From an uncultured virus (IMG/VR IMGVR_UViG_2684623068_000003) (Duplodnaviria > Heunggongvirae > Uroviricota > Caudoviricetes), in IMG/VR virus record IMGVR_UViG_2684623068_000003: a DNA stretch of 64,000 nucleotides; one strand, written 5' to 3'. Below, piece after piece: positions 1-64,000 of the stretch. The notes under the pieces were generated by a model. It was not told the DNA's origin and searched no databases. It saw only the letters and a program-made list of their open reading frames with translations. Both the position numbers and the translations under genes were made by a program. The stretch's first letter is position 1, and the number at the start of each line of letters is the position of its first letter.

Positions 1-1056
1 CTACCCTTTGGCAACCTCCGCCGCCATTTTGCCGCCATTCAGGCGGGTCAACGGATTAAGCCGAATCGCATCTTCTAGGTGGTCAGGAGCAAAATGTGCA
101 TAACGCATGGTTATACGTATATCAGAGTGTCCAAGTATTCTTTGTAGCACGACGATGTTGCCACCGCCCATCATAAAATGGCTTGCAAACGAGTGACGAA
201 GTACATGTGTCATCTGCCCTTTTGGCAAATTTAGCCCAGCCAATCTAGCCACCCGATAGAATTGCTTGTAACAGGGTGCAAAAGGTTTGTTTTCCCAATT
301 GACTAAATCATCATAAAGTTCTTTTGCTAACGGAACCGTGCGGTTCTTTTTACCTTTTGTATTGATATAGGTGACTTTAGTTGGCGACAACTGAGAGGCT
401 TTTAGGTGCGCAGCCTCATTCCAGCGTGCACCAGTCGATAAACATAAGCGGACAATAAGAGTTAGTTCTGGATTACCATGTAGCTCGCACGCTGCAATAA
501 GCCTAGCAATCTCGCGATCTGTTAGCCAAGACATCTCCCGTTCTGCGGTTTCAAACTCGCGTATTGATTCTAGTGGGTTTGGATAGCTCCACTCACCCAG
601 CCTTTTGAGCTCATTAAACACCGCACGTAGGTATGCCTGTTCAATGTTGACCGTTCCTGTGCTTACCTTACGAGTCTCAAGTCTGACGCTATAGCCATTA
701 TCAACTTCTCCACGCAGCCGCCGATCACGATAATGCGCCCAATCTCTCGGTGTGATTTGTGAGGCAATGGGATCACCTAATCCACCGCATATAATGTTCA
801 GCTTAGCTATACGGCCACTTCTATCGCTCAGTGAACAACCGTGCAGGCGATCCCATAGGGTAATAAGTTCGCTTAATTTACGTTTATCGTCTTTATCTGC
901 GAGCCAAGGCCTAGATTTGGCCTGCTCCATGGAGAAAGCTTCAAAGGCGATAGCCTCACCTTTTGTAGAAAACTGCTTACGAACGCGTTTGCCTTCGCGG
1001 CCATTTGGATAACACTCGCAAAGCCATTTACCAGAGGGGAGTTTTCGAACAGACAT
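1..1056 (-). CDS. int: Phage tyrosine integrase
   Basis: 351 aa; TGARWNE (R), HVLRHSFASHF (HxxR), LGHSDIRITMRYAH (H..Y); P2-family N-terminus MSVRKLPSGKWLCECYP. Confidence 0.97.
   Translation of the reverse strand: MSVRKLPSGKWLCECYPNGREGKRVRKQFSTKGEAIAFEAFSMEQAKSRPWLADKDDKRKLSELITLWDRLHGCSLSDRSGRIAKLNIICGGLGDPIASQITPRDWAHYRDRRLRGEVDNGYSVRLETRKVSTGTVNIEQAYLRAVFNELKRLGEWSYPNPLESIREFETAEREMSWLTDREIARLIAACELHGNPELTLIVRLCLSTGARWNEAAHLKASQLSPTKVTYINTKGKKNRTVPLAKELYDDLVNWENKPFAPCYKQFYRVARLAGLNLPKGQMTHVLRHSFASHFMMGGGNIVVLQRILGHSDIRITMRYAHFAPDHLEDAIRLNPLTRLNGGKMAAEVAKG
20..37. promoter_or_regulatory. Probable integrase arm-type sites (GCCGCCA x2, 11-bp period)
   Basis: GCCGCCA-TTTT-GCCGCCA at the int 3' end; same spacing recurs at 34431-34448 at the other prophage end. 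Confidence 0.65.
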
Positions 1057-1091
1057 TCACTGCACCAATCATTTGAGTTGGCGCAGTTTTA

Positions 1092-1114
1092 CTGGATATA
1101 AAAACAGTAGTCAA
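1092..1114 (-). promoter_or_regulatory. LexA (SOS) box overlapping putative int promoter
   Basis: Minus strand CTGTTTTTATATCCAG (CTG-N10-CAG) directly after a TTGACT -35-like hexamer, about 35 nt upstream of int. Confidence 0.7.
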
Positions 1115-1154
1115 TGTTTGTTACTAAGCATACAAACACTATTATGATGGATGA

Positions 1155-2068
1155 CTATTTTTTAAGCTGAGCTAGTGTATCTAACATTTTTTCAAAGATC
1201 GCATAATCATCTTTAGATAGCTTTCTTGATTCAATGAGATCCGTGGTTTGTCCAGCATCAAGCTTCTCTACCGTAGACCTAAAGCCACACTTTTCTATTA
1301 GATCATAAACATGAAAATCAACATTGGAACTCTTCATTATTTTAACTATCGCAAGAGTTTCTTCACGTGAGCGTTTCAATGTCTCATAGTATCTAAATTC
1401 ATCCATTGAAATTCTATATTGTTTTAAGAAGAAAAATGCCACTAACTCAAGAAAAAATAAGACACCGAACTTTGGTAGTAAAGTTAACAATAAGACGTTA
1501 ATGTTATTGACATCGAAGTTATAATAATCAGTATTTAAGTAGAAAAACAGTAAGCCCAACAGAGACATAATAACACCGATAAATAAATACAAAGATGCTC
1601 TGCCATAGATGTTATTTGCCAATTTTGTTGAATTTACAACCAATTCTTCAACATAGTAAATAGGATCATTTTCCTCACTACTGACTCTATCTTGATTTTT
1701 TCTGAAAGCCCCAGCTTTCTTTTATCAGCAAAATCATTTTCTTTATTTTTTGCATTTTGCTTTATTTTTTCAAATGGAGTAATTCCATATATAGATGTAT
1801 ATACCAACGGAATAATAATAATGACCACACTTAAACTGATTGAAATCTGATGTTCAAGCATAGTTTGATAGCTTATAGACTTTTTTTGTATTGAGCTTAA
1901 AATAAAGTCAAATGATGGTATCATTGATACAACCACCCAAAAAAGAAACTCATTGTAGACACGAATCGTTCGCTTAAAAGAATCAATTAAATACAAAGCC
2001 GTATGCAAAAAAGCAGGGGAAGCTTTATCATCGACTGCATTTTTACTATTATTAAATGAATTTTTCAT
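1155..2068 (-). pseudogene. AT-rich multi-TM membrane protein gene split by an apparent 1-bp deletion (ORFs 1634-2068 and 1155-1643)
   Basis: Adding one A to the A6 run at 1696-1701 joins the ORFs into about 304 aa with four hydrophobic segments; lies between cI and int. Confidence 0.6.
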
Positions 2069-3205
2069 ATTTACCAATCACCAATCCTTTGACCTGCAAC
2101 ATATTCAACTCACTATCAAATTCAAAACCTTGACCAATCAACCTAATTCTATTGTCTGGTAATATTACTGTTTTATAAATATCAATTACACTATTCAACT
2201 CAATTAAGAATGTACCATTGAATATATCTTTGACACTGAAATCAACCAAATAAGAATTAAGACCATTAGATAAATATATAATACTGTTTTTGTTAGCAGC
2301 ATCAGGAATTTCATCTGAAGTGATAGCTCTTTGGCCTTGAGGTTTTAGTTTCCCGCCCTCTAGCTTCATCCTTTTTACTCTCAAAATATCCAAATCATCA
2401 TCCTTATTGACGTCCCCTAAAGCCAGCCACATAAGGTTGATTTTTGTATCTAACGCACACGCGACAACTACATCTCCCGGAAAATAGTTCCTACGGATCC
2501 AAGTACTAATGGTCGCAGTAGAAATCCCTAATAAGTCAGCAAGCTCTTTCTGCATAGTAAAACCATACGCTTGCATGATTCTTTCAAGTACGGCTTTCCC
2601 CCAGATGCAAGCACCTGTTCGTACAATGCTTGTCCTTTCAATAGAGACCGCTCTTTTACTTCCAAAATTGGCAGTTCATTAGCAGCTTGATTATTCGAGT
2701 GGGAATTTTCGAATTCGTCCTTACCTGTCATCAACCAATGCAAGGGACAACGGGTTTCCATTGCGCATTTGATAATAATATCGCCGGGTACGACATCGCG
2801 AAGAGCCCAACTACTAACTGAGCTTGGTGATGTCTCAAGCTTTTCTGCTAAATCTTTTTTAGTTGTTACACCATATGCCTTGATGATCCGGTCAAGAATA
2901 TCTTTACCACTTGAACTCAAAATTTTCTCATGCAAAGCCTTATTTGATGGCTCTAAACTTTCGTTATTCACGGGCTCTGAATTCGATTTTGCAAACTCAC
3001 CAGTAACTAACCACGTCACATCAGAACCGGTATCCATAGCGCATTGAACTAAAACGCTAGCTGGAACACTGCCGCGTTTAAGCCAACTACTGATGTTATT
3101 GCTCGCAATACCAAGCTTTTCGCTGAGTTCCTTTTGCATGGTAAAGCCATACGCAGAGAGCACTCGCTCTAGAACAGAGGTCACATCACGAGAGTCAGTA
3201 GTCAC
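2052..3205 (-). CDS. cI: 186-type CI repressor with three tandem HTH domains, split over two frames at 2594-2602
   Basis: Three repeats (VLERVLSAYGFTMQKELSEKLGI, ILDRIIKAYGVTTKKDLAEKLET, VLERIMQAYGFTMQKELADLLGI) plus a C-terminal CI-type domain; a -1 shift joins 2528-3205 to 2052-2576. Confidence 0.85.
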
Positions 3206-3317
3206 TTTTAGCCACCTAAAATCAAATAAAGTTATTTACACATCAATAAATGCGAACTAAAGTAACTACACACCACATGCAATACGATAGAACACAGTTA
3301 ACAGGAGATCTTGCTTT

Positions 3318-3704
3318 ATGGATCAGCAAAATGCAACGCCCACACCTTCAACACATGCGATTCAATTAACAGATCAGCAAATCAATTTGCTTGTTGCACA
3401 ACTACTTCCAGCCATAAGCACCGTGCTTGAGGCGTCAATGGAGCAAGCTGTTGCCACATTTAGTGCCCCGACAATTGACAAAAAAACCTTCGCTAAAGTC
3501 AACGACATCAGCAGTTCAGTGCTTGAGAAGTGGATTAGCAATGGCGTTGTACTGCTAGCCCCAACGCCTACAACTTCAGTCACTCAAGAACGCAATGGCA
3601 AAAACATCACTATGACTAAGCACGGAAATGCCTTAATCAATCTTGAAGCGTGGCGAGAGAAGAATCGACAGCAAGCGATCAAGTGCCGTTACATTAAACC
3701 GTAA
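3318..3704 (+). CDS. Apl/Cox-like lytic repressor/excisionase
   Basis: 128 aa, divergent from cI, first early gene; SD AGGAGA; TIDKKTFAKVND..VLEKW HTH-like segment. Confidence 0.7.
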   Translation: MDQQNATPTPSTHAIQLTDQQINLLVAQLLPAISTVLEASMEQAVATFSAPTIDKKTFAKVNDISSSVLEKWISNGVVLLAPTPTTSVTQERNGKNITMTKHGNALINLEAWREKNRQQAIKCRYIKP

Positions 3705-3736
3705 TTCGATTATTCAAATTTATACGAGATTTTGCC

Positions 3737-4255
3737 ATGTTTGCAAAAGGAACGGCTAAACATACACATTGGGATTCGGCTCTGCGACGTTTCGCCAATT
3801 CTGTCGAAATAAAAGAAATAGCCGAGATTATCGGCATGAATCCCCAAACGCTGCGCAATAAGCTCAACCCCGCGCAGCCGCACGAACTTACCGCCGTTGA
3901 GCTGTTACGCATCACACATGCAACGCAGAATTACACGTTGGTTGATGGTGCTCTCGCGGAGCTTGGGCGTTTGCCCTCTCTGCCAATGGATTGCCAACAG
4001 GAAGAAACCAACATTCCCGTGCAGGCGCTAAAAATCAGCGCCGCAGCCGGTGAACTGGCTGGCGAATCAGTGCAATTAATATCAGGAGCTCGCCTAACTA
4101 AAACACGCAAAGACGCCATCGTAGCGCGAGCGAATAAAGCCGTTCGCGATCTGATGTTGTTTGCTTATGCCGTTGAAGAGCGTTTTCACTCGGTGCCGGT
4201 GCTCTCCACCACAGCCGATTTGCTCACCAATGGCAATTTACCCGGTCTCATGTGA
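3737..4255 (+). CDS. cII: 186-type CII activator
   Basis: 172 aa; HWDSALRRFA..GMNPQTLRNKLNPAQPHELT signature. Confidence 0.9.
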   Translation: MFAKGTAKHTHWDSALRRFANSVEIKEIAEIIGMNPQTLRNKLNPAQPHELTAVELLRITHATQNYTLVDGALAELGRLPSLPMDCQQEETNIPVQALKISAAAGELAGESVQLISGARLTKTRKDAIVARANKAVRDLMLFAYAVEERFHSVPVLSTTADLLTNGNLPGLM

Positions 4256-4263
4256 GGTATTTC

Positions 4264-4440
4264 ATGGACACGCCCGTTTCTATCACCCCGCTATTACGTC
4301 GGCAGCAAGGCCGCCCAAGCAGCCCTGTTGAAATCCGTCATGGCAAAGGACGCCAAGGCATCATTATTCGCCCTGATGGCCGTCGCTGGACACCACCAAA
4401 AGGCGCTTTCACTCAGTTACTACAGAGGGCAACACGATGA
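4264..4440 (+). CDS. Small early protein, Fil (filamentation) family-like
   Basis: SITPLLRRQ..HGKG..IIRPDGRRWTP resembles 186 Fil; SD GAGGT; position after cII. Confidence 0.55.
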   Translation: MDTPVSITPLLRRQQGRPSSPVEIRHGKGRQGIIIRPDGRRWTPPKGAFTQLLQRATR

Positions 4441-4946
4441 ACCCACGCTTGGCTTTCAGTTCTGAACACGTACATACCATACCGATCCGTCTGCGTTCGC
4501 TTATCGGCAAACACTTCGCCAGCTCACGCTGGGAAGAAAGCTGCCAGTTTTATGACGCCATGCCAGAACGCTATCGCTCGACAGTGTGCTTTCATGCGGG
4601 ACTGAAAAAACACCATGCATTATTGCGTTTGTCTGAACTGGATGACTCTGAACGCGAGCGTGTGATTAATGCGCTGGACGAACTGCGCGGCCATTTTGCC
4701 AAATATCGCAAACATGCCATAAGCAACGCCGCCTATGTTCAGCGCTTGCCGATTAGTGTGCGCAAAACGTTATTTCTTCATGCTGGATTAACGCAGACAG
4801 AATTCAATCAACCGGTTTGGCTCATTGAGGACGAGACCTGCGTTTGGCGCGACAAAGTGCTTAAAGCGATCCGTGAATTGCTCAATATGTTCGCCGATGT
4901 ACCGGACATTCTGACCTCGGTCAAACCTGAAACCTATTTCAACTAA
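4437..4946 (+). CDS. P2 gpB-like replication accessory protein
   Basis: 169 aa; repeated CFHAGL/FLHAGL motifs; early operon position. Confidence 0.7.
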   Translation: MNPRLAFSSEHVHTIPIRLRSLIGKHFASSRWEESCQFYDAMPERYRSTVCFHAGLKKHHALLRLSELDDSERERVINALDELRGHFAKYRKHAISNAAYVQRLPISVRKTLFLHAGLTQTEFNQPVWLIEDETCVWRDKVLKAIRELLNMFADVPDILTSVKPETYFN

Positions 4947-5015
4947 ATAACCCATTTTCAATTTATGGCGTGTTAACCCGCCGGGTTTCGTGCGCTCAAA
5001 ATTTAAGGAATCATC

Positions 5016-5234
5016 ATGGCTGACATCATCGATCGCGCCCAAGAATTGCAGCAGCACCAACTTGAAAGACAAATTGCTGCGGCGAGACAGTCTCACCATT
5101 CTGTTTCGGCTGATACTTGCGAAGACTGCGACGCCCCAATCCCTGAAGCGCGCCGCACGGCTATCGCAGGTGTGCAGTGTTGCATTCACTGCCAGCAGAT
5201 CCGCGAACTCACACGCAAGCATTTTCGCGCATGA
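5016..5234 (+). CDS. TraR/DksA C4 zinc-finger protein (P2 orf82-like)
   Basis: MADIIDRAQE..CEDCDAPIPEARR..CCIHCQ. Confidence 0.92.
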   Translation: MADIIDRAQELQQHQLERQIAAARQSHHSVSADTCEDCDAPIPEARRTAIAGVQCCIHCQQIRELTRKHFRA

Positions 5235-7498
5235 GCCAACCTCATCGGGGGCGCATCGCCCCCTCGCCGCCGCCACCGTTTACCGGAACCCAAGCCGACG
5301 CCTTCGTCGGCCTTTACCCATGGAACGCGCCTAAAAAAGCGATAGGCCGAGAAAGACAGCTTGCCCTTGCCGAATACCAGCAAGGGCAAGCTGTTTTGCG
5401 TCGTATCGATTCCCTACCACGTTTTCTGAGCGCCATTCTACTAAACCGCCATGCGTGGCTACTGAAGAACAAAAGCCTGCACGCAGCGAATAAGTTTCTG
5501 GTGTTCACCGTTGAGCCGCGCATCTGGCCGCGTCTTGATATCGTTAACCGCAAGTTCGCCATGAACCTCAATGCCTCACAGCGCTTTATGTCAGAAGGCG
5601 ACATTTATCGCCGTTTACCCGGCATGAACGATCGTGAGCTTGAACGCCTCGCTGGCCGTATCGCGGGACAACTCTTTTCAGCTTACGAAGAACTTAGCGA
5701 TGCGTTTTTACTGCACAGCGCCCAAGAGAAGCTTTTCACCGACGAAGCACAGGCCAAGATTTACGGCCATGTTGCTGGCGCAGCTCGCGCTTTCAACATC
5801 ACCCCACTGAACTGGACTAAATACCGCAAAGGCACGCTGGATATCCGCTCAGCGTTCTCCAGCATTGCGCGTCTGATAAATGATGAATGGTGGATTAGCC
5901 AGCTCAAAGCCCAGCGCACGCAGTGGCGTGAGGCATTGCTGATTGCCGCTGGTGAAGTACATTGCAATAAGTCCGGCTATGCCAGCAAACAGGCGATCCG
6001 CGATGTTCAGGCGCGCCGCTTGGCGAATATGGAATACCTAAAGTCCTGCGAGTTGGAGAACGTTGACACCGGTGAGCGTTTTTCCCTGATCGATAAAGTG
6101 ATGGCCAGTATCTCGAATCCTGAAATCCGTCGTATGGAACTCATGAGCACCATCGCGGGGATCGAGAAATACGCGGCCAGCATGAAACATGTCGGCATGT
6201 TCCTGACTATCACCACGCCCTCGAAATACCACCCGATGCGTAAAACGGGTAAGAAAAACAACATCCGAGTTCAACTCAATCACAAATGGGATGACGCGGC
6301 GTTCTCGCCTAAAGACGGCCAGCGCTATTTGGTCAATATCTGGAGCAAAATGCGCACCGCATTCAAAGACCAAAATCTAAAGGTCTACGGAATGCGCGTG
6401 GTCGAGCCACACCACGACGCCACGCCTCACTGGCACATGATGCTGTTTTGCGAACCGAAGCACCGCCCTTCAATCATTGCCATTATGAAGCGCTACGCGC
6501 TGATGGAAGATGGTGACGAACGCGGCGCACAGGAAAACCGCTTCGAGTGTAAGCACCTCAACAGAGGCGGCGCGGCGGGTTACATCGCCAAGTACATCGC
6601 TAAAAATATCGATGGCTATGCCCTCGACGGCGAGATCGATAGCGAAACCGGTAAACCGTTGTCAGACACTGCCGCCGCTGTTACCGCGTGGGCGTCTACG
6701 TGGCGCATTCCCCAATTTAAAGCCATTGGGGTGCCGACCATGGGCGCATACCGCGAGTGCCGTAGTCAAAATCTACGTTATATCAGTCTGGCCGAAAGCT
6801 TTGATGAACGCGTCGAAGCCGTGCGCGCTGCCGCATCAGACGGCGATTTTGCTGCCTATATCGCGGCACAAGGTGGTGCCAATGTGCCTCGTGACTTACA
6901 AACGGTGCGCGTGGCTCGCAAGGTTGCCGATGAACCTAACGAATACGACGAAGACGTTCAGAAAATCGTGGGCATCTTCGCCCCGCATCTCGGTGAAAAC
7001 CACATTCACACCACCCGCGATACCCAATGGCGCATCGTCGCTAGAGCCGTTGACCTTGAGCCTTTGACCTTAAAAAGCGCCTCTGGCGCGCCTCGGAGTC
7101 CTGTCAATAACTGTGGATCCGCTGGGAAAGCAGCCACCAAAGAAACCGCCGATAAGGCACCTAAACAGGACTCAAGACGCATCAGTTCGCCGCCTGTAGA
7201 CGAAATCGCATGGGATGACATCGGTAACGTGGTGCTCATTAGAGAGCTACTGAAGGAACAAGCGCCAAAAGTGAACCACAGGCAGCGAAATTACGACCAG
7301 TTGCACCGGCCAGAACTTGCACCTTCGGCACGTTTGACTCAAGCCGAACGGCAATGTCTGCCACAAATTCACGCCGACCTCACGGCCAAAGGCATTCATC
7401 CGCAACGTTGGGAGCTGGAAGTTCTCGCTCGTGGGGCAAAAGTGAGCTTTGGGGATCTAACGTTCCAATATTCAACAGATGATGAATGGAATATGTGA
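5231..7498 (+). CDS. A: Rolling-circle replication endonuclease gpA
   Basis: EPHHDATPHWH (HUH) and YIAKYIAKNIDG (YxxxY); ATG overlaps upstream stop. Confidence 0.96.
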   Translation: MSQPHRGRIAPSPPPPFTGTQADAFVGLYPWNAPKKAIGRERQLALAEYQQGQAVLRRIDSLPRFLSAILLNRHAWLLKNKSLHAANKFLVFTVEPRIWPRLDIVNRKFAMNLNASQRFMSEGDIYRRLPGMNDRELERLAGRIAGQLFSAYEELSDAFLLHSAQEKLFTDEAQAKIYGHVAGAARAFNITPLNWTKYRKGTLDIRSAFSSIARLINDEWWISQLKAQRTQWREALLIAAGEVHCNKSGYASKQAIRDVQARRLANMEYLKSCELENVDTGERFSLIDKVMASISNPEIRRMELMSTIAGIEKYAASMKHVGMFLTITTPSKYHPMRKTGKKNNIRVQLNHKWDDAAFSPKDGQRYLVNIWSKMRTAFKDQNLKVYGMRVVEPHHDATPHWHMMLFCEPKHRPSIIAIMKRYALMEDGDERGAQENRFECKHLNRGGAAGYIAKYIAKNIDGYALDGEIDSETGKPLSDTAAAVTAWASTWRIPQFKAIGVPTMGAYRECRSQNLRYISLAESFDERVEAVRAAASDGDFAAYIAAQGGANVPRDLQTVRVARKVADEPNEYDEDVQKIVGIFAPHLGENHIHTTRDTQWRIVARAVDLEPLTLKSASGAPRSPVNNCGSAGKAATKETADKAPKQDSRRISSPPVDEIAWDDIGNVVLIRELLKEQAPKVNHRQRNYDQLHRPELAPSARLTQAERQCLPQIHADLTAKGIHPQRWELEVLARGAKVSFGDLTFQYSTDDEWNM

Positions 7499-7606
7499 AA
7501 AAGGAGGTGAGGAAAAATGTAAAACAGATGACTAAACGTCACAAAATCTATACATGTGAATGAGTTAGCGCTTATACAGTGTTGACGAGGTTATTTTTAT
7601 AACCGA

Positions 7607-7626
7607 TACTGTATATGCATACAGTA
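7607..7626 (+). promoter_or_regulatory. LexA (SOS) box
   Basis: Perfect palindrome TACTGTATATGCATACAGTA downstream of TTGACG, upstream of tum-like gene. Confidence 0.92.
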
Positions 7627-7642
7627 ATTGCAGAGGATACCA

Positions 7643-7846
7643 GTGGAACACATCAAACAAAATCAACTCACACTGTCACGGATACAATTTATTGCTGACG
7701 TCTCGCAGTCAGCTCAATGCAGCAATTCAGAATTTAAAATTGCTATGTCGCTCATATCTGAGTTAGTTGGCACCACGCTAGAGTCTGAACCTCATAGCTC
7801 AGGCTTGAATGCTGCCCCAGATAAAATGAACAAACTTGAGAGCTGA
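7643..7846 (+). CDS. tum: Tum-like SOS antirepressor
   Basis: GTG start with GAGGA SD; LSRIQFIADVS..CSNSEFKIAMSLISEL resembles 186 Tum N-domain; LexA box upstream; follows A. Confidence 0.7.
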   Translation: MEHIKQNQLTLSRIQFIADVSQSAQCSNSEFKIAMSLISELVGTTLESEPHSSGLNAAPDKMNKLES

Positions 7847-8039
7847 CCCCATGCATATACCACTACGCGAACCACCCCGTTTCAGCTCACATCAGTTAAA
7901 GTTGAACGCTGTTATTCTTCGCCTGCAGAATTTGATGATCAATGAGAATTTGACTCCTGACGAGCTCGTAGCGTGCGCTGAATTAGTTAAGGTCAGTAAT
8001 ATCAAAACAGAAGAACTAGCTTCAAATAGGGCTACCTAA
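7836..8039 (+). CDS. Small P2-like phage protein (orf91-like), start uncertain
   Basis: LNAVILRLQNLMINENLTPDELVAC; position before cos. Confidence 0.5.
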   Translation: MRADPMHIPLREPPRFSSHQLKLNAVILRLQNLMINENLTPDELVACAELVKVSNIKTEELASNRAT

Positions 8040-8178
8040 GCCCGATTTTCACCTTGCATGCATAGCGTGCATCAATTCGCATCGTGATCCGTTGCCAGTT
8101 TTGATCTTGTAGCGCCAGTCCTGACGCGGATCACGATGGATCACGCACCTGCATTAAAAACGACACATTAAGCGGGCA

Positions 8179-8197
8179 GGCGTGGCGGGGATAGCAT
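8179..8197 (+). other. cos site of prophage 1
   Basis: GGCGTGGCGGGGATAGCAT, near-identical to the 19-nt 186/P2 cohesive end. Confidence 0.93.
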
Positions 8198-8357
8198 TGC
8201 GCGCTTAATATTTAGTGCCTTCAGCCATGATTAATACAAAAGATATTTTTTTATTTGGGTAAGGTCGTTATGATCCAAACGCTCATATCGATCATTTGGC
8301 TATGCTCGCGATGAGAATCATATAGTTTTATAGTTTTACAAATAATGAGGTAGTGGT

Positions 8358-10838
8358 TTGACACTTTTAGAACAGGTTGACAGGATTCGTATCCAAGCTA
8401 ACTTAGAGCTTGATCCGGACAAAAAAGGCGCGTTAGGCCAGTACTTCACCTCTGCGCCAATCAGCCTTTTCATGGCTTCTTTATTTAGCGATATTAAAGG
8501 TGATATACGCCTTCTAGACCCAGGTTGTGGTCCGGGCTCCTTAACCGCTGCCTTCACTTCTGAGGCTCTACGGAGAGGTTCAGCAAAAAAAATTGATCTT
8601 TTTGCTTTTGACATCGAACCAACTCTAGCGCCTTACATACAAAAAACGATGAAATTATGCGCAGAATACTCTAATAATTCTGGAGTCACTTGCGCTTCTT
8701 CTTTCAAAGAATGTGACTATATTTTAACAACAGCCTGTAATGACAAAGTAAGCTCCACTTACACCCATTGCATCATAAATCCACCATATAAAAAAATCGC
8801 TACAACTAGCGAACATAGACATGTATTAAGAAAATCTGGTATCGAAGCAGTAAATCTTTATGCTGGTTTTGTAGCTTTAGCATTACAACAACTTGACCAT
8901 TTAGGCGAGTTAGTCGCTATTATCCCAAGATCTTTTTGTAACGGTCCTTATTACTTACCGTTTAGAAATGTGCTTTTCACTGAAACAGCCATTAAACACA
9001 TTCATATATTTGATAGCAGAACTCATGCATTTGCAGAAGACTCCGTACTCCAAGAAAATATTATAATTCATGTAATTAAAGGTGCGATTCAAAGCGATGT
9101 AACTATAACATCTAGCCCTATGTCGGATTTTTCATTTGATGACGAAACGCAAACCGTCACAGCAAGTGATATGACAATAAGAAAAGTTCCTTTTGAATCA
9201 CTAGTAAATAAAAATGATTCAGATAGATTTATACATATTGCTGCGAACAATAGAGACCAGTTCATAATTGATAGGCTATCGATCTTCACTACTAATCTTG
9301 AGCAATTAGGCATCAATGTTAGCACTGGTCCTGTTGTAGACTTCCGTCTAAAAAGCGATCTTCGCCAAGATATTGAGTTAGGAGCCGTGCCATTAATTTA
9401 TCCAATTCATTTGAACAATGGAGTTCAATGGCCAAAGGTTTCAAAAAAACCTAACGCCATATACGTATCTGAGACGTCAGAACCTTGGTTATGGAAGAAT
9501 AAAGACCATTTTGTCATCGTCAGAAGATTTAGCTCAAAAGAAGAAAAACGCCGTATTGTTGCAACGGTTTATGATGGTTCTTTACCTGGTGACTTGATTG
9601 GTTTTGAAAATAAACTCAACGTCTTTCATATCCATAAATCTGGAATGAGCGAACAACTGGCTTATGGTCTTGCAGCTTTTTTGAATTGTACATTACTCGA
9701 TAAATATTATCGTTTATTTGGCGGACATACGCAGGTTAACGCAACAGACCTACGAAACATGCACTACCCAAGTTACGAATCTTTATGCAGAATTGGCCTA
9801 CAACTTGCTGATGATAATCTTAGCCAAGAAAAAATTGATGATGTTATCAACAAGGAGGTAATACAATTGACCGGTGATATAGAACAAAACCCTCTTAGCG
9901 CCCAAGAGAAAATTGATCAGGCTATTGAGATACTCAAACAACTTGGAATGCCTAGAGCTCAGCTTAATGAACGCTCAGCGCTTACCTTTTTAGCATTACT
10001 AAATCTTCATCCTGAAGGCAATTGGCAAGAGTTAGAAAAACCACTGATTGGTGTTACTCCGATTATGGATTGGTGCAAAATTGTTTATGGAAAAGAATAT
10101 GCTCCTAACACTAGGGAAACATTCAGACGCCAGACACTTCACCAGTTTGTTGATGGCGGATTAGCTCTTTATAACCCAGACCAGCCAGATAGAGCTGTTA
10201 ACAGCCCCAAAGCATGCTATCAGATAGCACCAGAGCTCTATGATGTATTGAGTTCCTATGGAACATTACATTGGGACACTAATATCTCTCGCTGGCTTGA
10301 GCACCAAGAAACTTTGGTAGAAAGATATGCAATGGAGCGTGAAATGCATATGATCCCACTGACGCTAGACGATGGAACAGAAATTCATCTAAGTCCCGGT
10401 GATCATAGTCAACTAATACGCGATATCGTTATAGAGTTTGGCGCTAGATTTTTACCAGGCGCACAAGTTTTGTACCTTGGAGATACAGGGGCAAAGGAGG
10501 ATTTCTTTAGAAAATCTACACTTGAGTCTTTGGGGGTAACTGTAAATAGAAAAGGAAAGCTTCCTGATGTTGTACTCTACAGCCCCCAACGTGACTGGTT
10601 AGTTTTAATTGAATCCGTGACTAGCCATGGCCCTGTCGATAGTAAGCGACATGGGGAATTAGCAAAATTATTTGAAAATGCTCGCCCCGGGCTGGTATAT
10701 GTGTCCGCGTTTCCGGATAAAAAAACCATGGCGAAATTTCTATCTCAAATTAGCTGGGAAACAGAAATCTGGATTGCCGAGTCCCCAACACATATGATTC
10801 ATTTAAATGGGGATAGATTCTTAGGCCCCCATAATTGA
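8358..10838 (+). CDS. Fused N6-adenine methyltransferase + BsuBI/PstI-family restriction endonuclease
   Basis: 826 aa; GQYFT, LLDPGCGPG (motif I), NPPY (motif IV); C-terminal NERSALT, YAPNTRETFRRQTLHQF, GKLPDV..LIESVTSHGP. Confidence 0.88.
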   Translation: MTLLEQVDRIRIQANLELDPDKKGALGQYFTSAPISLFMASLFSDIKGDIRLLDPGCGPGSLTAAFTSEALRRGSAKKIDLFAFDIEPTLAPYIQKTMKLCAEYSNNSGVTCASSFKECDYILTTACNDKVSSTYTHCIINPPYKKIATTSEHRHVLRKSGIEAVNLYAGFVALALQQLDHLGELVAIIPRSFCNGPYYLPFRNVLFTETAIKHIHIFDSRTHAFAEDSVLQENIIIHVIKGAIQSDVTITSSPMSDFSFDDETQTVTASDMTIRKVPFESLVNKNDSDRFIHIAANNRDQFIIDRLSIFTTNLEQLGINVSTGPVVDFRLKSDLRQDIELGAVPLIYPIHLNNGVQWPKVSKKPNAIYVSETSEPWLWKNKDHFVIVRRFSSKEEKRRIVATVYDGSLPGDLIGFENKLNVFHIHKSGMSEQLAYGLAAFLNCTLLDKYYRLFGGHTQVNATDLRNMHYPSYESLCRIGLQLADDNLSQEKIDDVINKEVIQLTGDIEQNPLSAQEKIDQAIEILKQLGMPRAQLNERSALTFLALLNLHPEGNWQELEKPLIGVTPIMDWCKIVYGKEYAPNTRETFRRQTLHQFVDGGLALYNPDQPDRAVNSPKACYQIAPELYDVLSSYGTLHWDTNISRWLEHQETLVERYAMEREMHMIPLTLDDGTEIHLSPGDHSQLIRDIVIEFGARFLPGAQVLYLGDTGAKEDFFRKSTLESLGVTVNRKGKLPDVVLYSPQRDWLVLIESVTSHGPVDSKRHGELAKLFENARPGLVYVSAFPDKKTMAKFLSQISWETEIWIAESPTHMIHLNGDRFLGPHN

Positions 10839-10843
10839 TTCTA

Positions 10844-10872
10844 AAAAACAGCCTCTTATTGAGGCTGTTTTT
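10844..10872. terminator. Bidirectional rho-independent terminator
   Basis: AAAAACAGCCTC-TTATT-GAGGCTGTTTTT between convergent R-M gene and Q. Confidence 0.88.
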
Positions 10873-11047
10873 ATATTAGCTTATGAATAACACCTGAACT
10901 CAACACACAAGCCGGTGAAAAATTAATCATAAATACAAAAACCATAAAATATATTTTCACCAATGATAGAACAGAGAAGCGTGACTCTAAGCTTGGTGAC
11001 TCATCTTTGGCATCTAAATATATTATTAACAACGATATATAAAACAA

Positions 11048-12064
11048 TTATAAACGATATGTTTTAAAATTTATTAGTTCCATTCCGACCCACTCATTAA
11101 CCTCCTTAATCCGCGCCTGCAACGGCAGGAGCTCATTCCTCACAAACACCTGACTCGCCTTCACCACATCCCCAAAACCCCCGTTATTATTCGGTAGCAC
11201 GCCCATCATTTGAGGTGGAACACGGTGCGCACTCAACAAATCATCGCGGGTCGCGTTCTTGATGTTAAAGAAGTCATCTTTGGTGGCCACTTCACTCAGC
11301 GGCACGATTTTAATGCCGTCGGGTTTGCCGTTCGGCGCATAGAAGAACAGGTTTTTAAAGTTACCCAGCCCTTTCGAGCTGCGCATCGCATCACGTAATG
11401 CTTCCACATCGGTGTTACTTTGTGCCGCGTCGGTTACGTACATGATATAGCCCGCGTGCGCACCATTCTGGTAATACTTACGGCGAAACAGCGTGGCGGA
11501 TTCATTCAGCCATGCCGAGTTAAGCGAGCTCATATACTCCGGCAATCCGTACAGTTCCTGATTGATATCCGGCTCAATCAAGTGGAACATCGAACCAGCT
11601 TCAAAACGATGCGGCTCTTTAAACGACTGCACGAACCAATACACATCATCCTCGACGCCTCGGCGAGTATACTTGGCCGGTGAGCACTCCAGTCGCATCA
11701 CCTCCCCCACGCGGTTGTAACGCTTTTCTAAAAACGCATTGCCAAACACCAAGAAGTCGAGCACAAAGCGGCTGAACGCCTGCTGACTCAATAGCGGATG
11801 CGGGATAAAGGTGCTGGCGAGAATGTTGCGCTTCACGTAAATCGGCGAGCTGTGGTGGACGGCAGCGCGCAGACTTTTCGCCAGCCCCGCAAAGCTCACC
11901 GGCGGCTCGATCCATTTACCGTTACCGATACACTCGGCATAGTCGAGGATATCGCGGCGATCCAGCACCGCCGACGGCTCGCCAAAGGTGAACGCCTGCA
12001 TCGCTTGATCTGGTTTTTTTGCCATGGTCATGGCTTTGGCGCGCTGGCCTTTACGTTTGCTCAT
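11048..12064 (-). CDS. Q: Portal protein gpQ
   Basis: AFTFGEP..LRAAVHHSSPIYVKRN..FRRKYYQNGAHAG. Confidence 0.96.
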   Translation of the reverse strand: MSKRKGQRAKAMTMAKKPDQAMQAFTFGEPSAVLDRRDILDYAECIGNGKWIEPPVSFAGLAKSLRAAVHHSSPIYVKRNILASTFIPHPLLSQQAFSRFVLDFLVFGNAFLEKRYNRVGEVMRLECSPAKYTRRGVEDDVYWFVQSFKEPHRFEAGSMFHLIEPDINQELYGLPEYMSSLNSAWLNESATLFRRKYYQNGAHAGYIMYVTDAAQSNTDVEALRDAMRSSKGLGNFKNLFFYAPNGKPDGIKIVPLSEVATKDDFFNIKNATRDDLLSAHRVPPQMMGVLPNNNGGFGDVVKASQVFVRNELLPLQARIKEVNEWVGMELINFKTYRL

Positions 12065-13833
12065 CAGTTGAAGTCCAAGATTGAAGGAATAACGTTGCCG
12101 TTACCGGCGGTGAGAGGTTCGTTAATCATGGCGTGCATCGCCGCCCACGCGATATCGGCGTGGCTCACCTCTTCGCTACGGCTGGCCTCATAGGTCGCAC
12201 TGCGCCCGCTGGCCGTCATGGTCTTGCGGATCGCCATAAAGGATTGGGTGATATCGGTATGACCGGCGTCATATTCGAGGCGACCACTGGTGATCAGGTC
12301 TTTGGCCTTCAGCACCATGTTGGTTTTTACCTCCGGGCTATAACGAATTTCTCTGGCCGCTGGGAAGAAGTTGCGCACCAGTTGGAACACGCCCTGCCCG
12401 ATACCGGTAGCATCGATGCCGATATATTCCACGCTATATTTGTCTGTCAGTGATTTGATGGATTCGGCCTGTGTAGCGAAGTCCATGCCCTTCCACTGAT
12501 GACGCTCCAGAATACGGAACTTGCCGCCGGGAACTAACGGCGGCGCTAGCACCACACACCCCGCACTGTCGCCGGTGTGTGACGGGTCATAGCCGATCCA
12601 GACCGCACGGTAGCCAAACGGACGATAGGCAAACTGATGGAAATCCTCCCACTCTTCCATGGTATCGACCATGCAGCCTTGCAGCTCCTCGAACGGGAAG
12701 ACTGAGGCCTTATCATCGACAAACTCGCACAGGAACAGATTGCGGAAATCTTCTTCGCTGTTTTCCTGCTTGAGCACATCCAGATTAAACAAGGTACAGC
12801 CACCGGCCTGCGCGTCCTCGATGGTGACAATCTGCCGCCACTGACCATCACCGCATACCGCACCGCCGGCTAAGGCTTGGTGACTCACGTCCAGCTCAAT
12901 ACACTCACTTTTATCTTTGCGCCCCTTGTTGAACAGCTCACCCGACCAATACGGATAGGCACTGTGAGCAAGGCTCGACGGGGTTGAGAAATAGGTGGTA
13001 CGTAAATGTTCCTGCGACGCCATGCCCGAGGCCACTTTGCGCAGCTTTTGGAAATTGGGGATCCAGAAATATTCATCGACATACAGGTCGCCGTTATGGC
13101 TTTGCGCGGTGTTGGAGTTGGTACCGAGGAAAATCAGCTTCGCGCCGTTGTTACCTAACACTATCGGATCGCCAGTGAGCTCGACATCCACCTCTCGGGC
13201 GAACTGGATGATGTATTCACGGAACACGTAAGCCTGCGTTTTACTAGCCGAGAGAAAGATCTGATTACAGCCACTGTCCAACGCCTTGAGCAGCGCCTCG
13301 CGGGAAAAGAAGTAAGTTGCCCCAATCTGTCGCGATTTAAGAATGTCGCGAATACGGTGCTTTAGCCCCATCTCATACCAGTATTTTTGGTAGTTAAAGG
13401 ACTGTTTAAAGAAAATGGCTTTGAGTTGGGCGATAGCCTCTTCGCTGAAGAAATTCTTCTTCGGCTGTTTGCGCTCGCCTTTGTTACGGCTGCGAATATT
13501 CGGATTGAGATCGGCCTCATTACCGCCGTTCATATAACGGCTGACGCGTGCCAGTCGTTCAATTTGGCGACCGAGCAGGTCGATCTCTTTGTAGTCGCTC
13601 CCCTCCTTTTTGCTTTTCATCACCAGTTGAATCAACCGCGCCTCGATGCTGGTTTCCACGCGAGAAATCGGCGCAATGTCGTCCCATTTCTCGCGCTGTT
13701 TCCAACTCTGCACGGTCGGACGTTTTTGGCTCAGCATGTCCGCGATTTGGCGCACGGAAAACCCCTGCCAGTAAAGCAAAGCAGCCTGACGGCGTGGGTC
13801 ACTGAGGATAGTGGTATCGAGTGTCATGTTCAT
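12064..13833 (-). CDS. P: Terminase ATPase subunit gpP
   Basis: DPRRQAALLYWQG, LKSRQIGAT, WIGYDP, HADIAWA. Confidence 0.96.
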   Translation of the reverse strand: MNMTLDTTILSDPRRQAALLYWQGFSVRQIADMLSQKRPTVQSWKQREKWDDIAPISRVETSIEARLIQLVMKSKKEGSDYKEIDLLGRQIERLARVSRYMNGGNEADLNPNIRSRNKGERKQPKKNFFSEEAIAQLKAIFFKQSFNYQKYWYEMGLKHRIRDILKSRQIGATYFFSREALLKALDSGCNQIFLSASKTQAYVFREYIIQFAREVDVELTGDPIVLGNNGAKLIFLGTNSNTAQSHNGDLYVDEYFWIPNFQKLRKVASGMASQEHLRTTYFSTPSSLAHSAYPYWSGELFNKGRKDKSECIELDVSHQALAGGAVCGDGQWRQIVTIEDAQAGGCTLFNLDVLKQENSEEDFRNLFLCEFVDDKASVFPFEELQGCMVDTMEEWEDFHQFAYRPFGYRAVWIGYDPSHTGDSAGCVVLAPPLVPGGKFRILERHQWKGMDFATQAESIKSLTDKYSVEYIGIDATGIGQGVFQLVRNFFPAAREIRYSPEVKTNMVLKAKDLITSGRLEYDAGHTDITQSFMAIRKTMTASGRSATYEASRSEEVSHADIAWAAMHAMINEPLTAGNGNVIPSILDFN

Positions 13834-13975
13834 GGTGCAAAGGCTACGCAAGCCGCTCAGCGCCTGCCTTATGTGCCTGTTGTCTCAGCGGTTATCAGAC
13901 GTGCATCGATGGCGGCCAGCGCTTGGAGTCGGGAAACTAGCCCCGAACCCAATACCGACTCAGGACACCTGAACA

Positions 13976-14821
13976 ATGGCTAAGAAAATTTCGAAATGGT
14001 TTCGCATCGGCGTCGAGGGTGACACCTGCGACGGACGCAATATTGAAGCCTCAGATATTCAACAAATGGCCGACAGCTTTGACACGCGTGTTTACGGCTG
14101 CCGTATCAATCTGGAACACATTAAAGGACTGCTGCCCGATAGCGCCTTTCGCCGTTTTGGTGATGTCGTCGAACTGAAGGCCGAAACTATCGCCGATGAT
14201 TCGGCACTCAATGGCAAGCTGGCGCTGTACGCCAAAATTAGCCCCACCGACGAACTGGTCACCATGACTAAGGCCAGCCAGAAAATTTATACCTCGATGG
14301 AGATCCGCCCTAACTTCGCCAATACCGGCAACAGTTATCTCGTGGGGCTCGCGGTGACTGACGATCCAGCTAGCCTCGGCACCGAAGTGCTGGCATTCAG
14401 CGCCAAAGCCGCTACCAATCCTTTTGCCAGTAAAAAATCCGAGCCGGATGACTTGTTCTCAGTCGCGACATTAGCCGAACTGACATTCGAAGACGTCCCC
14501 GACACCTTACTCAATAACCTGACCGATAAGGTCAAAAGCATCTTTAGCCGCAAGCAGGCCAACGATGATGCCCGCTTTAGCGACGTGCATGAGGCAGTCA
14601 CTGCCGTTTCTGAACAGGTGCGAACCACCATCGAGAGCACTGAGCAACGCTTTGCCGTCCTTGAGCAAAACCTTCAGAGCCTATCTGAACAGGTGCGCTG
14701 CGAAAAACAGGCGCTGTCCACGCTCAAAGGTCAACTCGACACCACCGAGAACTTCAGCCAAACACGCCGCCCACTGGCGAACGGTGGCAACGGTGAAGAG
14801 ATGCACCTGACCAACTGCTAA
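13976..14821 (+). CDS. O: Capsid scaffolding protein gpO
   Basis: FRIGVEGDTCDGR..YLVGLAVTDDPASLGTE. Confidence 0.95.
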   Translation: MAKKISKWFRIGVEGDTCDGRNIEASDIQQMADSFDTRVYGCRINLEHIKGLLPDSAFRRFGDVVELKAETIADDSALNGKLALYAKISPTDELVTMTKASQKIYTSMEIRPNFANTGNSYLVGLAVTDDPASLGTEVLAFSAKAATNPFASKKSEPDDLFSVATLAELTFEDVPDTLLNNLTDKVKSIFSRKQANDDARFSDVHEAVTAVSEQVRTTIESTEQRFAVLEQNLQSLSEQVRCEKQALSTLKGQLDTTENFSQTRRPLANGGNGEEMHLTNC

Positions 14822-14868
14822 GCGACGCGCTAGCGAATAACGTAAAAATTCATTGAAAGAGAGACACT

Positions 14869-15942
14869 ATGCGCCCGAATACCCGCTTTAAATTTAATGC
14901 GTTCCTGACTCAGGTCGCCAAGCTCAACGGCATCGACGTGAACGACATCGCCAAGAAGTTCACCGTCGAGCCGTCCGTAACCCAAACACTGATCACCACC
15001 GTGCAGGACACCTCCGACTTCCTCAAGCGCATCAACATGGTGCCAGTGGATGAGCAAGAAGGTGAAAAAATTGGCCTCGGTGTGACCGGCTCAATTGCCA
15101 GCACCACCGATACCGATAGCGGCGATGAACGCGAGACCGCCGATTTTGCCGCCCTCGAGGCGCGCCGGTATAAGTGCGAACAGGTCAACTTTGACTTTCA
15201 TATCCGCTACAACACCCTTGACCTGTGGGCGCGTTATCAGGACTTCCAGATCCGCCTACGTGATGCCATCACCAAGCGTCAGGCGCTCGATTACATCATG
15301 GCCGGTTTCAACGGCATCAAGCGCTCGGCAACCTCTGACCGCAGTAAAAACCCGATGCTGCAAGATGTGGCCGTCGGTTGGCTGCAAAAACTGCGTAACG
15401 AAGCACCGAAGCGCGTCATGGATAAAGTCACCGACGCCGAGGGCAACGTGGTCTCAACCACGATCCGTATCGGTAAGAACGGCGACTACGTCAATCTCGA
15501 CGCCGCCGTGATGGATGCGACCAACAGCATGATTGAGCCATGGCATCAGGAAGATCCTGACTTGGTGGTCATCTGCGGTCGCCAGTTGCTGGCCGACAAG
15601 TATTTCCCGCTGGTGAACCAAGAGCAGCCCAACACCGAAGCCATGGCCGCCGACGTGATTGTCAGCCAAAAGCGCATCGGTAACTTACCGGCGGTACGTG
15701 TGCCGTACTTCCCCGCTGACGCCCTGATGATCACCCGTCTGGATAACCTATCGATTTACATCATGGACAGCGCTCACCGCCGCCATATCGAAGAGAACGC
15801 CAAGCGCGATCGCGTCGAAAACTATGAGTCGCTGAAGGTCGATTTTGTAGTCGAGGACTACGGCTGCGCCTGTCTGATTGAAAACATCAAGCTGGGCATT
15901 TTCCCTGAAGCAGAAGCACCTACCGACACGCCGGAGGCCTAA
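14869..15942 (+). CDS. N: Major capsid protein gpN
   Basis: TRFKFNAFL..FTVEPSVTQTL..KRIGNLPAVRVPYFP. Confidence 0.96.
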   Translation: MRPNTRFKFNAFLTQVAKLNGIDVNDIAKKFTVEPSVTQTLITTVQDTSDFLKRINMVPVDEQEGEKIGLGVTGSIASTTDTDSGDERETADFAALEARRYKCEQVNFDFHIRYNTLDLWARYQDFQIRLRDAITKRQALDYIMAGFNGIKRSATSDRSKNPMLQDVAVGWLQKLRNEAPKRVMDKVTDAEGNVVSTTIRIGKNGDYVNLDAAVMDATNSMIEPWHQEDPDLVVICGRQLLADKYFPLVNQEQPNTEAMAADVIVSQKRIGNLPAVRVPYFPADALMITRLDNLSIYIMDSAHRRHIEENAKRDRVENYESLKVDFVVEDYGCACLIENIKLGIFPEAEAPTDTPEA

Positions 15943-15944
15943 CC

Positions 15945-16601
15945 ATGTCCAGCCCTGCACAGCGTCACATGATGCGCGTGTCAGCGGTGGAGGCTGCGCA
16001 GCGTGGCAATCACGCGCTGCGCCATGCCACTGGCTACGAGCAGATGTTGGTCAAACTGAGTAGCGACAAGCGCACCTTAAAAGGCGTGCGCTCGATTGAA
16101 CGCAAAGCGGCGCGCAAGCGTGAAATGTTGCCGCACTATGCGCCATGGGTAGCCGGTGTGTTGGCCGAAGGCCGAGGGGCTCAGGATGCGGTGTTGATGA
16201 CCGTGATGGTGTGGAAACTTGACGCCGGGGATATCGCCGGTGCGTTGGACATTGCGCGCTACGCCCTCGCCAATCAGTTGGTCATGCCCGATACCTACAC
16301 CCGCCCAACGCCGTATTTACTGGCCGAGGATGTGGCTATCGCTGCCGATCGCCTGCGCGTTGCCGGTGAGCCGGTTGATGTGTCGCTCCTGCTCACCACG
16401 CTGGAGCTTACCGACGCCGAAGATATGCCCGACCAAGTGCGCGCCAAGCTGCACAAAATCACCGGTCTGGTGCTACGCGATATCGGTAAAGACATTCAGG
16501 CACTCACTCATTTACAGCGCGCCATGCAGCTCGACCGCCATGCCGGTGTGAAAAAAGACATCAGTACGTTGGAAGCGAAGATCCGTAAAGCCAACGGCTA
16601 A
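15945..16601 (+). CDS. M: Terminase small/endonuclease subunit gpM
   Basis: SPAQRHMMRVSA..DMPDQVRAKLHK..AGVKKDI. Confidence 0.94.
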   Translation: MSSPAQRHMMRVSAVEAAQRGNHALRHATGYEQMLVKLSSDKRTLKGVRSIERKAARKREMLPHYAPWVAGVLAEGRGAQDAVLMTVMVWKLDAGDIAGALDIARYALANQLVMPDTYTRPTPYLLAEDVAIAADRLRVAGEPVDVSLLLTTLELTDAEDMPDQVRAKLHKITGLVLRDIGKDIQALTHLQRAMQLDRHAGVKKDISTLEAKIRKANG

Positions 16602-16694
16602 CCGAACGCGCCCCGCGCTGGGCGGCACGTAGGCCGATACAGGTTAACGCCTCGTCTGACGCCTGCGTCCACCGCCCCCTATTTTGAGGTTGTA

Positions 16695-17180
16695 ATGGAT
16701 ATCGTTATTGAGAAGAACGACGCGTTGGTCATTCCTCCACTGGAAGCTAACGAGCAGCCGATCCGTAACACGTTTTTCTGGCCGGATATTGACCCGGTAC
16801 GGATCCGCGAGTTGATGCGGCTGGAGTACACCGTCACCCCGCCCCGCCTGCGTGAAGCAATTTTAACCGGCATGTCTGAAACCAACGCCGAGCTGTATGA
16901 CTACCGCGAGCGTCAAATGGCCGCCGGTTACAAAATCCTCAGCGACGTCCCTGCCGAACAGCTCGATGGCGAGAGCGAGAAATGCTTCCACTATCAGCGT
17001 GCGGTGTCCGCGTTCGCCAGTGCCAGCGTTTACGAACGTTATCGCGGCTATGACGCCAGCGCCAAAGGCAACAAAAAAGCCGAGGACATCGACGGCACCA
17101 TCGACGAACTGTGGCGCGATGCCCGCTGGGCAGTGAGTCGCTTAGAAGGTCAGCCTAAATCCATTATCGGGCAAATCTAA
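16695..17180 (+). CDS. L: Head completion protein gpL
   Basis: IRNTFFWPDIDP..LWRDARWAVS. Confidence 0.93.
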   Translation: MDIVIEKNDALVIPPLEANEQPIRNTFFWPDIDPVRIRELMRLEYTVTPPRLREAILTGMSETNAELYDYRERQMAAGYKILSDVPAEQLDGESEKCFHYQRAVSAFASASVYERYRGYDASAKGNKKAEDIDGTIDELWRDARWAVSRLEGQPKSIIGQI

Positions 17181-17383
17181 TGCGCGTTATAGCCTCACAG
17201 GGCGACACCCTCGACGCCCTGTGTTATCGCCGTTATGGGCGCACCGAGGGCGTGGTCGAGGCGGTGCTCGCGGTCAATCCGGGGCTTGCAGAGCTGGGTG
17301 CTGTGTTACCGCATGGCACCACTGTCGAGTTGCCGGTCGTTGAGTCCTCGACCGCGTCGGAGACTCTCAACCTATGGGATTAA
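17180..17383 (+). CDS. X: Tail protein X
   Basis: QGDTLDALCYRRYGRTEG..NPGLAELG..LWD. Confidence 0.95.
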   Translation: MRVIASQGDTLDALCYRRYGRTEGVVEAVLAVNPGLAELGAVLPHGTTVELPVVESSTASETLNLWD

Positions 17384-17386
17384 TTC

Positions 17387-17683
17387 ATGAACGAAACCGA
17401 TAAGAGCGTGGTGACGCTATTCCTCATCGGGATGCTGATTGTGGTGGGCAAAGTGCTCGCCGGTGGTGAACCCATCACGCCTCGGCTGTTTATAGGCCGT
17501 ATGTTGCTCGGCGGCTTTGTCTCGATGGTGGCCGGTGTGGCGCTGGTGCAATTCCCTGATTTATCGGGTGCTGCCGTGAACGGCATCGGTGCCGCGTTGG
17601 GGATTGCGGGTTATCAGGTGGTGGAAATTTTTATCCAGCGCCGCCTGAACAAAGAAAACAAAACCGACAAAGGGGACAAATAA
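17387..17683 (+). CDS. Y: Holin
   Basis: 98 aa, three hydrophobic segments, GGEPITPRLFIGR, charged C-terminus, precedes endolysin. Confidence 0.9.
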   Translation: MNETDKSVVTLFLIGMLIVVGKVLAGGEPITPRLFIGRMLLGGFVSMVAGVALVQFPDLSGAAVNGIGAALGIAGYQVVEIFIQRRLNKENKTDKGDK

Positions 17684-18183
17684 TGACCGTGATTAAAGTC
17701 CATCCAAACGTTGCCGCGTTTCTCGATATGCTGGCGTTTTCCGAGGGAACGGCGACGCATCCACTCACCCGAAATCAGGGCTATGACGTGGTGGTCACCG
17801 GTATCGATGGCAAGCCGGAGATATTCACCGACTACAGCGATCACCCGTTTGCGCACGGTCGCCCCGCCAAAACCTTCAACCGACGCGGTGAGCGCTCGAC
17901 CGCCTCGGGGCGTTATCAGCAGCTTTATCGCTACTGGCCGCACTACAAAGCATTGCTTTCATTGCCTGACTTTAGCCCGTCGTCACAAGACCGCCTCGCG
18001 GTGCAATTGCTGACCGAGCAGCGAAGCCTCAGCGATATCGAGCATGGTGATATTGAACAAGCGATTAGCAAGTGCCGCAATATTTGGGCGTCACTGCCGG
18101 GTGCCGGTTACGGCCAGCGAGAGCACCGACTCGACAAATTGGTCGAGGTCTATCGCGCAGCAGGGGGAACACTTACCCCATGA
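17683..18183 (+). CDS. K: Endolysin (lambda R-like transglycosylase)
   Basis: AFLDMLAFSEGT..STASGRYQ..IWASLPGAGYGQ. Confidence 0.95.
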   Translation: MTVIKVHPNVAAFLDMLAFSEGTATHPLTRNQGYDVVVTGIDGKPEIFTDYSDHPFAHGRPAKTFNRRGERSTASGRYQQLYRYWPHYKALLSLPDFSPSSQDRLAVQLLTEQRSLSDIEHGDIEQAISKCRNIWASLPGAGYGQREHRLDKLVEVYRAAGGTLTP

Positions 18184-18620
18184 AAACGCTGATTATCTTG
18201 CTGATAGTGGCCGTGGTCGGCCTGTGGTGGTTAAAGCGCGAAAATCGCGAGCTGGGGCAAGCCCTCAGCGCTGCCACGCAAACCCTCGACACGCAAAAAA
18301 ATAACCTTAGTACCTTAAACAATCAGCTCAACGTGGTGCGCGATAACGCCGACCGCAGCGAACGCGCTCAGGTGGCATTGCGTCAACAACTCGACCACAC
18401 GCAGCTGCTCGCCACCGGTAAAGACCAAAAAATAACGAGGCTACTTAATGAAAATAAAGCGCTGCGTGATTGGTATCAGTCTGCTTTGCCTGATGACATT
18501 GCAAGGTTGCACACCCGTCCCGCCTTTGACACCCCCGACGCTTATCTACGTTGGCTGTCCGAAGGTGACGAGCTGCCCGATACCGGCAAGCCTGCCGAAA
18601 ACCAACGGAGATTTGAGTGA
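18180..18620 (+). CDS. lysB: Inner-membrane spanin LysB
   Basis: N-terminal TM, coiled coil, ITRLLNENKALRDW..LPDD. Confidence 0.9.
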   Translation: MKTLIILLIVAVVGLWWLKRENRELGQALSAATQTLDTQKNNLSTLNNQLNVVRDNADRSERAQVALRQQLDHTQLLATGKDQKITRLLNENKALRDWYQSALPDDIARLHTRPAFDTPDAYLRWLSEGDELPDTGKPAENQRRFE

Positions 18621-18735
18621 AGACAACCGCCAGCTAGAGCGCGCACTGGTGAGCTGTGCGCTACAGGTTGAAACCGTGAAACAGTGCCAGGAGTCACACG
18701 ATGTTAAAGCCCAAGAGTCTGCGCGAAGCGCTTGA
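18448..18735 (+). CDS. lysC: Outer-membrane spanin lipoprotein LysC
   Basis: Lipobox LQGC, GCPKVTSCPIP; overlaps lysB. Confidence 0.85.
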   Translation: MKIKRCVIGISLLCLMTLQGCTPVPPLTPPTLIYVGCPKVTSCPIPASLPKTNGDLSEDNRQLERALVSCALQVETVKQCQESHDVKAQESARSA

Positions 18736-19168
18736 GAAAGCCGCGCCGGTGTTGCGTAAAAATCCCGATATGCTGCGCCTGTTTGTGGATAACGGGACGA
18801 TTGCGAGCACGCTGGCCGCGACGCTATCGCATGAAAATCTATACACGCTCAATGTGATGGTGACCGATTATTCTGGCGATTTGGATTTGCTCATCGTGCC
18901 GATTAACGCATGGCTGCGTGAAAACCAGCCGGATATCATGACCACGGACGAGGGCAAGCGGAACGGCTTCACCTACTTTGCTGACCTGAATAATCACGAC
19001 AGTATCGATGTGAGTTTTAGCCTGCGCCTCACCGAGCGCGTTATCGTCAAACAGGTAGATAAGGCGCTTCATGTGAAGCACCTCAGTGAGCCACCAATCC
19101 CGCAGCCGGTTGAGCGCCCCATGGCGCTCTATATCAATGGCGAGCTAGTGAGTCAGTGGGATGAATGA
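18701..19168 (+). CDS. R: Tail completion protein gpR
   Basis: MLKPKSLREAL..WLRENQPDIMTT. Confidence 0.94.
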   Translation: MLKPKSLREALEKAAPVLRKNPDMLRLFVDNGTIASTLAATLSHENLYTLNVMVTDYSGDLDLLIVPINAWLRENQPDIMTTDEGKRNGFTYFADLNNHDSIDVSFSLRLTERVIVKQVDKALHVKHLSEPPIPQPVERPMALYINGELVSQWDE

Positions 19169-19610
19169 GCTCAAACAGTTTGAGGAACGGCTCGCGGGGC
19201 TGATTGGCAACCTAACGCCGGTACAGCGCCGCAAAATTGCGGTCGAAGTGGCGAAGCGCTTGCGCAGCAGTCAAAAGCAGCGCATTAAGCAACAAAAAGC
19301 GCCCGACGGCACCCCTTACGCCAGCCGAAAACCGCAACCGGCCAGCGGTAAACGAGGCCGCGTAAAGCACCAGATGTTCGCCAAGCTGCGCACCAATCGC
19401 TTTATGAAAGCGCAAGGCTCAAGCGATGCCGCCGTGGTGGAGTTTGTCGGGCGTGTTCAACGCATGGTTCGGATACATCAAGAGGGTTTAAGCGATAAGC
19501 CGAACCGGTTTAGTCGTGAGGTTAAATACGATGCGCGCCCTCTGTTGGGGTTTAGTGCATCGGATAAGGATATAGTCGAGGAGGTGATGACTGCATTTCT
19601 TAGCGAGTGA
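19161..19610 (+). CDS. S: Tail completion/virion morphogenesis protein gpS
   Basis: QQKAPDGTPYASRK..MFAKLRT..YDARPLLG. Confidence 0.94.
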   Translation: MNELKQFEERLAGLIGNLTPVQRRKIAVEVAKRLRSSQKQRIKQQKAPDGTPYASRKPQPASGKRGRVKHQMFAKLRTNRFMKAQGSSDAAVVEFVGRVQRMVRIHQEGLSDKPNRFSREVKYDARPLLGFSASDKDIVEEVMTAFLSE

Positions 19611-19663
19611 TAGGTTTTAGTCACCAGTATCCAAAAGTTTGCTTGGGGTAAAGTTAACACTAG

Positions 19664-19691
19664 CAGTCCGCTTTGAGCGAGGAGCGGAAGT
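19664..19691 (-). repeat. 28-bp cassette-boundary site, type A (spacer TCGCTC)
   Basis: Minus strand ACTTCCGCTCC-TCGCTC-AAAGCGGACTG; matches 51412-51439 of prophage 2. Confidence 0.85.
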
Positions 19692-19807
19692 TCGCTTTAA
19701 AGGGTAACTAATCCGCTTGTCTGACGATCTCTGAAACAGAGTGAGCCACTTTGCTATGATACTTACACATAGGCCTATGCTATTCATAAGCCTATGAAAA
19801 AAATTAG

Positions 19808-20683
19808 TCAAAAATCTAAATCTACCGCATGATTGGACGGTTGATGCAAATTTTCTGCAGGATGCAAGGAATTCATGTAATCAATTATCTCTTGATTTTG
19901 TAACAAGGCAGAATAAAATGCACTCTGCCAATCTTTTCCAATGTCTGGCTGTGGAATCTCTGATAAACGTTGCTTTAATGCTGTACTCACGTCAAATTTT
20001 GCATTGGCCAATCTTCTCTTCCATTGCCGGAATTCCTTTTTGCTATAATGAATAATTCGTGATTTAATTTTTAATTTTTCCGCATGAATAATCACTCGCC
20101 TTTGGTCATCAGCCTGAGTTTCTATAATTCTTTTTAACTTTACCACTACAGATATATCATTGCTTTCAGTATTTAATGAGACATTCATTGAGAAACGAAA
20201 ATTCTCCAGAAAATTGAAATAAATAGGATGTATAAACATAGCTAAGTTATTTTCATTGCAATAATAATGCTCGCCTTTTACTGGAGCACAGCCTCTACAC
20301 TGAGGTACTAGATTATTAGGGAAAATAGAAAATTCAGGCCATTTTCCTTTAGGGATAAAATGATCTAAAGTGTCAGGAATCATTGGATTTCCACAGTAAG
20401 GGCAAAAGGAAAGTTCGTGTTCATTCCTTCTTTTAAGTAATAATTTGTTTAATTCCTTTGGTGCTTTTTCATAATATTCAATTAATAGATCAGAATGCTG
20501 TAGGAATGCACTCTCAGGTAGCGCATCATTACTAGAATCTATCAGACTATCATATGAACTATAATTATCAGATAGTTCTTCAGCTATAAGTTTAAGTTGT
20601 TGAACATTTTCTTTTTTACTTCCTCTTGCCGCGTCAAGCCATGCGCAAGGCTGATTTTCCATGAGTTCGCCTAAGTATTTCAT
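19808..20683 (-). CDS. HNH endonuclease (PtuB-like)
   Basis: CPYCG..TLDHFIPK..NNLVPQCRGC; translationally coupled to upstream ATPase. Confidence 0.85.
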   Translation of the reverse strand: MKYLGELMENQPCAWLDAARGSKKENVQQLKLIAEELSDNYSSYDSLIDSSNDALPESAFLQHSDLLIEYYEKAPKELNKLLLKRRNEHELSFCPYCGNPMIPDTLDHFIPKGKWPEFSIFPNNLVPQCRGCAPVKGEHYYCNENNLAMFIHPIYFNFLENFRFSMNVSLNTESNDISVVVKLKRIIETQADDQRRVIIHAEKLKIKSRIIHYSKKEFRQWKRRLANAKFDVSTALKQRLSEIPQPDIGKDWQSAFYSALLQNQEIIDYMNSLHPAENLHQPSNHAVDLDF

Positions 20684-22329
20684 TATTCATCCTCAAAAGA
20701 CATCTTGTCATCATCTGATTTTGAAAGTGCATAAGCTAATGCATCATTGCCGATATACCCCTTAATTTCAGAAATAGATGAGCTATCGCGAATGAAATAT
20801 TTATCAATCTCTTTTTGATAAGGCTTGCTTACATATTCATCATCGAATACTTCCGAGACTATTACATCAATTGACTCCCCATATGTTTCAACTGAGGATC
20901 TAAATACTTTGGTGTTCCCTTCAATTTTTCGTAATATAGTTACTGCATCTCTTTCAACTTCACGTGTCAATATTGATGAATGAGTGGCAATTATAGAAAA
21001 AGATTTTGTTTCATCCAAAATGTTCTTGAGCATGTTTATCAAACCAACTTCAAGCTCAGGGTGTAAGTAAAGTTCAGGTTCATCGAGGATTAATAAACTT
21101 TCTTCTTCAAGCTCAGATATTATTGCCGGAATCATATATGTATAAATTTTCTGACCTGAGCTTAGAGGAATTATGGCACCGTTTTTTTTAAAGATTAATC
21201 CTTTTTTTAAATTTATGTTTTCTTTGATGCTATTGATTCTAGTTTTTTCGTTTATGCAAATTTCATCACCACCATTATCCAGTATCGATATTGAATCAAA
21301 GGCTATTGAAATGGATAATGTTTCTTTTAGAAGTTGAAATCTCGTTTTATCATTCCACCAACCGTTTTCTTCATCATAACTTAGTATTTTAATAATTGAT
21401 TCAACGCTTTTTAAAACTGGGTATTCCGGGTCAAAGATTCCATCCTGATTTCTAAACCCTATATAAGAGTATTCATTTACATGTAAACGCTTTCTTTTCA
21501 AGCTTTTTTTGTTAGCTAAAGAGCCTTCCCGTGAATATTTTACCGTTAGCTTGTTGAATATTTCATTTTCTGTATAGAAGTCTTCAAATGGTGAGTGCGC
21601 AATAACTATTAACTTGTGAAAATAAGGTGGGTGCTCTTCACCGTCTGTAACACCTGTTATAACTTCACTTATTCTCTTCAATATATGGGTTTTGCCAACA
21701 CCATTCTTTCCGATTATAAGACAGATATTTGACTTCCCAACCTTTCTGTCCATGTTGAATTTAAAACTAATAGGGTCAAAACTCTCACCGAGGCTTTCAA
21801 TGTTCAGCTCAAATTTAGTTTTAGGATTATATCTCCCCAGTGCTATTTGATATCCTTTTTTCAAAATTGCAGCAGAAGAACTTCCTCTCATTAAACTACC
21901 TGAATATCCACCCCATTCAGAGTATTCGCTTTGATTCCTTAGAAAATATCCAGCATCACATAAAGATTCTAGCAGGGCATCTATTTTCTCTGGTTGAAAT
22001 AGTGAGTTTATCTTTTTATAATAGTCTATATCTTCACCAATCGAAACCAACTTATTTTCAGACAGTACGCCATTAATATTAATAATTTTTAGCTCAATTT
22101 CTTCACCATGTTCTTTAAAGTAAAGTGATGTGTTTTCATTTACTTTGGAAAGCATTTTTATATTGCCAATTTTTATCTTATCAGTATCTCTTACATAATA
22201 TACTTTGAACGTAATGATATATCCGAAGTCATCCCATGGAACTCCATAGTTTGTTCCTATATGATCCTGAAGCAAATGAATTCCAGGATATTTATCAATC
22301 ATTAATGTTTCCGAGTAGTAATAATCCAT
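20683..22329 (-). CDS. ABC/AAA_21-type ATPase (PtuA-like)
   Basis: Walker A GKNGVGKT, signature LSSGQK, Walker B LLILDEPE-LHP, switch IATHS; N-terminal WDDFGY. Confidence 0.88.
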   Translation of the reverse strand: MDYYYSETLMIDKYPGIHLLQDHIGTNYGVPWDDFGYIITFKVYYVRDTDKIKIGNIKMLSKVNENTSLYFKEHGEEIELKIININGVLSENKLVSIGEDIDYYKKINSLFQPEKIDALLESLCDAGYFLRNQSEYSEWGGYSGSLMRGSSSAAILKKGYQIALGRYNPKTKFELNIESLGESFDPISFKFNMDRKVGKSNICLIIGKNGVGKTHILKRISEVITGVTDGEEHPPYFHKLIVIAHSPFEDFYTENEIFNKLTVKYSREGSLANKKSLKRKRLHVNEYSYIGFRNQDGIFDPEYPVLKSVESIIKILSYDEENGWWNDKTRFQLLKETLSISIAFDSISILDNGGDEICINEKTRINSIKENINLKKGLIFKKNGAIIPLSSGQKIYTYMIPAIISELEEESLLILDEPELYLHPELEVGLINMLKNILDETKSFSIIATHSSILTREVERDAVTILRKIEGNTKVFRSSVETYGESIDVIVSEVFDDEYVSKPYQKEIDKYFIRDSSSISEIKGYIGNDALAYALSKSDDDKMSFEDE

Positions 22330-22657
22330 TTTAATTCCTTTGAGTGACTAATTATCAAAAATACTCATGAGAATACATTCATTAAATTGTATACATTCTC
22401 TTAACATAGTATGAGTTTATAGCATCGTTTTTTGAAGCTTAATGCTTTGGTGATTTTCCAATAAAACATACAGCCCCAGATTAATAGATGACGTTAACAC
22501 TCTTAAAACAAAATTTACACTGCGAGGGGAAAATATAACAAAACATTACCATTATGTAAGCCCCTTAGCATAGGTTTATCAGTTTTTTACCACATAATCG
22601 AATAAATATGTGCGTTAGTGAACTATCCATAACTATCAACGCCAAGTGAGATTTACA

Positions 22658-22685
22658 ACGTCCGTTCCTGGCACTAAACAGTCCA
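22658..22685 (+). repeat. 28-bp cassette-boundary site, type B (spacer TGGCAC)
   Basis: ACGTCCGTTCC-TGGCAC-TAAACAGTCCA; matches 44585-44612 (minus) of prophage 2. Confidence 0.85.
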
Positions 22686-22756
22686 TCCCTGTTGTCTGAT
22701 CTCCCATCCTACGCACTCACATTGCCGCTAACCCTCCCTAGCTGCATGCTTTCCCC

Positions 22757-23395
22757 ATGAGCACACAATCCCAACTATCCGAAATCTCGCGCCTACTGCG
22801 CAATCTTATCCGCACCGGTGTCGTGTCCGAAGTCGATGCCGATGGAGCCCTGTGCCGCGTCCAAACCGGTGACATACAAACCGGTTGGATTAACTGGCTG
22901 GCGCGTCGCGCTGGCCGTTCGCGTGACTGGTGGGCTCCGTCGGTGGGGGAACAGGTGTTATTGCTGGCCGTCGGCGGCGAGCTCGATACCGCCTTTGTCC
23001 TGACCGGCATTTACTGCGATGAATTCCCCGCCCCGTCGGCGTCTGCCGATGGTTGGCGCGTCGAGTTTCCTGACGGCGCGGTCATCGAGTACGAGCCCGA
23101 TACCGGCAAACTCAGCGTAAGCGGCATTAAAAGCGCGGATGTGACCGCCTCGGCGTCGGTGGTGGTGACTTGCCCGTCCGTCACCGTGACCGCCAGCCAA
23201 AAAATTATCCTCGATACCCCCGAAGTGGTTTGCACCAACAAGCTGACCACCGGCTCTATCGAGGTGAAAAAAGGCGGCACGATGCGCGGCACCATCGAAC
23301 ACACCGGCAAATTTACCTCCAACGGCGTGCAGGTTGACGATCATGGTCACGGCGGCGTTGAGCGTGGTGGCTCTTGGACGGAGGACACGAAATGA
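22757..23395 (+). CDS. V: Baseplate spike gpV
   Basis: NLIRTGVV..RAGRSRDWWAPSVGEQV..HGHGGV. Confidence 0.95.
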   Translation: MSTQSQLSEISRLLRNLIRTGVVSEVDADGALCRVQTGDIQTGWINWLARRAGRSRDWWAPSVGEQVLLLAVGGELDTAFVLTGIYCDEFPAPSASADGWRVEFPDGAVIEYEPDTGKLSVSGIKSADVTASASVVVTCPSVTVTASQKIILDTPEVVCTNKLTTGSIEVKKGGTMRGTIEHTGKFTSNGVQVDDHGHGGVERGGSWTEDTK

Positions 23396-23739
23396 CGGCG
23401 CGCTATATCGGCATGAGCAGAGACAACGGTCAGCAGCTCGATGACCTCGCGCATATTCGCCAAAGCGTGCGCGATATTCTTATCACACCGGTCGGCACGC
23501 GGGTCATGCGTCGTGAGTATGGATCGCTGTTGTCTGCGCTGATTGACCAACCGCAGAACGCCGCGCTCAACCTGCAAATTATGGCCGCCTGTTACATGGC
23601 GATTTTAAAGTGGGAGCCCCGCGTTAGGCTCACGGCCATCACGTTCGATAACCGGTTTAACGGCGAGATGGTGGTCGATATCACCGGCACGCTGACCGAA
23701 ACCGGCGGCACCTTCTCTCTAAACGTACCTGTGAGTTAA
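23392..23739 (+). CDS. W: Baseplate protein gpW
   Basis: HIRQSVRDILITPVGTRVMRREYGS..WEPRV. Confidence 0.95.
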   Translation: MTARYIGMSRDNGQQLDDLAHIRQSVRDILITPVGTRVMRREYGSLLSALIDQPQNAALNLQIMAACYMAILKWEPRVRLTAITFDNRFNGEMVVDITGTLTETGGTFSLNVPVS

Positions 23740-23742
23740 TCC

Positions 23743-24651
23743 ATGGCAACCATTGACCTAAGCCTGCTCCCCGCGCCCGATGTGGTCGAGGTGCTGGACT
23801 ACGAAAGCATTTTAGCCGAGCGCAAGGCGACGCTGTTGTCGCTGTGTGACGAAAGCCAGCGCGAGGCGGTAGCACGTACCTTACAGCTCGAATCGGATCC
23901 GCTGACCAAGTTGCTCGAAGAAAGCGCTTACCGCGAGGTGATGTGGCGCCAACGGGTGAACGAAGCCGCTCGGGCGAACATGCTGGCCTATGCCACCGGC
24001 GGCGATCTGGATAACCTCGGCGCGAACTATAACGTTGAGCGTCTGGTCATTACGCCCGCCGATACCACCGCGATTCCCCCTCTGGCCGCCGTGCTGGAGT
24101 CCGACAACGATTTTCGGGTACGTATTCAGCAAGCCTTTGAGGGCTTAAGCGTGGCTGGTTCAGTCGGTGCGTATCAATTCCATGGCCGAAGTGCTGACGG
24201 TCGGGTGGCCGACGTATCGGTCATTAGTCCCACACCGGCGTGCGTGACGGTCTCGGTGCTCTCGCGTGAGGGGAACGGCGCGGCCAGCAATGAGTTGATC
24301 CAGATAGTAAACCTCGCGCTTAACGCCGAAGACGTGCGCCCCGTTGCTGACCGTGTGACAGTGCAAAGTGCCGAAATTGTGCCGTATCAGATTGAGGCCG
24401 AGCTCTATCTCTATCCGGGGCCGGAAGTCGAGCCAGTACGCGAAGCCGCTGAGGCCAAACTGAAAACCTACATCACTACTCAGCACCGCCTCGGGCGCGA
24501 CATTCGTAAATCGGCCATCTATGCCGCGCTCCATGTGGAAGGTGTACAACGTGTTGAGCTCGCGCAGCCGGTCGCCGATATCGTGCTCGATGAGACTCAG
24601 GCGTCCTATTGCTCTGATTATGCGATCACCATTGGGGGCGCGGATGAGTGA
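23743..24651 (+). CDS. J: Baseplate protein gpJ
   Basis: IDLSLLPAPDVVE..GLSVAGSVGAY..VRPVADRV. Confidence 0.95.
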   Translation: MATIDLSLLPAPDVVEVLDYESILAERKATLLSLCDESQREAVARTLQLESDPLTKLLEESAYREVMWRQRVNEAARANMLAYATGGDLDNLGANYNVERLVITPADTTAIPPLAAVLESDNDFRVRIQQAFEGLSVAGSVGAYQFHGRSADGRVADVSVISPTPACVTVSVLSREGNGAASNELIQIVNLALNAEDVRPVADRVTVQSAEIVPYQIEAELYLYPGPEVEPVREAAEAKLKTYITTQHRLGRDIRKSAIYAALHVEGVQRVELAQPVADIVLDETQASYCSDYAITIGGADE

Positions 24652-25183
24652 TAACCGCCTGTTACCGGTTGGCTCCTCGCCGCTGGAGGTGGCCGCCGCG
24701 ATTGCCTGCGCTGAGATAGAGCGAACCCCGATACCGCTACGCCAGCTCTGGAACCCGAAAACCTGCCCGGTAAACCTGTTGCCCTATCTGGCGTGGGCGT
24801 TCTCGGTTGACCGCTGGGATGCGACGTGGCCGGAAGAAACCAAGCGCGACGTAATTGCGGCGGCGTATTACATCCACAGCCGCAAAGGCACCATTAGCGC
24901 CGTACGCCGCGTGGTTGAGCCGCTGGGCTACGTGATTAACGTCAATGAGTGGTGGGAGACCAATGACCCGCCCGGCACCTTTCGGCTCGATATTGGCGTA
25001 CTGGAAAGCGGCATCACCGAGGAAATGTATTTCGAGATGGAGCGACTTATCGCGGATGCAAAGCCCGCCAGTCGCCACCTCATCGGACTCAACATTATTC
25101 AAGATATCGCCGGTTATGCCTACACCGGCGTCGCCCTGTACGACGGCGACATTATTACCGTTTACCCTGACCTAGAGAGCTAA
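24644..25183 (+). CDS. I: Tail protein gpI
   Basis: LLPVGSSPLE..LLPYLAWAFSVDRWD. Confidence 0.95.
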   Translation: MSDNRLLPVGSSPLEVAAAIACAEIERTPIPLRQLWNPKTCPVNLLPYLAWAFSVDRWDATWPEETKRDVIAAAYYIHSRKGTISAVRRVVEPLGYVINVNEWWETNDPPGTFRLDIGVLESGITEEMYFEMERLIADAKPASRHLIGLNIIQDIAGYAYTGVALYDGDIITVYPDLES

Positions 25184-25187
25184 CCCG

Positions 25188-27062
25188 ATGGCACAAAAAT
25201 ATAAGGCGGTACTGACCAAAATCGGCGCGGCTAAGATTGCCGCCGCGACCGCTGGCGGGACAAAAATCAACCTCACCCAAATGGCCGTCGGTGACGGTGG
25301 CGGCACGCTGCCCACGCCTGACCCGGCACAAACCAAGCTGATTGCCGAGAAGCACCGCGCCACCCTCAATAAAGTGATCGTCGACCCGAAGCACAAAAAC
25401 TATTTGGTGGCCGAGCTGGTTATCCCGCCGGAGATTGGCGGCTTTTGGATGCGTGAGCTCGGTCTCTATGACGAAGTCGGCGCGCTGATTGCAGTCAGTA
25501 ACATGGCCGAGAGTTACAAGCCGCTGTTATCCGAGGGCTCAGGCCGTGCGCAGACCCTGCGCATGGTGGTGATTGTCAGCGATATGGATACGGTTAACTT
25601 GCTTATCGACAGTTCGACGGTGCTCGCTACACAGGAATACGTCGATGATAAATTGTTGGAGCATGAGCAATCGCGCCGCCATCCTGACGCCACGCTCAAA
25701 GAGAAAGGTTTTACCCAACTGAGCAGCGCCACCAATAGCGACAGCGAGGCGTTTGCAGCTACCCCTAAAGCCGTCAAAGCGGCCTATGACTTGGCAAGTG
25801 GCAAGTACACCGCGCAGGATGCGAGCACGGTTAAAAAAGGGATTGTCCAGCTAAGCAGTGCCACCAATAGCCCCAGTGAGACATTAGCCGCTACGCCGAA
25901 AGCGGTTAAAGCGGCTAATGAAAAAGCGCAAACAGCTGATAACAACGCTGGAAAAGCTAACGATAACGCGAATACGCGCCTTGAAAAAAACAAGAACCTA
26001 GCCGAGCTGACAGATAAGCCCCAAGCACGAAAAAATTTAGAGCTAGGCACAGCAGCAACAAGTAACGTTCAAAAATCAGCAACAGATAACACGGTTAACG
26101 CCGTGCTGACTACTGGTGCGTTTGGGTTGGGTGGAAATTCCATACCAGTTACTACAGCGTCAAATTCTGATTTATCTAAAATGCCCGCAATACCCTTCAA
26201 TGCTATCCGTGAATATAAATCGTCAGATGGCTCGGTATATCTCATCGGGATGAGTGGCATCTCGCCGAGCGGGAATTTAGTTGAATGGTTGGCGCCTGAA
26301 AATGGTTCTGATGGTAAAAAAATAGCCATTAGAAATAAGGATAACCTGTTCATACTTTACCACTCAAAAAACAAACCCACGGCCAGTGATGTTGGTGCTC
26401 TGCCACTGGATGGCGGTACGATGGCCGGTGCGATAAAAGTGTCAAGCACCGGACACGGATCCTTCGCAAGTCAAAATAGTGGGGAAGCACCGATTTTCCA
26501 GCCCATCGATACGGCGCAAACGTCAGAATATTGGCCGATCATTAAGCAAAGATATAAGCAGGCTAATGCAACATGGTCGGCAGGTATGCTAGTTAGCGCA
26601 AATCGATTCCTTGTACATTATCAAGATGCAGCGGGGGGCGATGCGCTGTTTTCCTTCTACAAGGATGGTCAGTTTATCCCCGGAAACTACGCTAACTTTG
26701 ATGCCAAATATCAACCTAAAGGCAATTATCAACCGGCGGGAAATTATGCATTAGTTGGCGCGTCATATACTAAAGCTGAATCCGATAACCGATATTATAC
26801 GAAAGCACAGAGCGATGCAGGTTATGCGGCGCAGTCCTCCGTCTATTCAAAAACAGCCTCTGATGCACGTTATGTCCAAGATATTCGCCAGTCGGGGATT
26901 ATGAATTTGGCTGTGGGGTCTAACGCCAACACGCAAGCCCCCGCCGGTGGTGTAGTGATTGGCGCTATCGTTAACGGCACGTGGGATAACAACGAAATAC
27001 TGAAATACACGTGGTTACAGAAAAACGTAAACGGGACTTGGTTGACCATTGGCCGCGTATGA
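25188..27062 (+). CDS. H: Tail fibre gpH
   Basis: MAVGDGGG..GGFWMRELGL N-domain; QLSSATNS..AATPKAVKAA repeats; YTKAESD-type repeats. Confidence 0.93.
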   Translation: MAQKYKAVLTKIGAAKIAAATAGGTKINLTQMAVGDGGGTLPTPDPAQTKLIAEKHRATLNKVIVDPKHKNYLVAELVIPPEIGGFWMRELGLYDEVGALIAVSNMAESYKPLLSEGSGRAQTLRMVVIVSDMDTVNLLIDSSTVLATQEYVDDKLLEHEQSRRHPDATLKEKGFTQLSSATNSDSEAFAATPKAVKAAYDLASGKYTAQDASTVKKGIVQLSSATNSPSETLAATPKAVKAANEKAQTADNNAGKANDNANTRLEKNKNLAELTDKPQARKNLELGTAATSNVQKSATDNTVNAVLTTGAFGLGGNSIPVTTASNSDLSKMPAIPFNAIREYKSSDGSVYLIGMSGISPSGNLVEWLAPENGSDGKKIAIRNKDNLFILYHSKNKPTASDVGALPLDGGTMAGAIKVSSTGHGSFASQNSGEAPIFQPIDTAQTSEYWPIIKQRYKQANATWSAGMLVSANRFLVHYQDAAGGDALFSFYKDGQFIPGNYANFDAKYQPKGNYQPAGNYALVGASYTKAESDNRYYTKAQSDAGYAAQSSVYSKTASDARYVQDIRQSGIMNLAVGSNANTQAPAGGVVIGAIVNGTWDNNEILKYTWLQKNVNGTWLTIGRV

Positions 27063-27073
27063 GGAATAGAACA

Positions 27074-27610
27074 ATGATCCATTTAAAAAACTTTACTGAA
27101 TATACGCCTGATGCCGGAGAACGTGCCGAGTTGAATGCCGAGTTCTCGGCGCTATTTCTCCGCTCTCAAGGGGGCGTAGATTGGTACGATGCACAGACGC
27201 GCTTCAAGCCAGATACGCTAAAGATCGTGTATGACCAAAGCCGCATCATTGTGGGTTACTCCACCGATGTTTCGACACTGGTGCCTTACCACTGTTCAGT
27301 GGTTGAGATGAGCCTCAGCGCGGTTCCCGATGCGCTGACCGATGACAATACGTGGCAATATTGTGACGGTGAAATCGTCCCTCGTGAGTATACGCCAGCA
27401 GAGCAAACAGCTAAGGCTGAAAGCAAAAAGTTGTCGTGCTTGGCATATGCCACGAACGTAATGGCTCCGCTACAAGATGCGGTTGATTTAGGCATGGCAA
27501 CAGATGAGGAATGCGCGCAGCTCAAAGCATGGAAAACTTACCGCGTGTTACTCAGTCGCATTGATACAGCAAGTGCGCCAGATATTGAATGGCCGCCTCT
27601 CCCCGCCTGA
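27074..27610 (+). CDS. G: Tail fibre assembly chaperone gpG
   Basis: LQDAVDLGMATDEE..WKTYRVLLSRID..IEWP. Confidence 0.92.
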   Translation: MIHLKNFTEYTPDAGERAELNAEFSALFLRSQGGVDWYDAQTRFKPDTLKIVYDQSRIIVGYSTDVSTLVPYHCSVVEMSLSAVPDALTDDNTWQYCDGEIVPREYTPAEQTAKAESKKLSCLAYATNVMAPLQDAVDLGMATDEECAQLKAWKTYRVLLSRIDTASAPDIEWPPLPA

Positions 27611-27627
27611 TTTACCCCGTTTATCTT

Positions 27628-27651
27628 GCCCTCGTTTGAGGGCTTTTTTTT
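27628..27651 (+). terminator. Rho-independent terminator
   Basis: GCCCTC-GTTT-GAGGGC followed by T8. Confidence 0.85.
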
Positions 27652-27657
27652 GCCTGT

Positions 27658-27675
27658 TGTTTCACCGCCGCCACA
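27658..27675 (+). promoter_or_regulatory. Ogr-binding site of late promoter pF
   Basis: TGT-N12-ACA (TGTTTCACCGCCGCCACA) upstream of FI. Confidence 0.75.
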
Positions 27676-27747
27676 AGCCCTATTCCTAGTGAGTTCAGCA
27701 TCTAAACAACACAATAGCCTTGCAACTTTCTCACGGAGTCAAACACG

Positions 27748-28935
27748 ATGCCCGATTTTAAACATGGCGTGCAGGTGCTCGAAATTAACGACGGCACCCG
27801 CGTCATTTCCACCGTTTCAACCGCCATTATTGGCATGGTCTGCACCGCCTCGGATGCAGATGAAAAAATGTTCCCGCTCAATGTGCCGGTGCTGATTACC
27901 GACGTGGTGGCCGCTACCGGTAAAGCCGGAACGAAAGGCACCTTAGCCCCCGCGCTGGCAGCCATCGGCGACCAGTGCAAACCCGTTACCGTCGTGGTGC
28001 GCGTGGCCGAGGGCGAAGGTGATGACGAAGAAGCGATCCAAGCGGCGACCGTTTCCAACATCATCGGCGACGCGGATGAGAACGGCCAATACACCGGCCT
28101 AAAAGCGTTGCTTACCGCGAAAGCCGTCACCGGCGTCAAGCCTCGCATTTTGGGCGTGCCGGGTCTCGATACTAAAGAGGTGGCTGTCGCACTGGCGGCA
28201 GTCTGTCAGCAACTGCGCGCCTTTGGCTATATCAGCGCGTGGGGCTGTAAAACCCTGTCGGATGCGATTAAGTACCGCGACAATTTCAGCCAGCGCGAGC
28301 TGATGCTGATTTGGCCGGACTTCTTGGCATGGAATACCACCACCAACGCCAGCGGCACCGCGTGGGCGACCGCGCGCGCATTAGGTCTGCGCGCCAAGAT
28401 TGACCAAGAGACCGGCTGGCATAAAACCCTGTCCAACGTCGGCGTGAACGGCGTCACAGGAATCAGTGCCTCGGTATTTTGGGATTTACAGGCACCGGGC
28501 ACCGATGCCGACTTACTCAACGAAGCCGGTATTACCACGCTGGTGCGCTCCGATGGTTTCCGCTTTTGGGGCAACCGCTGTTGCTCTGATGACCCGCTGT
28601 TTATGTTTGAGAACTACACCCGCACCGCGCAGGTGCTGGCCGATACCATGGCCGAGGCGCATCAATGGGCGGTAGATAAACCAATGACCGCCACGCTTAT
28701 TCGCGACATTGTCGAGGGTATCAAGGCCAAATTCCGCGAGCTGAAAACTAACGGTTACATCATCGATGCGGATTGCTGGTATGACGAAAGCGCCAACGAT
28801 AAAGAGAGCCTGAAAGCGGGCAAACTCTATATCGATTACGACTACACGCCAGTGCCGCCGCTGGAAAACCTCACCTTACGCCAACGCATCACCGATAAAT
28901 ATCTGGTGAGCTTAGGCTCAACCGCCAACAGCTAA
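27748..28935 (+). CDS. FI: Tail sheath FI
   Basis: [30 protein letters not shown]. Confidence 0.96.
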
Positions 28936-28948
28936 GGATTAACCCGCT

Positions 28949-29467
28949 ATGGCTTTACCGCGCAAATTGAAATACCTCAACCTGTTTAACGACGGATTGA
29001 GCTACATGGGTGTCGTCAGCTCGGTGACGTTACCCAAACTAACCCGCAAGCTGGAGAACTATCGCGGCGGTGGGATGAACGGCTCGGCGGCGGTGGATTT
29101 GGGGCTCGATGACGACGCGCTGTCCGTGGAGTGGACTATCGGCGGTTTTCCTGATGATGACCTCTGGAGTCAGTACGCCGTGCCGGGTGCCTCTGATGTG
29201 CCGCTGCGCTTTTCGGGCTCTTACCAGCGTGACGACACCGGCGATATTAGCGGTGTGGAAATCGTATTGCGTGGCCGCCACAAAGAAATCGACAGCGGTG
29301 ACAACAAGCAAGGTGAGAACACCGAGACCAAAATCTCGACCCAATGCACCTACTACAAATTGATGGTAGACGGCAAAGAACTCATCGAGATTGACGTCGT
29401 TAACATGATTGAGAAGGTCAACGGCGTTGACCGTTTAGCGCAGCACCGTAAAAACCTCGGTCTGTAA
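28949..29467 (+). CDS. FII: Tail tube FII
   Basis: MALPRKLKYLNLFNDG..YRGGGM. Confidence 0.96.
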   Translation: MALPRKLKYLNLFNDGLSYMGVVSSVTLPKLTRKLENYRGGGMNGSAAVDLGLDDDALSVEWTIGGFPDDDLWSQYAVPGASDVPLRFSGSYQRDDTGDISGVEIVLRGRHKEIDSGDNKQGENTETKISTQCTYYKLMVDGKELIEIDVVNMIEKVNGVDRLAQHRKNLGL

Positions 29468-29526
29468 TCTGATGGCCGGTCAGGTGCAACACTGGCCGGT
29501 TAACCCCTATTTTAAAGAGAACGATT

Positions 29527-30002
29527 ATGAAAGATAAAAACACCCCGGAGCACGTCACCCCTGAAAATGACAATCTGGTGACGCTGGAAAACCCGATTAA
29601 GCGTGGCGATCTGCTTATCGAGCAAGTGACCCTCATCAAACCCAACGCGGGAACCCTGCGCGGCGTGAGCCTTGCGGCGGTGGCAAATTCTGACGTGGAC
29701 GCGCTGATTAAGGTACTGCCGCGCATGACCTACCCACCATTGCTGGAGAGCGATGTGGTCAAGTTGGAGCTGCCCGATATGATTGCGCTCGCCGGTAAGG
29801 TGATCGGTTTTTTGTCGCCGAATTCGGCTCAATAGACTTTCCCGCCGACTTATCGGTCGATGACCTGATGGCGGATATCGCAGTGATATTTCACTGGCCG
29901 CCCTCAGAACTTAACCCCATGAGCCTGACCGAGCTCGCCCTCTGGCGCGACAAAGCGCTGCAACGAAGCGCTACACCAAACGGACGTACTGATGAGCAAT
30001 AA
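29527..30002 (+). CDS. E: Tail assembly chaperone gpE (29527-29835) and -1 frameshift product gpE+E'
   Basis: KPNAGTLRGVSL; slippery TTTTTTG at 29808-29814; -1 frame encodes MADIAVIFHWPPSEL. Confidence 0.92.
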
Positions 30003-32436
30003 CCTAAAATTGCAGGTGCTTCTCAACGCCGTTGACCGAGCGAGCCGCCCGTTTAAAGCGATCCAGACCACGAGCAAGTCGCTGTCTGGTGATATTCGCA
30101 ACACACAGAAAACCCTCAAAGAGCTGAACGCCCAAGCGGGACGCGTTGAGGGCTTTCGCAAAACGAGCGGCCAGCTCGCCGTCACCGGCCAAGCATTGAA
30201 GAAAGCCAAGCAAGAAGCCGCCGAGCTGGCTATCCAGTTCAAAGCAACAGAAAAGCCGACACGCGCACAGGCGCAGGTCATGGAGTCAGCCAAGCGCGCC
30301 GCCTCTGAGCTCCAGCTTAAATACAATGGCCTACGCCAATCCGTGCAGCGCCAGCGCCAAGAGCTACAGCAAGCGGGTATCAATACGCGCACGTTATCCA
30401 ACGATGAGCGCCGCTTAAAAACCTCGGTCAATGAAGCGACCGCCAGCCTCAATCGCCAGCGCGAAGCCCTCGCACGTAACAGCCAGCAACAAGCCAAGCT
30501 CAGCCGGATTAATCAGCGCTATCAGAGCGGTAAAGCGCTCGCCGGTAATCTGGCCGGAGCCGGTGCCGCTGGTGTGGGTATGGCGACGGCGGGCATTGTG
30601 GCCGGTGCTGCCGTATTAAAGCCCGGTTATGACTTTGCACATAAAAACTCGGAGTTACAGGCCGTGCTCGGTCTAGATAAATCGAGCGCGGATATGTTGG
30701 CGCTACGGGGACAGGCGCGCCAGCTCGGCGACACTACTGCCGCCTCAGCCGATGACGCTGGCGCCGCGCAAATCATCATCGCCAAGTCGGGTGCGGATAA
30801 AGACGGCATTCTCGCCGCCACACCGACCACGCTTAACATGTCACTGGCGAACCGCCGCAGTATGGAAGAAAACGCCGCGTTGTTGATGGGTGTCAAATCA
30901 GCCTTTGGGCTGGCTAACGACAAGGTGGCGCACATCGGGGATGTTATCTCCTCCACAATGAATAAAAGCGCCGCCGACTTTGAGGGGCTCAGCGACACAC
31001 TGACCTACGCCGCGCCGGTAGCTAAAAACGCTGGTATCAGCGTCGAGGAAACTGCCGCCATGGCCGGTGCGCTGGCTGACGCCAAAATCACCGGCTCGAT
31101 GGCGGGGACGGGAAGCCGCGCAGTCATCACGCGACTGCAAGCGCCGACCGGCAAAGCCTATGACGCCCTCGGCGAGCTCGGCGTCAAAACAGCCGACCGC
31201 AAAGGCAACATGCGCCCGCTGTTCTCCATCCTCAAAGAGATGCAGAAAAGCTTTAATAAAAATAACCTCGGCACCTCGCATCGCGCCGAGTATATGAAAA
31301 CCATTTTTGGCGAGGAGGCCAGCTCGGCGGCGGCGGTGCTAATGGCCGCCGCCTCATCGGGTAAGCTCGATAACCTCACCAAAATGCTACAAACCTCGGA
31401 CGGCAAAACCGAGGAACTGGTCAAGGTGATGCAGGACAACCTCGGCGGGGATTTTAAAGAATTCCAATCAGCCTATGAGGCCGTGGGGATCGACCTGTTT
31501 GACCAACAGGAGGGCGCGCTACGCTCTCTTACCCAAACCGCCACAAAATACGTGCTTAAGCTCGACCAGTGGATTCAGAAAAACAAAGGCCTGTCCCAAA
31601 CCCTCCTCAAAATTGCCGGTGGTGCGGTTGCTATCATTGGCGTTCTTGGCGCGATAGGTCTGGTGGCGTGGCCGGTGGTGATGGGGATTAATGCGATCAT
31701 TGCCGGAGCCAGTTTGCTCGGCACCGTCTTTGCCGCCGTCGGTAGCGGTATTTTAACGGTGCTCGGGGCGCTAACGTGGCCGCTGGTTGGTATTGGGGCG
31801 GCTATTGTCGCCGGTGCTCTGCTCATCCGTAAATATTGGGAGCCTATCAGCGCCTTTTTTAGCGGCGTGGTTGAAGGGCTAAAGGCCGCGTTTGCGCCGG
31901 TGTCTGAGATGTTTGCGCCGTTAATGCCGGTGTTTGATTTATTAGGGCAAAAGCTCCAAGCCGCTTGGAAGTGGTTCGGGGATTTGATTGCGCCGGTGAC
32001 ATCGACGAAAGAAAGCCTCGATAGCTGCAAAAATGCTGGTGTGGAATTTGGTCAGGCGCTGGCGAGTGTGCTGACGGCACCGCTCAATCTATTTAACGCG
32101 ATAGGCGGCAAAGTCGATTGGTTGTTAGAAAAAATGGGCTTAATGAAAAAAGAGTCTGCCGATATCGATGCCACGGCTAACAAGGTTAGTCAATACGCCA
32201 CCGGCGCGAACGGTCGAGGCTATTCGCCCTCGGGCGGGATACTCACCGGAGGCTATGCCCCCGTGAAAGCGGGCGGCGCAAGCTATACCGACCAAAGTCA
32301 AAACGCCTACCAGCTCGATATCCATATTCCTCCTGGTCAAAACCGTGAGGATGCCAAAAACATGATCCGCGAGGTACTGGAAGAGAAAGAACGCCAACGC
32401 CGCGCCGCAGCTCGTTCGCGCATGAACACCGACTAA
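29992..32436 (+). CDS. T: Tape measure protein gpT
   Basis: 814 aa; LQVLLNAVDRASRPF..MQDNLGGDFK. Confidence 0.95.
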   Translation: MSNNLKLQVLLNAVDRASRPFKAIQTTSKSLSGDIRNTQKTLKELNAQAGRVEGFRKTSGQLAVTGQALKKAKQEAAELAIQFKATEKPTRAQAQVMESAKRAASELQLKYNGLRQSVQRQRQELQQAGINTRTLSNDERRLKTSVNEATASLNRQREALARNSQQQAKLSRINQRYQSGKALAGNLAGAGAAGVGMATAGIVAGAAVLKPGYDFAHKNSELQAVLGLDKSSADMLALRGQARQLGDTTAASADDAGAAQIIIAKSGADKDGILAATPTTLNMSLANRRSMEENAALLMGVKSAFGLANDKVAHIGDVISSTMNKSAADFEGLSDTLTYAAPVAKNAGISVEETAAMAGALADAKITGSMAGTGSRAVITRLQAPTGKAYDALGELGVKTADRKGNMRPLFSILKEMQKSFNKNNLGTSHRAEYMKTIFGEEASSAAAVLMAAASSGKLDNLTKMLQTSDGKTEELVKVMQDNLGGDFKEFQSAYEAVGIDLFDQQEGALRSLTQTATKYVLKLDQWIQKNKGLSQTLLKIAGGAVAIIGVLGAIGLVAWPVVMGINAIIAGASLLGTVFAAVGSGILTVLGALTWPLVGIGAAIVAGALLIRKYWEPISAFFSGVVEGLKAAFAPVSEMFAPLMPVFDLLGQKLQAAWKWFGDLIAPVTSTKESLDSCKNAGVEFGQALASVLTAPLNLFNAIGGKVDWLLEKMGLMKKESADIDATANKVSQYATGANGRGYSPSGGILTGGYAPVKAGGASYTDQSQNAYQLDIHIPPGQNREDAKNMIREVLEEKERQRRAAARSRMNTD

Positions 32437-32448
32437 GGAGCCGATACC

Positions 32449-32934
32449 ATGATGCTTACCCTTGGGCTGTTTGTTTTTCAGCTCCAGACATTACCCTACC
32501 AATCGTTACAGCAAAGCCTCGATTATCGCTGGCCGTCAAACAGCCGGGTAGGACAACGCCCCACCTACCAGTTTTTAGGCGCTGGCGAGGATAAGGTCAC
32601 TTTGTCGGGTGTACTACTGCCCGAAATCACCGGCGGCGCGTTATCTCTGCTTACGCTCAAAACCATGGCTGAGCAGGGTAAGGCGTGGCCGCTGATTGGC
32701 GGTGATGGTGCCATCTACGGCATGTACGTTGTCACCAGCATGACGCAGACTCAAAGCGTCTTTTTTGCCGATGGCAGTGCTCGGCGCATTGAATTTAGCA
32801 TGACCCTAACCCGCGTCGATGAATCGCTCGGGGCGATGTTTGGCGACCTGCAACAACAGGCCAACGACTTAGCCGGTCAGGCGGGTGAGATGGCGCAGAA
32901 AGCGCAGGATATGGCCGGAGGGTTATTTTCATGA
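32449..32934 (+). CDS. U: Tail protein gpU
   Basis: MMLTLGLFVF..SNSRVGQRP. Confidence 0.95.
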   Translation: MMLTLGLFVFQLQTLPYQSLQQSLDYRWPSNSRVGQRPTYQFLGAGEDKVTLSGVLLPEITGGALSLLTLKTMAEQGKAWPLIGGDGAIYGMYVVTSMTQTQSVFFADGSARRIEFSMTLTRVDESLGAMFGDLQQQANDLAGQAGEMAQKAQDMAGGLFS

Positions 32935-34087
32935 TCACCAGTATGTCAATCGCCTCCGGTGCTGATATTACGCCCGCGTTTATGCTCACCCTTGGCGGGG
33001 ATGATATTACCGACAACCTTAGCAACCGCCTGTTGTCACTGACGATGACCGATAATCGCGGTTTTGAGGCTGACCAGCTTGATATCGAGCTCGATGACGG
33101 CGACGGGCAACTCGCTATGCCCGCTCGCGGCGCGGTGCTGTCGTTGTTTCTCGGCTGGAAAGGTTCGGCGCTAATTGGTAAAGGTCAGTTTACCGTTGAT
33201 GAAATCGAGCATCGAGGCGCGCCGGACACGCTGACCATTCGCGCCCGTAGCGCTGATTTTCGCGGGTCACTTAATTCCCGCCGTGAGGTGTCTTACCACG
33301 ACACCACCCTCGGCGCAGTCGTGAAACAAATAGCCGAGCGCAACCAGCTCGATGCGTTGCTGGCGAAAGGCTTTGCTGAAATTGCGATCCCCCACATCGA
33401 CCAATCTCAGGAGAGCGATATTAAATTTCTCACCCGTCTGGCCGAGCGCAACGGTGCCGAGGTATCGGTCAAAGCGGGCAAGCTGTTATTTCTCAAAGCG
33501 GGGAACGGCGTGACGGCCAGCGGGAAAGCTATCCCGATGATGACCATCGAGCGCAGCGACGGCGACCGCCACCAGTTTGCGATCGCCGACCGCAACGCCT
33601 ACACCGGTGTCACTGCTAGCTGGTTGCATACAAAAGACCCGAAGCCGAAAAAGCAAAAGGTAAAGCTACAACGAAAGGCTAAGCCTAAGCACCTGCGTGC
33701 CTTGCAACACCCCAAAGCCAAACCGCTCAAGGCGAGCCCTAAAACGGCCAAACCACAAGAAGAAAAACAGGGTGAGTATTTGGCCGGAGAGTCCGATAAC
33801 GTGCTGGCGCTGACGACAACCTACTCGACCAAAGCGCAGGCGATGCGCGCCGCACAAGCCAAGTGGGACAAACTGCAACGCGGCGTGGCGAGTTTTCAAT
33901 CAATCTCGCCATGGGGCGTGCTGATTTATATCCAGAAATGCCGGTAACGGTGAAAGGGTTTAAGGCCGTCATAGACCAACAGGCATGGACAATCACTAAA
34001 GTGACCCACACGCTCGGTGATGGCGGCTATACGACGGCGCTAGAGCTTGAGGTTAAACTGTCTTATGTGGAGTATGAGGAGGTTTAA
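32931..34087 (+). pseudogene. D: Tail protein gpD with apparent 1-bp deletion at ~33890
   Basis: GTGGCGAGTTTT versus GTAGCGGAGTTTT in the prophage 2 copy; C-terminus EFSINLAMGRADLYPE is in another frame. Confidence 0.85.
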
Positions 34088-34158
34088 ATATAAATTCGAT
34101 TTTTCAAATTAAATGTTAAAATGCAACCTCGCTGAACTGATATTACAGGGGGATCACT

Positions 34159-34377
34159 ATGATGCACTGCCCTATTTGCCGCCATGCTGCACACGCCCGC
34201 TCAAGTCGTTATCTGAGCGAAAATACGAAAGAGCGCTATCACCAATGCCAAAACATTAATTGCAGTTGTACCTTTGTAACGATGGAATCAGTGGAGCGTT
34301 ACATCATGACGCCCGGCAAGATAACGCCGGTAGCCCCCCACCCTACTCGCGATCAGCAAGTTCAGATGTGGATATAG
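34159..34377 (+). CDS. ogr: Late activator Ogr
   Basis: CPICRHAAHARSSRY..RYHQCQNINCSCTF. Confidence 0.96.
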   Translation: MMHCPICRHAAHARSSRYLSENTKERYHQCQNINCSCTFVTMESVERYIMTPGKITPVAPHPTRDQQVQMWI

Positions 34378-34406
34378 GAAAAGGCCTGCAATGCAGGCCT
34401 TTTCCT
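34376..34406. terminator. Terminator after ogr
   Basis: AGGAAAAGGCCTGCA-A-TGCAGGCCTTTTCCT inverted repeat. Confidence 0.85.
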
Positions 34407-34430
34407 TATCAGCCGATCACCAATTTCCCT

Positions 34431-34448
34431 GCCGCCACCCTGTCGCCA
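34431..34448. promoter_or_regulatory. Probable integrase arm-type sites near attR of prophage 1
   Basis: GCCGCCA-CCCT-GTCGCCA followed by IHF-like TCTCAACACATTG. Confidence 0.65.
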
Positions 34449-35250
34449 AATCTTACAATCAACAATCTCAACACATTGTTTTTATTTAATTAATTTTCAT
34501 TAGATTAGTATCAGGTCTCTTTTTATATAGAGTAAGAGGCGTTAATCCAGCTGTTTTGGATATGCATGTACAGTAGGCATTTAGAGCAATATATAAGTTT
34601 TGCTTGCTAAAATGTATTGGTGACAGGTGCGACTTTCACCGAAAAAATTGACAACAACAAAAGCATATATAAACAAAAAAGACATATTTCCTGAGATGAT
34701 TTTTACACAGGAGTATCATTTATTATCGCAGCTCTTAATATATGTCAATTTCAACACCACCTATATTTCCACATAGATTGAATATAAACATTAGAATTAA
34801 CAAATATAATCGGATGTTTTAAATCCAATCTAAAAGCACATCCTCTGCTCTTCATATATCCCGACGAATGATCATTACGCTGCGTGACAATAACCAAACT
34901 GCACTGCAGGAAAATATTGATTCATCTGCGTTATTATTTTCGAGTTTTCGCTAAGTTTCCATTCATCTACAAAAACTAATCTAGTTGGATTATTGCCCTT
35001 ATTGTATTAGGATTGAGCGAAATTAATGTAGGGGCTTGAAAGTTGCATTAATTTTCACCTAAATTAAAACTTCAGTTTCAATTATTTAGTTTAAACACGT
35101 GACTATTGTTGCAATTTATTGCGCTATATAGTTGAATGCACATCGCATTTAGTGGCTGCGATATATCAGACTTTATGTATTTCTATTATTTTACTTATAA
35201 AACAATTGCGAGTGTAAATTAAACATTCGTTGATACGTCAGGGATAAAAA

Positions 35251-36414
35251 ATGATTAAACATCATGTGGCGAAAAAAATTGTATTAGCAGTGGCATTGGG
35301 TTGTGCTTCTTTCTCCTCGCTCGCAGAAATCACGCTGTTAGAGCAAGATCCGCAGGCTGGCGATCCACTTAGCCGCTTGAAGTTTCAGGTTGGGGGTAGT
35401 ATTCGTCCACAGTTCATTGATGAAATGGGCAACAGCGATAAAGGCTCTTATAAACGCAACGGTTATGACGGCGGAACGCGTTTTCGTTTCTCTGCTGATT
35501 ATTACCTGTTCGATGATGTTAGCCTGATTGGTTACTACGAATTAGGTGTGAATGTCCCAGCGCTGTTTAACTGGGATAATCACTATGCAGATGGCGCAGC
35601 AAACACCGATCGCCGTATGCTGTTCGGAGGTTTGAAAAGTGCAACGTGGGGTACTCTAACCTACGGTAAGCAAAATAGTATCTACTACACCGTTGTTGGC
35701 GCGAAAACGGATATCTGGGACTTCGATATGCAGGCTCAGGCTCCAGGTAACGGTTATAACGGCAACTATGATGGCTCATACCGCAGCTACAATCTGGTCC
35801 AATATAAAAATACCTTTGGCCCCGTTGATCTGTATGTGGGCGGTGTTTTACATGATGACTCCCACCCTGCTGGCGTAAATAACGGCAACCCACTGCGTTA
35901 TCAACGTAAAGGCGGCGGTGCATTGGGTGTGGATTACCACATCACCGATGAGCTAACTTGGGGTACTGCGTACAGCTATATCCAACAAAGCATCAAACAA
36001 AATAACGGTGCAGATAGTGGCAAAAATGATAATGGCCAACAGTTGCTGGGTTCTGGTTTAAGCTGGAAGCCTGACAATTGGACTCTGGCAGCATCTGCCG
36101 GTTGGTATCGTAATTTCTTAATGACCGGTGTTAAAAACCGTCATGATTACTTTGCTGGAAATGGCTACGGCGTTGAATATTATGCGGGTTATACTTTCCC
36201 TATCAGCCAATATCTGGTGAAAAATATTACACCTTATTATGCTGGTGACCGCCTGAAATTTAACACTGGTCGTGATTATCAGAGCAACCATCAGACGCTG
36301 GGTATTTCCACCAAGTTTGATTATGGCTTCCAGATCGACGTCGAACATGTATTCACAAATACCACAGACAATAAAAGTGACCTGAATCTAGTTCGCCTGC
36401 GTTACGACTTCTAA
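35251..36414 (+). CDS. Outer-membrane porin (Gram-negative porin family)
   Basis: Signal peptide, beta-strand pattern, WGTLTYGKQ, C-terminal LRYDF. Confidence 0.85.
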   Translation: MIKHHVAKKIVLAVALGCASFSSLAEITLLEQDPQAGDPLSRLKFQVGGSIRPQFIDEMGNSDKGSYKRNGYDGGTRFRFSADYYLFDDVSLIGYYELGVNVPALFNWDNHYADGAANTDRRMLFGGLKSATWGTLTYGKQNSIYYTVVGAKTDIWDFDMQAQAPGNGYNGNYDGSYRSYNLVQYKNTFGPVDLYVGGVLHDDSHPAGVNNGNPLRYQRKGGGALGVDYHITDELTWGTAYSYIQQSIKQNNGADSGKNDNGQQLLGSGLSWKPDNWTLAASAGWYRNFLMTGVKNRHDYFAGNGYGVEYYAGYTFPISQYLVKNITPYYAGDRLKFNTGRDYQSNHQTLGISTKFDYGFQIDVEHVFTNTTDNKSDLNLVRLRYDF

Positions 36415-36436
36415 GTTAAATCAATTTAATTACTCA

Positions 36437-36466
36437 AGCACCTAAACCCTATTTAGGTGCTTTTTT
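36437..36466. terminator. Terminator after porin
   Basis: AAGCACCTAAA-CCCTA-TTTAGGTGCTT then T run. Confidence 0.8.
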
Positions 36467-36487
36467 AAACAAAATCCTAATCTAATC

Positions 36488-36955
36488 TCACATCTTATCA
36501 AGATTATTTGCCGCGTTATTAAACGCCTTCGCTAGAGAGGCATCAGTCCCTTTCAACGTAATTGAATTCATATAAGCCAGCCATTTTGTATGTAGATCAT
36601 TAAGCGCAGCTAACTGGGCAGAATCTGCCGTCACGCTTTGGACCCGGCTAACCTGAGGCTGTACGATATCTATGGATGCTTGACGTATTTCACTGCTACA
36701 GGACTCAATTTTCGCTTTCTCAATGGAATCTGTAGTTTGCTGTGCCCACTGTGCCGCCACGACATTTTTACGTTCCGCATCGACACCCAGCTTGCGCATG
36801 TTCACTAGCAGATCTGACGTAGACTCGATTATAGGATAGTGACTTGCCGCTGGGATATCGCAGGAGAAATAGCTCTTAAATGGCGATTGCCCCTCGCTGC
36901 TTGCACACCCTGCCAATAATAGCGAACTCAAACATAGGGTAAGAATCTTTTTCAT
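36488..36955 (-). CDS. Hypothetical lipoprotein
   Basis: MKKILTLCLSSLLLAGC lipobox; GAGGT SD. Confidence 0.85.
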   Translation of the reverse strand: MKKILTLCLSSLLLAGCASSEGQSPFKSYFSCDIPAASHYPIIESTSDLLVNMRKLGVDAERKNVVAAQWAQQTTDSIEKAKIESCSSEIRQASIDIVQPQVSRVQSVTADSAQLAALNDLHTKWLAYMNSITLKGTDASLAKAFNNAANNLDKM

Positions 36956-37108
36956 CCGATAGACCTCGTTATTTTTTGTTGTTCGATAATAGCAAGACAA
37001 CGAGATAACGCATATCGACGAGAGATAAAATGGCATTTCATGGATAACATGTGGCGTAAAAAAAGCCGCATAAGCGGCTTATAAACGCAATACTAACCGA
37101 CAACCCAA

Positions 37109-37546
37109 TTATTTTTGTGGAATAATGAGCATCTGCCCTGGATAGATTTTATCTGGATGCGACAGCATCGGTTTATTGGCTTCAAAAATGCGCATGTAGT
37201 CATTGGCGTTGCCATAATGTGCTTTGGCAATCGCACTCAGTGTATCACCTGCTTTAACCGTATAAAAATGACTCTCAACACCAGATTGCGCAGCCGCAAG
37301 CTGATCGTCTACTTTGCTAATGCCTGCGACGTTACCAATCGCAACCAAGATCTTCTCTTTCAGTTCCTGACTCACTCCCTCGCCTGACACCGTGGCAGTA
37401 CCATCATCAGCAACTTTAACGTCGACCTTATCTGCTCCTGGTAAACCAAGCTTATTGATATGCTCTTTGAGTTTATCATCACGGTTTCCACTCACCGCAT
37501 CCCAAAGCTTTTCTCCCGCATCTTTAACGAAACTTAGCAAACCCAT
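37109..37546 (-). CDS. kbp: BON+LysM potassium-binding protein Kbp (YgaU)
   Basis: [49 protein letters not shown]. Confidence 0.93.
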
Positions 37547-37829
37547 TTAGACCTCCAATAACCTATGCCCAACCCAAATTGGCGAGCACAATTGATATCG
37601 TTGATAAATTTAATCCTATTAAGCTTAGCAGAATATCCAAGATAATCGGTTTTCAGCCGCCATTCGATTTGTCATTTTCACGTGCCAAAATTGTAAAGCG
37701 AATAATTACTTTTAATAACAATGAATTAAAGTCTGAATTCAAACCATTTTCTCAGAGGGTGAACCCGATCACGCTTCACATTAAAGCATCGCGTTATGGT
37801 ACTTAAACCGCAGGTCATGAAGGAGTCAA

Positions 37830-37934
37830 ATGAAGAAGTTGATTTCATTAGTGTTGGTTGTTGCTTCAAGCACAATGTCGGCCACCTCGATGGCTTACCC
37901 GGCGGAAACCCACCCAAATGGCGGGACGGGATAA
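37830..37934 (+). pseudogene. Small secreted-protein ORF, probably degraded
   Basis: AAGGAG SD; MKKLISLVLVVASSTMSATSMA-YPAETHPNGGTG-stop; too short for the ORF track. Confidence 0.5.
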
Positions 37935-37975
37935 CACCTACTGGTGGCTCTATTCCAAACTCAATTTATCTCTAG

Positions 37976-38007
37976 AATCAAGGCCTCATTCGAGGCCTTG
38001 ATTTTTT
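37976..38007. terminator. Hairpin/terminator, candidate att core region of prophage 2
   Basis: AATCAAGGCCTC-ATTC-GAGGCCTTGATT-TTTT, followed by IHF-like TATCAACACACTG (38009-38021). Confidence 0.65.
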
Positions 38008-38046
38008 ATATCAACACACTGAAATAAAAGGATTTATTTCAACCGA

Positions 38047-38065
38047 TGTCCACACATCGACCACA
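38047..38065 (-). promoter_or_regulatory. P2-type Int arm sites
   Basis: Minus strand TGTGGTCG and TGTGGACA at 11-bp period; TGTGGACA is the P2 arm consensus. Confidence 0.7.
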
Positions 38066-38073
38066 CTTCGAAA

Positions 38074-38098
38074 AAAAGCCCCGATATTCGGGGCTTTT
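38074..38098 (-). terminator. Terminator after ogr of prophage 2
   Basis: AAAAGCCCCGA-TAT-TCGGGGCTTTT. Confidence 0.85.
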
Positions 38099-38103
38099 CT
38101 GTT

Positions 38104-38322
38104 TTACATCCAGAGGGTTTGTTGTCCGTTTCGTTCCGGGTGTGGCATCGCTGGGATAACCGTTCCCAGCAGCATGATCGAGCTTTCGAATGTTTCCATT
38201 GTCTTAAACGTATGACCGCAATTTATGTTCTGGCACTGGTGATAACGCTCTTTTGTGTTGTCGGTTATATAGCGACTTGAGCGGGCATGAGCGGCATTTT
38301 TGCATAGTGGACAATGAAACAT
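38104..38322 (-). CDS. ogr: Late activator Ogr
   Basis: MFHCPLCKNAAHARSSRY..CQNINCGHTF. Confidence 0.95.
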   Translation of the reverse strand: MFHCPLCKNAAHARSSRYITDNTKERYHQCQNINCGHTFKTMETFESSIMLLGTVIPAMPHPERNGQQTLWM

Positions 38323-38399
38323 TTTAATCACCTCAATGGCTAGATTTGATACGGCAATTTTAGTGCTTTTATCCTTTTAAAACAATGAATTATGTATAT

Positions 38400-39572
38400 T
38401 TATTCATCTTGTTTTTCTTCCTCATACTCAACGTTAGACAGCTTAACCTCAAGCTCTAGCGCCGTCGTGTAGCCGCCATCGCCGAGGGCGTGGGTCACTT
38501 TAGTGATCGTCCATGCCTGCTGGTCTATGACGGCCTTAAACCCTTTCACCGTCACCGGTGTTTCTGGATATAAATCAGCACGCCCCATGGCGAGATTGAT
38601 AGAAAACTCCGCTACGCCGCGTTGCAGTTTGTCCCACTTGGATTGTGCGGCTCGCATCGCCTGTGCTTTGGTCGAGTAGATTGTCGTTATCGCCAGCACG
38701 TTATCGGACTCACCGGCCAGATACTCGCCCTGTTTTTCTTCCTGTGGCTTGGTCGCCTTGACGGTTGTCTTTTTCGCGGGCTTCGCTTTAGGGTGCTGTA
38801 AGGCGCGCATATGTTTAGGCTTAGCCTTGCGCTGTAGTTTTACCTTTTGCTTTTTCGGTTTCGGGTCTTTGGTATGTAACCAACTTGCCGTCACGCCGGT
38901 GTAAGCATTGCGGTCGGCGATCGCAAATTGGTGGCGGTCGCCGTCGCTGCGTTCAATAGTCATCATCGGGATAGGTTTGCCGCTGGCCGTCACGCCATTC
39001 CCCGCTTTGAGAAATAACAGCTTGCCCGCTTTGACTGACACCTCGGCACCGTTGCGCTCGGCCAGACGGGTGAGAAATTTAATATCGCTCTCCTGAGATT
39101 GGTCGATGTGAGGGATCGCAATTTCAGCAAAGCCTTTCGCCAGTACCGCATCGAGCTGGTTGCGCTCGGCTATTTGTTTCATTACTGCGCCGAGGGTAGT
39201 GTCGTGATAAGACACCTCACGGCGGGAATTAAGTGACCCGCGAAAATCAGCGCTACGAGCACGAATGGTCAGCGTGTCCGGCGCGCCTCGATGCTCGATT
39301 TCATCAACGGTAAACTGACCTTTACCAATTAGCGCCGACCCTTTCCAGCCGAGAAACAACGACAGCACCGCACCGCGAGCGGGCATGGCGAGCTGACCGT
39401 CACTATCATCGAGCTCGATATCAAGCTGGTCAGCTTCAAAGCCGCGATTATCGGTCATCGTCAGTGACAACAGGCGATTGCTGAGGTTGTCGGTAATATC
39501 ATCCCCGCCGAGGGTGAGCATAAACGCGGGCGCAATATCAGCACCGGCGGCGATAGGCATACTGGTCATCAT
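38400..39572 (-). CDS. D: Tail protein gpD (intact)
   Basis: 390 aa; TDNRGFEADQLDIELDD. Confidence 0.95.
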   Translation of the reverse strand: MMTSMPIAAGADIAPAFMLTLGGDDITDNLSNRLLSLTMTDNRGFEADQLDIELDDSDGQLAMPARGAVLSLFLGWKGSALIGKGQFTVDEIEHRGAPDTLTIRARSADFRGSLNSRREVSYHDTTLGAVMKQIAERNQLDAVLAKGFAEIAIPHIDQSQESDIKFLTRLAERNGAEVSVKAGKLLFLKAGNGVTASGKPIPMMTIERSDGDRHQFAIADRNAYTGVTASWLHTKDPKPKKQKVKLQRKAKPKHMRALQHPKAKPAKKTTVKATKPQEEKQGEYLAGESDNVLAITTIYSTKAQAMRAAQSKWDKLQRGVAEFSINLAMGRADLYPETPVTVKGFKAVIDQQAWTITKVTHALGDGGYTTALELEVKLSNVEYEEEKQDE

Positions 39573-40054
39573 GAAAATAACCCTCCGGCCATATCCTGCG
39601 CTTTCTGCGCCATCTCACCCGCCTGACCGGCTAAGTCGTTGGCCTGTTGTTGCAGGTCTCCGAACATCGCCCCGAGCGATTCATCGACGCGGGTTAGGGT
39701 CATGCTAAATTCAATCCTGCGAGCACTGCCATCGGCAAAAAAGACGCTTTGTGTCTGCGTCATGCTGGCGACAATGTACATGCCATAGATTGCCCCATCG
39801 CCACCAATCAGCGGCCATGCTTTACCCTGCTCGGCCATCGTTTTAAGCGTGAGCATAGACAGCGCGCCGCCGGTGATTTCAGGCAGTAACACGCCCGACA
39901 AAGTCACCTTATCCTCGCCAGCACCTAAAAACTGATAAGTGGGACGCTGCCCTACACGGCTGTTTGACGGCCAGCGATAATCGAGGCTTTGCTGTAATGA
40001 TTGATAAGGCAATGTCTGGAGCTGAAACACAAACAGCCCGAGCGTTAACATCAT
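39569..40054 (-). CDS. U: Tail protein gpU
   Basis: Near-identical to 32449-32934. Confidence 0.95.
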   Translation of the reverse strand: MMLTLGLFVFQLQTLPYQSLQQSLDYRWPSNSRVGQRPTYQFLGAGEDKVTLSGVLLPEITGGALSMLTLKTMAEQGKAWPLIGGDGAIYGMYIVASMTQTQSVFFADGSARRIEFSMTLTRVDESLGAMFGDLQQQANDLAGQAGEMAQKAQDMAGGLFS

Positions 40055-40066
40055 AGTAAGGGCTCC

Positions 40067-42511
40067 TTAATCGGTGGTCATGCGCGAACGGCCAGCGGCG
40101 CGGCGTTGGCGGTCACGTTCTTCGAGTGCTTCGCGGATCATGTTTTTGGCATCCTCTCGGTTTTGACCAGGAGGAATATTAATATCGAGCTGGTAAGTAT
40201 GTTGGCTTTGGTCGGTATAACTTGCGCCACCCGCTTTTACCGGGGCATAGCCGCCGGTGAGTATCCCGCCCGAGGGTGAATAGCCTCGACCGTTCGCGCC
40301 GGTGGTGTACTGATTAACCTTGTTCGTGGTGGCATCGATATCGGCAGACTCTCTTTTCATTAAGCCCATTTTTTCTAACAGCCAATCGACTTTATTGCCT
40401 ATCGCGTTAAATAGATTGAGCGGTGCCGTCAGTACACTCGCCAACGCCTGACCAAATTCGACACCGGCATTTTTGCAGCTATCGAGGCTTTCTTTCGTCG
40501 ATGTCACCGGCGCAATCAAATCCCCGAACCATTTCCAAGCGGCTTGGAGCTTTTGCCCCAACGAATCAAACACCGGCATTAACGGCGCAAACATCTCAGA
40601 CACCGGCGCAAACGCAGCCTTGAGCCCTTCCACCACGCCGTCAAAAAAGGCGCTGATAGGCTCCCAATATTTACGGATAAGCAGAGCACCGGCGACAATA
40701 GCGACGCCAATCGCGACAATCGGCCACGTCAGCGCCCCGAGCACCGTTAAAATACCGCTACCGACGGCGGCAAAGACGGTGCCGAGCAGACTAGCTCCGG
40801 CAATAATGGCATTAATCCCCATCACCACCGGCCACGCCACCAGACCAATCGCGCCAAGAACGCCAATGATAGCGACCGCACCACCGGCAACTTTGAGGAG
40901 GGTTTGGGACAGCCCCTTATTTTTCTGTATCCACTGGTCGAGCTTAAGCACGTATTTCGTGGCGGTTTGGGTAAGAGAGCGTAGCGCGCCCTCCTGTTGG
41001 TCAAACAGGTCGATCCCCACGGCCTCATAGGCTGACTGGAATTCTTTAAAATCCCCGCCGAGGTTGTCCTGCATCACCTTGACCAGTTCCTCGGTTTTGC
41101 CGTCCGAGTCTTTCAGCATTTTGGTCAGGTTATCGAGCTTGCCCGAGGCGGCTGCGGTCATCAGTACCGCCGCCGACGAGCTGGCTTCTTCGCCGAAAAT
41201 GGTTTTCATATACTCGGCGCGCTGTGAGGTGCCGAGATTATTTTTATCAAAGCTTTTCTGCATCTCTTTAAGGATGGAGAACAGCGGGCGCATGTTGCCT
41301 TTACGGTCGGCGGTTTTGACGCCGAGCTCGTTAATCGCCTCGTAGGCTTTGCCGGTGGGGGCTTGTAATCGGGTGATGACTGCACGGCTTCCCGTCCCCG
41401 CCATTGAGCCGGTGATTTTGGCATCGGCCAGCGCACCCGCCATGGCGGCGGTTTCCTCGACGCTGATACCGGCGTTTTTAGCCACCGGCGCGGCGTATGT
41501 CAGTGTGTCGCTCAGCCCCTCAAAGTCGGCGGCGCTTTTATTCATGGTGGCCGAGATAACATCCCCAATATGCGACACCTTATCGTTAGCCAGCCCAAAC
41601 GCTGATTTGACTCCCATCAACAGCGCGGCGTTTTCTTCCATGCTGCGGCGGTTCGCCAGTGACATATTGAGCGTGGTAGGCGTCGCGGCCATGATGCCGT
41701 CTTTATCCGCGCCCGATTTAGCGATAATGATTTGTGCGGCAGCAGCGTCATCGGCTGAGGCGGCCGTGGTGTCGCCGAGCTGGCGTGCCTGACCGCGCAG
41801 CGCCAACATATCCGCACTCGATTTATCCAGACCGAGCACGGCCTGTAACTCAGAGTTTTTCTGTGCAAAGTCATAACCGGGCTTTAATGCCGCGACACCG
41901 GCCATAATGCCCGCCGTCGCCATACCCACACCGGCGGCACCGGCTCCGGCCAGATTACCGGCGAGCGCTTTACCGCTCTGATAGCGCTGATTAATCCGGC
42001 TGAGCTTGGCTTGCTGCTGGCTGTTACGTGCGAGGGCTTCGCGCTGGCGATTGAGGCTGGCGGTCGCTTCATTGACCGAGGCTTTCAGGCGGCGCTCATC
42101 GTTGGATAACGTGCGCGTATTGATACCCGCTTGCTGTAGCTCTTGGCGCTGACGCTGCACGGATTGGCGTAGGCCATTGTATTTAAGTTGGAGCTCAGAG
42201 GCGGCGCGCTTGGCTGACTCCATCACCTGCGCCTGTGCGCGTGTTGGCTTTTCGGTGGCTTTGAACTGGATAGCCAGCTCGGCGGCTTCTTGCTTGGCTT
42301 TCTTCAACGCTTGGCCGGTGACGGCGAGCTGGCCGCTCGTTTTGCGAAAGTCCTCAACGCGTCCCGCTTGGGTGTTCAGCTCTTTGAGGGTTTTCTGCGT
42401 GTCGCGAATACTGCCAGACAGAGACTTACTCTCCGTCTGGATCGCTTTAAACGGGCGGCTGGCTCGGTCGACGGCGTTGAGAAGCACCTGCAATTTTAGA
42501 TTATTGCTCAT
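40067..42511 (-). CDS. T: Tape measure protein gpT
   Basis: 814 aa, near-identical to 29992-32436. Confidence 0.95.
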   Translation of the reverse strand: MSNNLKLQVLLNAVDRASRPFKAIQTESKSLSGSIRDTQKTLKELNTQAGRVEDFRKTSGQLAVTGQALKKAKQEAAELAIQFKATEKPTRAQAQVMESAKRAASELQLKYNGLRQSVQRQRQELQQAGINTRTLSNDERRLKASVNEATASLNRQREALARNSQQQAKLSRINQRYQSGKALAGNLAGAGAAGVGMATAGIMAGVAALKPGYDFAQKNSELQAVLGLDKSSADMLALRGQARQLGDTTAASADDAAAAQIIIAKSGADKDGIMAATPTTLNMSLANRRSMEENAALLMGVKSAFGLANDKVSHIGDVISATMNKSAADFEGLSDTLTYAAPVAKNAGISVEETAAMAGALADAKITGSMAGTGSRAVITRLQAPTGKAYEAINELGVKTADRKGNMRPLFSILKEMQKSFDKNNLGTSQRAEYMKTIFGEEASSSAAVLMTAAASGKLDNLTKMLKDSDGKTEELVKVMQDNLGGDFKEFQSAYEAVGIDLFDQQEGALRSLTQTATKYVLKLDQWIQKNKGLSQTLLKVAGGAVAIIGVLGAIGLVAWPVVMGINAIIAGASLLGTVFAAVGSGILTVLGALTWPIVAIGVAIVAGALLIRKYWEPISAFFDGVVEGLKAAFAPVSEMFAPLMPVFDSLGQKLQAAWKWFGDLIAPVTSTKESLDSCKNAGVEFGQALASVLTAPLNLFNAIGNKVDWLLEKMGLMKRESADIDATTNKVNQYTTGANGRGYSPSGGILTGGYAPVKAGGASYTDQSQHTYQLDINIPPGQNREDAKNMIREALEERDRQRRAAGRSRMTTD

Positions 42512-42964
42512 CAGTGTTTCCGCTTCGTTGTAGCGCTTTGTCGCGCCAGAGGGCGAGCTCGGTCAGGCTCATGGGGTTAAGTTCTGAGGGCGGCCAGTGA
42601 AATATCACTGCGATATCCGCCATCAGGTCATCGACCGATAAGTCGGTGGGAAAGTCTATTGAGCCGAATTCGGCGACAAAAAACCGATCACCTTACCGGC
42701 GAGCGCAATCATGTCGGGCAGTTCCAACTTGACCACGTCGCTCTCCAACAATGGCGGGTAGGTCATACGCGGCAGCACTTTAATCAGCGCATCAACGTCA
42801 GAATTTGCCACCGCCGCCAGACTCACGCCGCGCAGGGTTCCCGCATTGGGTTTGGTGAGGGTCACCTGCTCGATAAGCAGTTCGCCACGCTTAATTGGGT
42901 TTTCCAGCGTTACCACGTTGTCATTTTCAGGGGTGACGTGCTCAGTGATGTTTTTATCTTTCAT
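42501..42964 (-). CDS. E: gpE (42656-42964) and -1 frameshift product gpE+E'
   Basis: Slippery TTTTTTG at 42677-42683 (minus). Confidence 0.9.
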
Positions 42965-43024
42965 AATCGTTCTCTTTAAACAAGGGGATTAACCGGCCAG
43001 TGTTGCACCTGACCGGCCATTGCA

Positions 43025-43064
43025 TTACAGACCGATGTTTTTACGGTGCTGCGCTAAGCGGTCA
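43025..43064 (-). pseudogene. FII: 3' remnant of tail tube FII
   Basis: Encodes DRLAQHRKNIGL-stop, matching the FII C-terminus of prophage 1. Confidence 0.88.
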
Positions 43065-43527
43065 CCCGACCATCAGCACTGCGGCCATGGAATTGATACG
43101 CGCCGACTGAACCGGCCACGCTTAATCCCTCAAAGGCTTGCTGAATACGCACCCGAAAATCGTTGTCGGACTCCAGCACGGCGGCCAGAGGGGGAATAGC
43201 GGTGGTATCGGCGGGCGTAATGACCAGACGTTCAACGTTATAGTTCGAGCCGAGGTTATCCAGATCGCCGCCGGTGGCATAGGCCAGCATGTTCGCGCGG
43301 GCGGCTTCATTCACCCGCTGACGCCACATCACCTCGCGATAAGCGTTTTCTTCGAGCAACTTGGTCAAGGGTTCGGATTCGAGCTGCAAGGTACGCGCCA
43401 CCGCTTCGCGCTGGCTCTCGTCACACAGAGACAACAGCGCCGCCTTGCGCTCGGCTAAAATACTTTCGTAGTCCAGCACCTCGACCACATCGGGCGCGGG
43501 AAGCTGACTCAGGTCAATGGTTGCCAT
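43054..43527 (-). pseudogene. J: Truncated gpJ (N-terminal ~155 aa)
   Basis: Matches gpJ up to HGRSADGRV, then joins the FII remnant. Confidence 0.92.
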
Positions 43528-43530
43528 GGA

Positions 43531-43878
43531 TTAACTCACAGGTACGTTAAGGGAGAAGGTGCCGCCGGTATCGGTCAGGGTGCCGGTGATATCGACCACC
43601 ATCTCGCCGTTAAACCGGTTATCGAACGTGATGGCCGTGAGCCTAACGCGGGGCTCCCACTTTAAAATCGCCATGTAACAGGCGGCCATAATTTGTAGGT
43701 TGAGCGCGGCGTTCTGCGGTTGGTCAATCAGGGCAGATAGGAGCGAACCATACTCACGACGCATGACCCGCGTGCCGACCGGCGTGATTAGAATATCGCG
43801 CACGCTTTGGCGAATATGGGCGAGGTCATCAAGCTGCTGGCCGTCGTCTCGGCTCATGCCTGAATAACGCGCCGTCAT
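43531..43878 (-). CDS. W: Baseplate protein gpW
   Basis: Near-identical to 23392-23739. Confidence 0.95.
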   Translation of the reverse strand: MTARYSGMSRDDGQQLDDLAHIRQSVRDILITPVGTRVMRREYGSLLSALIDQPQNAALNLQIMAACYMAILKWEPRVRLTAITFDNRFNGEMVVDITGTLTDTGGTFSLNVPVS

Positions 43879-44513
43879 TTCGTTCCCTCCGTCCATTCAC
43901 CGCCGCCTTTAACGCCGCCATGCCCATGTTTATCAACCTGTACGCCGTTCGAGGTGAATTTGCCGGTGTGTTCTATGGTGCCGCTCATCGTGCCGCCTTT
44001 TTGCACCTCGATAGAGCCGGTGGTTAGCTTGTTGGTGCAAATCACTTCGGGGGTATCGAGGGTGATTTTTTCGCTGGCGGTCACGGTGACGGACGGGCAA
44101 GTCACCACCACCGACGCCGAGGCGGTCACATCCGCGCTTTTTATACCGCTCACACTAAGCGCGCCGGTATCGGGCTCGTACTCGATGACCGCGCCGTCAG
44201 GAAACTCGACGCGCCAACCATCGGCAGACGCCGACGGGGCGGGAAAGTCATCACAATAAATGCCGGTCAGGACAAAGGCGGTATCAAGCTCGCCGCCGAC
44301 GGCCAGCAATAACACCTGCTCCCCCACCGACGGAGCCCACCAGTCACGCGAACGGCCAGCGCGACGCGCCAGCCAGTTAATCCAACCGGTTTGTATTTCG
44401 CCGGTTTGGACGCGGCACAGGGCTCCATCGGTATCGACTTCGGACACGACACCGGTGCGGATAAGGTTGCGCAGTAGACGCGAGATTTCGGATAGTTGGG
44501 ATTGTGTGCTCAT
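43875..44513 (-). CDS. V: Baseplate spike gpV
   Basis: Near-identical to 22757-23395. Confidence 0.95.
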   Translation of the reverse strand: MSTQSQLSEISRLLRNLIRTGVVSEVDTDGALCRVQTGEIQTGWINWLARRAGRSRDWWAPSVGEQVLLLAVGGELDTAFVLTGIYCDDFPAPSASADGWRVEFPDGAVIEYEPDTGALSVSGIKSADVTASASVVVTCPSVTVTASEKITLDTPEVICTNKLTTGSIEVQKGGTMSGTIEHTGKFTSNGVQVDKHGHGGVKGGGEWTEGTK

Positions 44514-44584
44514 GGGGAAAGGATGCCGCTAGGGAGGATTAGCGGCAATGTGATAGCGTAGGATGGGGGATCAGACAACAGGGA

Positions 44585-44612
44585 TAGACTGTTTAGTGCC
44601 AGAAGCGGACAT
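44585..44612 (-). repeat. 28-bp site, type B
   Basis: ATGTCCGCTTC-TGGCAC-TAAACAGTCTA. Confidence 0.85.
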
Positions 44613-44721
44613 ATCTTCAGATATTCTTATGGTGAAAAAACACAGCCATCAATTATTGTTCAATATCAATAATCAAAGCATGTTAGAGTTTCATTCGTAA
44701 GGAAAATCTCATCAGAAAAAT

Positions 44722-44749
44722 GCTTTATCACAGTGCCAAAAGTGGATAA
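44722..44749 (-). repeat. Degenerate type B site
   Basis: TTATCCACTTT-TGGCAC-TGTGATAAAGC; shares GTGCCAAAAGTGG with 46216-46228. Confidence 0.45.
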
Positions 44750-44830
44750 TCTATCACCTATTCATCTAGAGTTCGTTAGGTTTCGTTATCATTCGATTCA
44801 ATGTTCTTATACAAGGAATAGTTAGTCTCT

Positions 44831-46105
44831 ATGAGTGTCATAAAAGATTTTTTAGAACAATATAGCAAGCAGTATGATTACTATTCTGAGTTGGCAAAAA
44901 TTGGCTCAAACTTGCTCGAGCAGGAATTGGAGAAGAGAGGGATTAAAGCCATAGTTTCATTCAGAGCTAAGCGACCAGACCGCTTAGAACAAAAACTTAA
45001 TCAAAGAAATGAAAAGTCAGCATATGCAGATGTTGCTAATATATATGAAGATATCGTCGACCTGGCCGGTGTTCGAGTAGCTTTATATTTTCCAAAAGAT
45101 AGAGAAGTAGTTGATGAAACTATTAATTTTTTATTTAACGTCCGAAAAAAGAAAAACTTTCCAGAAGCATCTTATAAACCTAAGTTTGAAAAAAGATTTT
45201 CTGGTTACTGGGCATCTCATTATCGTGTCAATTTGAAAAACTCTAACCAAAATAAGAAGCGTTACGAAAGTGCATTATTTGAGATTCAAGTAGCATCGGT
45301 TCTTATGCATGCCTGGTCGGAAGTCGAACATGACCTTGTTTACAAACCTCTAGCAGGCGATTTGTCTGAAGAGGAACTTGCAATCCTGGATGAGATTAAT
45401 GGATTAGTGCTTACTGGCGAAATAGCTCTTGAAAGACTTCAAAAAGCCATAACAAAAAGAACTAAAGAAAAAGATAATATTTCAAATAGATATGAATTAA
45501 CGAGTTTTATAACCAACTCACTTAATAAGAATTATATAAACAAACTTAAATTAGGTGATACTAAAATTTTATTTAATTATCTCAAAGATAATTCTAGCAT
45601 AAGCGTCAGTGAACTTTCTGAATATTTGCGTAAAATTAATCAAAGTGAAAAAGAAACAATCACAGATCAATTGCTTCTTATGATTATTAATGATTCATAC
45701 AAGAGCGTTGGAAGTAATTTAAATCTTTCAAATTATTTCAAACATGCTCTTGGGGAACATAAGGATGTATCAGGGTTTGAGTCATTTGTTAAAACATGGA
45801 TTTTACTAGAAAAAGCAGTGTCTTTAATTCACAATCAAAACAATCGCCAGCACAAAAAATTCTTCACCGCAAAATTTGAGCCATTGGTTTCTGACGGAGT
45901 GCTGACGCAGGAAGAGTCAATTGAACTAAACTATTTTAAAAGAATTAGAAATAACTTACTTCATGGTATAGAAACACCTAACGATAAAGATCTAAACGAA
46001 ATGTTCGTTAGGTTGTTAGCATTAACTGAGAAGATTATCTCATCTATTAAAAATGATGATGATAAAGCTAAATTGCTCAAAGAAATAAAGACATTGAGTG
46101 ATTAA
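44831..46105 (+). CDS. RelA/SpoT (small alarmone synthetase-type) domain fused to a C-terminal HEPN-like domain
   Basis: RAK, DLAGVRV, GYWASHY, EIQVASVLMHAWSEVEHDLVYK; C-terminal FVKTWILLEK..RIRNNLLHG (RX4H). Confidence 0.85.
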   Translation: MSVIKDFLEQYSKQYDYYSELAKIGSNLLEQELEKRGIKAIVSFRAKRPDRLEQKLNQRNEKSAYADVANIYEDIVDLAGVRVALYFPKDREVVDETINFLFNVRKKKNFPEASYKPKFEKRFSGYWASHYRVNLKNSNQNKKRYESALFEIQVASVLMHAWSEVEHDLVYKPLAGDLSEEELAILDEINGLVLTGEIALERLQKAITKRTKEKDNISNRYELTSFITNSLNKNYINKLKLGDTKILFNYLKDNSSISVSELSEYLRKINQSEKETITDQLLLMIINDSYKSVGSNLNLSNYFKHALGEHKDVSGFESFVKTWILLEKAVSLIHNQNNRQHKKFFTAKFEPLVSDGVLTQEESIELNYFKRIRNNLLHGIETPNDKDLNEMFVRLLALTEKIISSIKNDDDKAKLLKEIKTLSD

Positions 46106-46178
46106 AATATGAGATAAAAATCATGGTCATAGGCTAATTATTGTTTTGTATTCAGAGCCTGAATCTAAGCAGAATGAT

Positions 46179-46232
46179 ATGTCCGCTCCTCGCTCAAAGC
46201 AGCCCACTCCGCTTCGTGCCAAAAGTGGCAGT
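46179..46232. repeat. Back-to-back type A (46179-46206, +) and type B (46205-46232, -) sites
   Basis: ATGTCCGCTCC-TCGCTC-AAAGCAGCCCA / ACTGCCACTTT-TGGCAC-GAAGCGGAGTG. Confidence 0.85.
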
Positions 46233-46329
46233 AGCTAATAGTCGATTGCGTGGAACAACTGAAACCAAATCAAATAGCCGCTATTGACACATGATGCAAA
46301 TACCCCGCAAGAGCGGGGTTTGAACGAAA

Positions 46330-46713
46330 CTACAATTTTTTAATCAGATTCTCAATATTGGCTGGTTCAAAGTAATGCGGATTAACTTCACCATTTATGA
46401 GGAAACCATCTTTAAGTAGGTCTTCAAGTTCACTCTCTACCTCTTTGTCGAAGATACCTGGATATATTCTCTTGTATGCCTGAAAGGTACCTTTCATCTT
46501 CCTGCAAGCATTTTCCGCGATTTCGAATGAGATCTCGTTTCCTGCATTAAAGGCCGGTATGAAGATCTCAAGAATATCGTTCTTTAGCTTCTGCTTAAGT
46601 TTCTTCTTTTCAACGATATTTGAGTAACAGATACCTAAAAAGAAGGTGAAGATACCAGGAACCCAATTGTTAACGAAAACTTCAAGAATCCCTTTAATAG
46701 ACAAAGTGTCCAC
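46330..46713 (-). CDS. Hypothetical protein with N-terminal TM helix
   Basis: 127 aa; GTG start with AGGAG SD; hairpin ACCCCGC-AAGA-GCGGGGT downstream (46302-46319). Confidence 0.7.
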   Translation of the reverse strand: MDTLSIKGILEVFVNNWVPGIFTFFLGICYSNIVEKKKLKQKLKNDILEIFIPAFNAGNEISFEIAENACRKMKGTFQAYKRIYPGIFDKEVESELEDLLKDGFLINGEVNPHYFEPANIENLIKKL

Positions 46714-46928
46714 TATCTTACTCCTGAATTAAGATTGAGGTTCATAAAGTACAAACCCAGTACAAGTCGGGTATTAAACTGCAGGTCGAATACGTTATTT
46801 ATTATACAGCGTTCATGTGAAAGTGCTTCACCTTTGGTGGCAAATTGCATGCGAATCCGTTTGCCGCTTGCCCTAAATAGATAACACTCGCTAAACCACT
46901 TTCCTGATAGGTGCTTACGAACGATCAT
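46713..46928 (-). pseudogene. 5' remnant of a P2-family integrase
   Basis: MIVRKHLSGKWFSECY..GKRIRMQFATKGEALSHE aligns by eye to the N-terminus of int at 1-1056. Confidence 0.85.
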
Positions 46929-47169
46929 TCTGTTTAGGCTTCATGAGTAAATCCCGGATTTTCGCAAGGTTTGAATTTTCGGGGGCTGAATCCATGTATG
47001 GATCGCGCTCAAACACTAATTGCTCAGACTCAACAAAAGCATGCCACTCTACTGGGTCTAGCTCAAATTCCATCGCCGACATATCACTTTCATCTTCCCC
47101 CTTGATCCAGCGGACTAAATAAAACAATTCATCATCAGGATGACTCATCATCGTCATCAACAATATCAA
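46915..47169 (-). CDS. Hypothetical acidic protein, probably 5'-truncated
   Basis: 84-aa ORF overlapping the int remnant start; weak start. Confidence 0.4.
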   Translation of the reverse strand: MILLMTMMSHPDDELFYLVRWIKGEDESDMSAMEFELDPVEWHAFVESEQLVFERDPYMDSAPENSNLAKIRDLLMKPKQNDRS

Positions 47170-47385
47170 CGTCGGTTACAGTGATGCGAAGGGTGGGATC
47201 GATTTTTGAGACATAAATCCCTAACTGCGGCATTGTTGTTCATGAGAATTCCTTTTATTAGTGTTTGCTATTCGAATAAAAATACGCCAAACAGTGTGCT
47301 TACTGTGAATACGGCAAGAATCGTTATAAGTATCCCGCTTAGACGCCCCATTCTCTTTCTGAGGGAGTATGTTACCTGAAAACGA

Positions 47386-47450
47386 ACTTCTGTTCCTCGC
47401 TCAAAGCAAACCCAATGACCACGTAACCGTTGCGTGCCAGAAGCCGACTT
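47386..47450. repeat. Back-to-back type A (47386-47413, +) and type B (47423-47450, -) sites
   Basis: ACTTCTGTTCC-TCGCTC-AAAGCAAACCC / AAGTCGGCTTC-TGGCAC-GCAACGGTTAC. Confidence 0.82.
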
Positions 47451-47536
47451 TTGGTAGTTGTCAGTAGGATGGTATTTGAGCAGAATGAGACAGCCTTAAA
47501 GGATGTTCGTTTTTTATACAACAACACAAGGTCTGA

Positions 47537-48061
47537 ATGGGGCTGCTGGCCCACAAAAGAAAGGATGTACGAGATCGAGCTATGCGTATTCATCAGCAGA
47601 ATAAGTCCCGTAAACTATATCGCAGCGTCAACACGACGACGCGGCACCATTCTAATAATCCGGGTGCTGAGTATCGGTGGGAACGAAATCGCAAAAAAGT
47701 CGGAGATGAGCTACTGGTAAAGCGCGAGACAATGCATAGCAGACAGAAGCGTGGCCGAGACTACACACCATTGTTTTATTTTCTGATCAAAGAGATTGGC
47801 AAGCCGTGGAATGAAATATTCAGCGAAGTATGTGGACGTCTTGATACCACCGAGCCGGTATTCTGGTTGGTCGCGCTACATGAGCATCAGCGAAGGGGTC
47901 TAGTCTGCATTGGTGAAAGCAGTTTTTACCCAGGTCTGTTTGTTGATGAGAATGGAATTCTGCAACAGGTAAACCTTTCAATCACAAGAGATGACGTTAA
48001 GGTGACATGTCGTTGCTGCACACACACTTATATTGGTGAACCTGTACCTTGGATAGATTGA
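47537..48061 (+). CDS. Hypothetical basic protein with C-terminal CRCCTH motif (start may be 47582)
   Basis: 174-aa ORF filling the interval between two site pairs; DYTPLF, PVFWLV, GLFVDENG. Confidence 0.7.
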   Translation: MGLLAHKRKDVRDRAMRIHQQNKSRKLYRSVNTTTRHHSNNPGAEYRWERNRKKVGDELLVKRETMHSRQKRGRDYTPLFYFLIKEIGKPWNEIFSEVCGRLDTTEPVFWLVALHEHQRRGLVCIGESSFYPGLFVDENGILQQVNLSITRDDVKVTCRCCTHTYIGEPVPWID

Positions 48062-48119
48062 GTGACACCACCTATCTTATCTTGGATGCGATCATTGTCA
48101 GCAGTAAGAGTGCTTGCAA

Positions 48120-48180
48120 ACATCCGTTACTCACTTACTCCGGGCAGTTAGCCCTTCCGCAATGTGCCAGGAACGGACAT
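48120..48180. repeat. Degenerate type A (48120-48147, +) and type B (48153-48180, -) sites
   Basis: ACATCCGTTAC-TCACTT-ACTCCGGGCAG / ATGTCCGTTCC-TGGCAC-ATTGCGGAAGG. Confidence 0.75.
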
Positions 48181-48230
48181 TGTCGGTAAAATGGAGTATG
48201 AGTGTCGTTGAATGCTTTTATAATGTGGCT

Positions 48231-49145
48231 CTAGTGCTTTTCAAGTATTTCATACGAGAACTCCACATGTGGATGAACATACTCTGCTGAATTAATCTCA
48301 CGTTGCACATTATCAATTGTTACAACGCAGAGAACCCCATTGGTGTTTAGTAGGACAGCCTTTTGCCCTACAGCCGGAGTAACAGAACGACCTGGAGTTA
48401 AGAAAGAATTGACAGTCAAGGGATCAAAATCTGCAACTGTAATCAACCCGACGGCTTTGAGTCCACCATCTATATAGAGGTAAACACTACTGTCTGAGTG
48501 TGCACTAAATGCTATTTTAAACTGATATTCACTGTTACCAATCGTATAGTGGGCATTGTCTTTGAAGCGAAAAATCTCGCGTCCCTTGAGTGCTGGATTC
48601 GCATAATGCGAAGGAGCACGAAGAATATCAATATGTTCAAGCCTTGCAATACGTTGACGATAAACCGATAATGGAGTCGTATGCTTTTTATCTGTTGGCA
48701 GTCCTTCAATCCAACGCCAAATAGCATCGATCTGTATAGAGCCAGGAAATTCATTTCTATCAGGATTAGAATTAAAGTCAAAGCCCTTAGGATTATGCCC
48801 CTCAAGCCAATTAGGTAGTTTTCGCTCAGGATTTCGAACAAAGATAACCGACAACCATGTCGAGTGCTTTGTCATAAAAGCTTCACTTATCCATTTGTTT
48901 TCGATACCAACCCCTGAATTCGGTTTGTTATTAGCTCGTTGGACATAGTTATCGTCGACAATCAACAGTACATGATCGGTTTCGATAACCTCTCGCATGA
49001 AACCAGATAAGCTTGAACCATATTTTACAGATTCATCGATTTTAACCGTATAGCCAATAAGGTCGAGATGGCTTGCAATTAGTCGAACCCATTCCCTATG
49101 GACATCTGAAGTCCAAGCGTATGAAATAAATAAATCGGTTTTCAT
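48231..49145 (-). CDS. TIR (TIR_2/SEFIR-like) domain protein with beta-rich C-terminal domain
   Basis: LFISYAW..HREWV..ID..G.SL..FM..VLLIVDDNY..GVGIE (putative catalytic Glu). Confidence 0.88.
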   Translation of the reverse strand: MKTDLFISYAWTSDVHREWVRLIASHLDLIGYTVKIDESVKYGSSLSGFMREVIETDHVLLIVDDNYVQRANNKPNSGVGIENKWISEAFMTKHSTWLSVIFVRNPERKLPNWLEGHNPKGFDFNSNPDRNEFPGSIQIDAIWRWIEGLPTDKKHTTPLSVYRQRIARLEHIDILRAPSHYANPALKGREIFRFKDNAHYTIGNSEYQFKIAFSAHSDSSVYLYIDGGLKAVGLITVADFDPLTVNSFLTPGRSVTPAVGQKAVLLNTNGVLCVVTIDNVQREINSAEYVHPHVEFSYEILEKH

Positions 49146-49289
49146 TCATTAAGCCCAGCTTAAGTTGTGTGATAAGATAATTGTCTATCCCGAATGCTCG
49201 TTTGACAAATTTTTTTAAACTCCCCCTGAGATAGAAAAACCTTACTTGAGTTATCGGTATAAAGCAACCGCACAGAGGTCTCCAACTCA

Positions 49290-49317
49290 TCGTCCGCCCT
49301 TCGCTCAGAGCTGCCTT
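49290..49317 (+). repeat. Type A site
   Basis: TCGTCCGCCCT-TCGCTC-AGAGCTGCCTT. Confidence 0.75.
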
Positions 49318-49349
49318 TCATGCCTGCTTATAAAATAGGCTTAGCGTAG

Positions 49350-49644
49350 GATAGTTAGGGGCACGACGACTACGATTTATCCGCGTATCCACACCGCCTT
49401 CATCGGCCAGTTCGCGGTAACCATAGAACGAATCACGTGAAATTCCCATGATTTTACAGGCTTTTGATACATTGCTGAGTTCTTCAGCCAAATTGAGTAA
49501 ACCGGCTTTGTGTTTGATAATGCGATTGGTAGTATGAAGCATGAGAGTTACCTTGTGTTTTGTGTAAGGATTCGACACTCATATCAAAACCGGTAATCCT
49601 CAACCTTTCAAGGCCATGTGTCAGATCAAGTCGCGACTGATACA
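49350..49644 (-). mobile_element. IS481-family remnant (left end plus truncated transposase)
   Basis: End TGTATCAGTCGCGACTTGATCTGACA (49619-49644); MLHTTNRIIKHKAGLLNLAEELSNVSKACKIMGISRDSFY. Confidence 0.85.
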
Positions 49645-49672
49645 GGTAATGTGTCCACCACGCTAAATTTGA

Positions 49673-50416
49673 TTAACTCTCAAGAGTATCAAGGCCTTCT
49701 ACGTAATTTTTTTTCAAATCTTCTATAAGCTTGGGTAGTTTTCTGATTATGCTTTCATCCCTATAAAAATCGGTATGTTCAGCCTGTGTCAGAAAATCTA
49801 TAATATCAGTTCGAGTGTGAATCCCTTTATTTTCATCATAGCAGTCCACAAAGGCTTTAATCCCATAAAAAAGGTCTACTCGTCGTTCCTGTAAGGTTTT
49901 ATTCTTGCTCAACAATAGTTCATTTTCTTTCTGTAGCTCTAAATTTTCTTGCTCTAAGTTATTGGCTTTCTTGGTTTTATCCGCTATAGATGCTCTTAAT
50001 TTTTGGTACTCATTTTCCACCTCAAGGTCAGCCATCCCATCTTCGCGCCTGATTTTTGCAAACCACTTCGAGGTGAATTTGGAAACATTATAAGTTACAA
50101 ATGGGGCACCTAGAGAGACTATTAATCCTGTAACAAGAGGCAATCCAAAATGTGCAGACCATGGTGATAAAAAGAAATCGCCAATGAAGGGAAGACAGAA
50201 ACTCTGACCAGTGAAAATCATAGACAGGGTGTAATAAATATCCTCTTTGGTCTTGATTAAAATAATTATTTCTTGCCAATTTAGGACAAAAAATGAAACT
50301 AAGACGTAGAAGTATATTTTATTAAATAATTTAGTTCTTAATTCGCCATGTAATGTTCCCAATACACTTGGCTTATCAAGCTTATCCTCACTGTTATTTG
50401 CACTTTCCACACTCAT
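49673..50416 (-). CDS. Hypothetical membrane protein with coiled coil
   Basis: 247 aa; hydrophobic N-half, LEQENLELQKENELL heptads; AT-rich. Confidence 0.75.
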   Translation of the reverse strand: MSVESANNSEDKLDKPSVLGTLHGELRTKLFNKIYFYVLVSFFVLNWQEIIILIKTKEDIYYTLSMIFTGQSFCLPFIGDFFLSPWSAHFGLPLVTGLIVSLGAPFVTYNVSKFTSKWFAKIRREDGMADLEVENEYQKLRASIADKTKKANNLEQENLELQKENELLLSKNKTLQERRVDLFYGIKAFVDCYDENKGIHTRTDIIDFLTQAEHTDFYRDESIIRKLPKLIEDLKKNYVEGLDTLES

Positions 50417-50502
50417 AGCCCTTTATATACTCAGTTTATATTAATCCATTAACGAATAGCACCGCTGCAAACAACCGGTGCTATTCAACATAATTTAATT
50501 TT

Positions 50503-50922
50503 TTATAAAAACAATTCTGGTTTCACACCAAAACGAGCCGACAGTGCCTTAATGTGAGTAATGGTCAAAGAGCGCTGGCCAGACAGAATCTGGCTAACCA
50601 GTGATTTAGAGCCGATCTCCTCTTTGAGATCAGAGTAAGACAGCTTGTGCTGGTCAATCAGGGTACGCAGCAGTGCAACGCCGACCGGCATTTCAGCGTT
50701 AGCTTTGTTGAATTCAGCGAAACGAGGGCTATTATCTTCATAGTCGGCAATCTTACTCACCAAAAAGTCAATAAGCGGGTTCTCGTCGTCGTTCTCGATC
50801 AAGTAGTCCACCAGCTCCAACGCTTCGCGGTAATCGCTCTCGGACGAACTGCCCCCTAGGAAGGGGACAGCAGCTATGAGTTGTTTGGTTGCTTCAATGG
50901 CTTTTGCGGTGTCGGTAATCAT
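50503..50922 (-). CDS. higA: HigA antitoxin (HTH)
   Basis: LLRTLIDQHKLSYSDLKEEIGSKSLVSQILSGQRSLT..LSARF. Confidence 0.92.
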   Translation of the reverse strand: MITDTAKAIEATKQLIAAVPFLGGSSSESDYREALELVDYLIENDDENPLIDFLVSKIADYEDNSPRFAEFNKANAEMPVGVALLRTLIDQHKLSYSDLKEEIGSKSLVSQILSGQRSLTITHIKALSARFGVKPELFL

Positions 50923-51230
50923 TCTTTGTTCTCCCTGTAATAGCGGGTCAACTTGTCGTAATCAGCGTGGGTTGCGATGTGCTTCACATAGAAGCGCTTA
51001 TTCATGAAATTGATATAGACAATAACCCTCAAGTTGTTGCCTCCTACATTTAAAACCCACCACTTGTTCCGGTACTTGAAATTATCCATGCTCGGTATCA
51101 GAGTTGGCATCTCAGTTGGAGAAGAGAAATCCGTCTCGCGCACTAAGCGGTACAGTGCCCGAATGGCTAACGAATCGTTGGGATATCGCTTTGCCGCTTC
51201 CTCAAAAGGCTCTTTTGAAATTACGTGCAT
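50919..51230 (-). CDS. higB: HigB toxin (RelE-like mRNase)
   Basis: MHVISKEPF..WWVLNVGGNNLR..FYVKHIATHADYD; toxin-first order. Confidence 0.92.
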   Translation of the reverse strand: MHVISKEPFEEAAKRYPNDSLAIRALYRLVRETDFSSPTEMPTLIPSMDNFKYRNKWWVLNVGGNNLRVIVYINFMNKRFYVKHIATHADYDKLTRYYRENKE

Positions 51231-51411
51231 TTTGCGGCCATTCTATCCGTTTACATTATATGAACATGATAGTGCCACCCTTTACCGTTTGCAATATGTA
51301 AACGGTGACTTTTCATTTCATAACCTCGGAAAAATCCCTACTTAACCTGAACCGAGTGGACCTTGAGGGCATGATCTGCTCCCTGTTGATTCACACTGAA
51401 TGCTGTTAGCA

Positions 51412-51439
51412 ATGTCCGCTCCTCGCTCAAAGCGGACTG
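51412..51439 (+). repeat. Type A site (S-proximal)
   Basis: ATGTCCGCTCC-TCGCTC-AAAGCGGACTG, internal dyad GTCCGCT/AGCGGAC. Confidence 0.88.
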
Positions 51440-51492
51440 CTAGTGTTAACTTTACTTTGAGCAAACTTTTGGATACTGGTGACTAAAACTTA

Positions 51493-52404
51493 TCACCCGC
51501 TAAGAAATGCGGTGACGACATCCTCAACGATATGCTTATCCGATGCACTAAACCCTAATAGCGGGCGTGCATCATACTTCACCTCACGGCTAAAGCGGTT
51601 CGGCTTATCGCTTAAGCCCTCTTGATGTATCCGCGCCATACGCTGAACACGCCCGACAAACTCGACCACGGCGGCATCGCTTGAGCCTTGCGCTTTCATA
51701 AAGCGATTGGTGCGCAGCTTCGCAAACATCTGGCGCTTTACGCGGCCTCGTTTGCCGCTGGTTGGTTGTGGCTTTCGGCTGGCGTAGGGTGTGCCGTCGG
51801 GCGCTTTCTGTTGCTTAATGTGCTGTTGCTGACTGGTGCGCAAGCGCTTCGCCACTTTCACCGCAATTTTGCGGCGCTGCACCGGCGTTAGGTTGCCAAT
51901 CAGCCCCGCGAGCCTGTCCTCAAACTGTTTGAGCTCACTCATATCCCACTGACTCACTAGCTCGCCGTTGATATAGAGCTCCATGGGGCGCTCAACCGGC
52001 TGCGGGATTTGTGGCTCGTTAAGGTGCTTCACATGAAGCGCCCTATCCACCTGTTTGACGATAACGCGCTCGGTGAGGCGCAGACTAAAACTGACATCGA
52101 TACTTTCGTGATTATTCAGGTCAGCAAAGTAAGTGAAGCCGTTCCGTTTGCCCTCATCAGTGGTCATGATATCCGGCTGGTTTTCGCGGAGCCATGCGTT
52201 AATCGGCACAATGAGCAAATCCAGATCGCCAGAATAATCGGTTATGGTCACATTGAGCGTGTACAGATTTTCATGCGATAGCGTCGCGGCTAGCGTGGTC
52301 GCAATCGTCCCGTTATCTACAAACAGGCGCAGCATATCGGGATTTTTACGCAGCACCGGCGCGGCTTTCTCAAGCGCTTCGCGCAGACTTTTGGGCTTTA
52401 ACAT
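51493..52404 (-). CDS. In-frame gpR-gpS fusion
   Basis: 303 aa = R (..ELVSQWD) + S (MSELKQF..); TGGGATATGAGT versus TGGGATGAATGA in prophage 1. Confidence 0.88.
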   Translation of the reverse strand: MLKPKSLREALEKAAPVLRKNPDMLRLFVDNGTIATTLAATLSHENLYTLNVTITDYSGDLDLLIVPINAWLRENQPDIMTTDEGKRNGFTYFADLNNHESIDVSFSLRLTERVIVKQVDRALHVKHLNEPQIPQPVERPMELYINGELVSQWDMSELKQFEDRLAGLIGNLTPVQRRKIAVKVAKRLRTSQQQHIKQQKAPDGTPYASRKPQPTSGKRGRVKRQMFAKLRTNRFMKAQGSSDAAVVEFVGRVQRMARIHQEGLSDKPNRFSREVKYDARPLLGFSASDKHIVEDVVTAFLSG

Positions 52405-52657
52405 CGTGTGACTCCTGGCACTGTTTCACGGTTTCCACCTGTAGCGCACAGCTCACCAGTGCGCGCTCTAATTGGCGGTTGTCTTCACTCAGATCGCCGT
52501 TAGTTTTCGGTAGGCTTGCCGGTATCGGGCAGCTCGTCACCTTCGGACAACCAACGTAGATAAGCGTCGGGGGTATCAAAGGCGGGACGGGTGTGCAACC
52601 TTGCAATGTCATCAGGCAAAGCAGACTGATACCAATCGCGCAGCGCTTTATTTTCAT
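52370..52657 (-). CDS. lysC: Spanin lipoprotein LysC
   Basis: Near-identical to 18448-18735. Confidence 0.85.
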   Translation of the reverse strand: MKIKRCAIGISLLCLMTLQGCTPVPPLIPPTLIYVGCPKVTSCPIPASLPKTNGDLSEDNRQLERALVSCALQVETVKQCQESHDVKAQKSARSA

Positions 52658-52925
52658 TGAGTAGCCTCGTTATTTTTTGGTCTTTGCCGGTGGCGAGCTG
52701 CTGCGCGTGGCTAAGTTTCTGACGTAATACCACCTGAGCGCGTTCGCTGCGGTTAGCGTTATCGCGCACTACGTTGAGCTGATTGTTTAAGGTGGCAAGG
52801 TCATTTTTTTGCATACCGATGGTTTGCGTGGCGGCGCTGAGGGTTTGCCCCAGCTCGCGATTTTCACGCTTTAACCACCACAGGCCGACCATGGCCACTA
52901 TCAGCAAGATAATCAGCGTTTTCAT
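52500..52925 (-). CDS. lysB: Spanin LysB
   Basis: Homologue of 18180-18620, 5 aa shorter. Confidence 0.9.
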   Translation of the reverse strand: MKTLIILLIVAMVGLWWLKRENRELGQTLSAATQTIGMQKNDLATLNNQLNVVRDNANRSERAQVVLRQKLSHAQQLATGKDQKITRLLNENKALRDWYQSALPDDIARLHTRPAFDTPDAYLRWLSEGDELPDTGKPTEN

Positions 52926-53422
52926 TGAGCGAGCTCGCCCCCAGCTGCGCGATAGACCTCGACCAGTTTGTCGAGTTGGTGCTCTCGCTGGCCGTAACCG
53001 GCACCCGGCAGGGATGCCCAAATGTTTCGGCACTTGCTAATCGCTTGCTCAATATCACCGCGCTCGATATCCGCAAGGCTTCGCTGCTCGGTCAGTAATT
53101 GCACCGCGAGGCGGTCTTGTGATGACGGGCTAAAGTCAGGCAGTGAAAGCAATGCTTTATAGTGCGGCCAGTAGCGATAAAGCTGCTGATAACGCCCCGA
53201 GGCGGTCGAGCGCTCACCGCGTCGGTTGAAGGTTTTCGCGGGACGACCGTGCGCAAACGGGTGATCGCTGTAGTCGGTGAAAATCTCCGGCTTGCCATCA
53301 ATACCCGTCACCACCACGTCATAGCCCTGATTTCGGGTGAGTGGATGGGTCGCCGTTCCCTCAGAAAACGCCAGCATATCGAGAAACGCGGCGACGTTTG
53401 GATGGACTTTAATCACGGCCAT
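52922..53422 (-). CDS. K: Endolysin
   Basis: Near-identical to 17683-18183. Confidence 0.95.
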   Translation of the reverse strand: MAVIKVHPNVAAFLDMLAFSEGTATHPLTRNQGYDVVVTGIDGKPEIFTDYSDHPFAHGRPAKTFNRRGERSTASGRYQQLYRYWPHYKALLSLPDFSPSSQDRLAVQLLTEQRSLADIERGDIEQAISKCRNIWASLPGAGYGQREHQLDKLVEVYRAAGGELAQ

Positions 53423-53718
53423 TATTTATCCCCTTTGTCGGTTTTGTTTTCTTTGCTTAGGCGGCGCTGGATAAAGATTTCCACCACCTGATAACCGGCG
53501 ATCCCCAGCATGGCCGCGATACCATAGATAGCCACTGGATTAATCTCGGGAAACTGCACCAGCACAACGCCTGATACCATGGAAACAAAGCCGCCGAGCA
53601 ACATGCGGCCAATGAAAAGCCGAGGCGTGATGGGCTCCCCACCGGCGAGCACCTTACCCACGACAATCAGCGCGCCGGTAAGGAACAGCGTCACTACGGT
53701 CTTATCGGATTCGATCAT
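53422..53718 (-). CDS. Y: Holin
   Basis: 98 aa, three TM segments. Confidence 0.9.
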   Translation of the reverse strand: MIESDKTVVTLFLTGALIVVGKVLAGGEPITPRLFIGRMLLGGFVSMVSGVVLVQFPEINPVAIYGIAAMLGIAGYQVVEIFIQRRLSKENKTDKGDK

Positions 53719-53721
53719 GAA

Positions 53722-53925
53722 TTAATCCCATAAATTGACAGTCTTCGACGTGGTCGAGGACTCAACGACCGGCAACTCGACAGCGGTGCCATGCGGTAAC
53801 ACCGCGCCCAGTTCAGCCAGTCCCGGATTGACTGCGAGCACCGCCTCGACCACGCCCTCGGTGCGCCCGTAACGGCGATAACACAGGGCGTCGAGAGTGT
53901 CCCCCTGTGAGGCGATAACGCGCAT
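53722..53925 (-). CDS. X: Tail protein X
   Basis: Near-identical to 17180-17383. Confidence 0.95.
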   Translation of the reverse strand: MRVIASQGDTLDALCYRRYGRTEGVVEAVLAVNPGLAELGAVLPHGTAVELPVVESSTTSKTVNLWD

Positions 53926-54431
53926 TAGATTTGCCCTATGATGGATTTAGGCCGCCCTTCTAAGCGACTCACCGCCCAGCGTGCATCGCGCCACAGCGTG
54001 TCAGCGGTGCTCTCAACGGTGTCGGCTTTCCGGTCGCCTTTGGCGCTGGCGTCATAGCCGCGATAACGCTCGTAGACGCTGGCACTGGCAAAGGCCGACA
54101 CGGCGCGCAGGTAGTGAAAACATTTTTCACTTTCACCATCGATTTTCTCGGCGGGAACCTCCGCTAAACAGGCGTAGCCTGCGGCGATATTGCGCTCACG
54201 AAAGAGATGTAACTCAGCGTTGGTTTCGGCAATCCCCATGCGGATCGCTTCACGCAATCGCTCAGGCGTTACCACATACTCAAGGCGCATGAGCTCACGG
54301 ATACGCACCGGGTCGATATCCGGCCAGAAATAGGTGTTTTTAATCACCGGCTCACGCGATTCAGGCGCAGGAATGACTATCCCTGATGCGTCGGTATTCT
54401 CATCCGAGGCAGGAATGATGATTGTCGTCAT
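53925..54431 (-). CDS. L: Head completion protein gpL
   Basis: IKNTYFWPDIDP..LWRDARWAVS. Confidence 0.92.
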   Translation of the reverse strand: MTTIIIPASDENTDASGIVIPAPESREPVIKNTYFWPDIDPVRIRELMRLEYVVTPERLREAIRMGIAETNAELHLFRERNIAAGYACLAEVPAEKIDGESEKCFHYLRAVSAFASASVYERYRGYDASAKGDRKADTVESTADTLWRDARWAVSRLEGRPKSIIGQI

Positions 54432-54524
54432 GACAAATCCTTGTAATGGGTGGGCGGTGGACGCAGAAGCCAATCAGAGCAAGCCTGTTTTCTCTGCGTG
54501 CCGCCCGGCGCGGGGCGCGTTCTG

Positions 54525-55304
54525 TTAGCGGCGAGCGGTGGCGCTCGTCGGTTTGCGCGTGCGAGTGGCTGATTTAGCCGGTGTTTTCGCACGCTTCGCT
54601 GTTTTGGGTTTGGCGCGTTCTTTCGGTTTTGGCGCGGGAGCCGGTTCGGGGTCACTGGCGGCCTTAATGGCTCGCTCCAGTCGCTCGATATCCTTTTTCA
54701 CACCGGCCAATCGGTCGAGCTGCATGGCGCGTTTAAGGTGCTCTAGCGCTTGGAGCGCCGCGCCCTCATCACGCAGTACCAGCCCGGTGATTTTGTGCAG
54801 TTTGGCGCGCACTTTATCCGGCATATCGGCGCTTTCGGTCAGCGCCATGGTGTCGAGTAGCAACGACACGGCCACTGGCTCACCGGCAGTACGTAAACGC
54901 TCGGCGGCGATAGCCACATCCTCAGCCAAAAAATAACCGGTGGGTCGGTTGAGATGTGACGGCATAGCGAGGCCGTATTTCAGGGCGTAGCGGGCAATCT
55001 CCAGCGCGCCGGCAATATCATTGGCGTCGAGCTTCCACACCATGACGGTCATTAAAACCGCATCTTGAGCGCCTCGGCCTTCGGCCAAAACGCCCGCAAC
55101 CCATGGCGCGTACTCCGGCAACATGCCGCGCTTAATCTCGGCTTTACGCTCGAATGAGTGCACGCCTTTTAACGTGCGCATATCACCGGCTAAACGCATG
55201 AGCACCAGCTCGTATCCGCTGGCGTGGCGCAACGCGCTGTTTTCGCGCTGCGCCGCCTCTTGTGCCGATACCCGCATCATGTGACGTTGTGCAGGGCTCG
55301 CCAT
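54525..55304 (-). CDS. M: Terminase small subunit gpM
   Basis: SPAQRHMMRVSA; basic Pro/Lys-rich C-terminal tail. Confidence 0.94.
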   Translation of the reverse strand: MASPAQRHMMRVSAQEAAQRENSALRHASGYELVLMRLAGDMRTLKGVHSFERKAEIKRGMLPEYAPWVAGVLAEGRGAQDAVLMTVMVWKLDANDIAGALEIARYALKYGLAMPSHLNRPTGYFLAEDVAIAAERLRTAGEPVAVSLLLDTMALTESADMPDKVRAKLHKITGLVLRDEGAALQALEHLKRAMQLDRLAGVKKDIERLERAIKAASDPEPAPAPKPKERAKPKTAKRAKTPAKSATRTRKPTSATARR

Positions 55305-55306
55305 GA

Positions 55307-56401
55307 TTATTCCTCGGTCGGCTTATCATCAACCGGCGCGGATGCCTGTTCCGGCGCTGCGGGCGCTTTAAAGGTGCCAACCTTGATATTTTCAATCAGG
55401 CACGCGCAGCCGTAATCCTCGACTACAAAATCGACTTTCAGCGACTCATAGTTTTCGACGCGGTCACGCTTGGCGTTCTCCTCGATATGGCGGCGGTGCG
55501 AGCTGTCCATGATGTAAATAGACAGGTTATCGAGGCGCGTCACCATCATGGCATCGGCGGGGAAGTACGGCACACGTACCGCCGGTAAGTTACCGATGCG
55601 TTTCTGGCTGACAATCACGTCGGCGGCCATGGCTTCGGTGTTCGGCTGCTCTTGGTTCACCAGCGGGAAATACTTGTCCGCTAACAGCTGACGACCACAG
55701 ATAACCACAAGGTCAGGGTCTTCTTGGTGCCATGGGTCGATCATGCTGTTGGTCGCATCCATCACCACGGCGTCAAGGTTGGCATAATCGCCGTTTTTAC
55801 CTACGCGAATGACGTCAGACACGGTGCCATCTTCGGCGGTATAGCTGTCCATGACGCGCTGCGGAGCTTCATTGCGTAACTTCTGCAACCAACCGACGGC
55901 TAAGTCCTGCAACATTGGATTTTTACTACGGTCAGACTTCGGTGCACGGGCAATGCCGTTAAAACCGGCCATGATGTAATCGAGCGCCTGACGCTTGGCA
56001 ATCGCATCGCGTAAACGGATCTGGAAGTCCTGATAACGCGCCCACAGGTCGAGGGTGTTGTAACGGATGTGAAAGTCAAAATTGACCTGTTCACATTTGT
56101 ATTTACGCGACGTTAGCGCGGCAAAATCGGCGGTTTCACGCTCGCCGCCGTTGTCAGTGTCGGCGGTGCTGGCGATAGAGCCGGTGACGCCGAGGCCGAT
56201 TTTCTCGCCCTCTTGCTCATCCACCGGCACCATGTTGATGCGGGTCAGAAAATCCGAGGTCTCTTGCACGGTGGTGATAAGGGTCTGCGTAACCGACGGC
56301 TCAACGCTGAATTTTTTATCGATATCGGCAACATCAACATTATTCAGCTTGGCGACTTGGGTCAGGAACGCATTAAATTTAAAACGGGTATTCTGGCGCA
56401 T
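55307..56401 (-). CDS. N: Major capsid protein gpN
   Basis: MRQNTRFKFNAFL.. Confidence 0.96.
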   Translation of the reverse strand: MRQNTRFKFNAFLTQVAKLNNVDVADIDKKFSVEPSVTQTLITTVQETSDFLTRINMVPVDEQEGEKIGLGVTGSIASTADTDNGGERETADFAALTSRKYKCEQVNFDFHIRYNTLDLWARYQDFQIRLRDAIAKRQALDYIMAGFNGIARAPKSDRSKNPMLQDLAVGWLQKLRNEAPQRVMDSYTAEDGTVSDVIRVGKNGDYANLDAVVMDATNSMIDPWHQEDPDLVVICGRQLLADKYFPLVNQEQPNTEAMAADVIVSQKRIGNLPAVRVPYFPADAMMVTRLDNLSIYIMDSSHRRHIEENAKRDRVENYESLKVDFVVEDYGCACLIENIKVGTFKAPAAPEQASAPVDDKPTEE

Positions 56402-56466
56402 AGTTTCTCTCAATCAAATAAGGGGCAGAAGGCGCAGCAATCCCGCGCCGGTTAACAGTCAAACGG

Positions 56467-57312
56467 TTAACAGTTGGTGAGGTGGATTTCTTCGCCGTTG
56501 CCACCATTGGCCGCTGGACGGCGTGACTGTCCAAAGTGCTCGGTGTTACCGAGCTGACCTTTCAGCGCTGATAATGCCTGTACGCTGTTTTCTGCGGTTT
56601 CCTGCGCGGTTTTCAGGTCATTTTCTAACGTGGTTAAACGCTGCTCGACGTCGTCCTGATAGCTTTGCACCTGCTCAGAAACGACCGAGACCGCCTCATG
56701 CACATCGTTAAAACGTGCGTCATCGTTGGCTTGCTTGCGGCTAAAAATGCGGGTGACTTTGTCAGTCAGTGTGGTGAGAAGCGTGTCGGGAACGTCCTGA
56801 AATTCCAGCGTGACCAGTGTCGCCACAGAAAACAGATCGTCCGGCTGTTCTTTTTTACCGGCGAACGGGTTCACTTTGGCCTTAGCGCTGAATTCCAGCA
56901 TCTCAGTCCCGAGGCTGGCGGGGTCATCGGTGACCGCAAGGCCAACCAGATAGGCTTTGCCCGTATTGGCAAAGTTCGGGCGAATTTCCATGGAGGTGTA
57001 AATCTTTTGCCCCGCTTTCACCATGGAGACCAAATCCTCGAGCGGAGCCATCTTGGCATAGAGTGCCAGCTTGCCGTTTAGGATAGAGTCATCCTCAATG
57101 GCTTCGGCCTTAAGCTCGACTACGTCACCAAGGCGCTTAAAATCGCCTGTTGGTAACACGCCTTTGATGTGTTCGAGATTGATGCGACAGCCACGCACTC
57201 GGGGGTCAAAGCTGTCGGCCATTTGCTGAATGTCAGTTGCTTCGATACTACGGCCATCGCAGGTGTCACCCTCGACGCCGATGCGAAACCAGTTAGATAC
57301 TTTCTTTGCCAT
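56467..57312 (-). CDS. O: Capsid scaffolding protein gpO
   Basis: FRIGVEGDTCDGR. Confidence 0.95.
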   Translation of the reverse strand: MAKKVSNWFRIGVEGDTCDGRSIEATDIQQMADSFDPRVRGCRINLEHIKGVLPTGDFKRLGDVVELKAEAIEDDSILNGKLALYAKMAPLEDLVSMVKAGQKIYTSMEIRPNFANTGKAYLVGLAVTDDPASLGTEMLEFSAKAKVNPFAGKKEQPDDLFSVATLVTLEFQDVPDTLLTTLTDKVTRIFSRKQANDDARFNDVHEAVSVVSEQVQSYQDDVEQRLTTLENDLKTAQETAENSVQALSALKGQLGNTEHFGQSRRPAANGGNGEEIHLTNC

Positions 57313-57479
57313 TGTTCAGGTGTCCTGAGTGGTGTTTAGGTTCGGGGCTAGTTTCCCCACCCAGCACTGACACCGCCATCAATCCCCGTCTGACAATCGC
57401 CTACACAACAGCCCTGTAAGGCGCGCCCTGTCTGCCTTGCGTAGCCTTGCCCTCGTTATCTATGCGAGAGGCAATATCG

Positions 57480-59252
57480 ATGATTACCACGGACACATCA
57501 CTCCTTCATGACCCGAGGCGACAGGCGGCCTTGCTCTACTGGCAAGGTTTTTCACCCCGTCAGATCGCCGAAACGCTCGGTCAGAAAATCCCGACCGTCA
57601 ACAGTTGGAAACGCCGCGATAAATGGGACGACATTCACCCGATTTCCCGCGTGGAAACCAGTATCGAATCCCGCTTAATTCAACTGATAGCTAAGCCTAA
57701 AAAGGATGGGGGCGACTACAAAGAGATTGACCTGCTAGGCCGCCAGATTGAGCGCCTAGCGCGCGTGAATCGCTATAGCCAAACCGGCAACGAGGCCGAC
57801 TTAAATCCGAACGTGCGCAACCGCAATAAGGGCGAGCGTAAAGCACCGAAAAAGAACTATTTCAGCGACGAGGCCATCGAGAAACTCAAGTCGATTTTTT
57901 TCGAACAATCTTTCGGCTACCAGCTCGGCTGGCATGAGGCCGGGCTTAAATACCGTATTCGCGACATTCTCAAATCGCGCCAGATTGGCGCTACGTTTTA
58001 CTTTTCGCGTGAGTCGCTACTGCGTGCGCTCGATACCGGCCACAACCAGATTTTTCTCTCGGCCAGTAAGACTCAGGCTTATGTGTTCCGTGAATACATC
58101 ATCCAGTTTGCGCGCATGGTGGATGTGGAGCTCACCGGCGATCCGATTGTGCTCGGCAATAACGGCGCAAAGCTGATTTTTCTTGGCACCAACTCCAACA
58201 CAGCGCAGAGCCATAATGGCGACCTATTGGTCGATGAGATTTTCTGGATCCCCAATTTCCAGAAACTGCGAAAAGTGGCGTCAGGTATGGCCTCGCAAAA
58301 ACATCTGCGTACCACCTATTTCTCGACGCCGTCCACACTGGCACATGGCGCGTATCCGTTCTGGTCGGGTGAACTATTTAACAAAGGGCGCAGCAGCGCC
58401 GACGACCGTGTCGATATTGATATCAGCCACGGCGCACTGGCGAAAGGCGCGCTGTGTGCCGACGGACAATGGCGGCAGATTGTCACCATCGAGGATGCGC
58501 TCGCCGGTGGCTGCGACCTATTCGATCTCGATACGTTAAAACGGGAAAACAGCGCCGAGGATTTCCGCAACCTGTTTATGTGTGAGTTTGTCGACGATAA
58601 GGCCTCGGTGTTCCCTTTCGAGGAGCTGCAAGCCTGTATGGTCGATTCGAGGCTGGAGTGGGAAGACTTTATCCAGATTGACCAACACCCTCGACCGTTT
58701 GGTTATCGTCCTGTGTGGATTGGTTATGACCCGTCGAACACCGGCGACAGCGCGGGCTGTGTGGTGATGGCACCTCCCGCCGTTCCGGGCGGTAAGTTCC
58801 GTATTCTGGAGCGCTACCAGTGGAAAGGCATGGACTTTGCCACACAGGCCGAATCCATCAAGGCACTAACTGAAAAATACGTCGTGGAATATATCGGCAT
58901 TGACGCCACCGGCATCGGGCAAGGCGTTTACCAACTGGTGCGCAACTTCTTCCCAGCGGTGCGAGAAATTCGCTATAGCGCCGAGGTGAAAACCAACATG
59001 GTGCTAAAAGCAAAAGACCTCATCACTACTGGGCGATTGGAGTACGACATCGCCTACACCGATATCACGCTCTCGTTTATGGCCATACGTAAAACCATGA
59101 CGGCCAGCGGGCGCGGCATGACCTACGTCGCCAGCCGTAGCGAGGAAGTCAGCCACGCTGATATCGCATGGGCGGCCATGCACGCCATGATTAACGAACC
59201 GCTCACCGCCGGTAACGGCAACGTCACCCCTTCAATTTTGGAATTTAACTAA
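57480..59252 (+). CDS. P: Terminase ATPase subunit gpP
   Basis: DPRRQAALLYWQG, LKSRQIGAT. Confidence 0.96.
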   Translation: MITTDTSLLHDPRRQAALLYWQGFSPRQIAETLGQKIPTVNSWKRRDKWDDIHPISRVETSIESRLIQLIAKPKKDGGDYKEIDLLGRQIERLARVNRYSQTGNEADLNPNVRNRNKGERKAPKKNYFSDEAIEKLKSIFFEQSFGYQLGWHEAGLKYRIRDILKSRQIGATFYFSRESLLRALDTGHNQIFLSASKTQAYVFREYIIQFARMVDVELTGDPIVLGNNGAKLIFLGTNSNTAQSHNGDLLVDEIFWIPNFQKLRKVASGMASQKHLRTTYFSTPSTLAHGAYPFWSGELFNKGRSSADDRVDIDISHGALAKGALCADGQWRQIVTIEDALAGGCDLFDLDTLKRENSAEDFRNLFMCEFVDDKASVFPFEELQACMVDSRLEWEDFIQIDQHPRPFGYRPVWIGYDPSNTGDSAGCVVMAPPAVPGGKFRILERYQWKGMDFATQAESIKALTEKYVVEYIGIDATGIGQGVYQLVRNFFPAVREIRYSAEVKTNMVLKAKDLITTGRLEYDIAYTDITLSFMAIRKTMTASGRGMTYVASRSEEVSHADIAWAAMHAMINEPLTAGNGNVTPSILEFN

Positions 59253-60274
59253 TGAGCAAACGTAAAGGCCACCGCGCCAAAAAAATGACCGCGCAGTCTG
59301 ACGCCTCAGTGCAGGCGTTTACCTTCGGTGAGCCTTCGGCGGTGTTAGACCGTCGCGACATTCTCGATTACGCCGAGTGCATCAATAACGGCAAATGGAT
59401 CGAGCCGCCGGTGAGATTTGCGGGACTGGCGAAAAGCCTGCGCGCCGCCGTCCACCACAGCTCGCCAATTTATGTAAAGCGCAACATTCTCGCCAGCACC
59501 TTTATCCCGCACCCGTTACTGAGTCAGCAGGAGTTTAGCCGCTACGTGCTCGACTATCTGGTCTTCGGAAATGCTTTTTTAGAAAAGCGTTTTAATCAGC
59601 TTGGTGAGGTCATGCGACTGGAGTGCTCACCGGCGAAATATACCCGCCGAGGTGTTGAGGAGGATGTTTATTGGTTCGTGCAGTCATTCAAAGAGCCGCA
59701 CCGCTTCGCGCCGCGTTCGGTGTTCCATTTGATTGAGCCAGATATTAATCAGGAGCTGTACGGCTTGCCGGAATATATGAGCTCGCTCAACTCGGCGTGG
59801 CTGAATGAATCCGCTACCCTATTCCGCCGCAAGTATTACCAGAACGGCGCGCACGCTGGCTACATCATGTACGTGACCGACGCCGCACAGAGTAATACCG
59901 ACGTTGAGGCACTGCGTGAGGCGATGCGCAGCTCGAAAGGACTGGGTAATTTTAAAAACCTGTTTTTCTACGCGCCGAACGGTAAACCGGATGGGATCAA
60001 GATTGTGCCGCTCAGCGAGGTAGCGACCAAGGATGATTTCTTTAACATCAAGAACGCGACCCGCGATGACTTGCTCAGCGCTCACCGCGTGCCACCCCAG
60101 ATGATGGGCGTCGTACCCAATAACACCGGCGGCTTTGGTGACGTCGTCAAAGCGGCTCAGGTTTTTGTACGCAACGAGCTAACGCCCTTACAGGAGCGCA
60201 TCAAAGAGGTGAATGACTTTCTCGGTCAGGAAGTGGTTCGCTTTAAGCCTTACGAGCTACCGAAAAACAAGTAA
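59252..60274 (+). CDS. Q: Portal protein gpQ
   Basis: Homologue of 11048-12064. Confidence 0.96.
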   Translation: MSKRKGHRAKKMTAQSDASVQAFTFGEPSAVLDRRDILDYAECINNGKWIEPPVRFAGLAKSLRAAVHHSSPIYVKRNILASTFIPHPLLSQQEFSRYVLDYLVFGNAFLEKRFNQLGEVMRLECSPAKYTRRGVEEDVYWFVQSFKEPHRFAPRSVFHLIEPDINQELYGLPEYMSSLNSAWLNESATLFRRKYYQNGAHAGYIMYVTDAAQSNTDVEALREAMRSSKGLGNFKNLFFYAPNGKPDGIKIVPLSEVATKDDFFNIKNATRDDLLSAHRVPPQMMGVVPNNTGGFGDVVKAAQVFVRNELTPLQERIKEVNDFLGQEVVRFKPYELPKNK

Positions 60275-60292
60275 CGAACAGACAACCACAAC

Positions 60293-60315
60293 AGCCGCCG
60301 CCGGGCGGCTTTTTT
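60293..60315 (+). terminator. Terminator after Q
   Basis: AGCCGCC-GCCG-GGCGGCT then T run. Confidence 0.85.
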
Positions 60316-60327
60316 GTATCCCTCACC

Positions 60328-60357
60328 AGCGCCCACAGGAGCGCCCACAGGAGCGCC
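60328..60357. repeat. 12-bp tandem repeat x2.5
   Basis: AGCGCCCACAGG AGCGCCCACAGG AGCGCC. Confidence 0.85.
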
Positions 60358-60467
60358 AGCACCGCGAGGACGCAGAAAGACGCATCAACATCCAAACCGA
60401 CACCCCAAACAGCACCACGACGCCCTCAGACGATCATAGATAACTGTATTAACACCCTCAGCGCGCA

Positions 60468-60486
60468 ATGCTATCCCCGCCTCGCC
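60468..60486 (-). other. cos site of prophage 2
   Basis: GGCGAGGCGGGGATAGCAT, one base different from the prophage 1 cos. Confidence 0.93.
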
Positions 60487-60730
60487 TGCCCGCTTTAGGG
60501 GGTGGTTTTTATGCACTTGCATGAGCCCGCCCAAGCTGCGCCAGCGCTGGCGCAAAGCGATAAAAAAAAAGTTAAAGTTGCATGCATTTAAATGCAAGCT
60601 CATGCAATGCATACTAACTTTCTATAGACATATTTAAATTAATTTATTTCAGAAACCTATACATTAATTTATCGTAATATGTACATTTATATATTTTTGC
60701 TTTTCAAATCTACTAAAAACCCATGTTTTA

Positions 60731-62464
60731 TTATGGGAATATTGGAATTACAGAAAAATTCACAATACGCGTAGTTGTATTAATCCCCTGATATACAGTG
60801 GTTTGTGTAATCTGGTTGGATACCTCATCATATTTCATTGTATCAGTGAGACATGCTAAAGCCACCTCTGGATTTTTTTTGTACAAAATTGCATATCTTT
60901 TATTCATCCATGCCAGCACACAACGATGTAACGCATTTGTTCCTTCTTCAATATTTTTTGGATGTAGTTTTAACCCAAGCACATTCAGAATAAAACTTAA
61001 AAACCTTGCCCCCTTATAATTTGGAAACCTTTCCATTTCAATTACTTCCTCATATAATAGCCGACGTAATTTATGTTTTATAATTTCACTAGGTTTACCA
61101 TGTATACTAGAAGTTTGGAAAAAACCGTCTAAGACAGTATTATGCTGAATTGACCAACAGTCCCAGATAGGACTTTTTACAGCTGATGCATAATATATTA
61201 CATCTAGCATATTCTTTGCTACAGCATCATATATTGAGTGATATCTATATCTCCCCACCCCCTTTACCTTATTTCTCAAGACAAAATTAGAAGGTTTTTT
61301 AACATTACTTATCTCACACGAAACTTCATTTAAAAAATTGACACAAACATCCAATCGTCGAACTGGTTCAGAATCCCAACTACCAAGCATGCCATTTACT
61401 TTATAAATCCCACTACTTTCATCAGTAATATAACCCAAAGCTCTATTTATCATTGTAGGGCTCTGACAAATAACGCCTTGCAAATAAGATTTAATTGTAA
61501 GAAGAAAAGCGTTGCAGAAAACATCAAATTGTTTAACAGACCAATGCTTTCGAATTTCGCTGTCAATATCGAAAACTATAGATAAATTTTCAACAAGAAC
61601 ATAATTTTTGAACAAAGCAGTACTTAAAGGTTTTACATATCCTATAAATCCAGAATCATAATAATTAGACTCATGATACAAAAATGAGTCTGTATTTAAT
61701 ATTGCTTCTGTGAAAAAATTTTTTGCAAAAATATCAACATTAATTCGATATTTTTTGCAATTATCCATTTCAGTAAAGAGTAGTATGGAAAGTGGAAGTG
61801 CCGACTCAGCCACAGCTTTGCAAAAACGCTTATCAGATATAAGCACAAGGATTTCATTTGCAACTAACTCAACTAAAGGCGTTTTCTTTACACTTTCCCC
61901 TCCATCTTTCTCAGAACCATTTGTTGCATACTTAACAAGGTTTGGGATAGACCTTGTAATCTCATCGGCTATAACAATCAAATCATTTTTATACCCACGA
62001 ACAATATAGCCATACAATACATTCCCATACTTTTTAGCCGTCCAGCGTGAAAAAACAGATGGCCTAATAAAAGCAAAAAAAACCCATACAAGGAATATGA
62101 GAAAAAACACGCCAGCTAAAAGCGCTTGCCAACCAGCTTGACTAATTAAGCTACCTTTCAAAACTGGCCAGCCTTGCGCTCGCCATAGGTCAGTTAATAA
62201 TGATAATACTCCGACTAGCGTAACCGTGTAGAAAGTAATTTTTTCAAGAGCTAGAGGTGCAGTTTTAATTCGAAATCGATATCGAGTATCTGCTATTGTC
62301 CATGCTAGTATCATTAATGCCAAGCCAGCAAGAAACTCTGAAAAACCGAAGATTTTTGGACCATTCTGGTTGAGGTTGACAAAGCATAAAAGCTCAGTGC
62401 AATTTTTAGTCATGATAATAAGCTTATTATAAGAAATGTATACCATAGTATCTAATTTTAACAT
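60731..62464 (-). CDS. AT-rich hypothetical protein with ~3 N-terminal TM helices (A-cos accessory locus)
   Basis: 577-aa ORF, start uncertain; hydrophobic segments FLAGLALMILAW, FYTVTLVGVLSLL, ALLAGVFFLIFLVWVFFAF. Confidence 0.8.
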   Translation of the reverse strand: MLKLDTMVYISYNKLIIMTKNCTELLCFVNLNQNGPKIFGFSEFLAGLALMILAWTIADTRYRFRIKTAPLALEKITFYTVTLVGVLSLLTDLWRAQGWPVLKGSLISQAGWQALLAGVFFLIFLVWVFFAFIRPSVFSRWTAKKYGNVLYGYIVRGYKNDLIVIADEITRSIPNLVKYATNGSEKDGGESVKKTPLVELVANEILVLISDKRFCKAVAESALPLSILLFTEMDNCKKYRINVDIFAKNFFTEAILNTDSFLYHESNYYDSGFIGYVKPLSTALFKNYVLVENLSIVFDIDSEIRKHWSVKQFDVFCNAFLLTIKSYLQGVICQSPTMINRALGYITDESSGIYKVNGMLGSWDSEPVRRLDVCVNFLNEVSCEISNVKKPSNFVLRNKVKGVGRYRYHSIYDAVAKNMLDVIYYASAVKSPIWDCWSIQHNTVLDGFFQTSSIHGKPSEIIKHKLRRLLYEEVIEMERFPNYKGARFLSFILNVLGLKLHPKNIEEGTNALHRCVLAWMNKRYAILYKKNPEVALACLTDTMKYDEVSNQITQTTVYQGINTTTRIVNFSVIPIFP

Positions 62465-62615
62465 TTTTGGCTAATCCATTAACCAACTAAAACACTGTTC
62501 TTCACCCATATAAAAATCACCACTTGCAGTTTTAATTGTACTTACAGTGCTCACTGCATCTCGTCTTTAGTGATTTTTAATGTCTGCAAATTAGAACATT
62601 ATGAACTTCATATTA

Positions 62616-64000
62616 TTATGGATACCATTCATCTAAGCTCGGATATGAGAATACTATTCCATCATAAACTAGTGATGCCCCCCGAGCTAACGCTTCAAGC
62701 TCCCAGCGCTGCGCAGTAATACCTTCTTTAGCTAAAGATCGGCTTATTTTCCACGTTCGCTCCCGTTCGCAGTGGGTCAGTCGCGCCGACGGCGCTAAAT
62801 CACGCGGTTTATTCGGTTCTGCACTACGTTGATGCCGATTCACTCTTCCCAACTGTGCCTTTGCTGAGTCTCTAATCACCTTGGCAGCGTCGGGGTCGTT
62901 CCAGCTAACATCGCCGCTTTCTATAAGTTTCATCACCGCTGAGGCGTATTCAGACGGTGTAACCGGTGGTGTTATATCAACACTATGATGCCCTTCCCCA
63001 CAGTTATTGACAGGACTCCGAGGCGCGCCAGAGGCGCTTTTTAAAGTCAAAGGATCAAGGTCAACGGCCTTGCTGACGATGCGCCATTGAGTCTCGCGAG
63101 TTTTGTGGATGTGGCTTTCACCAAGATGCGGCGCAAAGATGCCGACAACCTTCGGGACTTCTTCGTCGTATTCGTTGAGCTCGTCGGCTATCTCGCGAGC
63201 GACACGAACGGTCTGTAAATCTCTTGCTACATTTGCACCGCCCTGCGCCTCGATATAGGCCGCAAAGTCACCACCGTCGGCAGCTGCTCGCACAGCCTCG
63301 ACGCTTTCATCAAAACTATCGGCGATACTGATACCCCGTAGGCTTTGGCGGCGACACTCACGGTATGCGCCCATTGTAGGAATACCAATCGGGTGAAATT
63401 GTGGAATACGCCAGATAGACGCCCATGCTGTAACGGCGGCGGCGGTCTGAGATAAGGGCTTGCCGGTGTCATGGTCTATTTCGCCGTCAAGCGCATAACC
63501 ATCGATATTTTTAGAAACGTATTTAGCGATGTAGGCTACCGCGCCGCCTTTGTTCAGGTGCTTACACTCAAAGCGCTGCTTACGAGCTCCGCGTTCGTCA
63601 CCGTCTTCTTTTAACGCGTAACGTTGCATAATCTCGACAATAGCCGCGCGTTGTTTGCGGTCGCAAAACAGCACCATATGCCAGTGAGGTGTCCCGTCGT
63701 GGTGAGGCTCAACCACACGAATCCCATAGACGTTTAGATCGCGGTCTTTGAATGCGGTGCGCATCTTGCTCCAGATTCTGACTAGATAACGCTGGCCATC
63801 TTTCGGGGAAAAGGCTTCTCCATCCCACTTGTGGTTAAGCTGGCATTGTTTGTCACGCTTGTTTTTTACCTTGCGGGTCGGGTGATATTTCGAGGGCGTG
63901 GTGATGGTGACAAACATACCGATGTGATTTTTTTCAACGGCATATTTTCCGATACCGTAAATAGTGCTCATCAGCTCCATGCGGCGAATCTCAGGGTTAG
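62616..64000 (-). CDS. A: Replication endonuclease gpA (3' part; runs off the window)
   Basis: EPHHDGTPHWH, YIAKYVSKNIDG. Confidence 0.95.
   Translation of the reverse strand, partial: NPEIRRMELMSTIYGIGKYAVEKNHIGMFVTITTPSKYHPTRKVKNKRDKQCQLNHKWDGEAFSPKDGQRYLVRIWSKMRTAFKDRDLNVYGIRVVEPHHDGTPHWHMVLFCDRKQRAAIVEIMQRYALKEDGDERGARKQRFECKHLNKGGAVAYIAKYVSKNIDGYALDGEIDHDTGKPLSQTAAAVTAWASIWRIPQFHPIGIPTMGAYRECRRQSLRGISIADSFDESVEAVRAAADGGDFAAYIEAQGGANVARDLQTVRVAREIADELNEYDEEVPKVVGIFAPHLGESHIHKTRETQWRIVSKAVDLDPLTLKSASGAPRSPVNNCGEGHHSVDITPPVTPSEYASAVMKLIESGDVSWNDPDAAKVIRDSAKAQLGRVNRHQRSAEPNKPRDLAPSARLTHCERERTWKISRSLAKEGITAQRWELEALARGASLVYDGIVFSYPSLDEWYP

Follow-up and report, generated by a model that had tools for sequence, protein, structure and literature searches.

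What is the 54-bp element at positions 46179 to 46232, which joins two small gene cassettes in a P2-like prophage, and how do such cassettes come to lie side by side? We addressed this question in a 64,000-nt stretch of DNA from an uncultured virus (IMG/VR record IMGVR_UViG_2684623068_000003), the whole of which is called the window here. It contains two P2-like prophages which are inverted relative to each other, as indicated by long inverted repeats (6272-19688 pairs with 51415-63842, and 22660-24211 together with 29428-34080 pair with 38419-44610). The order of prophage open reading frames (ORFs) is that of P2, and Pfam matches include, among others, a P2-type integrase (1-1056) and replication protein A (Phage_GPA, a rolling-circle initiator). 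The phage backbone is 67-69% identical to known P2-like phages and gave no megablast match in phage records. Its GC fraction is 0.52-0.58 compared with 0.33-0.42 in the stretches between genes S and V. Megablast against phage records also returned no match for the left S-V slot (19100-22900), and the left cargo had no match in E. coli genomes. Judging by Pfam and PADLOC matches, the cargo of the window appears defence-like (Table 1).

The repeated site is 28 bp long and consists of a conserved arm on the cargo side (AYGTCCGCTYY), a 6-bp spacer and a variable arm on the backbone side. Scans for the inner arm plus spacer, complemented by inspection, yielded 11 copies in the window. This total agrees with a preliminary description made from the letters alone, although the class split is 5 A and 6 B and not, as stated there, 6 A and 5 B. 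The near-invariance of the spacer within each class was borne out, with TCGCTC in all five class A copies and TGGCAC in all six class B copies. Using the degenerate pattern of that description with up to 3 mismatches, 5 matches were found compared with 0.06 expected, a number reached in none of 100 shuffles. The loosest scan gave 10 matches, 9 of which were real, while 20 shuffles gave a mean of 1.75.

All 11 copies are confined to the S-V inter-operon gaps of the two prophages, and both gaps are bounded by A toward S and by B toward V. The better conserved arm faces the cargo in every copy while the variable arm is turned toward the backbone or a neighbouring site. In the left prophage, one site of each class brackets a two-gene cargo. 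The right array reads B, degenerate B, cassette 1, A.B, cassette 2, A.B, cassette 3, B, cassette 4, A, cassette 5, A, and the 54-bp element is an A and a B site placed back to back between the first two cassettes. The 11-6-11 dyad proposed earlier holds for the family consensus (GTCCGCTCY / ARAGCGGAC), which has two inverted arms forming a 9-bp dyad, but it is weak in most window copies, where the arms are complementary at 2-7 of 11 positions. Appreciable folding was seen for two of the 11 copies only, both adjoining gene S (MFE -7.5 and -10.7). The remaining nine have an MFE of -5.8 or weaker and z of -0.4 or higher, and the inner arm and spacer are still kept. With these small corrections, the initial observation is confirmed.

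Table 1. Recombination-site copies, cargo cassettes and flanking genes of the window, in order of position.
Feature	Position	Strand	Arm, spacer, arm	Supporting evidence
Left gene S (tail completion), last gene before cargo slot	19161..19610	+		ORF; tail completion genes of P2-like phages, 67-69% identity
Class A site, S-side boundary of left cargo	19664..19691	-	ACTTCCGCTCC TCGCTC AAAGCGGACTG	Interprophage homology (repeat I11) ends 19688 / 51415
Left cargo: 291-aa gene and 548-aa ATPase, candidate defence pair PDC-M01 B/A	19808..22329	-		PADLOC E 7.7e-128, 4.1e-248; Pfam AAA_21; GC 0.33
Class B site, V-side boundary of left cargo	22658..22685	+	ACGTCCGTTCC TGGCAC TAAACAGTCCA	Repeat I3 with right prophage starts 22660
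Left gene V, first gene after cargo slot	22757..23395	+		ORF; repeat I3 partner 43875-44513
Right gene V	43875..44513	-		ORF; repeat I3
Class B site B1, V-side boundary of right array	44585..44612	-	ATGTCCGCTTC TGGCAC TAAACAGTCTA	E. coli cassette 1 block starts at spacer, 44596
Degenerate class B site, weakest of 11 copies	44722..44749	-	TTATCCACTTT TGGCAC TGTGATAAAGC	2 substitutions
Cassette 1: 424-aa RelA/SpoT-domain protein	44831..46105	+		Pfam RelA_SpoT E 1.5e-13; block 44596-46202 96.6% in E. coli chromosomes
Class A site A1, first half of the 54-bp element	46179..46206	+	ATGTCCGCTCC TCGCTC AAAGCAGCCCA	Identity with E. coli locus L127 ends 1 base past spacer; contig pieces in 4 runs end 46196 or 46200
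Class B site B2, second half of the 54-bp element	46205..46232	-	minus-strand ACTGCCACTTT TGGCAC GAAGCGGAGTG	Same site beside same cassette in E. coli loci L128, L129; pieces in 4 runs begin 46201
Cassette 2: 127-aa protein, no family match; block to 47403	46330..46713	-		Block 46201-47403 97.5% in many E. coli genomes
Class A site A2	47386..47413	+	ACTTCTGTTCC TCGCTC AAAGCAAACCC	L128 identity ends 1 base past spacer
Class B site B3	47423..47450	-	AAGTCGGCTTC TGGCAC GCAACGGTTAC	
Cassette 3: 174-aa protein, no family match	47537..48061	+		Block 46201-48169 98.2% in one E. coli genome
Class B site B4, single site joining cassettes 3 and 4	48153..48180	-	ATGTCCGTTCC TGGCAC ATTGCGGAAGG	L129 identity ends exactly after GTGCCA
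Cassette 4: 304-aa TIR/SEFIR protein (PADLOC bSEFIR)	48231..49145	-		Pfam TIR_2; PADLOC E 3.8e-43; block 48167-49285 86.4% in one E. coli genome
Class A site A3	49290..49317	+	TCGTCCGCCCT TCGCTC AGAGCTGCCTT	
Cassette 5: 247-aa protein, HigA-like HTH and HigB-like toxin (PD-Lambda-2 A/B-like)	49673..51230	-		Pfam HTH_3, HigB_toxin; PADLOC
Class A site A4, S-side boundary of right array	51412..51439	+	ATGTCCGCTCC TCGCTC AAAGCGGACTG	0 mismatches to pattern of the preliminary description
Right gene S	51493..51942	-		Repeat I11 with 19161-19688, 90%

Cassettes of the window recur in E. coli at 86.4-98.2% identity while backbone identity to known phages is about 67-69%. Their contexts differ and include an e14-like remnant, an integrase-bearing island adjoining ychF and another island. 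In one of those E. coli genomes, a Qin-like lambdoid prophage carries another cargo gene between A and B. Junction alignments at six boundaries showed that identity spans the inner arm and the spacer and stops within 1-2 bases, whereas the outer arm differs. Further, four sequencing runs from four studies contain cassettes 2 and 3 followed by cassette 1 on one contig. At the joint, position 48163 is connected to 44596, with an ambiguity of 7 letters that could belong to either side and comprise the B spacer and one further base. Each of the four runs also has a break between 46196 or 46200 and 46201, inside the 54-bp composite; array parts without read cover were regarded as uninformative in this comparison. 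Since the contigs are re-ordered and broken inside the composite, the 54-bp element is the junction of two independently assorting cassettes. In two of the four runs, cassette 1 is joined via an A site to the start of a recombinase module described below. None of the public runs held more than 37% of the sampled words of the array, and the whole array was not seen elsewhere among them.

Taken across the six boundaries and the four-run joint, strand exchange is placed by comparison within a spacer of 6-8 bp. On these alignments, crossovers map to the spacer, with inner arm and spacer travelling with the cassette and the outer arm staying with the context. As spacers are identical within a class, breakpoints can at best be resolved to the spacer with a margin of 1-2 bp. 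Two E. coli chromosomes carried 8 and 11 site copies (up to 3 mismatches), mostly clustered in two to three places each, and a genome-wide repeat of the REP/BIME type, for which hundreds of intergenic copies would be expected, was rejected on this copy number.

We then searched viral contigs with the arms fixed and the spacer left free, which returned at least 125 loci. Among the matches listed, 149 strand-matches comprised 75 with TGGCAC/GTGCCA, 32 with TCGCTC/GAGCGA, 18 with TTGCAC/GTGCAA, 12 with TAGCAC and 12 others, and no A/B hybrid spacer occurred among them. Deduplication by context left 98 distinct sites among the matches listed, namely 35 A, 48 B, 6 one-off variants and 9 others, so that 83 of 98 fall into the two classes. 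The second base varies in class B (41 TGGCAC, 5 TAGCAC and 2 TTGCAC among the 48 distinct sites), and under strict spacer matching these variants would form sub-classes. Free variation of the spacer, which the preliminary description had named as evidence against its reading, was thus not observed: with arms fixed, two spacer classes persist.

The arrangement of the sites is similarly constrained. Among the viral matches listed, 25 of 26 distinct neighbour pairs at cassette length are B(-)...A(+) with the conserved arms toward the cargo, while 10 of 11 close neighbour pairs are A(+).B(-) composites. Such A-linker-B composites recur at a fixed spacing of 42-45 nt. Spacer positions are as conserved as the arms, i.e. 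conservation of the loop equals that of the stem. In reference genomes, 16 loci titled as Enterobacterales gave 19 site rows, two of which are repeated sites from overlapping loci (L206 and L207), and 16 of the 19 rows carry TCGCTC or TGGCAC. The same arm pattern at 64 titled loci of other taxa was accompanied by 41 different spacers. Sites also bound other slots than S-V. In the G-FI (Z/fun) slots of P2-like contigs, B is the site nearer to G and A the one nearer to FI, and in Peduovirus P2 NC_070905 a B and an A site bound the G-FI cargo on the same sides. Further contexts are positions after lambdoid O/P/ren, lom, umuC-like genes, an invertase and the P2 genes Q, A and D.

A candidate enzyme emerged from the sequences next to the sites. 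In one E. coli island, an A-type site is followed, 60 nt further on, by a gene for a 200-aa integrase that carries a frameshift, and an alphaproteobacterial homologue adjoins a site that had been retrieved by the arm pattern alone. The protein of about 200 aa has the Phage_integrase (PF00589) catalytic domain only (E 2.9e-17), with about 45 residues ahead of it. The catalytic residues R51, K79, H148, R151, H174 and Y183 are shared by all of 14 diverse members, which represent three classes of Proteobacteria. XerD is the nearest solved relative (E 0.004), and the HxxR, LLGH and Y motifs can be aligned with it. By its R-K-H-R-H/W-Y catalytic set and its domain, the linked enzyme is classed as a tyrosine recombinase. 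It is neither XerC nor XerD, with model scores of 54.6 (cut-off 335.15) and 42.2 (cut-off 329.6), respectively, and scored 62.5 against the XerA/integron-integrase model (cut-off 220). The family is large and carries generic names only: 7998 of 8000 scored candidates matched at E of 1e-10 or below, and relatives were found at no fewer than 569 genome loci, i.e. at least that many, and on 581 plasmids. In view of this assignment, a serine-recombinase reading of the site (13-2-13 with an invariant central GC) was set aside.

The recombinase gene is itself framed by the two spacers. Just downstream of the stop codon, all 26 Enterobacteriaceae loci have an unvarying hairpin, then GTGCCA and then an arm of variable sequence (RRAGCGGAC). 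Upstream, 21 of the 26 show a variable GTCCGCTYY arm, TCGCTC and then a constant leader, and the sequence beyond both spacers differs among the loci. The module is present in 940 of 5426 complete E. coli genomes, where homology extends from the TCGCTC spacer to just beyond GTGCCA. A lambdoid contig combines both kinds of unit in the order backbone, B, cassette, A.B, cassette, A, recombinase, B, cassette, A, backbone. In case of the alphaproteobacterial relatives, a site with consensus arms lay within 400 nt upstream at 10 of 80 loci, the strict consensus having missed most. A palindrome search found a conserved hairpin after the recombinase gene at 65 of 78 alphaproteobacterial loci. This hairpin holds an arm-like motif and is followed by a GTGCCA or GGGCCA site. 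Based on these associations, the small recombinase is likely the enzyme that acts on the sites.

It is improbable, in our view, that the sites are real recombination sites served by another enzyme (XerC/XerD or the resident phage integrase) with the small recombinase gene as a passenger. The integrases that accompany the sites differ between P2-like, lambdoid and island contexts, the module is bounded exactly by two spacers at 21-26 of the 26 loci, the alphaproteobacterial relatives also adjoin sites of the GTGCCA/GGGCCA type, and the scores of the enzyme lie far below the XerC and XerD cut-offs. These observations have to be weighed against the absence of an intact small recombinase from most site-bearing genomes: a match turned up in 35 of the genomes of 301 Enterobacteriaceae species, internal stops interrupt about a dozen of the matches listed, and one genome had 14 site matches versus 3 control matches, yet no recombinase match. 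The sole integrase in the window is the P2-type one, and the module's own arms (ATAAGGGAC and AGCAGCCCT) fit the arm consensus poorly, making them poor sites.

Rather than sites of a resident integrase, the repeats are probably core-type recombination sites of a cassette-exchange system with a small recombinase. The enzyme of about 200 aa would recombine A with A and B with B. Since no copy of it lies within the 64-kb window, we infer that it acts in trans, supplied by another element. Cargo would occupy the register from the B inner arm to the A inner arm, and the recombinase gene or backbone that from the A outer arm to the B outer arm. Two matched crossovers (A x A and B x B) between replicons would replace a cassette, while a single crossover would insert or excise a circle composed of a cassette and a short A-linker-B composite. 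Exchange between A sites that are direct repeats in an array would free such a circle, which could then enter any A or B site. Entry and release of circles would account for composites and arrays such as the five-cassette array, and the 54-bp element may be one of these A-linker-B composites. With unlike spacers and inverted A and B sites, A x B recombination would neither invert a cassette nor remove it, and the polarity of the slot would be fixed. The comparative evidence (spacer classes, B...A grammar, homology ends and the framed recombinase gene) fits the earlier suggestion of tyrosine recombinase-type sites with A x A and B x B exchange and fixed polarity. The proposal of matched-only exchange also fits a September 2026 survey of thousands of P2/P4 elements, the accessible part of which reports rapid swapping and that no P2 element was found in which both main hotspots were empty (PMC13586616). 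Such sites may account for the transfer of defence genes among mobile elements that are unrelated, and the 28-bp site pair together with the candidate 200-aa enzyme makes the exchange mechanism testable at the bench.

Could exchange instead proceed with no dedicated enzyme, the conserved 20-28 bp being short-homology handles for homologous or illegitimate recombination which are kept since cassettes that share a handle spread better? The window is devoid of the recombinase, and the same survey, in the part accessible, leaves transposons, homologous and illegitimate recombination as options for the exchange (PMC13586616). We nevertheless consider this unlikely. Every examined junction, at the six boundaries and at the joints in four runs, splits inner arm and cassette from outer arm and context, and the roughly 6-8 bp to which the exchange point is confined do not suffice for exchange driven by homology. 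Handles would moreover require neither two fixed, asymmetric spacers nor the strict inverted order of A and B.

Exchange by a dedicated recombinase leaves room for different substrates. Like integron integrases, which act on attC in folded form, the enzyme might use sites that fold from a single strand while DNA is replicated by rolling circle or transferred by conjugation. The 9-bp dyad of the family consensus would suit such folding, as would the presence of a rolling-circle initiator in P2 (Phage_GPA), the complementarity of A and B spacers at 4 of 6 positions (as read from the sequence) and the fixed 42-45 nt of the composites. This is quite unlikely given that nine of the 11 window copies retain inner arm and spacer with no meaningful hairpin and that a single site lacking a partner (B4) also joins cassettes.

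A reading as RNA hairpins, terminators or insulators only, with the coincidence of homology breaks being secondary, is largely refuted and hardly tenable: although the two copies beside gene S fold and sites lie between operons, the 7 terminator-like calls made in 44300-51700 (6.1 expected) all lie outside the sites, none of the 11 sites is followed by a T run, site orientation is not fixed relative to the cassette genes, Rfam has no match at the sites and the spacer is conserved like the stems. The same lack of T runs and of overlap with the terminator-like calls led us to reject an intrinsic terminator, and nine of the 11 copies are free of a meaningful hairpin, so that the hairpin- or terminator-only role which the preliminary description had weighed against its own reading is not what we found. 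A sigma-54 -24 element (TGGCAC) was dropped by eye since no -12 element stands at the right spacing.

How does the proposed cassette exchange between matched spacers relate to what has been described? Inverted repeats flanking fun of P2 are the subject of Nilsson, Karlsson and Haggard-Ljungquist 2004 (Mol Biol Evol 21:1), as paraphrased in PMC8987985. From its title and that paraphrase, the study proposed site-specific recombination and exchange with bacterial genomes. It is cited in the available passages of PMC9122126 and PMC13748975, and Rousset et al. 2022, in the passage available, cite it for variable loci only. Inverted repeats at P2 Z/fun were hence already proposed in 2004, going by the paraphrase, while the two-spacer logic and the enzyme were not found in print in the sources accessible. 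A literature search of article texts brought up no account of a two-spacer organization, of such sites beyond P2 or of the small recombinase, and a text search with 15-mers of the sites gave no match. By term search of its accessible part, the 2026 survey makes no mention of repeats or motifs (PMC13586616). The present sites resemble the P2 Z/fun ('TO') repeats in that the same motif bounds the G-FI cargo of NC_070905 and of many P2-like contigs. They differ from the 2004 repeats, as far as the paraphrase conveys these, by the S-V slot, a five-cassette array, two spacer classes with a strict grammar, their occurrence in lambdoid prophages and islands, and the framing of a small recombinase gene.

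Engineered recombinase-mediated cassette exchange (see PMC7736782) relies on heterospecific lox, FRT or att pairs. It shares with the proposed system two mutually non-recombining sites that flank a cassette, two matched crossovers and a fixed orientation. The system described here, by contrast, would be natural, with inverted sites and a spacer code common to many replicons. If the heterospecific logic is true, it would offer a compact natural cassette-exchange tool. Other natural systems are related in part. On Acinetobacter plasmids, XerC/XerD sites bound resistance and toxin-antitoxin modules (pdif modules). These are likewise small modules within inverted 28-bp recombinase sites and are found on many replicons. 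However, pdif modules depend on host XerC/XerD and dif-like arms, whereas GC-rich arms and a linked, dedicated small recombinase are seen here. The R64 shufflon (recombinase Rci, sites sfx) uses asymmetric sites with one conserved arm, one variable arm and a short conserved core. The sfx core presumably resembles the B spacer on the opposite strand. The shufflon differs from the present system in inverting segments of a single gene and in the larger size of Rci, and relatedness of the two is a lead only.

A further parallel in organization is the integron, in which small accessory and defence cassettes form arrays split by short sites, a tyrosine recombinase is used and arrays that lack the enzyme exist. 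attC sites are 57-141 bp long with paired R and L boxes. The site described here is 28 bp long, with nothing conserved outside it in 17 aligned sites of one array, and it comes in two inverted classes as opposed to one attC type. Its enzyme has about 200 aa and falls far short of the XerA/integron-integrase cut-off, and an attI/Pc platform was not seen. An IntI-type integrase was found neither beside the arrays of the window nor beside an array in Dyella described below.

We lean, by a modest degree, towards a widespread, previously unrecognised integron-like system in which 200-aa recombinases and heterospecific 28-bp site pairs would exchange defence and toxin-antitoxin cassettes among phage families, plasmids and chromosomal islands across Proteobacteria, using TCGCTC/TGGCAC in Enterobacterales, TGACCC/TGGCCC in Hyphomicrobium and a single CGACCC in Dyella. 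If true, it would be the missing mechanism of defence-gene flow between unrelated mobile elements. As a sequence signature, the sites would also allow cargo cassettes of phages, islands and plasmids to be delimited and, through them, new defence genes to be discovered. Outside Enterobacterales, these arms are combined with different spacers, which may point to a site superfamily whose spacer pairs are clade-specific. A Dyella genome carries 17 sites in direct orientation, all with GGGTCG, at intervals of 400-2700 bp, most of which contain a single small ORF. When the 17 sites were aligned, conservation was limited to the 24-28 bp of the site, and no recombinase was found nearby; a classical attC reading of this array was set aside as less likely, since it showed no conserved flanks and no integrase nearby. 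In a Hyphomicrobium genome, doublets and a triplet at 45-nt spacing alternate between GGGTCA and GGGCCA, and one set lies 200 nt after a tRNA gene.

Cargo in the lineage of the window is carried by the S-V slot, the gap between genes S and V, which takes over this role from the G-FI slot (the classical Z/fun position). In the left prophage the G-FI slot is just 137 bp long and contains a terminator-like hairpin; it holds no cargo, and a site scan of it returned neither A nor B sites, the 28-bp candidate recombination sites with TCGCTC and TGGCAC-type spacers, respectively. The A-Q slots of both prophages are occupied by cargo (see table), and A and B sites were absent beside either cargo in the same kind of scan.

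A copy of the small recombinase, the catalytic-domain-only tyrosine recombinase that is our candidate enzyme, was found within the cargo of the G-FI slot of a P2-like IMG/VR contig, with residues 1-189 matched. The recombinase-bearing cargo is bounded by a B site with a TAGCAC spacer and an A site, while the recombinase copy itself has no flanking sites of its own.

Sites with the same arms and a different spacer, GGGTCG, form an array of 17 directly oriented copies in a Dyella genome, where most intervals hold one small ORF and no integrase was present within approximately 7 kb to the left or 12 kb to the right. This arrangement resembles integrons but lacks attC-type flanks. In a Hyphomicrobium genome, a site triplet (spacers GGGTCA, GGGCCA and GGGCCA) with an exact spacing of 45 nt lies 200 nt behind a tRNA gene, and four further contigs carry doublets of a similar kind. 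Homology between the window and NZ_CP033850 from E. coli stops one base past the TCGCTC spacer of an A site, at the position expected for the outer arm. A gene for an IS1182-family transposase follows approximately 140 bp beyond this point, and an element of this family may have inserted at the site.

Comparison of the inverted repeats that pair the two prophages further revealed that approximately 5.2 kb, comprising the end of J together with I, H, G, FI and FII in the left prophage, is missing from the right one. At the resulting gap the repeats I3 and I12/I23 directly adjoin, and right-prophage J is reduced to an ORF of 157 aa. Judged from sequence, tail assembly should be impossible for the right prophage.

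Two features were observed within the five-cassette array of the right S-V slot. Immediately within the border of cassette 5 lies a 290-bp piece with 90% identity to the ylbG helix-turn-helix pseudogene region, which occurs in approximately 2950 E. coli genomes; the piece, overlapped by a sub-threshold psRNA2 match (Rfam), is possibly an insertion-sequence remnant. Cassette 2 shares repeat D8, a 51-nt stretch of 75% identity, with the start of the left-prophage integrase gene, a likeness that may be due to chance.

Positions of the features discussed, in the window unless another locus is named
Feature	Position	Content	Match
A-Q slot cargo, left prophage	8358-10838	fusion of type II methyltransferase and restriction enzyme	Pfam BsuBI_PstI_RE; PADLOC MTase_II E 0
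A-Q slot cargo, right prophage	60731-62464	577-aa ORF, without family	unrelated to left-prophage A-Q cargo
G-FI slot, left prophage	27611-27747		
Gap, right prophage	42987-43059		
Left-prophage counterpart of gap	24211-29428		
ylbG-like piece, cassette 5	49354-49644		
D8, cassette 2	46880-46930		
D8, integrase gene start	1008-1058		
E. coli A-site region	L128 4711-6290		
Dyella array	L254 6892-18766 (G003:C140)		
Hyphomicrobium triplet region	L255 5568-5952 (G004:C94)		
Small-recombinase cargo	L381 2692-5123
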